Positions 1 through 37,093 of a DNA stretch of 37,093 nucleotides are shown one piece after another. Position numbers and translations under genes: made by a program. The notes below the pieces were generated by a model that saw nothing but the letters and a program-made list of their open reading frames with translations, had not been told where the DNA came from and searched no databases. Origin of the DNA: Candidatus Woesearchaeota archaeon (GTDB taxonomy: Archaea > Nanobdellota > Nanobdellia > Pacearchaeales > GW2011-AR1); NCBI GenBank assembly GCA_964604105.1, contig CAZRXO010000003.1, forward strand, positions 1 to 37,093, given 5' to 3'. Position 1 is the first letter of the stretch; each line of letters opens with the position of its first letter.

Positions 1-28
1 TGCTGTTATGATTATTTATTAAAAAAAC

Positions 29-199
29 CTAAAAACTTTTGAGGGGTGCTATAAGTCTCTCATCGAAATTATCCCCCTCTAAAAAAGGTGTGTAATAAGT
101 GATTCTTGTTGGAGCTTTTTTATCCAAATCAATCGCAAGGTCGTGCATAAAAGTTCCTGACTTCTCATCAACCAATCGAACCAAATTTACTTGTACCAT
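29..199 (-). CDS. unannotated small ORF, 56 aa (MVQVNLVRLVDEKSGTFMHDLAIDLDKKAPTRITYYTPFLEGDNFDERLIAPLKSF), hypothetical
   Basis: Hand translation of the minus strand: ATG at 199, TAG at 29-31. Below the ORF-track length cutoff. Non-repetitive composition. Continues the minus-strand htpX unit. No motif recognised. Confidence 0.3.
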   Translation of the reverse strand: MVQVNLVRLVDEKSGTFMHDLAIDLDKKAPTRITYYTPFLEGDNFDERLIAPLKSF

Positions 200-261
200 A
201 GATTCTTAGAAGATAAGTTATTTATAAACTTTTCCATCAGATGTAACTTTAAAGTTACATC

Positions 262-465
262 TTATCCTCCAAACAACAATCCAAGAAACAAAACAATCCC
301 AAAGGTTCCCAAGAGGATTACAATAAACCAAAAAACTATTCTGTTAAATTGTTTTATATCTTTTTCCCCTTTTCTAATCAAAGGAAAATCAGGTTCATAT
401 TTTCTTTGACCTTCATTAAATTTCATTGGAGGAACTATTTCTTTGTTTTTAATTTTCCTTGGCAT
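262..465 (-). CDS. small membrane protein, 67 aa, C-terminal TM helix
   Basis: ORF track. Start codon lies 1 nt after the htpX stop (467), consistent with coupling. Hydrophobic C-terminus IVFWFIVILLGTFGIVLFLGLLF. Confidence 0.45.
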   Translation of the reverse strand: MPRKIKNKEIVPPMKFNEGQRKYEPDFPLIRKGEKDIKQFNRIVFWFIVILLGTFGIVLFLGLLFGG

Positions 466-466
466 T

Positions 467-1348
467 TTACATTCTCTCCAAATTCTTTATCCGTTTATCA
501 ATCGATGGATGTGTTGAACCCATTCCCTTAAATGGATTTGCAAAAAACAATGGAGCAACAGCCTTGCTGACTTTTTTCTCTGGCTTTACAACATCGGCCT
601 TAATTTTTTTCAAAGCCCCAATTAAACCAGTTGGATAACGAGTAAATTTAACAGCAGAAGCATCTGCACTAAATTCTCTTTTACGAGAAATTGACATTTG
701 AACTAACCACACAACAATCGGTGCAAGAATCGCCAACACAATTCCAATCACTAAAAAAACAACATTATTTTTATCATTACCTCCGCCCCGAAAAAACAAA
801 CTCCTCAAAAAAATCTGCGAAACAATTGAAATCATTCCAACCATAACCGCTACCAAAGTCATATACCTCATATCATAACTTGCGACATGCCCGAGCTCGT
901 GCGCCAATACACCCTCTAGTTCTCTTTTATCCAACTTTGCCAAAGCACCCTCAGTAACACATACAACAGCATGCTGCGGATCACGACCAGATGCAAAAGC
1001 ATTTATCTGTGCAGACTTCATAACATAAAGCCCAGGCATTGGCAAACCAGAAGCAATTGTCAAACCCTCGACAAGTTGATAATATTGTTTATAATTTTCA
1101 CGAGAAGCTTTCTTCGCCCCAACAGAAGCAATCGCGATTTTATCTGAATTATAATATGAAATTAAAAGATAACTTATTGAAATAATAATCGCAATAATTA
1201 AAATTATAAAAATATCAACACCGCCCCAAGCCATTCCAATCACCCAAACCAATGCAACAAGAACAGCAAACACAACAAACATTAGAAAAAAAGATTTCCA
1301 TTTGTTCCTCGAGATCTGATCACGGAAGTCTATACGAATTGGTTCCAT
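467..1348 (-). CDS. htpX: HtpX-like M48 zinc metalloprotease (membrane)
   Basis: HEXXH motif (HELGH) between TM segments, downstream EFSADA motif, two N-terminal and two central TM helices, C-terminal THPSIDKRI typical of HtpX. Confidence 0.9.
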   Translation of the reverse strand: MEPIRIDFRDQISRNKWKSFFLMFVVFAVLVALVWVIGMAWGGVDIFIILIIAIIISISYLLISYYNSDKIAIASVGAKKASRENYKQYYQLVEGLTIASGLPMPGLYVMKSAQINAFASGRDPQHAVVCVTEGALAKLDKRELEGVLAHELGHVASYDMRYMTLVAVMVGMISIVSQIFLRSLFFRGGGNDKNNVVFLVIGIVLAILAPIVVWLVQMSISRKREFSADASAVKFTRYPTGLIGALKKIKADVVKPEKKVSKAVAPLFFANPFKGMGSTHPSIDKRIKNLERM

Positions 1349-1380
1349 AATTTATATTGGGAAAAAGAGTTTTTAAAATT

Positions 1381-2061
1381 TTATTCCCCATCAAAATTCG
1401 GTAACTTAAGATAAAATTCTCCGTATTTTCTTATTAAATAATCGTAGACTCTTTCAACTTCTTTTCCTCTGTGATATCTTTTTAATAAAGGTAAGCATAC
1501 ATCCTGCAATCCCACAAACATAAAGTGTTTTTGTTCAGTATATTTTTTCTCATTCTCCAAATCCGCAGATAAAATTCTTAATTCATTTTCAATCTTGCTC
1601 ACACACTCATCTGTTCCAAAAGAATTTGCTTGCACAATTCCCCGACCGATTCCGATAAAATCTTCTAGATACTTTTCTTCAAATTCTTCTTCTATTTTCT
1701 CGTCGGAATGCGCTTTTCTAAAAAACAAATCTAAAGGATTATCTGTATCGCTTTTTTTGGAAATTAATCTTGAATAAAAATCTTTTCTTTCTTGAGAAAT
1801 CATTAATTCAAGTAGGGGGTCTGCAAAAACATAAATGCACGCTGCAGTAAGATGATAATCAATAAATAATTCAGAATCTATTTTTTCATACCCTCTAAAA
1901 ATATTATTAACTTTATTCAAAAATCCATCAAAACCTTTTCTACTAAAGTTTAGATTTCTCTCCCGAATTTTATGGATTATCTTAGCAACATCCTCAAATC
2001 TCCTCATAAGTCTCATATCCATTTCAAGACTAGTTCTTGACTCCAAATCCATTCCAACCAT
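1381..2061 (-). CDS. hypothetical cytoplasmic protein between lemA and htpX
   Basis: ORF track 1381..2070 begins at TTG. ATG at 2061 sits about 25 nt downstream of a TATA-like ctataaatat (minus strand). No motif recognised. Confidence 0.55.
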   Translation of the reverse strand: MVGMDLESRTSLEMDMRLMRRFEDVAKIIHKIRERNLNFSRKGFDGFLNKVNNIFRGYEKIDSELFIDYHLTAACIYVFADPLLELMISQERKDFYSRLISKKSDTDNPLDLFFRKAHSDEKIEEEFEEKYLEDFIGIGRGIVQANSFGTDECVSKIENELRILSADLENEKKYTEQKHFMFVGLQDVCLPLLKRYHRGKEVERVYDYLIRKYGEFYLKLPNFDGE

Positions 2062-2151
2062 ACAATTCAAAGCACAGAGAAATATTTATAGTTTTGTATA
2101 CTCAAAATTAATCAAACTTAACTTTATGTAAACGATTTTCTTATTTTATTT

Positions 2152-2712
2152 CTAATCAAACTTAACTTTAACAACTTCCCTTTCCTTTGGAGAAGTAACT
2201 TCAAAGAATTCTTTCTTTTTTCTTCCATATAAATTAGCGAAGAAATTACCAGGGAAAGTTGTTCTCATGTTTTCATAACTTAAAATTGAGTCATTGTAAA
2301 ATTGTCGAGAATAAGCAACTTTATCCTCTGTGCTTGCAAGTTCTCTTTGCAATTCCAAGAAATTTGTGTTTGCTTTCAAATCAGGATAACCCTCGGCAAT
2401 TGCAAATAATTTTCCTAAAGCACCTTCAAGTTTTTGGTCTGCCTTAATTTTTCCTTCAAATCCTTTTGCACCAACAAGAGCCTTTCGAGCTTCTGTCACA
2501 GATTTTATCGCCGCTGTTTCGTGTTTCGCATAACCTTTTACTGTCTCAATCAAATTCGGAATTAAATCTGCCCGTCTTTTCAACTGAACATCAATCTGCG
2601 ACAATGAATTATCAATCCTGTTCGACAAAACAGCGAACCGATTATAATACACAAAAAATGCAATTGCAATTAATACTGCAAGAATTATTATTAACCAAAC
2701 AAACCATAACAT
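2152..2712 (-). CDS. lemA: LemA family protein
   Basis: N-terminal TM helix followed by YNRFAVLSNRIDNSLSQIDVQLKRRADLIPNLIETVKGYAKHE, the characteristic LemA core. Confidence 0.9.
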   Translation of the reverse strand: MLWFVWLIIILAVLIAIAFFVYYNRFAVLSNRIDNSLSQIDVQLKRRADLIPNLIETVKGYAKHETAAIKSVTEARKALVGAKGFEGKIKADQKLEGALGKLFAIAEGYPDLKANTNFLELQRELASTEDKVAYSRQFYNDSILSYENMRTTFPGNFFANLYGRKKKEFFEVTSPKEREVVKVKFD

Positions 2713-2858
2713 AAAATAAATAAGAAAGAGGAGTTTATAAAATTAATCCTAAAGAGATTTTCTATAATGGTTATTCCCAACCTTTAAGCATAGTCCTTAT
2801 CCTGACAGAAAATTTTTCCAACCCAAAATATTATTTTTGCTAATAACTGGTTTTCATC

Positions 2859-3257
2859 TTATTCAAAAGAATACATAAAACTTTTTGCATAACCTCTTGC
2901 TCCACCAACCCTTCCGGGAGAAGTCACTGAAGGAACAAAAAATAAAAAAGGAAGTTTAATAATTGCTTCCTCTTCTTCAGAAGTATACTCTTTGAGAGAT
3001 TTATCTGAAACTCTTTCACTAACTAGTAAACTCAGTCCTAAAGCATATATTGATAACGGATTTAAATCATTGTATATTCTTTCAAAATCATCGAATAATT
3101 TTTTACATATTTGCCCAGAATCATAAGACTCATTCCAAACAGCAGTTGCTCTTGTGAAAGGAAGTTTAGTTTTATCTCTTCCAAAGCAGTAATATAATTG
3201 CCCAACTTGTTCAAGTGTTAATCGTGTTAATCTTTTTGTCATTTTATTTTTTGTCAA
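2859..3257 (-). CDS. hypothetical protein, 132 aa
   Basis: ORF track. Overlaps the upstream ORF by 14 nt (operon-like). No motif recognised. Confidence 0.5.
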   Translation of the reverse strand: MTKNKMTKRLTRLTLEQVGQLYYCFGRDKTKLPFTRATAVWNESYDSGQICKKLFDDFERIYNDLNPLSIYALGLSLLVSERVSDKSLKEYTSEEEEAIIKLPFLFFVPSVTSPGRVGGARGYAKSFMYSFE

Positions 3258-3648
3258 TTTTATTTTTAATCACTCTTTTGAATTCATTCATCTCTTCGAT
3301 TCCAAGGGGAATAATCTCGCTGAATCTATAATAATCATTATGCCCAGCATAATTTAGAGATGTTCCTTGGACGATGAGTCCATCAAAATTTTGAAAATAA
3401 ATTGTTTCATAAGACGAAAGAAGAATTTCAGTAGTCATTAAATCGGCTAGCTCAGAAATAGACTTTCTTGTTCTATAATCTTCCCAATCTTCTCCTTGAA
3501 ATTTTACTTTACAACCATAAGCAATATATTTCTCTGGAGAAAAGCCAGTTTTTCCTAACAAAATAGTTCTAACTGTTGATTTCTCTGTTTTCATTTTTTC
3601 CTTTTCTTCAGGTTTTTTTAATCCAAGTATTTCTCTTAATGTTTTCAT
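3244..3648 (-). CDS. hypothetical protein, 134 aa
   Basis: ORF track. Divergent from the tandem Lrp/AsnC gene. No motif recognised. Confidence 0.5.
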   Translation of the reverse strand: MKTLREILGLKKPEEKEKMKTEKSTVRTILLGKTGFSPEKYIAYGCKVKFQGEDWEDYRTRKSISELADLMTTEILLSSYETIYFQNFDGLIVQGTSLNYAGHNDYYRFSEIIPLGIEEMNEFKRVIKNKIDKK

Positions 3649-3734
3649 CTTACTATTTCAGTGTGAATACAATTAATAAAACTTATTTCAGAATATTCTA
3701 CCGAAATAACAAGATTTATAAAATATAAGTAATT

Positions 3735-4724
3735 ATGTTAAATATGGACAAGAAAGATTTAAAGATACTTACCGAGTTAGATAAAGATGCTAGGCAATCC
3801 AACCAACAAATTGGGAGAAAAGTTGGATTAAGTAAAGAAGTAGTAAAATATAGAATTGATAAACTAATCGAGGATAAGACTATTATTAGATTTCATGCAG
3901 TAATTAATTATTTTAAATTGGGAATTATGAAATTTAAACTTTATCTTAGATTAACAAATGCAAATAAAGAAAAGATTGAAGAAATAGCAAATTATTTCTT
4001 CAGACATAAAAAAACAGAATGGGTTGTTACCACAACCGGAAGATGGGATTTAATAGTTGGGTTTCTCGTAAAAAATGCCAATGAATTTGATGATGAAATT
4101 CAAATCGCCATGAATAAATTTTCTAAGTCCATAATTGAAAAAGCAGTTACAACGACATTGGAGCTATCTCATCAATCAAGGGAATTTCTAAAAGATTCAG
4201 AATCTAAAAAAAGAGAGATTGTTTATCATACCTTAAAAGATCCTTTAGCAAAGGTGGATGATGTTGATTTAGAAATTTTAAAGATTCTTGTAAATAACTC
4301 CAGAATTCCTATAACACAAATAGCCTCTAGATTAAAAACTACGGCGAGAATTGCCCAATACAAGATTGATTCCCTTGAAAAGAAAAAAATTATTCTCGCT
4401 TACAAAGCACAATTAGATCCTCCTAAGGTAGGAAGAATTTTTTGTAAAGCATTATTATATCTAACAAATACAACTCAAAAAAGACTTGAAGAATTTATTT
4501 TATATACCTCCTCGCTAAAAGATGCGGTCTGGCCACAAAAGGTTTTAGGAGCATGGGATTTTGAATTAGATTTTGAATTAGAAAGCTATGATAGATTTCA
4601 AGAAATACTTTTAGAGTTAAAAGAAAAATTTCCAGACTTAATTAAAAACCATGAGTTCTGTATAGTCTCTAAGGAATATAAATTAGACTTTTTCCCAGGA
4701 GCATACAGAGAAATAACAATTTGA
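3735..4724 (+). CDS. tandem (duplicated) Lrp/AsnC-family transcriptional regulator
   Basis: Two Lrp/AsnC-type wHTH segments in one 329-aa chain: DLKILTELDKDARQSNQQIGRKVGLSKEVVKYRIDKLIEDKTI and DLEILKILVNNSRIPITQIASRLKTTARIAQYKIDSLEKKKII. Each is followed by a segment of about 80 aa. Start could be ATG 3735 or 3744. Confidence 0.8.
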   Translation: MLNMDKKDLKILTELDKDARQSNQQIGRKVGLSKEVVKYRIDKLIEDKTIIRFHAVINYFKLGIMKFKLYLRLTNANKEKIEEIANYFFRHKKTEWVVTTTGRWDLIVGFLVKNANEFDDEIQIAMNKFSKSIIEKAVTTTLELSHQSREFLKDSESKKREIVYHTLKDPLAKVDDVDLEILKILVNNSRIPITQIASRLKTTARIAQYKIDSLEKKKIILAYKAQLDPPKVGRIFCKALLYLTNTTQKRLEEFILYTSSLKDAVWPQKVLGAWDFELDFELESYDRFQEILLELKEKFPDLIKNHEFCIVSKEYKLDFFPGAYREITI

Positions 4725-4797
4725 TTATTATATATCCCACAACAAGAATTCTTATAAACACAAATCTCATTAAGTAATCATAAAAAGAGGATTGGAA

Positions 4798-5388
4798 ATG
4801 TTTCGTAAAAAAAAGAAACTACACATTTATTTATTTCGGCATGGTCAGACAACTTATAATCGTGATGAAATTTTTACTGGTTGGAAAGATGCAAAGCTAA
4901 CAAAACAAGGAATAAAGCAAGCAAACACAATCGCGCGAAAATTAAAAAACAAAAAATTCCAAGTTGCATTTCACACAAGACTCTCTCGTTCTATAGATAC
5001 ATTAAAACCGGTTTTAAGAGACCACCCAGAATGTGTTGCATTAATTAAAAACGATTTAATGATTGAAAGAAATTATGGAATTTATTCTGGGACATCCCAT
5101 GAAACTTTTATCAACAAAAGGGGTAAAGAAGAATATAAATTAATTCATCGGGGTTGGGACGTAAAAATTCCAAAAGGCGAAAACTTTTCTCAAGTGGAAA
5201 AAAGAGTAAAAAAATTCATCAAGGAATTAAAAAAGTTCATGAAAAAAAACAAAGTCAGCGTCGCCATTTCTGCCCACGGAAATTCAATTCGACTTTTCAG
5301 AAAAATCTGGGAAAAGGCAACAATCAAAGAAACAGTTTCGTGGTTTATTCCATACGACAAAATTTATCGTTATACCATAGAAGTTTAA
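4798..5388 (+). CDS. histidine phosphatase superfamily protein (cofactor-dependent phosphoglycerate mutase-like)
   Basis: RHG motif (LFRHGQTTYN) plus second catalytic His context (SAHGNSIR). Track ORF starts at TTG 4792. ATG 4798 is preceded by aaagagga. Confidence 0.85.
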   Translation: MFRKKKKLHIYLFRHGQTTYNRDEIFTGWKDAKLTKQGIKQANTIARKLKNKKFQVAFHTRLSRSIDTLKPVLRDHPECVALIKNDLMIERNYGIYSGTSHETFINKRGKEEYKLIHRGWDVKIPKGENFSQVEKRVKKFIKELKKFMKKNKVSVAISAHGNSIRLFRKIWEKATIKETVSWFIPYDKIYRYTIEV

Positions 5389-5594
5389 ATTAAAAAATTA
5401 AAATGCCCGGGCACTTTACATGAAAGTTGTGAGCATTATTAGGCTGAATTATTTCTTTTTACCTTTTTTTGCAGGTTTCTTTTTTGCCATAGTTCCACAC
5501 CTCCTTTTGTAGCGGATACAATTGCACTATAGTTTAGTTTTTAAATTATTTGAGCCACTAAAAAGTTACATTTTTACAACGATAAACCTTAAAA

Positions 5595-5725
5595 ACCCTC
5601 GGTGTTCAAGTGATTTAATTAAACTTGGAGGTCGAGTGATTTCGAGACCCAACAAAGGGGGTATCCCTGTGGGAGGGTAAGGTTAACGAGCAATTATTAA
5701 CCTGTGCGGGGTCGCGAGAAAAGAT
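5595..5725. ncRNA. GC-rich structured segment (candidate sRNA or 5' leader), identity unknown
   Basis: Locally GC-rich in an AT-rich intergenic gap. Hairpins readable by eye: CCTC..CAAGT/ACTTG..GAGG at about 5598-5631, and GGTTAA/TTAACC at about 5681-5703. G-runs present. No family recognised. Confidence 0.2.
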
Positions 5726-5730
5726 TTAAT

Positions 5731-5853
5731 ATGCCAGAAGATGAATATGAAGAAGACGAAGAATCTGACGAGGATGAAGAAGACGAAGAATCTGACGATG
5801 ATGTAGCTGATGATTCTGACGAAGATTCTTTTGACGACGATGAAGAAGATTAG
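5731..5853 (+). CDS. unannotated 40-aa polyacidic micro-ORF (MPEDEYEEDEESDEDEEDEESDDDVADDSDEDSFDDDEED)
   Basis: Hand translation: ATG 5731, TAG 5851-5853. Contains a perfect 25-nt direct repeat with 27-nt period (5747-5771 and 5774-5798). Could be a non-coding repeat. Confidence 0.3.
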   Translation: MPEDEYEEDEESDEDEEDEESDDDVADDSDEDSFDDDEED

Positions 5854-5926
5854 TTCCTAATCAAATAATTTTTTATTTTTATTTTTTAATATAAAATTTT
5901 AAAAACCCCTTTTCCTTTTCCCTCAA

Positions 5927-6100
5927 ATGACAATTAAAATAAACCGAGAAACATGTATTGGTTGCGCATTATGTGAATCAATCTGTCCAGAAGTTTTTAA
6001 AATGGACGACGAATTCAAGGCAACAGTAAAAACACAAAAAGATTTGCCTTGTGTAAAAGAAGCAATTGAAAGTTGTCCTGTTGAATGTGTTACTAATTAA
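5927..6100 (+). CDS. fdx: ferredoxin, single [4Fe-4S]/[3Fe-4S] cluster type, 57 aa
   Basis: Hand translation MTIKINRETCIGCALCESICPEVFKMDDEFKATVKTQKDLPCVKEAIESCPVECVTN. CxxCxxCxxxCP plus distal CP motif, collinear with Pyrococcus furiosus-type ferredoxin. Below the ORF-track cutoff. Confidence 0.88.
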   Translation: MTIKINRETCIGCALCESICPEVFKMDDEFKATVKTQKDLPCVKEAIESCPVECVTN

Positions 6101-6697
6101 TTATTTCTTCTTAAATCTAAAACCTCGAATCAAGTGCTCAATACTTTTACCGACGACAAAAATAAAACTTCCTAACATTCCCAAAATCAAATCAATCATT
6201 GTATCATCAATTTTTGACACAACCAAATTAAGTTTTTCAATGCCACTAATATCTCGAATATAAACTCCTTGCAAATTCATATTCCAAACTAAATCCATCA
6301 AATATTCTCCAATTTCGTGAATCGCCAAGAACGACATCATAAACATAAATGTTATCAAAAGTTTCCATTGAATAGATAGATTTTTTCTATCAGCAATATG
6401 ATAAACAAGAAAACTCGCAAGAATAGGCATAACAAAGTGAAGAATTTTATCATAAATTGTATAAATTGCATATAGTGGTGCAAACAAAATTCCAAAAGCG
6501 AGAATAATCAAAATAATATAATAATGCCAAATTTTAAATTCAAGTTTAAACATATAATCAATACTATAAAATACAATCAATCCGAAGATAAATCCCAAAA
6601 CTCTTACAGAAGTAGACAAACTTTGAAATAAATAAAACACAAGCAAAATAAAAACTGAAATCCCTGCTAAAAATCTCCTCTTATATTTGTAATCCAT
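6101..6697 (-). CDS. polytopic integral membrane protein, unknown function
   Basis: ORF track. About 6 hydrophobic helices, HEIGEY motif. Family not recognised. Confidence 0.6.
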   Translation of the reverse strand: MDYKYKRRFLAGISVFILLVFYLFQSLSTSVRVLGFIFGLIVFYSIDYMFKLEFKIWHYYIILIILAFGILFAPLYAIYTIYDKILHFVMPILASFLVYHIADRKNLSIQWKLLITFMFMMSFLAIHEIGEYLMDLVWNMNLQGVYIRDISGIEKLNLVVSKIDDTMIDLILGMLGSFIFVVGKSIEHLIRGFRFKKK

Positions 6698-6771
6698 AAA
6701 ATAAAGAAAGAACTTTTGTATAAAAATCTTCCTAACACAAACTTTATTAAGATTATTTCTTTTATCCTAAC

Positions 6772-7917
6772 ATGTTTAATAAAAAGGGGTTGTCCGCAGT
6801 TGTCGCCACATTAATGATTATTTTGCTTGTGTTAATTGCAATAGGAATTATTTGGGTTGTGGTAAAAAATGTAATCACTGAGGGTTCTGAACAAGTTTCA
6901 ATCGATAAATTTTCTTTAGATTTGAAAATAAAAAATGCAATGCTCAATGATGAAACAGGTGAATTAAATGTAGTTCTTGAAAGAGGGGCAGGTAAAGGAG
7001 AATTAAAAGGAATAAATTTTGTTTTATTTGACGGGACAAGCTCAGAAGTTGTAGAAGTTCTTGACTCTGCACAATCAATGCCTGGAGAACTTGAAACAAA
7101 AACATTTTCTGTTGCAGCAGAAGATTTGGAGGAATTAGAGATAGACAAAATAATAAAAGTTTCAGTCGCACCAATCTTTGAATCTAGTTCTGGGGAAAAA
7201 CAAATTGAAGATATTATCGCAGAAAGAGTCATTGGAGAATGTACTGATACTTGTGGGGATTTAGAATGTGGAACTGTTTGTGGAACAAGTTGTGGAACTT
7301 GTGAAGGAGGATATTCTTGTAATCAAGGTCAATGTGAAGAAACTCCTTGTGAAAAAGATTGCACAAATTTACAATGTGGTCTTGATCCAATTTGTGGAGA
7401 AAGTTGTGGAAGCTGTTCTGAACCAGAAACTTGTCAAGAAGGAATTTGCAAAGAACCAGTTGTCCCAAAAGATTGTAATGTCGACGGTTCTGCGAGTTCA
7501 ACAGGAGTAACTTGTTCTGGGGCAGGTGAAGATGAAACTTCTGCAACAATTGATTCTTGTGGAGATAAGGGCGGTACTTTCACTTATGTAGATAATATAG
7601 AATTAGATAAGTCAAAATTTTCTGTTGGAGAAGAAATCACCGTCGCTTGCAAAGTGCATTGTTTTTACATTGGTTCAACTTATTACAAGATATTTTACAA
7701 AAAAAATTCAGGAGATTGGAATGAAATATCTTCTGGTGCATGCCAAGGAGGGGGAGAAAATTATAAAGAATTTTTTGCAGAAACATTTACAATTGAAGAG
7801 GGAGATTCAACACAATATGTTCGGTGTGCCTCAGCACTTTATAATCCTTCTTATGAAGATGGTTGTTCCTCTGCAATGTATGTTGATCACGACGACTTAG
7901 ATTTTATTGTGGAATAA
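6772..7917 (+). CDS. archaeal type IV pilin-like protein (class III signal peptide) with two Cys-rich modules and a C-terminal globular domain
   Basis: N-terminus MFNKKG/LSAVVATLMIILLVLIAIGIIWVV fits archaeal pilin N-terminal domains (short basic leader, G, then hydrophobic helix). Two tandem CxxLxCG...CGxSCGxC...C..G.C modules at residues about 157-227. Confidence 0.8.
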   Translation: MFNKKGLSAVVATLMIILLVLIAIGIIWVVVKNVITEGSEQVSIDKFSLDLKIKNAMLNDETGELNVVLERGAGKGELKGINFVLFDGTSSEVVEVLDSAQSMPGELETKTFSVAAEDLEELEIDKIIKVSVAPIFESSSGEKQIEDIIAERVIGECTDTCGDLECGTVCGTSCGTCEGGYSCNQGQCEETPCEKDCTNLQCGLDPICGESCGSCSEPETCQEGICKEPVVPKDCNVDGSASSTGVTCSGAGEDETSATIDSCGDKGGTFTYVDNIELDKSKFSVGEEITVACKVHCFYIGSTYYKIFYKKNSGDWNEISSGACQGGGENYKEFFAETFTIEEGDSTQYVRCASALYNPSYEDGCSSAMYVDHDDLDFIVE

Positions 7918-7962
7918 AAATTAAACAAAAACATTTATTAATTCCCAACTCTTCTCCAACCT

Positions 7963-10752
7963 ATGAAAGAGGCAGACTCAAAAAATAAGGTTGATTTTGT
8001 AAAATGGTTTTCTGAAATGAATAAAAACTCTGGAAATATTGCCGGAGGAAAAGGAGCAAACCTTGCAGAAATCTATAATTTAAAGGTCGCTGTTCCACCA
8101 GGATTTGTCGTCACTGCACAAGCTTATGATTATTTTATAGAAATAGCAGGAATAAAACAAAAAATTCGAGAACTTTTGTCAACAATAAATTATGAAGATA
8201 CAAAACAATTAGACAAGATAACAAAAAACATTCGAGCTCTCATAGAAGATTCAGAATTCCCAGAAGAGATGAAAGAAGAAATTATAGAATCTTATGAGCA
8301 ATTAGATGAAAACCCCGAAGATTTTAGAAGCAAACCAGTTTCAGATATTTTAAATGCAGCACACGAACCAACATTTGTCGCAGTTCGTTCATCAGCAACA
8401 GCAGAAGATTTAGCCGGAGCATCATTCGCAGGACAACAAGATACTTTTCTAAATGTAAAAGGCAAAGAAGATTTATTGCACAACATTAAAATGTGTTTCG
8501 CCTCGCTGTTCACTTCACGGGCAACATATTACAGAAATAAAAAAGGATTCAAACATGACCAAGTCAGCCTCGCTGTTGTAGTTCAGAAAATGATTGACTC
8601 TGACAAGTCGGGGGTAATTTTCTCAAAAGACCCCTCATATAATAATGAAAATGTAATTATCGAGGCTGTTTGGGGTTTAGGAGAAGGAATTGTTTCAGGA
8701 AAAGTAACGCCCGATCGTTATGTTGTTTCAAAAGATTTTAATATTTTAGAAAAAACCATTGCAGATAAAAAAATAGCCTTGACAAGAGATTCAGGGGGGG
8801 GGAAAGCAATTGTAAAATTAAGAGAAGAAAAATCAAAACACCAAGTTCTGAAGGATCATGAAATTGAAAAACTTGCAGAAATAGCAATAAAATTAGAAGA
8901 GCATTATGGAAAACCACAAGACATAGAATTCGCAATTGAAGACGATGAAATTTACATTGTGCAAACGAGACCAATTACCACAATGGAGAAAAGACATGAA
9001 GAACACGAAGTAAGAGAATTAAAAGGAGAAGTTCTTATCACAGGCTTAGCAGCTTCGCCAGGAATTGGTTCTGGAAAATTAAGAATTATTGAAGACTTAA
9101 AAGATTTAGATAAAATAAAACAAGGAGATATTTTAGTTACAAAAATGACAAACCCAGACATGGTAGTCACAATGCAAAAAGCAGCAGCAATAGTAACTGA
9201 CGACGGGGGCATGACTGCGCACGCTTCAATTGTCTCGCGAGAAATGGGAATCCCGTGCGTGGTTGGAACACATGAAGCAACAACATTGCTAAAAGACGGG
9301 GAAGTAATTACTGTCGACGGTTACACCGGAAAAATCTACAAAGACAAGGTTGCAGAGACGCAACAAAAAGAAGTAAAGAAAGTCACAGCACAAACAAAAA
9401 CAAAAATAAAAGTTATTGTTGATTTGCCAACATTCGCACCTCGTGCAGCTAAGACTGGAATTAAATCTGTGGGGCTTACTAGAATTGAGGGAATCATTGC
9501 AGAATCAGGAAAACACCCAAATTACTTTTTACAAAAAAACAAGATTGAAGATTATACAGAAGTAATTTTCAATGGAGTTAAAGAAATTGCAAAATACTTT
9601 GAAGAAATTTGGGTGAGAACTTCAGATATTCGAAGCGATGAATTTGAAAACCTTGAGGGATTTCCAGGATATGAAGAAGCAAATCCCATGCTTGGTCTTC
9701 ACGGAATTCGTTACAGTTTAAAGCAGCCAGAAATTCTAAAAGCAGAATTAAAAGCTTTACAAAAAGTTGCGCAAACAGGAACAAAGGTTGGATTACTTTT
9801 ACCTCAAGTTATTTCTGTCGAAGAAGTTGCAAAAGTAAAAGAATATTTAGAAGAAATAAAATTCAATGATGCACGAGTCGGGGTAATGGTAGAAACACCT
9901 GCGGCAGTTCAAATAATTGGGTTGCTATGCGACGAGGGGATAGATTTCATTTCATTTGGGACAAATGATTTAACGCAATATATCCTCGCTGTTGATAGAG
10001 GAAATGAAAAAGTTCAACATCTCTACAATGAATTGCACCCCGCAGTTTTAGCGCAACTCGCTTATGTCATAAGAGTTTGTAAAAGAAATAAGGTAGAAAC
10101 TTCAATTTGCGGGCAAGCAGGTTCAAAAAAAGAAATGGTTAAATATTTAGTAGAAACAGGAATAGATTCAATTTCTGTAAATGCAGATATGGCTGCGGAA
10201 ATTGCAGATTATGTTGCAGAGATAGAAAAAAATTCTCCAAATCAAAAACAAGAGGAAGAACAAAAAACAGAAATAAAAAAAGTAACCCCTGCAATGTTTG
10301 AAAAAAATAAACATAAAGAAGAAAACATTTTTGAAAAAGCAATAGATAAAGTAGAAGAAGTTGTCGGAGAATTCACTAATAATAAATCTGGGGAAGCTTT
10401 TGTATTACCTCCAGAAGTTTCAAATAAACTAGATGAAGAATCAGAAGAAGTTCCAGTGATAAGGGGTGCAGAAAACTTAGAAAAATCTGAAGAACAATCA
10501 GTTGAACAAGATGATGCAGTAGTTGAACCTCAGAGTGAAACTCCTTTCCCCTTAACAGATTCTCCTAGCAATAGCGAGCAAGATGAATTCAACCACGAAA
10601 ACATTTCAGAACATGACAAAGAGCATTTTGCGAAGACAGATGATGTTCCAAAACCAATAGAAAAACAAGAAGAAAACCAAGAGCCAGAATTTAATGAAGA
10701 TAATATATCTGAACACGAAAAACAAGAGGATGAAGTTCTAGATATTTTCTAA
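7963..10752 (+). CDS. ppsA: phosphoenolpyruvate synthase (pyruvate, water dikinase) with long acidic C-terminal extension
   Basis: ATP-grasp N-domain (GGKGANLAE), phosphohistidine swivel motif GGMTAHASIVSREMGIPCVVG, PEP-utilising TIM-barrel motifs (GTNDLTQY, SICGQAG). About 175 extra E/Q/D-rich residues after the catalytic core. Confidence 0.95.
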   Translation: MKEADSKNKVDFVKWFSEMNKNSGNIAGGKGANLAEIYNLKVAVPPGFVVTAQAYDYFIEIAGIKQKIRELLSTINYEDTKQLDKITKNIRALIEDSEFPEEMKEEIIESYEQLDENPEDFRSKPVSDILNAAHEPTFVAVRSSATAEDLAGASFAGQQDTFLNVKGKEDLLHNIKMCFASLFTSRATYYRNKKGFKHDQVSLAVVVQKMIDSDKSGVIFSKDPSYNNENVIIEAVWGLGEGIVSGKVTPDRYVVSKDFNILEKTIADKKIALTRDSGGGKAIVKLREEKSKHQVLKDHEIEKLAEIAIKLEEHYGKPQDIEFAIEDDEIYIVQTRPITTMEKRHEEHEVRELKGEVLITGLAASPGIGSGKLRIIEDLKDLDKIKQGDILVTKMTNPDMVVTMQKAAAIVTDDGGMTAHASIVSREMGIPCVVGTHEATTLLKDGEVITVDGYTGKIYKDKVAETQQKEVKKVTAQTKTKIKVIVDLPTFAPRAAKTGIKSVGLTRIEGIIAESGKHPNYFLQKNKIEDYTEVIFNGVKEIAKYFEEIWVRTSDIRSDEFENLEGFPGYEEANPMLGLHGIRYSLKQPEILKAELKALQKVAQTGTKVGLLLPQVISVEEVAKVKEYLEEIKFNDARVGVMVETPAAVQIIGLLCDEGIDFISFGTNDLTQYILAVDRGNEKVQHLYNELHPAVLAQLAYVIRVCKRNKVETSICGQAGSKKEMVKYLVETGIDSISVNADMAAEIADYVAEIEKNSPNQKQEEEQKTEIKKVTPAMFEKNKHKEENIFEKAIDKVEEVVGEFTNNKSGEAFVLPPEVSNKLDEESEEVPVIRGAENLEKSEEQSVEQDDAVVEPQSETPFPLTDSPSNSEQDEFNHENISEHDKEHFAKTDDVPKPIEKQEENQEPEFNEDNISEHEKQEDEVLDIF

Positions 10753-10754
10753 AT

Positions 10755-10764
10755 ATTTATAAAT
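10755..10764 (+). promoter_or_regulatory. TATA-box-like element upstream of 10785 CDS
   Basis: atttataaat lies 21-30 nt upstream of the ATG. Same spacing is seen at several other genes in this window. Confidence 0.4.
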
Positions 10765-10784
10765 CCCCCAACCCTCCTTATAAT

Positions 10785-11372
10785 ATGCCAAAAAAAGTTA
10801 TTCTCAAAAAGAAAGTATCCCCAAGAAAAACACCAAATTCTGGAGCAAAGAAAAAACCCTCGCCAATAGATTCAACACAGAAAAGTCTAAATGATAATTT
10901 CATTGCTCTTCAAAAGGTTATGACAAATCTTGCTATAAAATTTGATAGTCTATCATCTCAAATTTCTCAACTATTAAATTTATTTGAAATCTCTGCAAAA
11001 GCTCTCGCTGAGAAAGATTTTGATTTTGAAAAATCAAACAAAGACAATAAAAAGATTATAGAAAAATTAGATACACTCTCAGAACAAAATAAAATAATTG
11101 CGCGAGGATTGACCTTAATGCATGAAAAATTTGAACCAGAATCAGAAGAGGTTGAGGAAGAAATTTCCGAACAAAGACCAATGCCTTCGATGAGATCCCC
11201 TAGGCCCCTGCCCACAAGACCTATGGCAAATCCTGCGAATCCTCAAGCAATCAAAGCACAACTTGAACAAAAAGATTCCTTAGGAAGAGCATCAAATATC
11301 CATCGTCTTGGGAAAAACGACCAATATTACAAATCAATTGCTGATCAAAACAAAGAAAAACCAAGGCAATAA
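10785..11372 (+). CDS. hypothetical protein: basic N-terminus, coiled-coil middle, Pro-rich C-terminal part
   Basis: ORF track. Heptad-like segment LNDNFIALQKVMTNLAIKFDSLSSQISQLLNLFEISAKALAE. PMPSMRSPRPLPTRPMANPANP tract. Confidence 0.6.
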   Translation: MPKKVILKKKVSPRKTPNSGAKKKPSPIDSTQKSLNDNFIALQKVMTNLAIKFDSLSSQISQLLNLFEISAKALAEKDFDFEKSNKDNKKIIEKLDTLSEQNKIIARGLTLMHEKFEPESEEVEEEISEQRPMPSMRSPRPLPTRPMANPANPQAIKAQLEQKDSLGRASNIHRLGKNDQYYKSIADQNKEKPRQ

Positions 11373-11477
11373 AATTAATCTGAAATAAATTCCAATCATT
11401 TGCTCAACCATACTAAATCTTTTTCTTCTTAACAACTTTCTCTAAAATTTTATATACTCTCCTTCCCTAAACCCAAT

Positions 11478-12143
11478 ATGATAAAAAATTCCTCAAAAGA
11501 TTTCAAAAGAAAATTTTTACTTGCATTTACAAATCAATTAATCAGAGCGCACACCCCAAGATATTTTTTAGACCAACAAATCAAGGGAAGAATTAAGGAG
11601 GTAGACCAAGAAAAACAATCTCAAGAAACAAAATTCAAAACATTAAAAGAATTAAAAAAAGAAGTCCCAGAGCTTTTTAACAAACCATATTTTAAAAGAA
11701 CACAAGAAATTAGAGAAACCCCGATGAAAATTCTGAGAATCCCAGAACCAAAACTCCCACCACATTTGCAATATCTTAGGCCCACTGCAAAATCTGATGT
11801 AAAAATTAATCTGGGAAAACTAAATCCCTTGCTTGCAGACCCCCAAGTAAAATCAATTGAATGTAATGGGGAAAATCAAAAAGTCATTGTAAGAATTCCC
11901 CAACCAAAACCCGCAAACATTCAATTAACAAAAGAAGAAATAGATAACATAATAGATAAATTCGAACAAGAATCAAAGATTCCTGCTGATGAGGGTTTTT
12001 ACAGAGTCGCTGTTGGGGCATTAGTTTTCTCTGCAATAATTTCAGACTTAACCGGCTCGAGATTCTTGATTAAAAAAATTCCTCAACAAAAACAAATGCC
12101 TCAAAGAAGAATGCAGGAATTTAGGCCTATGATGAGGAGATAA
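11478..12143 (+). CDS. protein resembling only the N-terminal (pre-Walker A) part of FlaI/VirB11/TadA-type secretion ATPases
   Basis: LNPLLADPQVKSIECNGENQKVIV...LTKEEIDNIIDKF...GSRFLIKK matches by eye the L.PLL.DP.V.EI..NG...V.V / ..GSR..I.K pattern that precedes the P-loop in these ATPases. The ORF stops before any Walker A. Confidence 0.55.
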   Translation: MIKNSSKDFKRKFLLAFTNQLIRAHTPRYFLDQQIKGRIKEVDQEKQSQETKFKTLKELKKEVPELFNKPYFKRTQEIRETPMKILRIPEPKLPPHLQYLRPTAKSDVKINLGKLNPLLADPQVKSIECNGENQKVIVRIPQPKPANIQLTKEEIDNIIDKFEQESKIPADEGFYRVAVGALVFSAIISDLTGSRFLIKKIPQQKQMPQRRMQEFRPMMRR

Positions 12144-12290
12144 TTATTTTTTAAAGTCATAAAGTCTTTCTACATCAATTCTATCCCAAGTTAATTTTTG
12201 AGAATGATTTTCTCCTTGTAAAAGTCTCAAAGAATTTGTAGCAAAAAGATGCCCATCATTTGTTAATATGTATTTTAGTCGCGTTTTCAT
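12144..12290 (-). CDS. unannotated small ORF, 48 aa (MKTRLKYILTNDGHLFATNSLRLLQGENHSQKLTWDRIDVERLYDFKK)
   Basis: Hand translation. ATG at 12290 is 1 nt past the stop of 12292..12759, so it would be the third gene of that minus-strand unit. Confidence 0.35.
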   Translation of the reverse strand: MKTRLKYILTNDGHLFATNSLRLLQGENHSQKLTWDRIDVERLYDFKK

Positions 12291-12291
12291 A

Positions 12292-12759
12292 TTATCTCCA
12301 AAGATCAATTTTCAATTCACTCTTTTCTCTTTCCTCAACCAATTTCTTTACATCAGGAAAGATTTCTTCTATAAATTTTTCTAGTTTTCCAGCCAATTCT
12401 TCAACAGGGTTTTTATTTGAAATGAGACTTACATTGACAAAATCATAGCAATAATCATCATTACTTTTTTTAAAATTCATACGCCTTACCCATATCAAAA
12501 TATTCTCAGGAGTCAAATAAATACTTCCTCTATCAAAGTTAATTCCATTAATATATGTAGAGTTGTTCTCCAGATAAACTCCAATCTCACGTTCCATTTG
12601 AATAATTGTCTGTACTCCCATTCTTCCTAACTCTGAAGAATTATATTTATCAGGATTTCTTGGGAAACATATTGCTTTTTGATATTTTGAACCAACTTTT
12701 CTCTCCCTTTTATTATCTCCTCTTTGCTTTGCATTAAGTATTTTGGATAACTCGCTCAT
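12292..12759 (-). CDS. hypothetical protein, 155 aa
   Basis: ORF track. 4-nt ATGA overlap with the upstream ORF. Confidence 0.6.
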   Translation of the reverse strand: MSELSKILNAKQRGDNKRERKVGSKYQKAICFPRNPDKYNSSELGRMGVQTIIQMEREIGVYLENNSTYINGINFDRGSIYLTPENILIWVRRMNFKKSNDDYCYDFVNVSLISNKNPVEELAGKLEKFIEEIFPDVKKLVEEREKSELKIDLWR

Positions 12760-13085
12760 TTTATTTTTCCTTCTAAATTTTTTGTTTCGAGATTCAAATC
12801 TCTTTCAAAATCCTCTAGTTTTTCTTTTTGAATATCTTTAATAAAAACATATTTCCCATCTTTATCTTCTACAAAGATTCTTTCATTGTAAAATAATTCA
12901 TGTGTTTGGATTACTAATTCATTTTTGCCATCCTTATCAAAATCTTGAAAATAAGCAGCCTCAGGCAACCCCGCATTCTTCCCTGTGGAATACATTCCAC
13001 CCATCAAGACACATAGAGCACAAAAAGCGGGCATCAGCCAGTTGTATTTGTTAGTTGTACATTTATCTTCTTCCATAAAAGTCAC
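12756..13085 (-). CDS. small membrane-anchored protein with DxDxDG-like (FG-GAP/EF-hand-like) motif
   Basis: TM helix WLMPAFCALCVLMGGMY, then FQDFDKDGKNELV. Confidence 0.55.
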   Translation of the reverse strand: MTFMEEDKCTTNKYNWLMPAFCALCVLMGGMYSTGKNAGLPEAAYFQDFDKDGKNELVIQTHELFYNERIFVEDKDGKYVFIKDIQKEKLEDFERDLNLETKNLEGKIK

Positions 13086-13144
13086 TAATATTTCCAGTTT
13101 ATCTAACTTTTACCTCATATGTCTGTCTTTTATCTATATCTCCT

Positions 13145-13162
13145 CCAAAACATTTAAATAAT
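13145..13162 (+). promoter_or_regulatory. BRE/TATA-like promoter of the HTH_10 gene (ccaaaacaTTTAAATAat)
   Basis: TATA-like tttaaata lies 22-29 nt upstream of ATG 13182. Nearly the same sequence precedes the paralogue at 32252. Confidence 0.45.
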
Positions 13163-13181
13163 ACCTGATATATAATATAGT

Positions 13182-13841
13182 ATGTGGAAAGCAGTCTTCG
13201 AAGGAAAACATAATAGTTGCCTAATTGCTCCCTTATGTAAAAAATATAAAATTACAGATTTTGTTTACTTAGTAAATGCTTGGAAAGAAAAGAATTCTTT
13301 CTATTATACAGAGGCTCATGTTTTGCAAGGTGGTGAAGAAGATAAAAAGAAATTTGTCAAAGAAATGAAAAAAGAAAAAAGTATAATCAAATTTGAACAG
13401 CGAGGGAATTTTATCATTACTTTAAATAAAAGACCAGAATGGCTTTCAGTTTATATGCCTCTTTGGGATAAAAGATTAATTCAAACAAAACCAATTGTTC
13501 AAAAATCAGATGGGACAGAAATTTGGGAACTCGGTTGTTGGGATAAAGAACCTTTAACATATATTCTTGAAAAATTACCTAAAGAATTTGAAATTAAATT
13601 AAAATCAATTACTCAGGAAAAGATTGATGAAATTTTTCTTCCACATATTATGCCCAAACTAAGTCAAAGACAAAAAGAGATAATTCAACTTGCAGTCAAG
13701 GAAGGTTACTTTGATTTTCCAAGAAAAATAAATTTAGATGGTCTAGCGAAAAAGACAAATCTTTCAAAACAAACAGTTCAACAACATCTTAGATTTGCAG
13801 AAAAGAAATTAGTACCTTTTTTGACAGAAAATATTTTGTGA
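13182..13841 (+). CDS. HTH_10 (bacterio-opsin-activator-type C-terminal HTH) family transcriptional regulator
   Basis: C-terminal LSQRQKEIIQLAVKEGYFDFPRKINLDGLAKKTNLSKQTVQQHLRFAEKKLV is the typical HTH_10 pattern. Paralogue at 32252..32923. Confidence 0.8.
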   Translation: MWKAVFEGKHNSCLIAPLCKKYKITDFVYLVNAWKEKNSFYYTEAHVLQGGEEDKKKFVKEMKKEKSIIKFEQRGNFIITLNKRPEWLSVYMPLWDKRLIQTKPIVQKSDGTEIWELGCWDKEPLTYILEKLPKEFEIKLKSITQEKIDEIFLPHIMPKLSQRQKEIIQLAVKEGYFDFPRKINLDGLAKKTNLSKQTVQQHLRFAEKKLVPFLTENIL

Positions 13842-13896
13842 GATAACTCGCTGTCGCTCGAATATACTAACTCCAAATCCGCCATGAGGCAGGATT

Positions 13897-14053
13897 TTCC
13901 GTCGAGAAATCTATTAACCCAAAAACAACTTTCACATATATTTTAGACTAATGCTCACAGAGTTAAAAATATTTTCCTATTAATAACTTTTCCTCAGCGA
14001 GAAATTCGCCTGCAATTTCGAGCAATCAATTTTGCCGAAGGCAAGAATTCTAA
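13897..14053 (+). repeat. intergenic repeat family, copy A
   Basis: Contains gagaaatctattaacccaaaaacaactttcacat and agcgagaaattcgcctgcaatttcgagcaatcaattttgccgaaggcaag. Collinear with copy B by eye. Confidence 0.75.
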
Positions 14054-16126
14054 TCACTTCAGCATCAAACTAATATTTCTCTTAATATCAGCCTCTAAAG
14101 AAGCCTTTTTTTTATCTAAATCATCTTTTTGTCTTTTCAAATTATCCTGAATTTTTTTATTAAACTCTGCCTGAACTCTTTTTTTAAGTTCATTTTCTTT
14201 TCTAGCTAATTCTCTATCAAGTTCTGCATGAAGTTTTTCTGTAATCTCTTTAATCTTTTTAGCATCAGTCATTTTTAACTTTCTCTCAAAACTTTTTCTC
14301 CCAGTTAATAGTTCCTTCACAGTTCTTCTCTCAACAGAAAGATTTTCTCTAATATCTTGCAATGTCTGTTCTTTTTCATGAAGATGTCTTTTTACTTCTT
14401 TGATTTTCCCTTCATTTTCTTTTCGTTTCATATCAAGTTGCTTTTGAGAAAGTCTCTTTTGATTTTCAATCTCATTATTTAATCTATCTAAGAAATTTTT
14501 CTCCAACTCATCGTGAATCTTTTTCTTTTCTTCAATTAATTTAATCCTCAAATTTCTATTGGCTTCTGCAAGAAGTTTCTTCATTAAGATTCTTTTTTGT
14601 TCTTTAAATTTCTCTCTTTCTCTTTTCTTAATCTTATTAAATTCCTGTTGCAAAGAATGCTTTTTTAGTTCAATTGATTCAATATATTCTGCTTTATTTT
14701 TTTCAAACTCCTTTTCCTCTTTTTCAATAAGAACCTTTCCAGAATCAATTTGTTTTCTTAGCCTGTCCATTCGCATTCCTGCAAGTTCTTCTTTGCGCCT
14801 CAGGTTTTCATAATTATTCTTTAACTCTTGTTTAGATTTCTCAATTCTATTTTTTTGTTCCTGAATTCCTAAAAGAGTTTTATGCTCATGAAATTTAAGC
14901 TCATTCATATGTTTGTTATATCTTCCTTCTAAAATCTTTTTTCGGGAGTCGTAAATACCCTCCAATTTATCTTTTTCCCTTGAGATTGAGCTATTTAATT
15001 TTTTATTAAATTCTTCTTTTAATCTTTCTCTTCTTTCATTTGTTTGTTTCTTAACTTCAGCAACAACCTTGTTATGGAACTTCTCTTTCAAAACCTTTTC
15101 CTTAGATTCAATCTCACCATGAATTCTTTTAGTTCCTTCTTCAGAAATCTTTTTGTAATATTGTTTTTTTTCGCGTTCTAATTGAGCATTTTTCTCTTTT
15201 AATTTCTTTTCAACTTTATCAAAGAATTCTTTTTTATCATTAGCCAATTGAGCACGTTTCTCCTTTGTCTCTTTTTTAATTCTATTAAGAAGTTCTTTTT
15301 TTTCATTTTCTAACTGAGCATTTTTCTCTTTTAATTTCTTTTCAACTTTATCAAAGAATTCTTTCTTTTCATTAGTCAATTGAGAACTTTTTTCTCTTAG
15401 CTCTTTCTTAGTTTTATTAAAGAATTCTTTTTTATCAACTTCAATCTTCGCTGTTTTTTCATCAATTACTTTCTTAACTTCTCTTGCTTCTTCTTCTGTT
15501 AAATCTTTTTTAAGTCCAGTAATAAAATCAATGTACTTTTCATCAACTAATGTCCCAACTTCACCGTCTATTTTCCTCTTCTCTTCTTTTTTCTTTTTTT
15601 CCTCAAACATATTCTTTAAATTTCTAATTTGAGAATTTAGTTTTTTATATTCTTCATTTATTTTGTTATCTTTCAAACGAGCAATCTTTAATGCTTGCAA
15701 TCTTTTTTCTTCTCCAATCTCTCTTTCTCTTTTAGCAATTTTTAATGTCTGTTTGCTTTTTTGCTCTTCAAGTTCTTTATCTTTTTTCAATCGTGTAATC
15801 TGTGTCTTTAATCTCGGAACTTCTTCCTCCTTAAGTTTAGAATATTTTCTTCTAATCTTTTTTATTGAAGATGTTTTTTTCTTAATCTTCGCCATTTTCG
15901 TCTTTAGTTTTTTAAGTCTTTTTTCAATTTCATCAATAGAAGTGGGATCTTTTAGTTGGGATTTTATTATATTAACTTCAACCTCAAATTTCTTGGGCGG
16001 GTCAAGAATTCGAACTTCTCTTTTCAATTCTTTTAATCTATCGATTTTCTCCTCGTAATTCACAAATTTCTTAGGAATATTCTTAACTATTTTTTTAGAT
16101 TTTTTCTTTACCTCTTTCTTCGCCAT
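14054..16126 (-). CDS. 690-aa Lys/Glu-rich coiled-coil protein with 22-aa repeats
   Basis: ORF track. Almost entirely K/E/R/L heptad-like sequence. No TM or signal peptide. Immediately downstream of the giant membrane protein. Confidence 0.75.
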   Translation of the reverse strand: MAKKEVKKKSKKIVKNIPKKFVNYEEKIDRLKELKREVRILDPPKKFEVEVNIIKSQLKDPTSIDEIEKRLKKLKTKMAKIKKKTSSIKKIRRKYSKLKEEEVPRLKTQITRLKKDKELEEQKSKQTLKIAKREREIGEEKRLQALKIARLKDNKINEEYKKLNSQIRNLKNMFEEKKKKEEKRKIDGEVGTLVDEKYIDFITGLKKDLTEEEAREVKKVIDEKTAKIEVDKKEFFNKTKKELREKSSQLTNEKKEFFDKVEKKLKEKNAQLENEKKELLNRIKKETKEKRAQLANDKKEFFDKVEKKLKEKNAQLEREKKQYYKKISEEGTKRIHGEIESKEKVLKEKFHNKVVAEVKKQTNERRERLKEEFNKKLNSSISREKDKLEGIYDSRKKILEGRYNKHMNELKFHEHKTLLGIQEQKNRIEKSKQELKNNYENLRRKEELAGMRMDRLRKQIDSGKVLIEKEEKEFEKNKAEYIESIELKKHSLQQEFNKIKKREREKFKEQKRILMKKLLAEANRNLRIKLIEEKKKIHDELEKNFLDRLNNEIENQKRLSQKQLDMKRKENEGKIKEVKRHLHEKEQTLQDIRENLSVERRTVKELLTGRKSFERKLKMTDAKKIKEITEKLHAELDRELARKENELKKRVQAEFNKKIQDNLKRQKDDLDKKKASLEADIKRNISLMLK
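15170..15470 (-). repeat. in-frame tandem repeats inside the coiled-coil gene (66-nt / 22-aa unit)
   Basis: A 49-nt string tgagcatttttctcttttaatttcttttcaactttatcaaagaattctt occurs identically at 15183-15231 and 15315-15363. Degenerate units lie between and after. Protein unit is KKEFFDKVEKKLKEKNAQLENE. Confidence 0.85.
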
Positions 16127-16165
16127 CTTTTGTATATTATTTAATCTCTTTTAATTTAAAAAACT

Positions 16166-19100
16166 TTACTTCTCTCGTAATTTCTTTAATTCTAATTCCA
16201 GAGTCGCTGTGCCGTAATATCCTTGCTTCTTCCAAAGTTTTAATTTTCTTTTTAGTCCTTTGATTTGAATTTTTTTCACTTTCTTTTCAATCTTTATTTG
16301 TTTTCTTAAACTCTTCCGTGCTTTCTTCTGAATTTTCCTAAACTCTTTCTTTTCTTTTCTTGATTTTTTCTTTTCAATTTTCTTGAAAACTTTGATTTGT
16401 TTTTTTATTCTTTTATGACTCTTCTTATGTTTAAACCATAAAGCAATTCCTAAAAAAATCTTATGTTCTCTTCGAGCCCTTGCTCTCCGAGAAAACGCTT
16501 TCTCTTGAATCTTCTTTAATTTTTTTCTTTCAGCAATTCTTCTTTTCTCCTCTATTAATCTTAATCTCTCCTTTCTTTTTTTATCTCTCAATAATTTTTT
16601 ATGCAAGTTTCTCGCCTGATGGCCCAAGATAATTTTTCTCACAAATTTCTTTTCTTTTCTAGCAACATGGTGTTCAAGTTCAATAACTTCTTTTTTCAAA
16701 TTTGCAGTCCCATAATAACCTTCAGCTTTCCAAATTCTTAATTGCCTTTTCAATTTAGCAAGTAATTTTTCTTCATAACTTTTCACCGGAACCATAATTA
16801 TTTTAGGTTTAATCTCTTCAATAGGAACCACCTTTCTTCTTTTCTTGAAACTAATCGAAGGAAACACAACCAATCTCTTAAACCACCGAGTAATTTTTCT
16901 TTCTAATTTCTTCTCTTTTCTTGTATCAAATTTAGCACTTTCCACAATCTCAAAAATTGTTTCAGGAACTCTTTGTAAATTGATTTTTCTTCTTTCTTCT
17001 ATTACAAAGGTCATAATTAAAATTCCAAATATCATCCATGAAACTAGAATTGCCCAGAATAACCAATCAAAAAAACTTTTCTTATTCAAGCATTCAGGGC
17101 AATTATCCCCCCCACAATCAACTCCAACCTCGTCGTAATTTTTCACACCATCATAACAATAATCACAATAACCTGTGAAAGAGCCCCCTGTTAAACTAAT
17201 ATCAACTTTCTTTAAATCAGTAAATTCTATAAGCTCTTTTTCTTTAATACGACTAACAAGTTCACTTGTCTCTGCATCATAGATTTCAACATAATCTTCA
17301 TAACACCATTTTGTTTTTTTAGATGTAATCGGGATTGCTAAACCACACGGCAGTTCTTCAATTTTATCCTCTTTACATTTTCCCAAGTCTTCACAAATTT
17401 TTTCCTTGTAACCTTGAACAAAAGTAGATCCCTCAAGAACATCATTTATATCATACTTCGCCCCACATGAACTCCAATCACTACAATTCCATTGAGTATA
17501 ACATCCACATTTTTCTTCTTCAGGTTTTCCAATTGTTTTATTACAATACTTCAAATCAACACAATCAAATGGATAACTATTAACGTCCCCCTCTTCACAA
17601 TCTGTCCAATCACAATCCCAATTAGGAATACAATCTAAGCTTGCATTTTCATTTATTTCAATATTCCAATTAATATGTTGTATTTGAGAATCCGCCACGA
17701 TTTCAGCTTTTACCTCTGAGTCTTCTTCAAAAGATTCAGAGTAACTACTTGATAAACTCCCTATTCCAATATCTTGTTTTTTAGATTGCGAATTCAATAA
17801 CCAAGTTGCAGCCAAATTTGCCTCGCCGGCCAAATCTCTAACCTCTATATTAAATCCTACAGAATCTCCTTTGGCCAAAATTAAATTCAATTCTTTAGGG
17901 GAATAATCAATTTCAATTCCAGAAATACAAGATTGGGTTTGGTCTGGTTTATTTAATTCTGTCCCACAAGTATTTTTATCTTCACAAGTTCTTATTTGAA
18001 TTTCTTCGACACATGTGCTCCATGCTTTGCACACCCAATTTTCTATACAAGAAGCACAAACCCCACTATAACATCTTTCAAATCCGCCGCAAGTTTCTGT
18101 TGCCCATTCTCCCCACAAAGAACAGCCAACTGTTCCTCCGCAAGTTCTAACGCGAGTTAAACTATCACTTAAACATTCTTTTTGTTGTTGTCCAAGAACA
18201 CAATTATCACACGTTGTTTGCACACATCGAGCTCCTTCACAAATCTTTCCTGCACCACAATAATTTTCACTCCAAGCACTCCATTCCAAACAACTATCTG
18301 AATCATAATTTCCACAAGTTCTTGTATTCAAAGTTGTTGAGTCCGAGCAAGTGTTTTGAGAACTTCCTGAAGGAGAACAATCATCACTGCAACCACCTCC
18401 ACCCCCGCCGCCCCCAGAACCACAACTCTGCGATTCAACTTCAACACAACTAGTGCTATCTGTTCTTGATCTTGTTTGCGAACTCCCTACGCAAGGGCTC
18501 CAAGCACTCCATGCCCCAAAATCCCCTTGGCAAATTCCAACATCTGAATGAAGCACAGAACCAAGATAATTTAAATGGCTATCGTCGCTATTATTAACTT
18601 CCCACTTAATATAAGCTCCGGCTCCAGAACTATAATTAACAATTAAACTTGTAATATATTGCCCCACCCCAAGTTTAGTCATATCACCTGGATAATATTT
18701 TATCCCCCGAAGAGAATCGTCGCTTTTCATTGCAGTAGCACTGATATTTTGAGGGTCATAGTTTAAATTTGAAACACTTCCATTATTTTTCTTAATCTCA
18801 ATTGTTAAAGTTGCAATATCTCCGTCATAATATTTTCCATTAGATTGCAATCCACCCATAGTCGGGGTTGTAACATAATTAGCAACTGTAAGATTAATCG
18901 CAGATTGATTTAATAATCTTGAAGTTCCAGAATAACTATAGTTGACTTGTATATCTTTTTTCCCAACATCTCTCACACTGATATTATAATCTAAAATGCA
19001 ATCTCCTGAAGAATTAGTTAAAGAATTTCCCAATAAAGCACTATCTTCAAAGAAATAACATGTAGCTCCACTAATTCCAGAGAAGGTGCTTGAGTCAAAA

Positions 19101-19465
19101 ACTTTTGCAGTTAAATTTATATTGTTCCTAAGAATCCCTAAATCATCTTCTCCGCTGGTTGTTCCCCCCCTTAATAATTCTTGATTGTTTAATGGGGAAG
19201 TTATATTTATTGTCGCTGTTACTATTGAATTTAAAATGCCAAACCTCCCAGTAAAACTTGAACTTGTATAATTCGCTACTGGTTGCTCACCCCCAATTAA
19301 TCTTTGTGTAAAACTCAAAGAGCTTGCATTTGCCGTCGGACCAAAATCAAATTTAGAGCGAATAGTATAACTCGAAGAAGTTCCATTAAATGCAAAAACA
19401 CCCGACACAACTATTGTTAGTAAAATCATTCCAACTAAAATATTTCTCAAAACTTTACTTTCCAT
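16166..19465 (-). CDS. 1099-aa type I membrane surface protein: signal/TM N-terminus, Asn-x-Ser/Thr-rich ectodomain, Cys/Trp (WSxWSxC-like) repeats, Gly8 run, single TM, polybasic cytoplasmic tail
   Basis: ORF track. N-terminal hydrophobic LVGMILLTIVVSGVFA. Motifs GAWSAWSPC...RSR, LEWSAWSENYC, CKAWSTC, CSDWSSC. CDYCYDGVKNYDEVGVDCGGDNCPEC directly before TM FDWLFWAILVSWMIFGILIMTFVI. K/R-rich tail at residues 824-1099. Confidence 0.85.
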   Translation of the reverse strand: MESKVLRNILVGMILLTIVVSGVFAFNGTSSSYTIRSKFDFGPTANASSLSFTQRLIGGEQPVANYTSSSFTGRFGILNSIVTATINITSPLNNQELLRGGTTSGEDDLGILRNNINLTAKVFDSSTFSGISGATCYFFEDSALLGNSLTNSSGDCILDYNISVRDVGKKDIQVNYSYSGTSRLLNQSAINLTVANYVTTPTMGGLQSNGKYYDGDIATLTIEIKKNNGSVSNLNYDPQNISATAMKSDDSLRGIKYYPGDMTKLGVGQYITSLIVNYSSGAGAYIKWEVNNSDDSHLNYLGSVLHSDVGICQGDFGAWSAWSPCVGSSQTRSRTDSTSCVEVESQSCGSGGGGGGGGCSDDCSPSGSSQNTCSDSTTLNTRTCGNYDSDSCLEWSAWSENYCGAGKICEGARCVQTTCDNCVLGQQQKECLSDSLTRVRTCGGTVGCSLWGEWATETCGGFERCYSGVCASCIENWVCKAWSTCVEEIQIRTCEDKNTCGTELNKPDQTQSCISGIEIDYSPKELNLILAKGDSVGFNIEVRDLAGEANLAATWLLNSQSKKQDIGIGSLSSSYSESFEEDSEVKAEIVADSQIQHINWNIEINENASLDCIPNWDCDWTDCEEGDVNSYPFDCVDLKYCNKTIGKPEEEKCGCYTQWNCSDWSSCGAKYDINDVLEGSTFVQGYKEKICEDLGKCKEDKIEELPCGLAIPITSKKTKWCYEDYVEIYDAETSELVSRIKEKELIEFTDLKKVDISLTGGSFTGYCDYCYDGVKNYDEVGVDCGGDNCPECLNKKSFFDWLFWAILVSWMIFGILIMTFVIEERRKINLQRVPETIFEIVESAKFDTRKEKKLERKITRWFKRLVVFPSISFKKRRKVVPIEEIKPKIIMVPVKSYEEKLLAKLKRQLRIWKAEGYYGTANLKKEVIELEHHVARKEKKFVRKIILGHQARNLHKKLLRDKKRKERLRLIEEKRRIAERKKLKKIQEKAFSRRARARREHKIFLGIALWFKHKKSHKRIKKQIKVFKKIEKKKSRKEKKEFRKIQKKARKSLRKQIKIEKKVKKIQIKGLKRKLKLWKKQGYYGTATLELELKKLREK

Positions 19466-19661
19466 TTTTTAAATAATGCAATTTACAATTTCCAATTTCT
19501 CGAACATTAATAATACCCTTGCCAATTAAATTCATCAAGGCCATTGAAACAGTAATTCGAGAAACATTAGTTTGGTCTGCAAGCTCTTGAATTGTCAAAC
19601 CACGATTATCTTTTTTTAGAATTTTCTGCACATCTATTATAACTTCTTCTACTTTTCCCAT
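19455..19661 (-). CDS. 68-aa winged-helix DNA-binding protein
   Basis: LTIQELADQTNVSRITVSMALMNLIGKGIINVREIG is an HTH-plus-wing pattern. Overlaps the start of the giant surface protein gene by 11 nt. Confidence 0.7.
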   Translation of the reverse strand: MGKVEEVIIDVQKILKKDNRGLTIQELADQTNVSRITVSMALMNLIGKGIINVREIGNCKLHYLKNGK

Positions 19662-19742
19662 CTTTTAAAATATACACTAGTATATAACATTAGTGATTAT
19701 CATAAGTAATTAACATTGGTATATAAAGATTTCTATATCCCC

Positions 19743-21671
19743 TCACTCTTTATTCTTCTTTTCTTTTTTCTCTTTCTCAGATTCTTCTACTACTGGTTCT
19801 TCGGTAGCTTCTTCATCCACCCCTTCTTCTACTGGTTCTTCATTAGTTGCGGGTATGCTACTTTCTTCACCCACGATAGTTTCAGAGTCCCCCACAACAC
19901 TTTCATTATTTTCTTCTTCAGAGTTTATGACAAGGGCATCATTAGTTCCTCCCTCTCTTGTTTCAAAATCAAACAATCCAAATTCTTTATTCAAATCTGT
20001 AATTTCATTATCCCCAACATTCTCTGCGATTAATCCATTAGCTAGATCTTTCAACCAGTTTACAATATCTCTTTGCATCCAACTTTCTAATTTTAAATCT
20101 CCTAATTGCAAATCATAAAATCTTGTTGCAGATTTTCCGCCAAATTCAAACTTAACTTCAACACCCCCACTATGTTCTATCGCAGTTGTTTTTACAGAAG
20201 TTTCATTTCCAAATTCCTCAAGAAGAATAGCTTTTTCCTCCTCTGTCAAGAAAACATTTCTTAATTTAATTTTGTCCCCCAAAGTTAAATTTTCTTCTGT
20301 AAATTCTTCAATACTAATTTCTCCTTCTTCTAAATTTGCTTCTAAAGAAAGAATTTCCTCCCCACCATAAACTAAATTAATAATTAATTCTCCTGGTTTA
20401 AAAGTTAAATTCAATTGAGACAAATCAATAGCCAAAATTTTTCCTTCATCTCCAAGATAGTCTTCGCCAAATCCAGACTCTGTTTCAGAATAATCTGTTG
20501 TTACAAGAATGACTCCTTCATTAACTTCTAAATCTAAATTCCCCTCGCTGATTTCAACAAATTCCACAACACCCTCATCATTAGTTTCTTTAATCCTCAC
20601 AGAACCAGATTTAATTTGCGCGACATAATCTTCTCCCAACTCATATTCAAAATCATTTACAGACGAAACCTCGCCATTAATTTCTCCTTGTGCTAATTCT
20701 TCTTGAGTCACTTGACCGGTTAAAGATAAAAATACCTTTGAAAAAAATCCTGTAATTGTTTTAACAAATGCTCCAGTAACAGGAGCACCCCCTTCTGAAT
20801 TTTCTGATGAACTTTCTTCAGGACTTTCTGAACTTGAATCCTCGCCACTTGTTTCTTCTGGTTTTTTTTCTTTTTTCTCTTCGGTTTTTTCAGCTTTCTT
20901 TTCTTTTTTTATTTCTTCTTTATTAATTTCTGTTTCCTCAATAGCCTCTTCATCAACAGTGGCCTCGTCTTCTACAATAATTTCTTCACTTACTATTTCA
21001 GTTGTTTCTCCTTCACTTTCAGTTGTTGTTTCGCCTTCTTCAATATTTTCAGTATTTTCTTCTACCACCTCTTCACTTTCTACTTCTTCAAAAACTTCCT
21101 CCTCTTCTACCACTTCTTCACCACCCCTTTCAACAATTTCTCCGGTTTCAATTTCTTCTTCAACTTCTATAATTTCTAAAGTAAAATAAATTGTTTTTGG
21201 AATTTCTTTCTCACCTTCAACACCATAACCTAACCCCTCGCCAGAAATACTTTTTCCTTCAACATAAAAATCTCCTTCAGCAACTTCTTCAGTAGCCAAG
21301 GCCTCTAATTCATATTCATATGTTTCACCATTGTTTGTAAATACAACCTTTGTCGAGGCAGGGATGAATTCACCTTCTTTCAAGGAGAGTTTTATGATTC
21401 CTTCAAGAGATTCAGTATCAGTATAACTTCCTTCTAAACCAAGGCTAACTTTACCTGTGAGCCCATTAAAATTTCCAACAACATAAACAAGAGCCAATAA
21501 AATTGCAACCCCTAAAAAAATCCCTAAGAATTTTTTATTAAAATTAAATCCAGAAGAACCCCCTCCACTTCCATGATATTCTGAAACTACTTTTCCCCCA
21601 ATTCTTTTACTATGATAAATATAAGGCCCATACCTTTTACCATTCTTATAAATATATTTTTTATACACCAT
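19743..21671 (-). CDS. 642-aa membrane-anchored, highly acidic (Glu-rich) surface protein
   Basis: N-terminal basic motif MVYKKYIYKNGKRYGPYIYHSKRIGGKVVSEYHG, Gly/Ser linker, TM FLGIFLGVAILLALVYVV, then long E/V/T-rich ectodomain and an EKEKKEKKNKE C-terminus. Confidence 0.8.
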   Translation of the reverse strand: MVYKKYIYKNGKRYGPYIYHSKRIGGKVVSEYHGSGGGSSGFNFNKKFLGIFLGVAILLALVYVVGNFNGLTGKVSLGLEGSYTDTESLEGIIKLSLKEGEFIPASTKVVFTNNGETYEYELEALATEEVAEGDFYVEGKSISGEGLGYGVEGEKEIPKTIYFTLEIIEVEEEIETGEIVERGGEEVVEEEEVFEEVESEEVVEENTENIEEGETTTESEGETTEIVSEEIIVEDEATVDEEAIEETEINKEEIKKEKKAEKTEEKKEKKPEETSGEDSSSESPEESSSENSEGGAPVTGAFVKTITGFFSKVFLSLTGQVTQEELAQGEINGEVSSVNDFEYELGEDYVAQIKSGSVRIKETNDEGVVEFVEISEGNLDLEVNEGVILVTTDYSETESGFGEDYLGDEGKILAIDLSQLNLTFKPGELIINLVYGGEEILSLEANLEEGEISIEEFTEENLTLGDKIKLRNVFLTEEEKAILLEEFGNETSVKTTAIEHSGGVEVKFEFGGKSATRFYDLQLGDLKLESWMQRDIVNWLKDLANGLIAENVGDNEITDLNKEFGLFDFETREGGTNDALVINSEEENNESVVGDSETIVGEESSIPATNEEPVEEGVDEEATEEPVVEESEKEKKEKKNKE

Positions 21672-21782
21672 CTTTTGTCTTGCAATTTACTGTAAGTAAA
21701 TAACTAAGGATATTAAGAAATATAATTATTTAAATCTTTTCAAAACCCGAAAATCAAAATTAGTTACCCTACAACCAAAGAA

Positions 21783-22046
21783 TTATTTTTCAGCGTCGGT
21801 ATAAGGAACTAATACAACAGGATTACCTTCTGCGTCAATTAACTGAACAGACCCTTGCTGGTTAATTGATTGCAAAATTGTAGCAATTGTAATTTGCTGG
21901 GCTTCGATTTGCTTGTTGTAAATATATTTTGTAAATTGTGGTTTTAGCACAAGTGTGTACAAAACAATTCCTGCAAGAACCAACACAAGAATCAACAAAA
22001 TTGCTATAATCATTCTCGTATTATCTTTTTTTTCTTTATATGCCAT
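21783..22046 (-). CDS. small single-pass membrane protein, 87 aa
   Basis: ORF track. TM MIIAILLILVLVLAGIVLYTLVL. Confidence 0.55.
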   Translation of the reverse strand: MAYKEKKDNTRMIIAILLILVLVLAGIVLYTLVLKPQFTKYIYNKQIEAQQITIATILQSINQQGSVQLIDAEGNPVVLVPYTDAEK

Positions 22047-22062
22047 TTTTCTCCTAAATTAT

Positions 22063-22896
22063 TTAATTAGTTGTAGTAATTTCAACCATTGTTATAACAC
22101 TTTCCCAAGCAATATCTCCTTGCCCTTCAACATAAGCAGAGATTAAATCTCCTGCTTCAAAGGTCACAACCTCTGATGATTGAACATCATAATCTTTTTT
22201 TGTCTCTACAGATGAGGCATCAAGAGTATTACTAAATCTAATTGCCTCGCCATTTTTATAAATTATTATACTAATCTCTCCTTCAGAATCTGCCTTTGCT
22301 ACATCTAAACTTGTTGAGATTCCAGTAATACTTCCCTCCCGCATCATCACATAGCCATTATCTAAACTTCCTTCAACACCTGTAGCGGTTTTCAAGAATC
22401 CAGAATCACTCCTCTCATCAGCCATTCCAAAATGCAAGAACTGTCTCTTGTCATGAGCAATAATTAAATCCCCTTGTGCCTGCAATTCATTCACAGAATA
22501 TGTAATTACAAAGATTTGATTTTTCTCTTTTCCTTCCTCTTCATAATCAACTTGATAAATTGCTAAATTAGAATTATCAACATTTTCAATTGCAACCTCC
22601 TTGGGCAAATCTTCAAAATTAACTTCAGTAACATTTGTGATGTCTTCTGCTGGCACCCCTTTTTTCTCAACAAACTTTTCAACATATGTTCTTACCTCAT
22701 TTCTTATTTCATTTGGATTAGAAACATCGTAGATAACTCCTTCCACAGATGCCTTGGTTTCCTCGCTGACTTCACTAGAAACAGAATCTGCAGCAGTCGC
22801 GAATACTCCCACAACTAAAAGCAAAACCATACTTAGAACTACACTCAATAAAATCTTTTTCATCTTCTCTTTTGGTATAATAGAATAGTAATTCAA
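22063..22896 (-). CDS. secreted or membrane-anchored protein, 277 aa, unknown function
   Basis: Signal-peptide-like KKILLSVVLSMVLLLVVGVFATAADS. Acidic mature part. Confidence 0.7.
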   Translation of the reverse strand: MNYYSIIPKEKMKKILLSVVLSMVLLLVVGVFATAADSVSSEVSEETKASVEGVIYDVSNPNEIRNEVRTYVEKFVEKKGVPAEDITNVTEVNFEDLPKEVAIENVDNSNLAIYQVDYEEEGKEKNQIFVITYSVNELQAQGDLIIAHDKRQFLHFGMADERSDSGFLKTATGVEGSLDNGYVMMREGSITGISTSLDVAKADSEGEISIIIYKNGEAIRFSNTLDASSVETKKDYDVQSSEVVTFEAGDLISAYVEGQGDIAWESVITMVEITTTN

Positions 22897-22995
22897 CTTT
22901 AAAAATCTTCTCTTCTATCGAAAGATATTTATACTAAAAATTATTAATTAGTTTATTCTATATATTTTATAGAAGTGAGAAAAGTGAAAGGAGGT

Positions 22996-23478
22996 ATGAT
23001 AATGATAAATAACAAAAAAGGTTTGTCAGCAATTGTTGCGACACTTATGATAATTTTACTTGTCTTAATTGCAGTTGGAATTATTTGGGTTGTTGTGCGA
23101 AATGTTGTTGAAAGTGGAACACAAAATATTGATATCGGTGCAAAATGTTTAGAAGTTGATGTAAGAGCTACTGCTGTTAGCCCAACTAACCAAGTTACCT
23201 TGGAAAGAGGTGCAGGGGGAATAAATATTGATGAAGCTAATGGGGGAGTAGTAATTGTATTTACTGATGGTCTTAACTCAGAGAGTTTTGATTTATGGAA
23301 AGACGGGGGATTAGAGGAAAATAAATTAAATCCTTTAGATACAAAAACAACAGTAGGTTTAGAAGGATTAACTGGTGCAGACATGGTACAAGTTACAGTG
23401 TATTTCAAAAATGACAAGGGGGAATCTCAACTTTGTGGTACAACAACAGAATATAGTTTTACTCCTGAACCAGCATAA
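22996..23478 (+). CDS. archaeal type IV pilin-like protein (class III signal peptide), paralogue of the 6772 N-terminal region
   Basis: MIMINNKKG/LSAIVATLMIILLVLIAVGIIWVVVRNV is near-identical to the 6772 product N-terminus. Shared LERGAG motif. Track ORF starts at GTG 22975; ATG 22996 follows a GGAGG. Confidence 0.8.
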   Translation: MIMINNKKGLSAIVATLMIILLVLIAVGIIWVVVRNVVESGTQNIDIGAKCLEVDVRATAVSPTNQVTLERGAGGINIDEANGGVVIVFTDGLNSESFDLWKDGGLEENKLNPLDTKTTVGLEGLTGADMVQVTVYFKNDKGESQLCGTTTEYSFTPEPA

Positions 23479-23540
23479 ATTTTACTTTTTATTTTTCTAT
23501 TTCTTTTTTATTTTAATACCCTAGCAAGAGCTTAATTCAA

Positions 23541-23703
23541 ATTGCTCCTCGCCAAATAATCTATTAATCCAGAAGTAAAATTCACATCGGTGAGATCAGT
23601 TGAACAAATGAATTAGATTTATTTCCTAAATAATAAATTTCCCTAAGCGAGAAATTCGCTTGCAATTTCGATCAACCAATCGAGCAAAGCAATCAATTTT
23701 TAA
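23541..23703 (+). repeat. intergenic repeat family, copy B
   Basis: attgctcc...aataatctattaatccagaagtaaaattcacatcgg...agcgagaaattcgcttgcaatttcgatcaaccaatcgagcaaagcaatc. Collinear with copies A and D. Confidence 0.75.
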
Positions 23704-23740
23704 TAGGTAATTTTAAAAACATCGGGATTCTTATTTCTTT

Positions 23741-24133
23741 ATGGATACTTTATTTTGGATTAGTTTATTATTTAAGATTTTTATCTGTGGACTTGTTTTA
23801 TGGATGTTATATAGTCTTCTTTATAAGATGCGCAAAAAAAAGGATTCTATAGGGGATAAAACTTTAGTTCTTATTTCAAGCATCTTTTTTTTATTGGCGG
23901 GTTTATTCTTTTTAATCCTTCTTATTTTCCTTGCACTTGTGAATATTCATGCTATCTTTAGTTGGGTTCCTCTCTTGTTTTTTTTAGCCATGATTTTATT
24001 TCTTGTCACAGGAATTCTTTTTTTAATCCGTTATTTTAAAATAAAGAAAAAGAAGGTTGTTAAAAAAAGAGTTTCATCTTTCAGAAGAAAAAGTAGGTGT
24101 ATTGCTTTACATTCGACGAAGTCAGTCCATTAA
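23741..24133 (+). CDS. membrane protein, 130 aa, 3-4 TM helices and basic C-terminus
   Basis: ORF track. The last roughly 11 codons are encoded by a short copy of the intergenic repeat. Confidence 0.55.
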   Translation: MDTLFWISLLFKIFICGLVLWMLYSLLYKMRKKKDSIGDKTLVLISSIFFLLAGLFFLILLIFLALVNIHAIFSWVPLLFFLAMILFLVTGILFLIRYFKIKKKKVVKKRVSSFRRKSRCIALHSTKSVH

Positions 24134-24136
24134 CTA
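24101..24136 (+). repeat. intergenic repeat family, compact copy I (5' attgct + ttacattcg + 3' module)
   Basis: cgacgaagtcagtccattaactact compared with cggcgaagccagtctattaattact (copy D) and cggcgaagccagttcattaattattt (copy E). Confidence 0.6.
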
Positions 24137-25327
24137 CTTCTTAACTCTCCGCAAAACATAAACCGCGTCATTCTTCCTCACAACTCCAGAAACATTAATC
24201 GCAACATCCTCGCTCTTCTTTCCTTGGGAAACTTGCCTGTGATTAATTTCCATTCTTTCAACTTTCGCGTGCTCAATTCCAGTTGTCTTTCCAATAACAC
24301 AAATTTCTTCACCAACTTTCAAACCAGAATTTAAACTAACAATTGCAACATTTATTTTTGGGTAATAATGTTTTATTTTTCCAACAAAATGTTTTTTTTC
24401 TATAGAAGCAGAATGTTCAACTTTTGCAAAATCTTTCGCCGAAGGCAAACCCAAGTAAAAACCAGAACTAAAACCACGATTGTAAACTTTCTTCAACTCT
24501 TCCATGCTCTCAAGAATTTCTTTTTTAGAGAGTTTATTATCCAGAGCTTTTCTATAAACTCTAACAACAGCATCCACATAACGAGGGTCTCTATTTCTGC
24601 CTTCAATCTTAAAACTTTTAATTCCTGAATTTTTCATTTTTTCAATAAACGGCAAAGTGCATAAATCCTTTGCAGACATAATCTTGTCATTCTCAACTTC
24701 AAGCTCATAACCTTCTTGATTGTCTCGTGCAACATAACTTCTCCGACACGGATGTAAACATTGTCCTCGGTTTGCAGATTTGTTAAATAAAAATTGCGAC
24801 ATAAAACATCTCCCAGAAACAGAAACACACATTGCTCCGTGGCAAAAAGCTTCAACATCAATAACATTTGAAATTTCTTTAACTTGCTTTAAATTTAACT
24901 CACGAGCAAGAACAATTCTCTTTGCTCCAAGTTTCTTATAAACTTTAGCAGCCTCGGAATTCGCCACAGAAGATTGGGTCGAGATATGAAATTCAACCTT
25001 GTGCTTTTTACATAAATTAATCACAGATAAATCCCAACAAATCACAGCATCAACATATTTTTTTGCAGTTTTAATTATTTTCTCAACTTTCATAAGTTCT
25101 TCATCATACATTATTGTATTCAGAGCCAAATACATTTTAATTTTTTTAGGTTTACAAATTTCTTTTATCTTTGGCAAATCTTTTAATTCAAAATTCCGAG
25201 CACCTGCCCGCATATTAAATCCTTGAATTCCAAAGTAAACAGCATTCGCTCCTGCATTCACAGCTGCAACTAACATAGGAAAATTTCCAACAGGAGCGAG
25301 GAGTTCATATGGGGGTTTTTGGTTCAT
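24134..25327 (-). CDS. peptidase U32 family protein
   Basis: EAFCHGAMCVSVSGRCFMS matches the U32 signature E-x-F-x2-G-[SA]-[LIVM]-C-x4-G-x-C-x-[LIVM]-S. N-terminal ELLAPVGNFPMLVAAVNAGANAVYFG. Confidence 0.9.
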   Translation of the reverse strand: MNQKPPYELLAPVGNFPMLVAAVNAGANAVYFGIQGFNMRAGARNFELKDLPKIKEICKPKKIKMYLALNTIMYDEELMKVEKIIKTAKKYVDAVICWDLSVINLCKKHKVEFHISTQSSVANSEAAKVYKKLGAKRIVLARELNLKQVKEISNVIDVEAFCHGAMCVSVSGRCFMSQFLFNKSANRGQCLHPCRRSYVARDNQEGYELEVENDKIMSAKDLCTLPFIEKMKNSGIKSFKIEGRNRDPRYVDAVVRVYRKALDNKLSKKEILESMEELKKVYNRGFSSGFYLGLPSAKDFAKVEHSASIEKKHFVGKIKHYYPKINVAIVSLNSGLKVGEEICVIGKTTGIEHAKVERMEINHRQVSQGKKSEDVAINVSGVVRKNDAVYVLRRVKK

Positions 25328-25357
25328 AAAGATAAAAGAAAGATTTGATATAAAAAT

Positions 25358-25435
25358 CCTCGCTTCGCGAGAGATAATGGCTTCACATTCGACTCTGTTA
25401 GAATGTTTCGCTAAGAAATCTATTAAGACAAAAGG
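25358..25435 (+). repeat. intergenic repeat family, copy C (rearranged or partial)
   Basis: CTCGCttcGCGAG hairpin, cttcacattcgac, gctaagaaatctattaagacaaaagg. Confidence 0.55.
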
Positions 25436-25802
25436 ATTTTTTCCACAGGTTCAAATAAGTCGCTTGTAATATAATTGAAGATGTCTTTTGGAAATATCCA
25501 TTTTGCATCAGAGATTTCTTCACTATCATTTATTTTTAATTCTCCTTCTAAAAATTCACATAAGTAATATGTAATTTCTTTTCCAGAATTTGGGTGTGTT
25601 CTCTTTCCAATTTTTCTAATTATCTTACATTTAATATTTGATTCTTCAAAGACCTCTCTTTTTAGTGCTTCTTCTTTTGTTTCATTTAGTTCTACTCTCC
25701 CCCAGGGAAAACCCATGTTAGGTTTGATTCTGTTAACTTCTTTTTAAGAAGTAGAATTTTAGAATCTTTTTTGATTATTCCTAAAACTACCTTGCTTTCC
25801 AT
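25423..25802 (-). pseudogene. NUDIX hydrolase interrupted by a frameshift in a G5 homopolymer
   Basis: Frame A (ATG 25802) reads MESKVVLGIIKKDSKILLLKKKLTESNLTWVFPGGE then stops. Frame B (track ORF 25423..25716) reads GFPWGRVELNETKEEALKREVFEESN. One extra G in the run at 25699-25703 would give W-V-F-P-G-G-R-V-E-x6-A-x2-REVFEE, an intact Nudix box. Confidence 0.75.
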
Positions 25803-25836
25803 AGAGAAAGAAGAAGAATTTAATTAATAAGATTAA

Positions 25837-26871
25837 CTATTTCTTAACATGAACATCAACCTGTGGAAAAGGAATTTCAATCTTCGCTTTGTTCAATGCA
25901 TTGTATATTCGAGTGTTCGCCTCGTCAATTGCAGAAAATCTATTTTCAAAATTGTCAACCCAGAAATATGCTTTAAAACTTAAAGCCGAATCAGCCATTT
26001 CAGTAAACCGAACATATGGTTCAGGATTTTTTTCAACATGGGCTATTTTTTTCAATTCAGCCAAAATAATTTTCTTAACTTTATCAACATCAGAACCATA
26101 AGCAACTCCAAAACTCACAACAGCTCGAGACTTTGGTTCAGGCAATGCAACATTTTGAATTGTGCTCTCTGCTAATTTAGAATTTGGAATAATAATTAAT
26201 TCATTATCAAAAGTTTGAATCTTTGTGCTCCTCAAACCAATGTGCATTATTTTTCCTTTTGTATTTGAATCTAAATAAACTAAATCCCCAACCCGAACAG
26301 AATGATCAAGCACCATCGCGGCCCCAGAAAAAATATTGGACAAAACAGGTTGCAAAGCCAATGCAACAGCCAAACCAGCAATACCCAAACTCGCAAGCAA
26401 AGGAGTAATCTCAACACCCCATAAATTCAAAATATATAAAATCGCAATTATAATAAGTGCAGAATTCAAAATACTTTTGAAAATAGTTATCAAACTGTCG
26501 TCGATATCTGACTTTGTTTTCTTTGCTGCTTTTTTTAATGCAGAAATCACAAGAACATTAACCACAACATAGACTAAATATGCTATGACTATAACAATAA
26601 ATGAAGAGATAAAATGATTTAGCACAATACTTACATTTTCTTCAAGAGGCACCTCGCCCACCGCTACAAAAATAGATACAAAAAAAGCTAAAAAAGTTAG
26701 TGGTCTCGAGGATTTCTTAACAAGTTTGTCATCAACATCTGTTTTTGTTTTACTTGATAATTTAATTGAAATTCTCGTCGCTATTGAAAGCCCAACCCGA
26801 ATTAAAAATAACAAGCCTGCAAGTACAATAAATGCTCGAAGATAATGATTGACAATATATTGCTCTAACAT
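25837..26871 (-). CDS. mscS: MscS-family mechanosensitive ion channel
   Basis: N-terminal TM helices, pore-helix region GIAGLAVALALQ, and beta-domain motif VRVGDLV...GKIMHIGLRSTKIQTFDNELIIIPNS. Confidence 0.9.
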   Translation of the reverse strand: MLEQYIVNHYLRAFIVLAGLLFLIRVGLSIATRISIKLSSKTKTDVDDKLVKKSSRPLTFLAFFVSIFVAVGEVPLEENVSIVLNHFISSFIVIVIAYLVYVVVNVLVISALKKAAKKTKSDIDDSLITIFKSILNSALIIIAILYILNLWGVEITPLLASLGIAGLAVALALQPVLSNIFSGAAMVLDHSVRVGDLVYLDSNTKGKIMHIGLRSTKIQTFDNELIIIPNSKLAESTIQNVALPEPKSRAVVSFGVAYGSDVDKVKKIILAELKKIAHVEKNPEPYVRFTEMADSALSFKAYFWVDNFENRFSAIDEANTRIYNALNKAKIEIPFPQVDVHVKK

Positions 26872-26901
26872 GATAGAAAAAGTTCAAGGGAGTTTATAAG
26901 A

Positions 26902-27453
26902 TTATTTATTTTCACGATAAAAACATTTATTCACTAATTTTTTATCAATGAATCTAAACTTATTTTTCTTAATTAAAGCCCCAGAACAAATTTCTTTGAA
27001 GGCATAAACCTCAATATCTTTTTTCAAAGATTTTATAGCCCTAATTAATGGAGAAAAATCCCCGTCGCCAGAGATTAAAATTGCCTTATCATATTTATCT
27101 TTATTAGCATCCATAATCATATCAATCGCCAAATGAATATCATCGCCCTTAATTGAATAAAACTCTTCATCTAACTCATTTAATCGTTTCTGTCTTTTAC
27201 ATAAGATAACCTCAAATTTTTTCAATTTTTTCAATCGATTAAATAGTTTTTGTTGCCTTTCCCATTTGTTTATGTTTAGTTTTCGCTTTAAGGAAGCATT
27301 ATAATAATTAACCCTCACTAATTCATGATTCTTACATATCTCTTTAGCAAGTTTTTCAAAATCAAACATAAAGTCATTATATCTTTGATTTATTGTCTTA
27401 ATCCCATAAACAAAATTAGCACCATCAATATAAATACAAATCCTCTTTTTCAT
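26902..27453 (-). CDS. NYN (LabA/PIN-like) domain protein
   Basis: ICIYIDGANFVYG near the N-terminus and AILISGDGDFSPLIRAIK, the acidic signature of NYN/LabA domains. Confidence 0.85.
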   Translation of the reverse strand: MKKRICIYIDGANFVYGIKTINQRYNDFMFDFEKLAKEICKNHELVRVNYYNASLKRKLNINKWERQQKLFNRLKKLKKFEVILCKRQKRLNELDEEFYSIKGDDIHLAIDMIMDANKDKYDKAILISGDGDFSPLIRAIKSLKKDIEVYAFKEICSGALIKKNKFRFIDKKLVNKCFYRENK

Positions 27454-27466
27454 TTGATAAAAAATA

Positions 27467-27535
27467 CCGGCATTGCCGAAGCAAGACCGGGAGCACGTTT
27501 TGCGGGATGTCCGAAGACTAAGGCATTCCCTGACA
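27467..27535 (-). ncRNA. GC-rich double-hairpin element (two UUCG-loop hairpins) immediately upstream of the NYN start codon; 5' leader or small RNA
   Basis: Minus strand reads GGGAAUGCCUUAGUC-UUCG-GACAUCCC and CCGGUCUUGC-UUCG-GCAAUGCCGG, followed by UAUUUUUU and then the ATG 14 nt later. A TATA-like cttaaataatatttt lies further upstream (minus strand, about 27555-27570). Confidence 0.3.
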
Positions 27536-27582
27536 CCTAAAGTATAGAAATTAAAATATTATTTAAGTCTTTCGATAGGGGA

Positions 27583-27712
27583 ATTTGCTCCACATCTACC
27601 ACCAGTGTAGGTGTTCGCCAGGGAAAACCATTAACTAAAAGACAACTCCAACATTGAGGTTCAACAACTGATCACCCCACCAATCGGCGAAGCCAGTTCA
27701 TTAATTATTTGT
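27583..27712 (+). repeat. intergenic repeat family, copy E
   Basis: tttgctccacat...hairpin...ccattaactaaaagacaactcca...ggttcaacaactgatcaccccaccaatcggcgaagccagttcattaatta. Collinear with copy D. Confidence 0.8.
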
Positions 27713-27734
27713 ATTAATCTGCGCGAGTAGAAAA

Positions 27735-28196
27735 TTATTTTCTTCCATAAAGAATGTTTTTGTATTGTTGTTTGGCTGATTCCAATAAGTCTTCATCAGC
27801 AAGAGATTCAAAATCATAATTCATTAGATCCTTTTCTTCCTCAGAAAGTATTTTTTCTTTTTCAAAGATCCAACCATAAAACTCTTCTGGAAGAGCATCT
27901 CTTCTTGCTTCATATTTTCTCGCTTCTTTCTCATATTTTTCTTTAAAGATTTTTTCAATTTCCAGATTATCTTCTAGTATAAGAAGGGTTAGATTTTTAT
28001 GATTTCTCCAACTACGAGGAGAATTAAGAATCTTATAAATTTTATTTACATATTTTACAGAAAATCTTTCACATACCTCCATTTTTTCTAAGGTTGCAAT
28101 ATATCTTTTGCCTGTGGGTGTTTCATAGGGTTCACTAACTTCATCAAAGCATTCTTCTTTATTTAGTTTTTCTAGTGTTGTAAGTAGTTTTTTCAT
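27735..28196 (-). CDS. hypothetical protein, 153 aa
   Basis: ORF track. 4-nt overlap with the upstream ORF. No motif recognised. Confidence 0.55.
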   Translation of the reverse strand: MKKLLTTLEKLNKEECFDEVSEPYETPTGKRYIATLEKMEVCERFSVKYVNKIYKILNSPRSWRNHKNLTLLILEDNLEIEKIFKEKYEKEARKYEARRDALPEEFYGWIFEKEKILSEEEKDLMNYDFESLADEDLLESAKQQYKNILYGRK

Positions 28197-28420
28197 TTTT
28201 CCTCCATAAGATTAAGAACCTTGTTCGCAAGCCCATTAGTGTTTAATGGGAACTTAGCTTTTTCTTTTTTAGATAATGTTTTATATTTTGGAAGATACTC
28301 CATCAAATCTAGTAACCAAATTCTTTTACAATCTATTATGGGGGCATCTTCATAGTTTCTACTATCAATGCTTTCCTCGATTTCTTTCAACTTTTCATAA
28401 ATTTCTTTTGCTTCCATATA
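28193..28420 (-). CDS. hypothetical protein, about 75 aa
   Basis: Track ORF 28193..28474. The internal ATG at 28420 is preceded by GAGGGTGG at about 8 nt and is the more plausible start. Confidence 0.45.
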   Translation of the reverse strand, partial: YMEAKEIYEKLKEIEESIDSRNYEDAPIIDCKRIWLLDLMEYLPKYKTLSKKEKAKFPLNTNGLANKVLNLMEEK

Positions 28421-28486
28421 ATTTCCACCCTCGAAAAGGTATTTATAATTTCGTCCTCCTTTAGAGGACAACAAAATAGAAAGACT

Positions 28487-28495
28487 TTTATATAA
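28487..28495 (+). promoter_or_regulatory. TATA-box-like element upstream of the trmB-like gene
   Basis: ttttatata lies 19-27 nt upstream of ATG 28514. Confidence 0.4.
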
Positions 28496-28513
28496 TAAAG
28501 ATTAAAATTAATT

Positions 28514-29254
28514 ATGAAAGATAAGATATTGGAAGAAGCAGGATTAACAAAAAATGAGATAGAAGTATACAAGGCTCTTCTTAAACTTGGTTCTACTACG
28601 GCAGGACCTTTAACGAGGAAATCAGGGGTACATAGATCAAGAGTATATGAGGCCCTAAACAGATTAATCGAAAAAGGTTTAGTTTCTTTCAGTGTTCAGG
28701 CAAATAGGAAAAACTTTCAAGCACAGAACCCAGAAGCAATAATTAATTTTCTAGAAGAAAAAAAGAAAAAAGTAAAAGAAATTCTTCCTGAGTTAAAAGC
28801 CTTGCAATTATCAGAACCAGATAAACAAGAAGCAAAGGTATTTCAAGGTTACAAAGGAATAAAATCTATTTTTGAAAATATTGTAAATACCCTCGGAAAA
28901 AGTCAAGAAGTATTAACTTTCGGAGCAAGATCTGGCCAAGATATTAATCCAGATGTTTGGGAAGCATTCTTCAAGCACCTAAATGATAGACGAGTAAAAA
29001 AAGGAATTATTCAAAAGATGATTTACAACGAGGATTTAAGAGATTCTCAAGTTGCAAAAGAATACAAAAATAGCAAATTAACTCAAGTGAAATTTGCTCC
29101 TCAAAAAACAATTACTGGGACCAGCATTTATGGGGATAATGTGGCAATGATTGTTTGGGAAGAAAAACCCTACGGATTTATTATTACAAGTAAGGAAGTT
29201 GCAGATTCATTTAGAGAACAATTTAAGATTCTTTGGAAGACAGCAAAAAGATAA
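28514..29254 (+). CDS. TrmB-family transcriptional regulator
   Basis: N-terminal wHTH GLTKNEIEVYKALLKLGSTTAGPLTRKSGVHRSRVYEALNRLIEKGLVS plus a C-terminal effector-type domain. Confidence 0.85.
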   Translation: MKDKILEEAGLTKNEIEVYKALLKLGSTTAGPLTRKSGVHRSRVYEALNRLIEKGLVSFSVQANRKNFQAQNPEAIINFLEEKKKKVKEILPELKALQLSEPDKQEAKVFQGYKGIKSIFENIVNTLGKSQEVLTFGARSGQDINPDVWEAFFKHLNDRRVKKGIIQKMIYNEDLRDSQVAKEYKNSKLTQVKFAPQKTITGTSIYGDNVAMIVWEEKPYGFIITSKEVADSFREQFKILWKTAKR

Positions 29255-30454
29255 TTATTTCTTCCCCTTCACATCACTTTTCTTCCGCTGTACAATAACA
29301 TTCCTCTTACTAACCTTCTTCAAAACCATAATCTTTTCCTTCCCTGTTTCCAAATCTTTAACTTTAACTTTCTTTTGCTGAACTTCTTTTGCACCAATAA
29401 AAATTACTTGGTCAAAGTTCTTCGCGTTCGCGTATTCCATTCCCCTCGACGGCTTGCCATAGTAAATAGTTACATTCCTGCCCTTTTCCCGAAGCTGTTG
29501 TGCAACTTCAATTGCCATTTTATCCTCGTCTAATGAAACAACAAGAACTTTTGGGGTATCATATTCTATTTTTGCAACTTGAGACAATCTTTCCAGCCCC
29601 ATTCCAAAACCAAACGAAGAAACACCTTCAAAAGTATATGCTCCTCCCCCAATAATAGTTCCCTTTATTCCATTTGCCTTTACTTCAAAAACAGTTCCAT
29701 CATAATAAGACAGTCCTCTTACAATTGTAGGAGAGAAAACAATTTTAAAACCATATAGTTTACAATATTCCATAAGGGAGATAATTTCTTTGTATGATTC
29801 AAATTTCTTAAAAAATTCTTCCCCTTGTTTTATCCAATCAATAATTTTAGCAGCGTTAAATTTCTTAAGATTTTTTTTAACTTCAGATTCAGGTAATTTA
29901 TCATATTTATCAATCTCTCGAAGAACTTGTTCTTTATCTTTTAAATTAATTTTTGCTTCATCCAAGATTTCATTCATTAATTTTCGATTGTTAAATAAAA
30001 TTATTGGCTTAACTCCTAATTTAGTTAAAACTTCATTTGCAACAGCTAAAACTTCTGCCTCATCTTTTGTTGAAGATCCCATGGTGTCAATATCACATTG
30101 GGTAAACTGTCTAAACCTCTCTGCAGAAACAGGTTCATCCCTAAATACTGGCCCAATTTGATATCGTTTATAAGGAAGTTTTTTGTTCTGCATCAACCGT
30201 TTCAATTGAAAAGTAAACTCATAACGAAGAGCAAGTTTTCGATTTCCTTTATCTTTTAGTTTGTAAACCTCAGAAACAGCTTCGTCTTTTTCATTATCTC
30301 CCTTAACAAAACTTTCATATTCTATAATTGGAGTTTCAGCAGGCTCAAAACCAAATCTTTCAAAAGTCTCAACTAAAATTTTTTTAATTTCTGCCCGTTT
30401 TCGAGCATCTTCGTCTGTATAATCTTTAAATCCTTTTACTGTTTCTGTTTTCAT
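29255..30454 (-). CDS. hisS: histidine--tRNA ligase (divergent)
   Basis: Class II motif 2 (YQIGPVFRDE...RFRQFTQ), HisA peptide (VRGLSYYDGTVFE), GGG-containing HisB position (GGGAYT), and a C-terminal anticodon-binding-type domain (KVLVVSLDED...VIFIGAKE). Confidence 0.85.
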   Translation of the reverse strand: MKTETVKGFKDYTDEDARKRAEIKKILVETFERFGFEPAETPIIEYESFVKGDNEKDEAVSEVYKLKDKGNRKLALRYEFTFQLKRLMQNKKLPYKRYQIGPVFRDEPVSAERFRQFTQCDIDTMGSSTKDEAEVLAVANEVLTKLGVKPIILFNNRKLMNEILDEAKINLKDKEQVLREIDKYDKLPESEVKKNLKKFNAAKIIDWIKQGEEFFKKFESYKEIISLMEYCKLYGFKIVFSPTIVRGLSYYDGTVFEVKANGIKGTIIGGGAYTFEGVSSFGFGMGLERLSQVAKIEYDTPKVLVVSLDEDKMAIEVAQQLREKGRNVTIYYGKPSRGMEYANAKNFDQVIFIGAKEVQQKKVKVKDLETGKEKIMVLKKVSKRNVIVQRKKSDVKGKK

Positions 30455-30687
30455 TTTTTATAGGCAATTCTGAAAAATTTAATTAATATTATCAGAGCTA
30501 AAAAAGCAAAGACAGTTATTAAAAGTAATGTAAGAATCTTTATTAAGGTCGTTTCAAAATTGAATTCTCCTTTGAAAAACTTATCATATCCAATTATAGA
30601 GACAATAAAAGATATTCCAAATAAAGCTCCAAAAGAAAATCCCGAAGTCCAAAAATCTCTTTCTCTCTTTGATGTTTCTGTTTTCAT
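30451..30687 (-). CDS. small two-TM membrane protein, 78 aa
   Basis: ORF track. ATGA overlap with hisS and with the upstream ORF. Confidence 0.5.
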   Translation of the reverse strand: MKTETSKRERDFWTSGFSFGALFGISFIVSIIGYDKFFKGEFNFETTLIKILTLLLITVFAFLALIILIKFFRIAYKK

Positions 30688-30935
30688 TTCTTCACCTTTT
30701 TGATTAATTTAATTACTATATTATAACCTATTAATATAAATGCTATTGTTATCACTATAATTGAAATTATAAAAACAATCTTGGCAATTTTTTGAAAAAC
30801 AAATGCTGCTTTATTTCCAAAAATAAAATTTAGTAAAAGGCCAAAGCCTATTACAATTAAAAGAAAGAAAATAATTCCAAATAGAGCTGTAGTATATTCA
30901 TCATCCCAAATTGTTAATTTATTCTTCTTTTTCAT
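30684..30935 (-). CDS. small two-TM membrane protein, 83 aa
   Basis: ORF track. Similar topology to the next ORF. Confidence 0.5.
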   Translation of the reverse strand: MKKKNKLTIWDDEYTTALFGIIFFLLIVIGFGLLLNFIFGNKAAFVFQKIAKIVFIISIIVITIAFILIGYNIVIKLIKKVKK

Positions 30936-30969
30936 TTTCTCTTCCTTTTTTTAGACTCGCGAATTTGAG

Positions 30970-31102
30970 GACGGAAGGAGGGAGTCGAACCCTCTTTGTA
31001 CGGAATTCGCGAGCTCGCACGAGGCATTGATATCAAGCGATAGTCTCTACCACGAACCTGCTCTCCACAACCGCACGTAATAACCGTTATACCACAACCG
31101 TC
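30970..31102 (-). tRNA. candidate tRNA-His (anticodon GUG at 31066-31068) with 60-nt intron (31005-31064) at the canonical 37/38 position
   Basis: Hand fold of the minus strand. G-1 pairs with C73. D arm GUAU/AACGGUUA/UUAC. Anticodon stem UGCGG/CCGUA formed across the intron, loop UUGUGG..U. 4-nt variable loop. T arm GAGGG-UUCGACU-CCCUC. Acceptor ACGGUUG/CUUCCGU has two U-U mismatches. No encoded CCA. Confidence 0.6.
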
Positions 31103-31256
31103 ATAATTCAATTTATTTAATTGAGTTGAATCCACTATAAAAAGTTTTTGAGAAAAAAAGTCACAACTAGAAAAAACATTACTTCGGACAATGCCGACAA
31201 TTCCTATTTTTAATTGTCATAGAAATATGAGCTATAGAGGGTATTTAAAATTTTCC

Positions 31257-31380
31257 AATTGCTCCAAAATCGCGCCAGCGCAGATTTTTCTGCTAAGAAA
31301 TTTATTAATCCAAAAGTAAACTTCACGTCGTTGTTCAACTAATCACCCTGACAATCGGCGAAGCCAGTCTATTAATTACT
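31257..31380 (+). repeat. intergenic repeat family, copy D
   Basis: aattgctccaaaat...GCAGAttttTCTGC...taagaaatttattaatccaaaagtaaacttcacgtcg...ttcaactaatcaccctgacaatcggcgaagccagtctattaatta. Confidence 0.8.
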
Positions 31381-31440
31381 TAATATCATTCGCGCAATTT
31401 ATTGCGAGCATTTTTTATATTCACTTTCCCACAACTAAAT

Positions 31441-32199
31441 ATGAAAGAAAAAGAGTGGAATGAAATTTCTGAAAATTATTACGAGGAAATTCTAAGCCCA
31501 ATTAAAAATAGTTTGAAAAGCCCGTTATTCTACGATATTAAACAAATAAAAGACAAAGACAAAAAATCAGTTATTGATTTAGGTTGTGGCCTTGGAGAAT
31601 TAGAAAAATTACTTTCAAAGGAATTTAAAGAAGTTGTCGCAATTGACTTTTCTGAAGAGATGATAAAAAGTGCACAAGAAAAAAATAAAGCTCTTCAGAA
31701 TGTCGAATTCCAAGTTAAAGATATTTCTTCGATGCCAGAATTTCACAATAAATTTGATGTTGCTATTTCAATAAATTCTATAATTGTCCCAGACTTAAAT
31801 AAAATAGACCAAATGTTTTCTGAAGTAAATAATACTCTAAAGAAAGATGGAAAATTTATTTGTATTTTACCATCCATGGAAATATATGCTTATCAAGCAA
31901 TGCTAATTGCGCAAAAACAAGGAAAGAAAATTAAAGATATAGAAAAGCTAAGAGAAAAGGCAAAAGAATTCATAAATGATGAAGAACACGATTTTCTCCT
32001 CGGAGTAACTGATTTTGAAGGCAAACAAAAATATTATTATAGATTTGAAATTTTGTGGAGATTGAAAAAAGCTGGATTCAAAAATATTGAAATAAAAAAA
32101 GTTCTTTATTCTTGGAAGGAATTTGCCGAAGCTGGACAGAAAAATTTTCCAGGTGAAGACCCTCCTTGGGATTGGTATGTTATTTGCGAAAAGTCCTAA
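31441..32199 (+). CDS. class I SAM-dependent methyltransferase
   Basis: Motif I VIDLGCGLGE, post-I VVAIDFSEEMI, motif II/III region FDVAISINSI...LKKDGKFI. Track ORF starts at TTG 31402; ATG 31441 is preferred. Confidence 0.85.
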   Translation: MKEKEWNEISENYYEEILSPIKNSLKSPLFYDIKQIKDKDKKSVIDLGCGLGELEKLLSKEFKEVVAIDFSEEMIKSAQEKNKALQNVEFQVKDISSMPEFHNKFDVAISINSIIVPDLNKIDQMFSEVNNTLKKDGKFICILPSMEIYAYQAMLIAQKQGKKIKDIEKLREKAKEFINDEEHDFLLGVTDFEGKQKYYYRFEILWRLKKAGFKNIEIKKVLYSWKEFAEAGQKNFPGEDPPWDWYVICEKS

Positions 32200-32213
32200 G
32201 GAATAATCTCAGG

Positions 32214-32231
32214 ACCAAACATTTTAAATAC
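32214..32231 (+). promoter_or_regulatory. BRE/TATA-like promoter of the second HTH_10 gene (ccaaacaTTTTAAATAc)
   Basis: Near-identical to 13145-13162. TATA lies 22-30 nt upstream of ATG 32252. Confidence 0.45.
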
Positions 32232-32251
32232 CTAACCGAACATATAAGGTT

Positions 32252-32923
32252 ATGTGGATTGCAGAATTAAAACTTAATCACAAGGATTGTCCTATTGTAA
32301 CTCGTTGTCAAAAGTTTAATGTTGTGGTTTTATCTTACCCTTCTGTGTGGTATGAAAAAAGAGGGAATAAATACGCCACAACAACTTGTTATTTTCAAAA
32401 TGTAGAGGATAAAATAAAAAAAGCATTTTTGAAAGATTTAAAATTAGATAAGAGAATTACTAATTTAGATATTGCGGGAGATGTTTTTACTTATGAAATT
32501 AATCTGAAGAAACACGGAGAACATGTAATGCTTTATCATCAAAAACAAATCTTCTTTGTGAAACCTACGGTAAATCATTTTGACGGGCATGAATATTGGG
32601 AAGTTGCTTCATGGGATAGAAAAGTTATCGAGCAATTTATTAAAGAGTTAGAAAAGCATATGGACATTTGCATAATTTTAAAACTTGAACAAGCACATTT
32701 GAAAGAAGTTCGGTTCCCTCAATTAATGCCCCAGCTTTCAGAGAATCAAAAGAAAATTTTGGAGATCGCATACAAGCATGGATTCTATAATTATCCAAAG
32801 AAAAAATCAATTAAAGATTTAGCAAAAATTGCAAAGCTGAGTGTTTCAACATTTCAAGAACATTTGAGAAAAGCAGAGATAAAAATTCTTCCCTTGATAA
32901 TTGAAGAGCAGGTTAAAAAATAA
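32252..32923 (+). CDS. HTH_10 family transcriptional regulator (paralogue of 13182..13841)
   Basis: C-terminal LSENQKKILEIAYKHGFYNYPKKKSIKDLAKIAKLSVSTFQEHLRKAEIKILP. N-terminal MWIAELKLNHKDCPIV parallels MWKAVFEGKHNSCLIA. Confidence 0.8.
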   Translation: MWIAELKLNHKDCPIVTRCQKFNVVVLSYPSVWYEKRGNKYATTTCYFQNVEDKIKKAFLKDLKLDKRITNLDIAGDVFTYEINLKKHGEHVMLYHQKQIFFVKPTVNHFDGHEYWEVASWDRKVIEQFIKELEKHMDICIILKLEQAHLKEVRFPQLMPQLSENQKKILEIAYKHGFYNYPKKKSIKDLAKIAKLSVSTFQEHLRKAEIKILPLIIEEQVKK

Positions 32924-32928
32924 TTTGA

Positions 32929-33267
32929 TTACATTAACTTTGATCCATTTGGAACTTTTCTTTCAGGCATAGCCAATACAACATTTCCATCGTCTAAGAT
33001 AAATCCTGTTGTTAAAAATTCTGAAAAGAAATTTGCGATTTGTTTTTTAGGAAAATTTACTCCCCCTAAGATTTGTTTTCCAATTAAATCTTCTTTTTTA
33101 TAAAAATGAGTTATCTGAGCACTTGATTTTTTTACCCCAATATCTTTTCCAAAATAAACTTCTAATTTGTATGAAGGTTTTCTTGCTTCTGGAAAATCTT
33201 CAACTTTTAGAATAGTCCCAACTCTTAACTCGACACCTTCAAAATCATTCCAACTTATTTCTCTCAT
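32929..33267 (-). CDS. csaA: CsaA-type tRNA-binding (OB-fold) domain protein
   Basis: FEGVELRVGTILKVEDFPEARKPSYKLEVYFGKDIGVKKSSAQIT...LIGKQILGGVNFPKKQIANFFSE matches the CsaA/Trbp111 pattern. Confidence 0.85.
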   Translation of the reverse strand: MREISWNDFEGVELRVGTILKVEDFPEARKPSYKLEVYFGKDIGVKKSSAQITHFYKKEDLIGKQILGGVNFPKKQIANFFSEFLTTGFILDDGNVVLAMPERKVPNGSKLM

Positions 33268-33442
33268 CTAATTCCCAAATACCATCACTATTTAATTTTA
33301 ACTCAAGAATTCCTTCTTTTTTTCTTTTTTCTTTCTCAACACTATCTATTGTAGTAATTTCTATATAACCAACTCCCGAGAGGTATTCATGCCTTGTATG
33401 AACCCCATTCTCTTCCATTAATTTTTTTAAATATCCAAACAT
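33245..33442 (-). CDS. hypothetical protein, 65 aa
   Basis: ORF track. Overlaps the csaA start by 23 nt. Confidence 0.4.
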   Translation of the reverse strand: MFGYLKKLMEENGVHTRHEYLSGVGYIEITTIDSVEKEKRKKEGILELKLNSDGIWELDERNKLE

Positions 33443-33480
33443 CTTAATCTTTTTTTATGAATAATACCTTTTAACACTTT

Positions 33481-33498
33481 TACCGAACATATTCGGTA
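33481..33498. promoter_or_regulatory. palindromic operator candidate TACCGAA-CATA-TTCGGTA abutting a TATA-like box
   Basis: Perfect 7-nt inverted arms with a 4-nt spacer. Overlaps GGTATAAAATATTT about 30 nt upstream of ATG 33533. The half-site ACCGAACATAT recurs at 32235-32245 in the HTH_10 promoter. Confidence 0.45.
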
Positions 33499-33532
33499 TA
33501 AAATATTTAAGATAATTCTCTTGGCTTTTGAT

Positions 33533-33910
33533 ATGGGAAAGAAAGAAGCAAGAAAAGATTATCATAAAAGGATAGATCAAGTTGAGAATATCCAAGATGA
33601 ACTTTCGAGAGTTAAAAAGAGAATGGAAAACGGACTTTGGAAAGTTCTAGATGATTCTCTTAAAGAAAGAGCTATTTGGGTTAGGGGATTTAGAAATGAT
33701 TTGAGATATCTTCGGAATATAGAGACTCAATTAAGACTTGAGATTGCTACTACCTTCAGATCTGGTGCAGAATCCGGAATGAACATTAAGAATATTGCTG
33801 ATGAAATTTTAGATTTAGGGGTTCACTATTCATATATTCAAACTCGATACAGAGAAAAGGCAGAGAGTTGGGAAGATCCAGATAAATATCCGATTGGAAC
33901 TAAGGATTAA
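33533..33910 (+). CDS. hypothetical protein, about 125 aa
   Basis: Track ORF 33521 starts at TTG; ATG 33533 is preferred. No motif recognised. Confidence 0.5.
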   Translation: MGKKEARKDYHKRIDQVENIQDELSRVKKRMENGLWKVLDDSLKERAIWVRGFRNDLRYLRNIETQLRLEIATTFRSGAESGMNIKNIADEILDLGVHYSYIQTRYREKAESWEDPDKYPIGTKD

Positions 33911-33911
33911 A

Positions 33912-34559
33912 ATGACAAAAGAAACACCAACGAAAATATTTCAAGATATTGAAGGAAGAGATTATTTTTATAATTTGGGAGAAAGATATTCCTATCGGCT
34001 TAAAATTAGAAGGATATCTGAAGGGGGAAAATTTTCCAAGATAGAATTTGAAGGGGCATCTGCAAGGAACAGCGTTGAAGCTTTGGAATCTGTAAGCAAT
34101 TATTTATCTGAAGGAGATTATTTATCTAGGAGGATAGACTTTTCTTCTGTGAGTTTTTCTGAATTAGAAAAAGAGATTTTAGAATGGGTTATTGGGGAAA
34201 CAATAAATCATGTTGTGGAGGGCAAGTCATATTATCTGGCTGAAAGTCTCCGAACTGCACAAAAGCTAAGTAGGTTATGTAAAATTGATATTATTGGGGG
34301 TATGCTAAGTGAAGAGAATTTGAAAAAAGGATTAGAATATGCTTCTAAAAAATTATATGAAAAAGAACTCCAAGAACTTATAGACCGTATTCCAAATGAA
34401 CAAACCTCTCAAAAAGACAAAGAGGATTTCTTTTTTAGAATCCAAGAGACTTTTTATGCTGGAGAATCTATGGGATTAAGTGATAACGAGATCGAAGAGG
34501 ATATCCGTGAGGCAGGCATAAATGAAGAACTATTGGGAAAGCATGGTTTTATGGAATAA
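33912..34559 (+). CDS. hypothetical protein, about 215 aa
   Basis: Track ORF 33894 starts at TTG. ATG 33912 lies 1 nt after the upstream stop. No motif recognised. Confidence 0.5.
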   Translation: MTKETPTKIFQDIEGRDYFYNLGERYSYRLKIRRISEGGKFSKIEFEGASARNSVEALESVSNYLSEGDYLSRRIDFSSVSFSELEKEILEWVIGETINHVVEGKSYYLAESLRTAQKLSRLCKIDIIGGMLSEENLKKGLEYASKKLYEKELQELIDRIPNEQTSQKDKEDFFFRIQETFYAGESMGLSDNEIEEDIREAGINEELLGKHGFME

Positions 34560-35643
34560 TCTCTGGCCCAAAATACTTTTCATATTCTAAATCTTTAACA
34601 TCAATTAACTCTCTTACCTCTTCGCTTCTCGCCTTCAAAGAATCAATCAAAAACTTCACTGTTTTACAAATCAAATCCTCCCCCTCACAAGGCCAAAGTT
34701 TTGCATAATTAGAATAAAGACAACGACCACCACAAACCCCAAGATAATCACAAGAAACACAAGGTTCAATTACAGAAATCTTTTTTAGGTTATTAGGATT
34801 GCTCTTCAAATCACCGACATAAAAATTCTTAATACAATTCATAATCGGGCAAGTTGTAATTGTTCCATTAGTTGTAATTGTATAACCAGAATGCCCTGCC
34901 CCACATCTTAATTTTGCCGTCGCGCCTTTCAAAATATCTTGCATAATTCCAACAAAAGGATAAAACTTCAAAACCCTCCCCCTCCCCATCTCCCCAACCC
35001 AAAAATCAATCAATCTCAAAATACTTTTATTATACTTCCCAACAAATTTATTAAACTTCTCTTCGTCAAAATCAAATTTATAAAATCCAGCATCAATTTG
35101 CCAGTGAACAGAATCAAAAATCCCTAATTTAATTAAAAACTTTGCTTGTTCAAAAACATCTGGAAATTCTTGATCAATTGTCATTCGTGCGACAATCTCC
35201 CCAGTATATCTATTTGCTCGAATTAATTTTAAATTCTTTAAAACTAAATCATAAGTTCCCTTCCCACGATTATAATCTGTTCTCTCACGATTCCCGTCGA
35301 CAGAAACCAAAATCCGAGAAAACTTATTCATGTATTCTTTAGGAAGTTCATGCAATAATTTTCCGTTGGTTTGCATACAGAACCGCGCAGGAATATGGTC
35401 CATAATCTCTTTTATCTTCGCAATATTAACAAGTGGCTCCCCACCATAAAAAATTATTGTTGGGTTTTCATCCTTGCTGATAAAATTTTTTAGTTCTTGA
35501 ATATTAATATTTGAGTCATTTGGTGCAGAATAGTCGAAGGTGAATTTTTTGTCTAGGCCGTTATCAAATTCCTCAAATGATTTCTTATGACAATATCTAC
35601 ATTGCGAATTACATTTTTCTGTTAGGATTATGTGAAAGTGCAT
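34549..35643 (-). CDS. radical SAM enzyme with C-terminal SPASM-type Cys-rich domain
   Basis: N-terminal CNSQCRYC (CxxxCxxC) in MHFHIILTEKC context, GGEPL motif, C-terminal Cys clusters (CGAGHSGYTITTNGTITTCP, CVSCDYLGVCGGRC). Resembles the archaeal AF0577-like putative peptide-modifying subgroup, from memory. Confidence 0.88.
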   Translation of the reverse strand: MHFHIILTEKCNSQCRYCHKKSFEEFDNGLDKKFTFDYSAPNDSNINIQELKNFISKDENPTIIFYGGEPLVNIAKIKEIMDHIPARFCMQTNGKLLHELPKEYMNKFSRILVSVDGNRERTDYNRGKGTYDLVLKNLKLIRANRYTGEIVARMTIDQEFPDVFEQAKFLIKLGIFDSVHWQIDAGFYKFDFDEEKFNKFVGKYNKSILRLIDFWVGEMGRGRVLKFYPFVGIMQDILKGATAKLRCGAGHSGYTITTNGTITTCPIMNCIKNFYVGDLKSNPNNLKKISVIEPCVSCDYLGVCGGRCLYSNYAKLWPCEGEDLICKTVKFLIDSLKARSEEVRELIDVKDLEYEKYFGPEIIP

Positions 35644-36314
35644 TATTCCACCTCAATCTCTCGCTTCCAACTATTTTCTCCAGTAGAAGAATCTTCAAAA
35701 AATTTTATTTTCAGCCCCCCCTTAAACATCGGACAATTTAAAACAAAAGTTTCAAATTCGCCACCTTCGCCAGCACCATGAATCTTAAATTTCTTATTCA
35801 ACTCTCGAACTTCTTTAATAAACTCTGAGTCAATCTCCCGGCCCAGCCAACTTTTATCAAGAGGATAAGCAAAAACCCCAACAACAATTATTTTAAAATT
35901 ATTTTCAATTAATTCCTCTAAATATTCAAATTCATCTTTATGCCAAAGGGGATTAATACATTTTAAACCAAGTTTGTCACAAATTTTCTGAATTCGCGAA
36001 GCCTGATAAACAGAATGTAAAGCACCAGTCACAACACCTTCAACATCATATTTCTTTTTCGCCTCAACAATTGCATTTTCTAAATCAACTAATTCTTCTT
36101 CTTTCACCCCTTTTGTTTTCCAACCAATTAGCGGAATTCTCATAACTTTTGCTTGCTTTTCAACTTTAGAAATCGACGGCGTGTGAAACATATAGCTTTC
36201 TTTATTTTCAGAAAACATTGAAATCAAACAAATCAACTCATGCCCTTGCTGTTTCGCTAAGTATGCACTATAAACAGAATCTTTTCCGCCGGAAAATAAT
36301 GATGCAAGTTTCAT
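35643..36314 (-). CDS. PP-loop ATPase of the MJ0570/Dph6 (diphthine--ammonia ligase) family
   Basis: SGGKDS PP-loop at the N-terminus, GEGGEFETFVLNCPMF near the C-terminus. Stop overlaps the radical SAM start (TAATG). Confidence 0.85.
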   Translation of the reverse strand: MKLASLFSGGKDSVYSAYLAKQQGHELICLISMFSENKESYMFHTPSISKVEKQAKVMRIPLIGWKTKGVKEEELVDLENAIVEAKKKYDVEGVVTGALHSVYQASRIQKICDKLGLKCINPLWHKDEFEYLEELIENNFKIIVVGVFAYPLDKSWLGREIDSEFIKEVRELNKKFKIHGAGEGGEFETFVLNCPMFKGGLKIKFFEDSSTGENSWKREIEVE

Positions 36315-36432
36315 TCGACATACCTCTTATGGCGAATGAACGAAAATCTACTTGTGCCCCCTAGGATATGATTTACTTTCATAATTTTTTATATTGAGAA
36401 AGGGTTATAAATCCTTTGAAACTTCTTTAAGT

Positions 36433-37035
36433 ATGGAAAGTACTGAATTTTCTCAAGAGAAAAAATTAGAAGAAGTTATTATCGAGATTTGCGTGAAAAT
36501 TGCAAAAAGAGGTGAGGGGGCTTTATTTGTCATTGGAGAGGTAGAATATGACACCTTAGTAGATCAAAAAGTTCCGGAATTTAGCATTTTTGAAAACCCC
36601 AAATTATTAGAATCTTTAGCCCTAATGGATGGAGCAATAATTCTGGATAAAACTGGGACCCTGAAAGCTTATGGGGTCATGGTAAAATCTAAAAAAGTCT
36701 TCAAGAATTTTGGAACAAGGCATAGTGCTGCAATAAGCGCTTCTCTAATAAATGAGAATACTTCAATAATCGTCTCTGAAGAAGATAGGAAAATAAGAAT
36801 TTTAAAAGAAGGAAAAGTAATAATGCAGATTGATGCCTTGCAGAAAAATGTAGAAAAGTCAATCCCCGAGGCTGTTGGAATTTTAGAATCTGTAGGGGTT
36901 GGAGCTGTTGGAACAATTGGGGCAGGAATTTTAGCACCAACATTAGGATTAGCACTACTCCCGGGGATTGTTTTATTTGGTTCAGCCTATTATCTTGGAA
37001 AATTAATTCATAAAAAAGTAAAGACTAAATATTAA
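36433..37035 (+). CDS. diadenylate cyclase (DAC/DisA_N) domain protein with C-terminal membrane anchor
   Basis: GALFVIG, DGAIILD, GTRHSAAISAS and IIVSEEDRKI motifs of DAC domains. C-terminal hydrophobic GVGAVGTIGAGILAPTLGLALLPGIVLFGSAYYLG. Track ORF starts at TTG 36394; ATG 36433 is preferred. Confidence 0.85.
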   Translation: MESTEFSQEKKLEEVIIEICVKIAKRGEGALFVIGEVEYDTLVDQKVPEFSIFENPKLLESLALMDGAIILDKTGTLKAYGVMVKSKKVFKNFGTRHSAAISASLINENTSIIVSEEDRKIRILKEGKVIMQIDALQKNVEKSIPEAVGILESVGVGAVGTIGAGILAPTLGLALLPGIVLFGSAYYLGKLIHKKVKTKY

Positions 37036-37093
37036 TTGCTCCACATTCTGCTTCGCAGGCTGTCCCACAATTAACAAAATTTAAATAGTTTAT
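37035..37093 (+). repeat. intergenic repeat family, copy F (truncated by window end)
   Basis: aattgctccacatt-CTGCttcGCAG-gctgtcccacaattaacaaaa aligns with the 5' half of copy E. Confidence 0.6.

What the first reader, a model, noticed from the sequence alone, without database searches (positions are those of the whole stretch)
14054..22896. Cell-surface island possibly coupling an extracellular Cys/Trp-repeat adhesin to cytoplasmic polybasic/coiled-coil components
Six co-oriented minus-strand genes form one block:
- secreted 277-aa protein
- 87-aa TM protein
- 642-aa polyacidic ectodomain protein with a cytoplasmic KKYIYKNGKRYGPYIY head
- 68-aa wHTH, overlapping the next gene by 11 nt
- 1099-aa type I membrane protein
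- 690-aa K/E coiled-coil cytoplasmic protein

The giant protein carries a cytoplasmic tail of about 275 aa that is almost pure K/R. The gene immediately downstream encodes a soluble K/E-rich coiled coil. This suggests, as inference, a transmembrane assembly linking an external adhesin to an internal filament or scaffold. For a small-genome archaeon this would be a candidate host-attachment or envelope-organising apparatus. None of the components has a recognisable characterised family.
Basis: partly seen in the sequence, partly recalled or inferred. Interest (0 to 1): 0.7.

Follow-up and report, generated by a model that had tools for sequence, protein, structure and literature searches.

The report
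DPANN surface-protein module with cytoplasmic partner
A gene neighbourhood in tiny uncultured (DPANN) archaea encodes cell-surface proteins, and the largest has an inner tail motif found only when the next gene, a long coiled-coil protein, is also present, which makes the pair a testable candidate for linking the cell surface to an internal scaffold.

Summary
The six minus-strand genes exist as described and are real, conserved genes of Pacearchaeota/Woesearchaeota-type DPANN archaea. They are not one indivisible island. Comparative genomics splits them into three sub-modules.

- Sub-module A is g277, g87 and g642, often with a type IV pilin-like gene. g277 is secreted and has a predicted C1q/TNF-like knob.
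- Sub-module B is an optional wHTH, the 1099-aa type I glycoprotein and the 690-aa coiled-coil protein.
- Sub-module C lies outside the finding's coordinates. It is a stand-alone FlaI-N-domain-like protein and a small helical protein (10785-12143, + strand).

Six of seven loci anchored on g277 lack B entirely.

The strongest new result concerns B. The giant protein's tail carries a conserved helix-GYYGT-helix motif (L..W+..GYYxT..L). This motif and the coiled-coil gene co-occur strictly: 16 loci have both, 11 have neither, none is discordant. In 17 of 17 loci anchored on the coiled-coil gene, a motif-bearing giant gene lies directly upstream. At least three co-losses are inferred.

The caveat is that the tail-coding end and the coiled-coil gene are adjacent, so one deletion can remove both. 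Both partners are polycations, so simple charge attraction is unlikely.

An adhesin or host-attachment role remains inference. No component belongs to a characterised family by sequence. I found no description of this module in four full-text searches.

The parts
22063..22863 (-). g277. Secreted protein (signal peptide MKKILLSVVLSMVLLLVVGVFATA) with a helical N-region and a C-terminal C1q/TNF-like jelly-roll head at aa ~140-266 of the 266-aa form. The ORF as listed runs to 22896 from a TTG. Sub-module A.
   Evidence: ORF. Gene callers use the internal ATG. 556 homologs, all unnamed. AF2 model has pLDDT about 90 in the head. Foldseek PDB hits: C1QL1 E=1e-5 with TMt 0.61, 4-1BBL, BxpB/ExsFA, Pgp3. 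BFVD hits: collagen-fibre knobs, BclB, C1q, tail-fibre receptor-binding proteins.
21783..22046 (-). g87. Small single-pass membrane protein (N-in) with a conserved ectodomain of about 45 aa (consensus ...P.IQGYIVNKQ.EAQ...QQGYV.L...). Sub-module A.
   Evidence: It is always adjacent to g277 in relatives, although their order swaps between subclades.
19743..21671 (-). g642. N-in single-pass membrane protein with three conserved folded ectodomains, separated by a variable acidic or S/T-rich linker. In part of the family there is a cytoplasmic head YKKYIxKNGKxYGPYxYHSxRVxGKVVSEY. Sub-module A.
   Evidence: No Pfam or PDB relative. No domain shared with g1099 or g277.
19455..19661 (-). g68. 68-aa winged helix-turn-helix protein whose stop overlaps the start of the giant gene. 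Present only in the closest subclade. Probable local regulator.
   Evidence: HTH_24 E=3.9e-6. Lrs14-like at E=5.8e-5, below the family cutoff. Present in L003-L006, L018, L031 and L060 only.
16166..19465 (-). g1099. Type I membrane glycoprotein made of a signal peptide, a sequon-rich beta-sandwich N-region (aa ~84-307), Cys/Trp modules (aa 312-513 and 612-792) flanking another beta-sandwich (aa 509-605), a TM helix, and a 275-aa basic helical cytoplasmic tail. Sub-module B.
   Evidence: AF2 model. Foldseek gives only generic Ig/MG arrays. 14 sequons in the N-region against 5.9 expected. 46 Cys, all in the ectodomain. CxxxWxCxxWxxC in 35 of 35 orthologs. No Pfam domain.
16994..17077 (-). Transmembrane helix of g1099 (aa 797-824, FFDWLFWAILVSWMIFGILIMTFVI).
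   Evidence: Hydropathy. Helix 795-831 in the model. F799, D800 and W810 are invariant.
16706..16732 (-). Tail motif copy 1 (aa 912-920, WKAEGYYGT). It forms the loop of a helix-loop-helix.
   Evidence: The model puts helix 897-915, loop 916-920 and helix 921-998 here.
16208..16234 (-). Tail motif copy 2 at the extreme C-terminus (aa 1078-1086, WKKQGYYGT). This is the most conserved cytoplasmic element, with L1071, K1074, L1075, W1078, G1082, Y1083, Y1084, T1086 and L1089 invariant in 7 full-length homologs.
   Evidence: Presence strictly coupled to the g690 gene.
14054..16126 (-). g690. Cytoplasmic, strongly basic (net +74) protein. It has a conserved N-terminal module of about 240 aa (nt 15407-16126; F..F..K..RL.E...EL..L....GFEKEV.IIKS.LKDTTAIPE, VDSxVG..VDE.Y..FI) followed by a K/E-rich helical, coiled-coil-like region whose length varies among orthologs (550-1130 aa total). 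Sub-module B.
   Evidence: PDB profile search gives only generic coiled-coil noise. Always directly downstream of a motif-bearing giant gene.
11478..12143 (+). f221. Stand-alone protein whose C-terminal half resembles the N-terminal domain of FlaI/GspE-type secretion ATPases but has no ATPase core. Conserved neighbour, normally convergent to g690 or g642. Sub-module C, outside the finding's coordinates.
   Evidence: NCBIfam FlaI E=1.3e-3. Family profile against PDB: FlaI 4ii7 residues 68-187 at E=1e-4 and GspE2 2oap at E=0.03. 1490 cluster representatives, the best 150 all 140-320 aa. Synteny.
10785..11372 (+). f195. Small protein with a basic N-terminus, a conserved helical core (LL.ENF..LQKVMTNL..KFD.LS..ISKLL.LFEISAKSFAEK) and a Pro-rich tail. 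Always paired with f221. Sub-module C.
   Evidence: No PDB relative. The CdvA coiled-coil hit at E=0.034 is not significant.
22975..23478 (+). Type IV pilin-like gene, divergent from g277, with a class III signal peptide-like N-terminus (NNKKG|LSAIVATLMIILLVLIAVG). In relatives, pilin-like genes sit inside sub-module A, between g87 and g642 or in front of g642.
   Evidence: for the sequence. UpsA pilin at E=0.025, weak. Homologs next to the module in L004, L005, L018 and L035. Class III signal proteins between g87 and g642 in L058 and L061.

Best explanation
The block is a lineage-specific cell-envelope gene neighbourhood of Pacearchaeota/Woesearchaeota-type DPANN archaea. It is built from separable sub-modules.

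Sub-module B is the core of the finding. The 1099-aa product is a signal-peptide-bearing, N-glycosylation-sequon-rich, disulfide-rich type I surface protein. Its parts are beta-sandwich domains, Cys/Trp knots and a membrane-proximal Cys stalk. Its ectodomain architecture varies widely between species.

Its basic helical cytoplasmic tail ends in a conserved helix-GYYGT-helix motif. I infer that this motif docks onto the conserved N-terminal module of the 690-aa protein encoded immediately downstream. The long basic helical region of that protein would then lie under the membrane, on anionic lipid or possibly nucleic acid. There it could cluster or anchor the surface protein.

Sub-module A contributes a separate set of surface components that can exist without B. 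These are a secreted protein with a predicted C1q/TNF-like knob, a small TM protein, a TM-anchored three-domain protein, and often a pilin-like protein. The wHTH is a subclade-specific local regulator.

Shown: gene content, conservation, topology features, predicted folds, and the strict motif/g690 coupling. Inferred: physical tail-g690 contact, the sub-membrane scaffold role, and an adhesion or host-contact function.
For: - Conserved order and orientation appear in at least 12 genomes plus independent metagenome loci.
- Unbiased clustering recovers the same families. The other recurrent neighbours are housekeeping genes.
- Tail motif and g690 co-occur: 16 both, 11 neither, 0 discordant, Fisher p=8e-8 without phylogenetic correction.
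- The 'neither' state sits at three or more positions of a rough NJ tree, with no bootstrap support.
- One clade has replaced the tail with a different conserved tail and has no g690.
- In 17 of 17 g690-anchored loci a motif-bearing giant gene lies directly upstream.
- The motif is found in no other protein of the loci.
- It is modelled as a helix-loop-helix with locally better confidence than its surroundings.
- Surface-protein features: signal peptide, TM, 46 ectodomain Cys, sequon enrichment of 14 against 5.9 expected.
- The ectodomain is highly variable, 823-2934 aa with HINT, PA14 and MopE inserts, as is typical of adhesins.
- The g277 head has a C1q/TNF fold shared with fibre-tip and receptor-binding knobs.
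Against: - There is no direct interaction, expression or localisation evidence.
- The tail-coding 3' end and g690 are adjacent, so a single deletion or recombination can remove both. The number of independent events is small (about three) and rests on an unsupported NJ tree.
- The tail and g690 are both polycationic, and their lengths are uncorrelated.
- Six of seven g277-anchored loci lack sub-module B. The six genes are therefore not an obligate machine, and B is dispensable in many relatives.
- The g1099 model is of modest quality (mean pLDDT 62) and the Cys/Trp modules are poorly modelled.
- DPANN proteomes are generally K-rich, so basicity alone says little.
Confidence: 0.45

Rival explanations
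1. This is a general envelope or S-layer-like structural module with no host-attachment role. In this reading g1099 is a wall or surface-layer glycoprotein anchored by its C-terminal TM, g690 is a membrane skeleton that supports a small wall-less cell, and sub-module A encodes further envelope proteins.
For: - g1099 has a signal peptide, a C-terminal TM anchor and sequon enrichment, like archaeal S-layer glycoproteins.
- The Foldseek list includes the Haloferax S-layer protein 7ptp among generic Ig arrays.
- The module sits in a core chromosomal context, next to aIF2-gamma, S6e and PPDK.
Against: - g1099 and g690 are absent from 6 of 7 related g277-anchored loci, which is unexpected for an essential wall protein.
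- Ectodomain architecture is extremely variable.
- The Foldseek TM-scores of 0.07-0.17 are not specific.
Confidence: 0.22
2. The module is an accessory of a type IV filament (pilus-like) system. The pilin-like proteins, the TM proteins g87 and g642 and the FlaI-N-domain-like f221 would assemble or decorate a pilus-like fibre. g277 would be a tip knob. g1099 and g690 would be an optional add-on.
For: - Pilin-like genes with class III signal peptides sit inside or beside sub-module A in the window and in many loci.
- f221 resembles the FlaI/GspE N-domain.
- The g277 head resembles fibre-tip knobs.
Against: - No assembly ATPase core, platform protein (ArlJ/PilC-like) or prepilin peptidase was found among the window ORFs and recurrent locus gene families scanned against Pfam.
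- The f221 match is weak (E about 1e-4) and lacks Walker motifs.
- g277, g87 and g642 have ordinary signal or anchor sequences, not class III signals.
Confidence: 0.15
3. This is neighbourhood without a complex. The genes are merely syntenic, g690 is a nucleoid- or RNA-associated basic coiled-coil protein, and the basic tail is only a strong positive-inside anchor. The tail-motif/g690 co-loss would then reflect single deletions of adjacent DNA.
For: - Both proteins are polycations that would suit nucleic-acid binding.
- Adjacency explains co-loss.
- Gene order is loosened in some loci, with about 6-7 kb of inserted genes in L011 and L031.
- Sub-modules occur separately.
Against: - There are zero discordant cases in 27 plus 17 loci.
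- A clade kept a long tail, but of a different conserved type, exactly where g690 is missing.
- The motif is invariant at the extreme C-terminus across roughly 35-45% identical proteins.
- g690 has a conserved non-coiled-coil N-module.
Confidence: 0.15
4. The block is an integrated virus or mobile element encoding a spike-like glycoprotein.
For: It encodes a type I glycoprotein, a jelly-roll knob protein and a small wHTH. Distant relatives of the g277 head occur on three viral contigs.
Against: - The giant protein has no relative in 2.9 million viral contigs.
- PHROGs gives only one weak hit, to a family of unknown function.
- Housekeeping synteny on both sides is stable across genera.
- Base composition is uniform.
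- There are no integrase, capsid or terminase genes among the window ORFs scanned.
Confidence: 0.02

Closest known systems
Archaeal C-terminally anchored surface (S-layer-type) glycoproteins, for example Haloferax volcanii csg (PDB 7ptp)
   Same: Signal peptide, tandem beta-sandwich ectodomain, enrichment of N-glycosylation sequons and a C-terminal membrane anchor.
   Different: There is no sequence homology. The protein adds disulfide-rich Cys/Trp modules and a 275-aa conserved cytoplasmic tail coupled to a dedicated partner gene. It is dispensable in many relatives. S-layer proteins have essentially no cytoplasmic domain (own knowledge).
Thrombospondin type-1 repeat (TSR, Pfam PF00090) adhesins such as apicomplexan TRAP/MIC2. 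These are type I adhesins whose cytoplasmic tail, with a conserved subterminal Trp, links to the motor or cytoskeleton (own knowledge).
   Same: One module reads WSAWSPC...TRSR, a Trp/Arg-ladder-like pattern. NCBI names one ortholog 'thrombospondin type-1 domain-containing'. The type I topology with a conserved Trp-containing tail motif matches the functional logic of surface adhesin plus cytoplasmic linker.
   Different: There is no PF00090 hit in the window protein or its orthologs. The module has only 4 Cys and is poorly modelled. TRAP tails are acidic whereas this tail is basic. The partner is unrelated. The resemblance is analogy, not membership.
C1q/TNF-like trimeric head domains: gC1q, TNF ligands, Bacillus BclA/BxpB/ExsFA exosporium proteins, phage fibre knobs
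   Same: The predicted jelly-roll fold of the g277 C-terminal domain (Foldseek E=1e-5, TMt about 0.6; viral fibre knobs). It sits at the C-terminus of a secreted protein.
   Different: There is no sequence-family hit, no collagen-like stalk, and the oligomeric state is untested. The sequence motif GY[VI]MMRxGSITGIS is specific to this family and to three viral proteins.
FlaI/ArlI and GspE-type secretion ATPases (N-terminal domain)
   Same: The C-terminal half of f221 aligns to FlaI residues 68-187 and to the GspE2 N-domain.
   Different: f221 has no ATPase core. It belongs to a large family of about 200-aa stand-alone proteins paired with a small helical protein.
DPANN attachment structures seen by cryo-ET, such as the Nanobdellota attachment organelle (PMC11420986)
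   Same: The organisms have a comparable lifestyle, and the module spans the envelope with external and cytoplasmic parts.
   Different: The protein composition of those organelles is unknown. They are described in a different DPANN order, and no Woesearchaeota or Pacearchaeota culture system was found. No link can be tested here.

Membership tests
Thrombospondin type-1 repeat (Pfam PF00090 TSP_1) | Significant match to the family HMM | tested here: not met
   No TSP_1 hit for the whole protein at E<=0.1, for the isolated Cys/Trp segments at E<=10, or for orthologs including the NCBI-named P0011 at E<=0.01. The family profile against PDB gives the Isthmin-1 TSR only at E=0.33.
Thrombospondin type-1 repeat (Pfam PF00090 TSP_1) | WxxWxxW/C tryptophan motif followed by an RxR strand (Trp-Arg ladder) | tested here: met
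   WSAWSPCVGSSQTRSR at aa 319-334. The same pattern occurs in 17 of 35 orthologs.
Thrombospondin type-1 repeat (Pfam PF00090 TSP_1) | Six-cysteine, three-disulfide framework in a repeat of about 55 aa with a three-stranded fold | tested here: inconclusive
   Only 4 Cys (C312, C325, C340, C348) bracket the module. The AF2 pLDDT is below 50 for aa 309-359, so the fold cannot be judged.
C1q/TNF-like jelly-roll head | Compact jelly-roll beta-sandwich fold matching gC1q or TNF domains | tested here: met
   The model's C-terminal domain has pLDDT about 90. Foldseek gives C1QL1 9lkk at E=1.1e-5 with TMt 0.61, plus many C1q, TNF-ligand and BxpB hits and viral C1q, BclB and fibre knobs.
C1q/TNF-like jelly-roll head | Sequence-family membership (Pfam C1q or TNF) | tested here: not met
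   No Pfam or NCBIfam hit. No PDB sequence hit with the family profile.
C1q/TNF-like jelly-roll head | Trimeric assembly | not testable with these tools
   Only monomer prediction is available.
FlaI/GspE secretion ATPase | N-terminal domain homology | tested here: met
   f221 family profile against FlaI 4ii7 residues 68-187 at E=1e-4 and against GspE2 2oap at E=0.03. NCBIfam FlaI at E=1.3e-3, far below the family cutoff. The match is weak but consistent.
FlaI/GspE secretion ATPase | RecA-like ATPase core with Walker A and B motifs | tested here: not met
   f221 is 221 aa and ends with the N-domain-like region. The best 150 relatives are 140-320 aa. It is therefore not a member, only N-domain-like.
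Archaeal S-layer or surface glycoprotein (functional class) | Signal peptide, C-terminal membrane anchor and N-glycosylation sequon enrichment | tested here: met
   (14 against 5.9 sequons in the N-region, shuffle p about 0.001).
Archaeal S-layer or surface glycoprotein (functional class) | Near-universal presence and high abundance in the lineage, with lattice formation | tested here: not met
   Absent from 6 of 7 related g277-anchored loci. Abundance and lattice formation are not testable here. The only Pacearchaeota metaproteome read gives no relevant detail.
Winged helix-turn-helix transcription regulators | HMM match to wHTH families | tested here: met
   For g68: HTH_24 E=3.9e-6 and HTH_11 E=5.3e-6, both above the Pfam cutoffs. 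The specific subfamily is unresolved (Lrs14-like at 23 bits against a cutoff of 90).
Anti-phage defence systems (PADLOC) or phage proteins (PHROGs) | Match of any block protein to a defence or phage family | tested here: not met
   PADLOC gives only generic wHTH matches for g68. PHROGs gives only g277 aa 156-255 against phrog_32311, of unknown function, at E=3e-4.

The most novel reading that the evidence does not exclude
Sub-module B is a dedicated outside-in coupling device, a kind not described in archaea. In this reading a variable, glycosylated, disulfide-rich adhesin uses a conserved C-terminal helix-GYYGT-helix motif to plug into a sub-membrane coiled-coil scaffold. Together with the C1q-like knob proteins, pilin-like proteins and the FlaI-N-domain-like adaptor of sub-modules A and C, it would form the host-contact apparatus of Pacearchaeota/Woesearchaeota. 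That would supply the first molecular parts list for a DPANN attachment structure.
Probability: 0.15. Interest if true: 0.85.

Novelty: new variant of a known kind. Interest (0 to 1): 0.6.

Why it matters
How DPANN archaea attach to and exploit their hosts is an open question. Even for cultured Nanobdellota the authors state that the proteins of the attachment organelle are unknown (PMC11420986). I found no Woesearchaeota or Pacearchaeota culture system.

This work turns a vague 'island' into defined, conserved families with a concrete and cheap test. The test is whether the tail motif (two peptides of about 40 aa) binds the 240-aa N-module of the coiled-coil protein. A natural negative control exists in a clade with a different tail and no partner gene.

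If confirmed, this would be an archaeal example of a surface receptor or adhesin physically coupled to a cytoplasmic scaffold. It would also provide markers for cryo-ET labelling and for metatranscriptomic surveys.

If not confirmed, the families still define abundant, uncharacterised envelope proteins of a very widespread archaeal lineage. The g277 family has 556 homologs and the f221 family has 1,490 cluster representatives.

Tried and rejected
- Sequence-family searches (Pfam, NCBIfam, PHROGs, PADLOC) and family-profile searches against PDB found nothing significant for g277, g642, g1099, g690 or f195.
- A full-length Foldseek search of g1099 gave only generic Ig/MG-domain arrays with TM-scores of 0.07-0.17, which I judged non-specific.
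- TSR membership, suggested by the WSxWSxC motif and an NCBI name, was rejected at the HMM level.
- A CdvA-like reading of f195 rests on E=0.034 only and was rejected.
- The homologous-protein search with g690 was swamped by K/E-rich word matches and was uninformative. I used locus-based HMMs instead.
- The idea that the g642 cytoplasmic head co-occurs with the wHTH was dropped. The head is present in L024, L033, L058 and L059, which have no wHTH.
- The apparent clustering of g642 with g1099 is a low-complexity artefact. hhalign probabilities are 1-8%.
- The recurrent flanking families c6, c7, c10 and c11 are aIF2-gamma, S6e, UppP and a GTPase. They reflect background synteny.
- The provirus hypothesis was rejected.
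- The electrostatic tail/coiled-coil pairing was rejected because both are polycations with no length correlation.
- Bacterial-type promoter and terminator scans were at chance level and are not meaningful for an archaeon.
- Literature searches found no description of this module and no expression data.
- The first attempt at a metagenome scan with the broad g690 N-domain alignment failed because no stretch was conserved enough. A narrower alignment worked.

Full report
**1. Observation**

The window is from a low-GC (about 31%) archaeon. Flanking genes include diphthamide synthase, HisRS, PPDK and HTH_10, TrmB and AsnC regulators. Every relative retrieved comes from Candidatus Pacearchaeota, Woesearchaeota or Nanoarchaeota MAGs. 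The same sequence is on ENA contig ERZ27248965 k141_468287.

They are tightly packed, with gaps of 16, 111, 81, -11 and 39 nt. Hydropathy, charge and Cys/Trp counts confirm the described features.

Corrections:
- g277 probably starts at the ATG at 22863, giving 266 aa with a classic signal peptide.
- The tail is 37% K+R and 31% hydrophobic, and is predicted to be long helices. It is not 'almost pure K/R'.
- The acidic stretch of g642 is a variable linker between three conserved folded ectodomains.

**2. Are the genes real and co-conserved?**

The giant protein has about 36 strong homologs (E below 1e-90), several of them full length. These share:
- the N-terminal region,
- the CxxxWxCxxWxxC modules,
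- a membrane-proximal Cys stalk (WCYEDYVEIYD...CxYCYDGxKNYDExGVDCGGxxCxxC),
- the TM helix (FFDW...), and
- a basic tail carrying the motif L..KL..W+..GYYxT..L, usually twice and once at the extreme C-terminus.

A scan of species-representative genomes returned 53 loci. Searching all their ORFs with the window proteins showed the order (g87/g277)-g642-[g68]-g1099-g690 in at least 12 of them. Two further window genes, 11478-12143 and 10785-11372, follow in 18-20 loci, normally convergent and directly adjacent. In the window, three unrelated genes (12292-13841) are inserted between them and g690.

An unbiased all-against-all clustering recovered the same families. The only other recurrent neighbours are aIF2-gamma, S6e, UppP and a YlqF-type GTPase, which reflect background synteny.

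**3. The block is composite**

I started independently from g277 homologs on long contigs.
- One locus (L060) reproduces the full module, including the wHTH.
- Six loci (L058, L059, L061-L064) read g277-g87-(pilin-like)-g642 followed directly by f221-f195-PPDK. They have no wHTH, giant or coiled-coil gene.
- Those six share the window's wider backbone (PPDK in all six, and LemA and/or peptidase M48 in L059, L061 and L063). The wHTH-giant-coiled-coil trio therefore behaves as a separable sub-module (B) between sub-modules A (g277, g87, g642, with or without a pilin-like gene) and C (f221, f195).
- Three of these six loci (L059, L062, L063) come from one assembly, GCA_040961665.1, so they are not fully independent samples.
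- The wHTH is restricted to the closest subclade.

**4. The tail motif and the coiled-coil gene are coupled**

I built HMMs for the g690 N-module and for the tail motif and ran them on all loci.
- Of 27 loci with a complete tail and at least 2.5 kb downstream, 16 have both the motif and a g690 homolog immediately downstream.
- Eleven have neither, and none is discordant (Fisher p about 8e-8, not corrected for phylogeny).
- On a rough NJ tree of the stalk region, without bootstrap support, the 'neither' state appears at three or more separate positions.
- L014 and L015 have tail stubs of about 57 aa.
- The L019/L023/L024/L025 clade has a different conserved tail of about 150 aa (ERGINxSRPxIE...TRxSLRGKGF) and no g690.
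- Anchoring on the g690 N-module in metagenomes, 17 of 17 evaluable loci have a motif-bearing giant gene directly upstream. Some of these duplicate genome loci.
- The motif occurs in no other protein of the loci or the window.

The main caveat is that the tail is encoded at the 3' end of the giant gene, next to g690. One deletion or recombination can therefore change both.

**5. Nature of the components**

g1099:
- It has no Pfam, NCBIfam or PDB sequence relative.
- The AF2 model (mean pLDDT 62) shows beta-sandwich domains at about aa 84-307 and 509-605, a stalk domain at 680-745 and a TM helix.
- It also shows a tail of long helices interrupted exactly at the two GYYGT loops.
- Foldseek returns only generic Ig/MG arrays.
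- Sequons are enriched in the N-region (14 against 5.9 expected), and the 46 Cys are all extracellular.
- One module (WSAWSPC...TRSR) looks TSR-like, but no TSP_1 HMM hit exists even in the ortholog NCBI names 'thrombospondin type-1'.
- Ortholog ectodomains range from 823 to 2934 aa and carry HINT, PA14, MopE or DUF4215 inserts.

g277:
- It has 556 unnamed homologs.
- Its confident C-terminal domain is a C1q/TNF-like jelly roll. Matches include C1QL1 (E=1e-5, TMt 0.61), 4-1BBL, BxpB/ExsFA and Pgp3.
- The viral library adds collagen-fibre knobs, BclB, C1q and tail-fibre receptor-binding proteins.
- Three viral contigs encode a 225-aa protein with the same GY[IV]MMRxGSITGIS head, next to an 828-aa unannotated protein.

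g690:
- It has a conserved N-module of about 240 aa, followed by a K/E-rich helical region of variable length.
- The PDB profile search gives only generic coiled-coil noise.

f221 and f195:
- f221 matches the N-domain of FlaI (4ii7 residues 68-187, E=1e-4) and GspE2, but has no ATPase core.
- Its family has 1,490 cluster representatives, and the best 150 are all 140-320 aa.
- f195 is a small helical protein with a Pro-rich tail and no known relative.

Pilin-like genes with class III signal peptides sit beside or inside sub-module A.

**6. Mechanism**

The tail (net +40 to +97) and g690 (net +23 to +98) are polycations in all orthologs, and their lengths do not correlate (rho = -0.17). Charge attraction between them is therefore unlikely.

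The best-supported reading is a specific contact between the conserved tail motif and the conserved g690 N-module. The basic helices of both would lie on anionic membrane lipid, or possibly nucleic acid. The variable, glycosylated, disulfide-rich ectodomain would act as a surface-binding protein.

Sub-module A provides an independent set of surface proteins with a fibre-knob-like head. The adhesion or host-contact role is inferred from three things:
- the architecture,
- the variability of the ectodomain, and
- the DPANN lifestyle.

Nothing here tests that role. Cryo-ET papers on cultured DPANN state that the attachment-organelle proteins are unknown. The one Pacearchaeota metaproteome I read gives no relevant detection.

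**7. Alternatives**

- A provirus or mobile-element origin is effectively excluded. The giant protein has no viral-contig relative, there are no informative PHROGs or PADLOC hits, housekeeping synteny is stable and composition is uniform.
- A purely structural envelope or S-layer role is weakened by the absence of B in many relatives.
- A type IV filament accessory role for A and C is possible. It lacks an ATPase core, platform protein or prepilin peptidase among the neighbouring genes scanned.
- A no-complex reading, with adjacency explaining co-loss, remains viable. It has to explain the zero discordance and the tail replacement in one clade.

**8. Verdict**

The thing is an apparently undescribed, lineage-specific envelope gene neighbourhood built from known kinds of parts: a surface glycoprotein, a C1q-like knob, a coiled coil, a wHTH and a secretion-ATPase N-domain.

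One feature is new and testable. It is a conserved cytoplasmic tail motif genetically coupled to a dedicated coiled-coil partner. Function remains unproven.

Noticed in passing
window 18386-18427 (aa 347-360 of g1099, the SCGSGGGGGGGGCS linker); orthologs P0005, P0009, P0019; L060:13506-16733: Several orthologs carry a HINT/intein-like domain (Hint, PT-HINT, Vint and Intein_splicing hits) at about the position where the window protein has its poly-Gly linker, just after the first WSxWSxC module. An example is P0005, ...SGGDS|CFPAGTKITMADGS...VLVHN|KGETETC. Sitting in an extracellular protein with no obvious +1 nucleophile, it looks like an autoprocessing (BIL or Hedgehog-like) module rather than a splicing intein. 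It could release the N-terminal domain.
   Followed up: partly
L055:4265-4942, L056:4494-4856 (match), L057:4840-5517 (IMG/VR viral contigs): A 225-aa viral protein carries a C-terminal domain 32-33% identical to the g277 head and shares the motif GY[IV]MMRxGSITGIS. In L055 and L057 it is encoded right after an 828-aa unannotated protein. Neither has a PHROG annotation. This suggests the knob is a shared binding head between these archaea and some viruses.
   Followed up: partly
window 30970-31101 (-): Rfam finds a tRNA spanning 132 nt (33.9 bits, model positions 1-71) that ARAGORN did not report. It is presumably an intron-containing archaeal tRNA.
   Followed up: no
window 13842-14053: The 212-nt convergent intergenic region between the HTH_10 gene and g690 looks GC-rich by eye for this genome and contains several hairpins. 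The folding z-score is -2.9 on the + strand and -1.7 on the - strand. There is no Rfam match. It may be a bidirectional terminator region.
   Followed up: partly
window 6772-7917 (+) and 22975-23478 (+): Two proteins with archaeal type IV pilin-like (class III signal) N-termini are encoded in the window (381 aa, net -42; 167 aa). No assembly ATPase, platform protein or prepilin peptidase was found among the window ORFs scanned.
   Followed up: partly
L024:7123-17280 and L033:1509-4589: The cytoplasmic head motif of g642 (Y+KY..+NGK.YGPY.Y.S.R..GKV...Y.G) also heads much larger proteins (3385 aa and 1026 aa) next to giant-protein homologs. It is a portable N-terminal cytoplasmic module of unknown function, possibly a two-beta-hairpin element. 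No Pfam hit even at E<=10.
   Followed up: partly
L059:7424-8614 and L060:2290-3237: Related DPANN contigs encode other eukaryote-like extracellular domains close to the module. One is a 396-aa protein with a Fibrinogen_C (PF00147) hit. The other is a 315-aa protein with von Willebrand C-like/Heavy_Cys hits. A large protein (about 660-706 aa) with a faint MG2 (macroglobulin) domain hit recurs in most of L059 and L061-L064.
   Followed up: no
window 12292-13841: Three genes are inserted between g690 and f221 in this genome only, relative to all syntenic loci. They encode a 155-aa protein, a 109-aa protein with a weak FG-GAP-like hit, and a 219-aa HTH_10 regulator. A second HTH_10 regulator of the same size class lies at 32252-32923.
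   Followed up: no
L019, L023, L024, L025 (C-termini of the giant-protein homologs): One clade of giant-protein homologs has a different conserved cytoplasmic tail (…RQ..ISY.RE..RQ…GVE.MA..Q.P…ERGINxSRPxIE…K.WGIAKK.R.FF…TRxSLRGKGF) and no coiled-coil gene. It may have a different, unidentified cytoplasmic partner.
   Followed up: partly

What the first reader, a model, noticed from the sequence alone, without database searches (positions are those of the whole stretch)
31257..31380. Dispersed, same-orientation intergenic repeat family with a position-conserved but sequence-variable GC hairpin
At least seven copies of a roughly 40-160-nt element lie in intergenic gaps. Copies: A 13897-14053, B 23541-23703, I 24101-24136, C 25358-25435, E 27583-27712, D 31257-31380, F 37035-end. 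Weaker possible copies lie near 5520-5630 and 2745-2830.

Shared modules, read left to right on the + strand:
- (a)attgctcc
- a short GC hairpin
- (g)aaatctattaa(t/c)ccaaaag(t)aaa(c)ttcac
- ttcaac.a.tgatcacc
- caatcggcgaagccagt..attaatta, which contains a GGC-GAA-GCC mini-hairpin

The first hairpin differs in sequence between copies but stays a hairpin: D GCAGA/TCTGC, F CTGC/GCAG, C CTCGC/GCGAG, A GCC/GGC. This pattern argues for selection on structure.

All copies share the + orientation regardless of flanking gene direction (convergent, divergent or tandem). That fits neither simple promoters nor simple terminators. The elements are the main GC-rich islands in otherwise AT-rich spacers. I know of no described family matching this in archaea; that is from memory, not a search.
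Basis: seen in the sequence. Interest (0 to 1): 0.65.

Follow-up and report, generated by a model that had tools for sequence, protein, structure and literature searches.

The report
Modular intergenic repeats in a DPANN archaeon
A small family of about ten short, mosaic, non-coding DNA repeats, each with a short hairpin and a promoter-like box, lies between the genes of an uncultured lake archaeon; it looks like the small dispersed repeats known from bacteria (REP/BIME, BOX, MITE) and not like a structured RNA gene or an integron site.

Summary
The repeat family is real. Copies A, B, C, D and E match each other well beyond chance. I and F are supported by shorter motif tests. The two 'weaker copies' near 5520 and 2745 are not supported.

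- **Unit:** a 14-nt head (ATTGCTCCACATTC), a short GC hairpin of varying sequence, then TCTATTAAT, which resembles this genome's own BRE/TATA box. A long form adds CCAAAAGTAAACTTCAC and (A/T)TG TTC AAC TAA TCACC.
- **Arrangement:** D and E are a long unit plus a compact unit in tandem. A and B are two long units tail to tail plus a compact unit. I is one compact unit.
- **Orientation:** 'all copies in + orientation' holds for loci (7 of 7) but not for units, because A and B each hold an inverted unit.
- **Structure:** no consensus RNA structure and no Rfam match. Hairpin support is weak and alike on both strands.
- **Exclusions:** no attC boxes, and no transposase, integrase or reverse transcriptase in the window.
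- **Distribution:** absent from 185,579 species genomes and from about 0.35 Mb of related DPANN DNA. About 5-8 copies of the core module in the source metagenomes.
- **Position:** the left edges of D and E fall exactly where conservation with relatives stops.

Best reading (0.42): a lineage-restricted REP/BIME- or MITE-like DNA repeat carrying an orphan promoter-like box. Modest interest.

The parts
13863..13958 (+). Copy A, long unit, forward. The head is degenerate (ACTAACTCCAAATCC). Hairpin GCC-atga-GGC; module 3 at 13905-13937.
   Evidence: nhmmer E=2.6e-19; BLAST to L001 E=2e-18 and to D E=7e-9
13944..14031 (-). Copy A, long unit, inverted, lying tail to tail with the forward unit. Head at 14013-14026 on the minus strand; hairpin GCGA/TCGC.
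   Evidence: nhmmer E=1.3e-11 on the minus strand; 14-nt head hit
14017..14059 (+). Copy A, compact unit. Hairpin TTGCC-GAA-GGCAA at 14032-14044, then TTCTAATCAC.
   Evidence: Read; paired in the structure count; nhmmer compact profile E=0.03, but this copy was in the training set
23540..23600 (+). Copy B, forward long unit: head and module 3, with the hairpin interval deleted.
   Evidence: nhmmer E=5e-8; pattern hit 23558-23585
23588..23680 (-). Copy B, inverted long unit. On the + strand it reads GGTGAGATCAGTTGAAC, then inverted module 3, hairpin and head.
   Evidence: nhmmer E=1.9e-13 on the minus strand; BLAST to the reverse complement of D E=1.5e-4
23677..23706 (+). Copy B, decayed compact-like tail (CAATCGAGCAAAGCAATCAATTTTTAATAG). 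It abuts the true promoter of gene 23741.
   Evidence: Read; no stable hairpin; promoter motif at 23707
24099..24139 (+). Copy I, one compact unit: head TATTGCTTTACATTC, hairpin GAC-GAA-GTC, AGTCCATTAACTAC. It supplies the last ~11 codons and the stop of ORFan 23741-24133, and the stop of the U32 gene.
   Evidence: E=1e-5, but in the training set; frame read
25359..25455 (+). Copy C. GC hairpin CTCGC-ttc-GCGAG (25359-25371) overlaps the upstream end of the U32 promoter. Head at 25376-25393, AT hairpin CATTC/GAATG, module 3 at 25411-25435, whose TATTAA supplies the NUDIX stop codon.
   Evidence: nhmmer 25371-25455 E=2.5e-13; sequence; promoter motif at 25346-25361 on the minus strand
27578..27675 (+). 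Copy E, long unit. Head at 27583-27597, 7-bp hairpin CATCTAC/GTAGGTG, degenerate module 3, TTG AGG TTC AAC AAC TGA.
   Evidence: nhmmer E=1.3e-14. Conservation with relatives stops at about 27574
27670..27711 (+). Copy E, compact unit (ATCACCCCACCAATC GGC GAA GCC AGTTCATTAATTAT).
   Evidence: BLAST to D E=1e-10; exact 17-mer
31255..31350 (+). Copy D, long unit. Head at 31257-31271, hairpin GCAGA-tttt-TCTGC at 31280-31293, module 3 at 31294-31326, TTG TTC AAC TAA TCACC at 31331-31348.
   Evidence: nhmmer E=2e-20. Promoter-motif score 9.5 at 31296. Conservation with L099 stops at about 31252
31342..31381 (+). Copy D, compact unit (ATCACCCTGACAATC GGC GAA GCC AGTCTATTAATTAC).
37033..37093 (+). 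Copy F, cut by the window end. Exact head, hairpin CTGC-ttc-GCAG, then CAAAATTTAAATAG. It continues in L095 7714-7830 to the next gene's ATG.
   Evidence: The long-unit profile gives only E=3.3

Best explanation
These are copies of a lineage-restricted, modular, non-coding DNA repeat of the REP/BIME, BOX or MITE kind, in the chromosome of a Pacearchaeota-like DPANN archaeon.

The unit is a 14-nt head (ATTGCTCCACATTC), a short GC hairpin whose sequence differs between copies, and TCTATTAAT, a box like the genome's own BRE/TATA. A long form adds CCAAAAGTAAACTTCAC and (A/T)TG TTC AAC TAA TCACC. Units are strung together as tandem pairs (D, E), as tail-to-tail palindromic pairs (A, B, L001), or stand alone (I, C, F).

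Shown: the copies are homologous, mosaic, non-coding, next to unrelated genes, absent from relatives, and placed where conservation with relatives ends.

Inferred:
- They were spread or reshuffled by recombination or by non-autonomous transposition, using an enzyme encoded elsewhere in the genome.
- The hairpin matters as double- or single-stranded DNA, not as a folded RNA.
- The TATA-like box of at least some copies (D is the best) fires outward. This would give short orphan or antisense transcripts, or a second upstream promoter for the gene to the right.
For: - Homology network among A-E and two outside copies, L001 and L002, which lie next to unrelated housekeeping genes (phosphoribosyltransferase; PD-(D/E)XK nuclease).
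- Mosaic build with inverted units and compact units. Loose ends of other lake copies show the same two types of junction.
- Low copy number: Logan contig depth 32-47 on module 3 against about 6 on flanks, so about 5-8 copies at 80% likeness or more. Assemblies break at the copies.
- Restricted range: 0 hits in 185,579 species genomes; no unit in related DPANN loci L007-L011 and L087-L100; nothing in phage or plasmid collections.
- D's left edge is where identity to relative L099 stops, inside what is the U32 promoter in L099. E's left edge is where identity to L091 and L087 stops.
- No consensus RNA fold and no Rfam hit. Hairpin stability is alike on both strands.
- Module 3 of D scores 9.5 on a motif learned from the window's own leaderless promoters. 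The 21 training promoter sites score 9.4-15.8 or lower (U32 6.7). It shares ATTTATTAAT.CC with the PPDK promoter.
Against: - No terminal inverted repeats or target-site duplications could be defined for the single units.
- No transposase, integrase or reverse transcriptase is in the window.
- No strain-level empty site was seen in the lake contigs.
- Copies are few and diverged (67-85%) except for module 3. That fits old relics with one constrained piece as well as it fits an active mobile element.
- Module 3 of A scores only 6.4, and B, C, L001 and L002 score below 6, on a motif whose background rate at 6 or more is 3 per kb per strand. So promoter activity is plausible only for D.
- No RNA data exist for this organism.
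Confidence: 0.42

Rival explanations
1. Neutral relics. The units are decaying leftovers of old local duplications and rearrangement junctions in a fast-reshuffling DPANN genome. They have no mobility of their own and no function. Module 3 stays similar only because it is the youngest part or because of gene conversion.
For: - Few, diverged copies.
- Four to seven of roughly ten copies lie within 23 kb, in one orientation.
- The edges of D and E coincide with synteny breaks.
- The same spacer as D also holds a small ORF and promoter resembling the start of the ferredoxin gene at 5927. So promoter-plus-gene-start fragments do get copied here.
Against: - The closest relatives of A and D are outside copies next to unrelated genes (A~L001 82%, D~L002 91%), not their window neighbours.
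- Module 3 is nearly identical between L001, L002 and D, while their flanks are unalignable.
- Hairpins are kept with different stems.
Confidence: 0.2
2. A regulon signature. Module 3 is a promoter with an operator (CCAAAAGTAAACTTCAC, between TATA and the start site) bound by one regulator, for example one of the HTH_10, TrmB or AsnC proteins encoded nearby. The rest of the unit is hitch-hiking upstream sequence.
For: - A 30-nt block is conserved well beyond what a BRE/TATA needs.
- The TATA-like box is in the right sense.
- Four units (B, D, F, L002) have a co-oriented gene downstream.
- Several regulators are in the window.
Against: - Real promoters here sit a fixed 34 nt before the ATG. No module 3 does, and the co-oriented genes have their own correctly spaced promoter.
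- Six of ten units point at the 3' end of a convergent gene or at nothing.
- A and B hold two module 3 copies face to face, about 25-60 nt apart.
Confidence: 0.13
3. A family of small non-coding RNA genes. Module 3 is the promoter, and the RNA is module 4 plus the compact unit (about 60-90 nt), perhaps acting as an antisense or trans regulator.
For: - Promoter-like box upstream.
- D and E share 85% over the would-be RNA.
- A small GAA hairpin with compensatory changes.
- A T-run follows D at 31411-31416.
Against: - No Rfam hit and no consensus fold. Whole-element fold z-scores are unremarkable for D and E (-1.8 to +0.7).
- Only D and E have this 'RNA'. A, B, C, L001 and L002 carry something else after module 3.
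- E's own promoter box is degenerate.
- There is no shared terminator.
- The family is absent from relatives.
Confidence: 0.1
4. Recombination sites of a cassette system: integron attC sites, or an unrecognised analogue that shuffles gene blocks.
For: - Sites are co-oriented, clustered and carry hairpins at gene-block boundaries, whatever the gene direction.
- Single-gene blocks are bounded by units (ORFan 23741-24133 between B and I; U32 between I and C).
- Unit edges lie at synteny breaks.
- Integrons are reported in Nanoarchaeota (PMC9668308).
- GTTCAAC / GTTGAAC fits RYYYAAC / GTTRRRY.
Against: - No R''...R' box pair with complementarity lies at any element.
- No tyrosine recombinase is in the window.
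- Blocks run up to 9.6 kb, and their genes carry their own promoters in both directions.
- Relatives carry the same genes without units.
Confidence: 0.06

Closest known systems
Bacterial REP / BIME elements and REPINs
   Same: Short intergenic units built round an imperfect palindrome. They are combined in direct and inverted order with linker motifs into mosaic clusters. Tail-to-tail doublets form long hairpins, as in A, B and L001. Single units stand beside doublets.
   Different: About ten copies, not hundreds. The unit is 40-95 nt, not 20-40 nt. The stem sequence is not conserved. No RAYT / Y1 transposase was found. The host is an archaeon. This comparison rests on general knowledge of the families; no sequence relation was found.
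MITEs that carry promoters (for example Correia elements) and pneumococcal BOX elements
   Same: Non-coding and modular (boxA-B-C style). Found in spacers. Can carry outward-reading promoter boxes and form hairpins. Restricted to one lineage.
   Different: No terminal inverted repeats or target-site duplication shown for single units. No parent IS known. Mobility not demonstrated.
Halovirus HF2 intergenic repeats that carry promoters (PMC8707807; abstract seen)
   Same: Archaeal setting. Repeated intergenic blocks of 29-58 bp whose AT-rich motif is a promoter.
   Different: Those lie in a virus genome, upstream of genes they drive. Here the box is mostly orphan and the DNA is chromosomal (HisRS, PPDK, diphthamide synthase).
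Integron attC sites, including the archaeal ones (PMC9668308)
   Same: Co-oriented, structure-defined, sequence-variable sites at cassette boundaries, clustered in one region.
   Different: The R''/R' and L''/L' architecture is absent, there is no IntI, block sizes do not fit cassettes, and the genes have their own promoters.
IS200/IS605-derived PATE elements
   Same: Subterminal hairpins, no terminal inverted repeats, and a possible strand or orientation bias.
   Different: No TnpA or TnpB nearby. Stems are only 3-7 bp. No conserved target tetranucleotide was identified.

Membership tests
Any Rfam RNA family | Covariance-model score at or above the gathering threshold | tested here: not met
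   The only hit is a tRNA at 30970-31101. At E<=5 there is nothing at the elements.
Structured ncRNA gene (generic) | Consensus secondary structure shared by the copies, with covariation | tested here: not met
   RNAalifold on 8 units gives -0.12 kcal/mol. Only a 3-bp GAA hairpin in compact units is kept, and 32 of 500 shuffles do as well.
Integron attC | RYYYAAC ... GTTRRRY boxes 45-150 nt apart and complementary | tested here: not met
   Own scan: 2 distinct candidates (found on both strands), both inside coding regions (20150-20290, 27868-27994), none at an element.
Integron attC | Integron integrase (tyrosine recombinase) next to the array, or a CALIN with cassette-sized spacing | tested here: not met
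   No Phage_integrase hit in any window ORF. Spacing is 0.5-9.6 kb, with promoters of their own.
MITE | Terminal inverted repeats | tested here: inconclusive
   A, B and L001 are tail-to-tail unit pairs, that is, long inverted repeats. C, D, E, F and I have none.
MITE | Target-site duplication and empty sites in related genomes | tested here: inconclusive
   No duplication is visible. Relatives lack the units, but their flanking genes also differ, so no clean empty site exists.
MITE | Parent IS or transposase with matching ends in the same genome | not testable with these tools
   Only 37 kb plus two short contigs of this genome are available. None is in the window.
REP / BIME / REPIN | Short palindromic unit, in mosaic clusters with alternating orientation, in spacers | tested here: met
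   Unit with hairpin; A and B read unit -> <- unit ->.
REP / BIME / REPIN | High copy number and an associated RAYT (Y1 transposase) | tested here: not met
   About 5-8 copies of the core by depth. No Y1 transposase in the window.
Archaeal BRE/TATA promoter | Match to the genome's own promoter motif, placed about 34 nt before a start | tested here: inconclusive
   D scores 9.5, among the training promoter sites (9.4-15.8, some lower). A scores 6.4 and the others below 6. No long ORF starts 34 nt downstream, only 3-5-codon mini-ORFs in D, E, L002 and one lake copy.
C/D box sRNA | C (RUGAUGA) and D (CUGA) boxes with a terminal stem | tested here: not met
   By eye no C box is present on either strand of the units. 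The weak Rfam C/D hits lie at 5743-5812, in an acidic coding repeat.
Diversity-generating retroelement TR/VR | Reverse transcriptase nearby | tested here: not met
   No RVT domain in any window ORF. The adenine-specific mismatch pattern was not tested formally.

The most novel reading that the evidence does not exclude
The units are the recognition sites of an as yet unrecognised site-specific recombination system in DPANN archaea that moves or inverts blocks of one to several genes. It would be an integron-like shuffling system with its own kind of site: a conserved head, a structure-only hairpin and an ATTAAT core. This would explain the co-orientation, the clustering within 23 kb, the units bounding single genes (ORFan 23741-24133, U32), and unit edges falling exactly at synteny breakpoints.
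Probability: 0.06. Interest if true: 0.8.

Novelty: new member of a known kind. Interest (0 to 1): 0.33.

Why it matters
Small dispersed repeats are well described in bacteria but little described in DPANN archaea. In the library searched here, only three papers mention both DPANN and miniature inverted-repeat elements, and none is about a DPANN repeat family.

A repeat that carries a promoter-like box and sits at synteny breakpoints could help explain how these tiny genomes reshuffle gene order and acquire orphan or antisense transcription. It also explains a practical problem: every assembly of this organism breaks at these copies.

As it stands, this is a descriptive addition, not a new principle.

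Tried and rejected
- **Rfam**, at gathering and at E<=5: nothing at the elements.
- **Split or fragmented tRNA halves:** ARAGORN finds none, and I could fit no cloverleaf by eye.
- **GC-rich stretch left of E (27454-27545):** first suspected to be part of the family. It is the conserved 5' leader of the NYN gene.
- **attC scan:** negative.
- **Small proteins encoded by the units:** ORFs differ in frame and length between copies (D minus strand 47 aa, E 9 aa, B 3-8 aa), so no.
- **Decayed copy of the pilin-gene promoter plus MFNKKG start:** alignment z<=1.5, rejected.
- **Anti-Shine-Dalgarno mimic in module 4 (GAUCACC):** noted but untestable, so left aside.
- **E as a clean insertion into an orthologous spacer:** I first believed this because L091 has 93-aa and 151-aa genes in the same order. 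They are not homologous, so only 'conservation stops at the unit edge' stands.
- **More copies from relatives:** about 0.35 Mb of related DPANN loci holds none.
- **RNA runs:** none available.
- **Phage, plasmid and viral-contig collections:** no match.
- **Covariance model:** not built, because there is no consensus structure and hairpin arms could not be put in register by MAFFT.

Full report
**Setting**

The window has 31% GC. It carries ordinary chromosomal genes: HisRS, pyruvate phosphate dikinase, diphthamide synthase, MscS, a U32 peptidase, and TrmB, HTH_10 and AsnC regulators. It also holds a tRNA with a 63-nt intron and pilin-like paralogues.

The closest genomes are Pacearchaeota and Woesearchaeota MAGs, at 58-68% identity for the U32 peptidase. 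The DNA occurs in lake-water metagenomes. No transposase, integrase or reverse transcriptase is encoded in the window.

Yes, for the core.
- Self-BLAST links A-B (E=3e-16), D-E (1e-9), A-D (1e-7), B-D (1e-6) and C-D (1e-4).
- A 28-column pattern of module 3 hits A, B and D, with none expected.
- A profile of the units recovers D, A, E, C and B at E=2e-20 to 5e-8.
- I is supported by the 17-mer of module 5 (3 hits against 0.01 expected) and by the 14-nt head.
- F has an exact head and a hairpin but is weak on the long profile (E=3.3).
- The suggested copies at 5520 and 2745 get no support.
- Elements have 37.5% GC, against 27.3% for the other spacers.

**Anatomy**

| Form | Composition |
|---|---|
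| Compact unit (I; the right ends of D, E and A) | head ATTGCTCCACATTC or a diverged version; 3-5-bp hairpin closed on a GAA loop; AG; TCTATTAAT(TAC) |
| Long unit | the same head; a larger hairpin of quite different sequence; AAGAAATCTATTAATCC; CCAAAAGTAAACTTCAC; then 6-7 nt and (A/T)TG TTC AAC TAA TCACC |

| Locus | Arrangement |
|---|---|
| D, E | long + compact, in tandem |
| A, B, and outside copy L001 | long unit, then a second long unit inverted (tail to tail), then a compact unit |
| C | a long unit cut short by the end of the NUDIX gene |
| I | lies on the 3' end of ORFan 23741-24133 and provides its last codons and stop |

So 'same orientation' is true of the seven loci but not of the units.

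**Structure**

- RNAalifold sees no shared fold (-0.12 kcal/mol).
- Whole-element fold z-scores are unremarkable, except for the palindromic A and B.
- The interval between head and box folds better than shuffles when copies are pooled (Stouffer z=-3.7). This is true of both strands, and it fails in L001.
- The GAA hairpin is paired in all four compact units, with compensatory changes at two of three pairs. With four sequences, 32 of 500 shuffles match that.
- The hairpin tendency is therefore real but weak and not strand-specific. That fits a DNA palindrome at least as well as an RNA.

**Promoter likeness**

The window's own genes are mostly leaderless. A motif AAAnTTTTATAAACTC sits a fixed 34 nt before the ATG.
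- D's module 3 (AGAAATTTATTAATCC) scores 9.5, among the promoter sites the motif was learned from (9.4-15.8, some lower). It nearly repeats the PPDK promoter.
- A scores 6.4 and the rest below 6, on a motif with about 3 chance hits per kb per strand at that level.
- No long ORF follows at 34 nt.
- In the type with forward module 4, a start codon lies 33-36 nt after the box and is followed at once by TTC AAC TAA. This holds for D, L002 and one lake copy; E has TTG AGG TTC AAC AAC TGA.
- I note this as a possible leaderless mini-ORF or the stump of an old gene start. I cannot tell which.

**Distribution and copy number**

- The strict module-3 pattern is absent from one genome each of 185,579 species.
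- In JGI metagenomes it occurs only in this population: L004 is copy A itself, and L001/L005 and L002/L003 are two further copies.
- Those two copies lie beside a phosphoribosyltransferase and a PD-(D/E)XK nuclease gene, unrelated to the window's genes.
- Logan contig depth over module 3 is 32-47 against about 6 on single-copy flanks, so about 5-8 copies. The right half is at 3-5 copies.
- Loose ends reveal a few more copies with the same two junction types.
- Assemblies break at the copies.
- Related DPANN loci (about 0.35 Mb) hold none.

**Position**

In C, D and E the head lies 2-15 nt upstream of a true minus-strand promoter: U32, a small conserved ORF next to the tRNA, and NYN.

For D, relative L099 has the same tRNA and spacer up to GGGT(A/T)TTTAAAATT. 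There that sequence is the promoter of its U32 gene, and identity ends at window 31252, three bases before D. In the window, U32 sits 6 kb away, inverted, next to C.

For E, identity with L091 and L087 covers the NYN gene, its leader and its promoter, and ends at about 27574. The genes beyond are unrelated.

The units therefore mark block boundaries. Whether they caused the rearrangements, were inserted there, or are filler left by them cannot be decided.

**Verdict**

The best-supported reading is a lineage-restricted, modular REP/BIME- or MITE-like DNA repeat that carries an orphan promoter-like box (0.42).

| Rival | Confidence |
|---|---|
| Neutral relics of duplication and rearrangement | 0.20 |
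| Shared promoter-operator of a regulon | 0.13 |
| Small RNA gene family | 0.10 |
| Recombination sites, attC or an analogue | 0.06 |

It is a new member of a known kind. Interest is modest.

Noticed in passing
window 27454-27572, minus strand: The NYN/LabA gene (26902-27453) has a conserved, structured 5' leader of about 85 nt behind its promoter (AAAGACTTAAATAATA, 27557-27572). It has four helices, two with C(UUCG)G loops. The last is a CCGG..UUGC-UUCG-GCAA..CCGG hairpin followed by U5-7 right before the AUG, which looks like an attenuator. It is conserved in L087, L088 and L091 with two compensatory pairs (-21 kcal/mol consensus). Contig depth is about 10x the flanks, so many lake DPANN share it. 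No Rfam hit.
   Followed up: partly
window 30970-31101, minus strand; L099 about 9770-9850: The tRNA has a 63-nt intron that only the Rfam model finds (ARAGORN misses it). The same tRNA in relative L099 lacks the long intron.
   Followed up: partly
window 31165-31254, minus strand: The fourth-strongest promoter-motif hit in the window (score 13.7) lies exactly 34 nt before a 13-codon ORF, MTIKNRNCRHCPK*. The ORF is conserved in L099 (MTNKARNCRHRSSK*). Its promoter and first codons resemble those of the ferredoxin gene at 5927. It is followed by a hairpin and a T-run, upstream of the tRNA.
   Followed up: partly
window 23741-24133, plus strand: This 130-aa membrane-like ORF has a correctly spaced promoter, but it has no relative at all among 1.84 billion representative proteins. 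Its C-terminus is encoded by repeat unit I.
   Followed up: yes
window 31331-31342, 27655-27672; L002 about 1449-1438 (minus strand): Leaderless-looking mini-ORFs (M)FN* or (M)RFNN* begin 33-36 nt after the promoter-like box of the long units.
   Followed up: partly
window 5583-5733, plus strand: A promoter-like motif at 5583 is followed by a GC-rich ~115-nt leader (fold z=-1.7) before a very acidic small ORF starting at about 5731. The weak Rfam C/D-box hits at 5743-5812 are in that coding repeat and look spurious.
   Followed up: partly
window 15161-15424, inside gene 14054-16126: 66-nt tandem repeats lie inside a 690-aa protein with no Pfam domain. The neighbouring 1099-aa and 642-aa proteins also have no domain hits.
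   Followed up: no
window 6772-6872 and 22975-23105: Two pilin-like genes share an 81% identical 96-nt 5' region that encodes NKKGLSAVVATLMIILLVLIA.
   Followed up: no
window 25423-25716, minus strand: The NUDIX gene is only 97 aa and matches the Pfam model from position 33 on, so it may be truncated at the N-terminus. Its stop codon lies in the TATTAA of unit C.
   Followed up: no
window 165-190: The sequence TCATCAACCAATCGAACCAAATTT resembles the right end of copy B (GATCAACCAATCGAGCAAAGCAAT). It was not significant in BLAST or nhmmer.
   Followed up: partly
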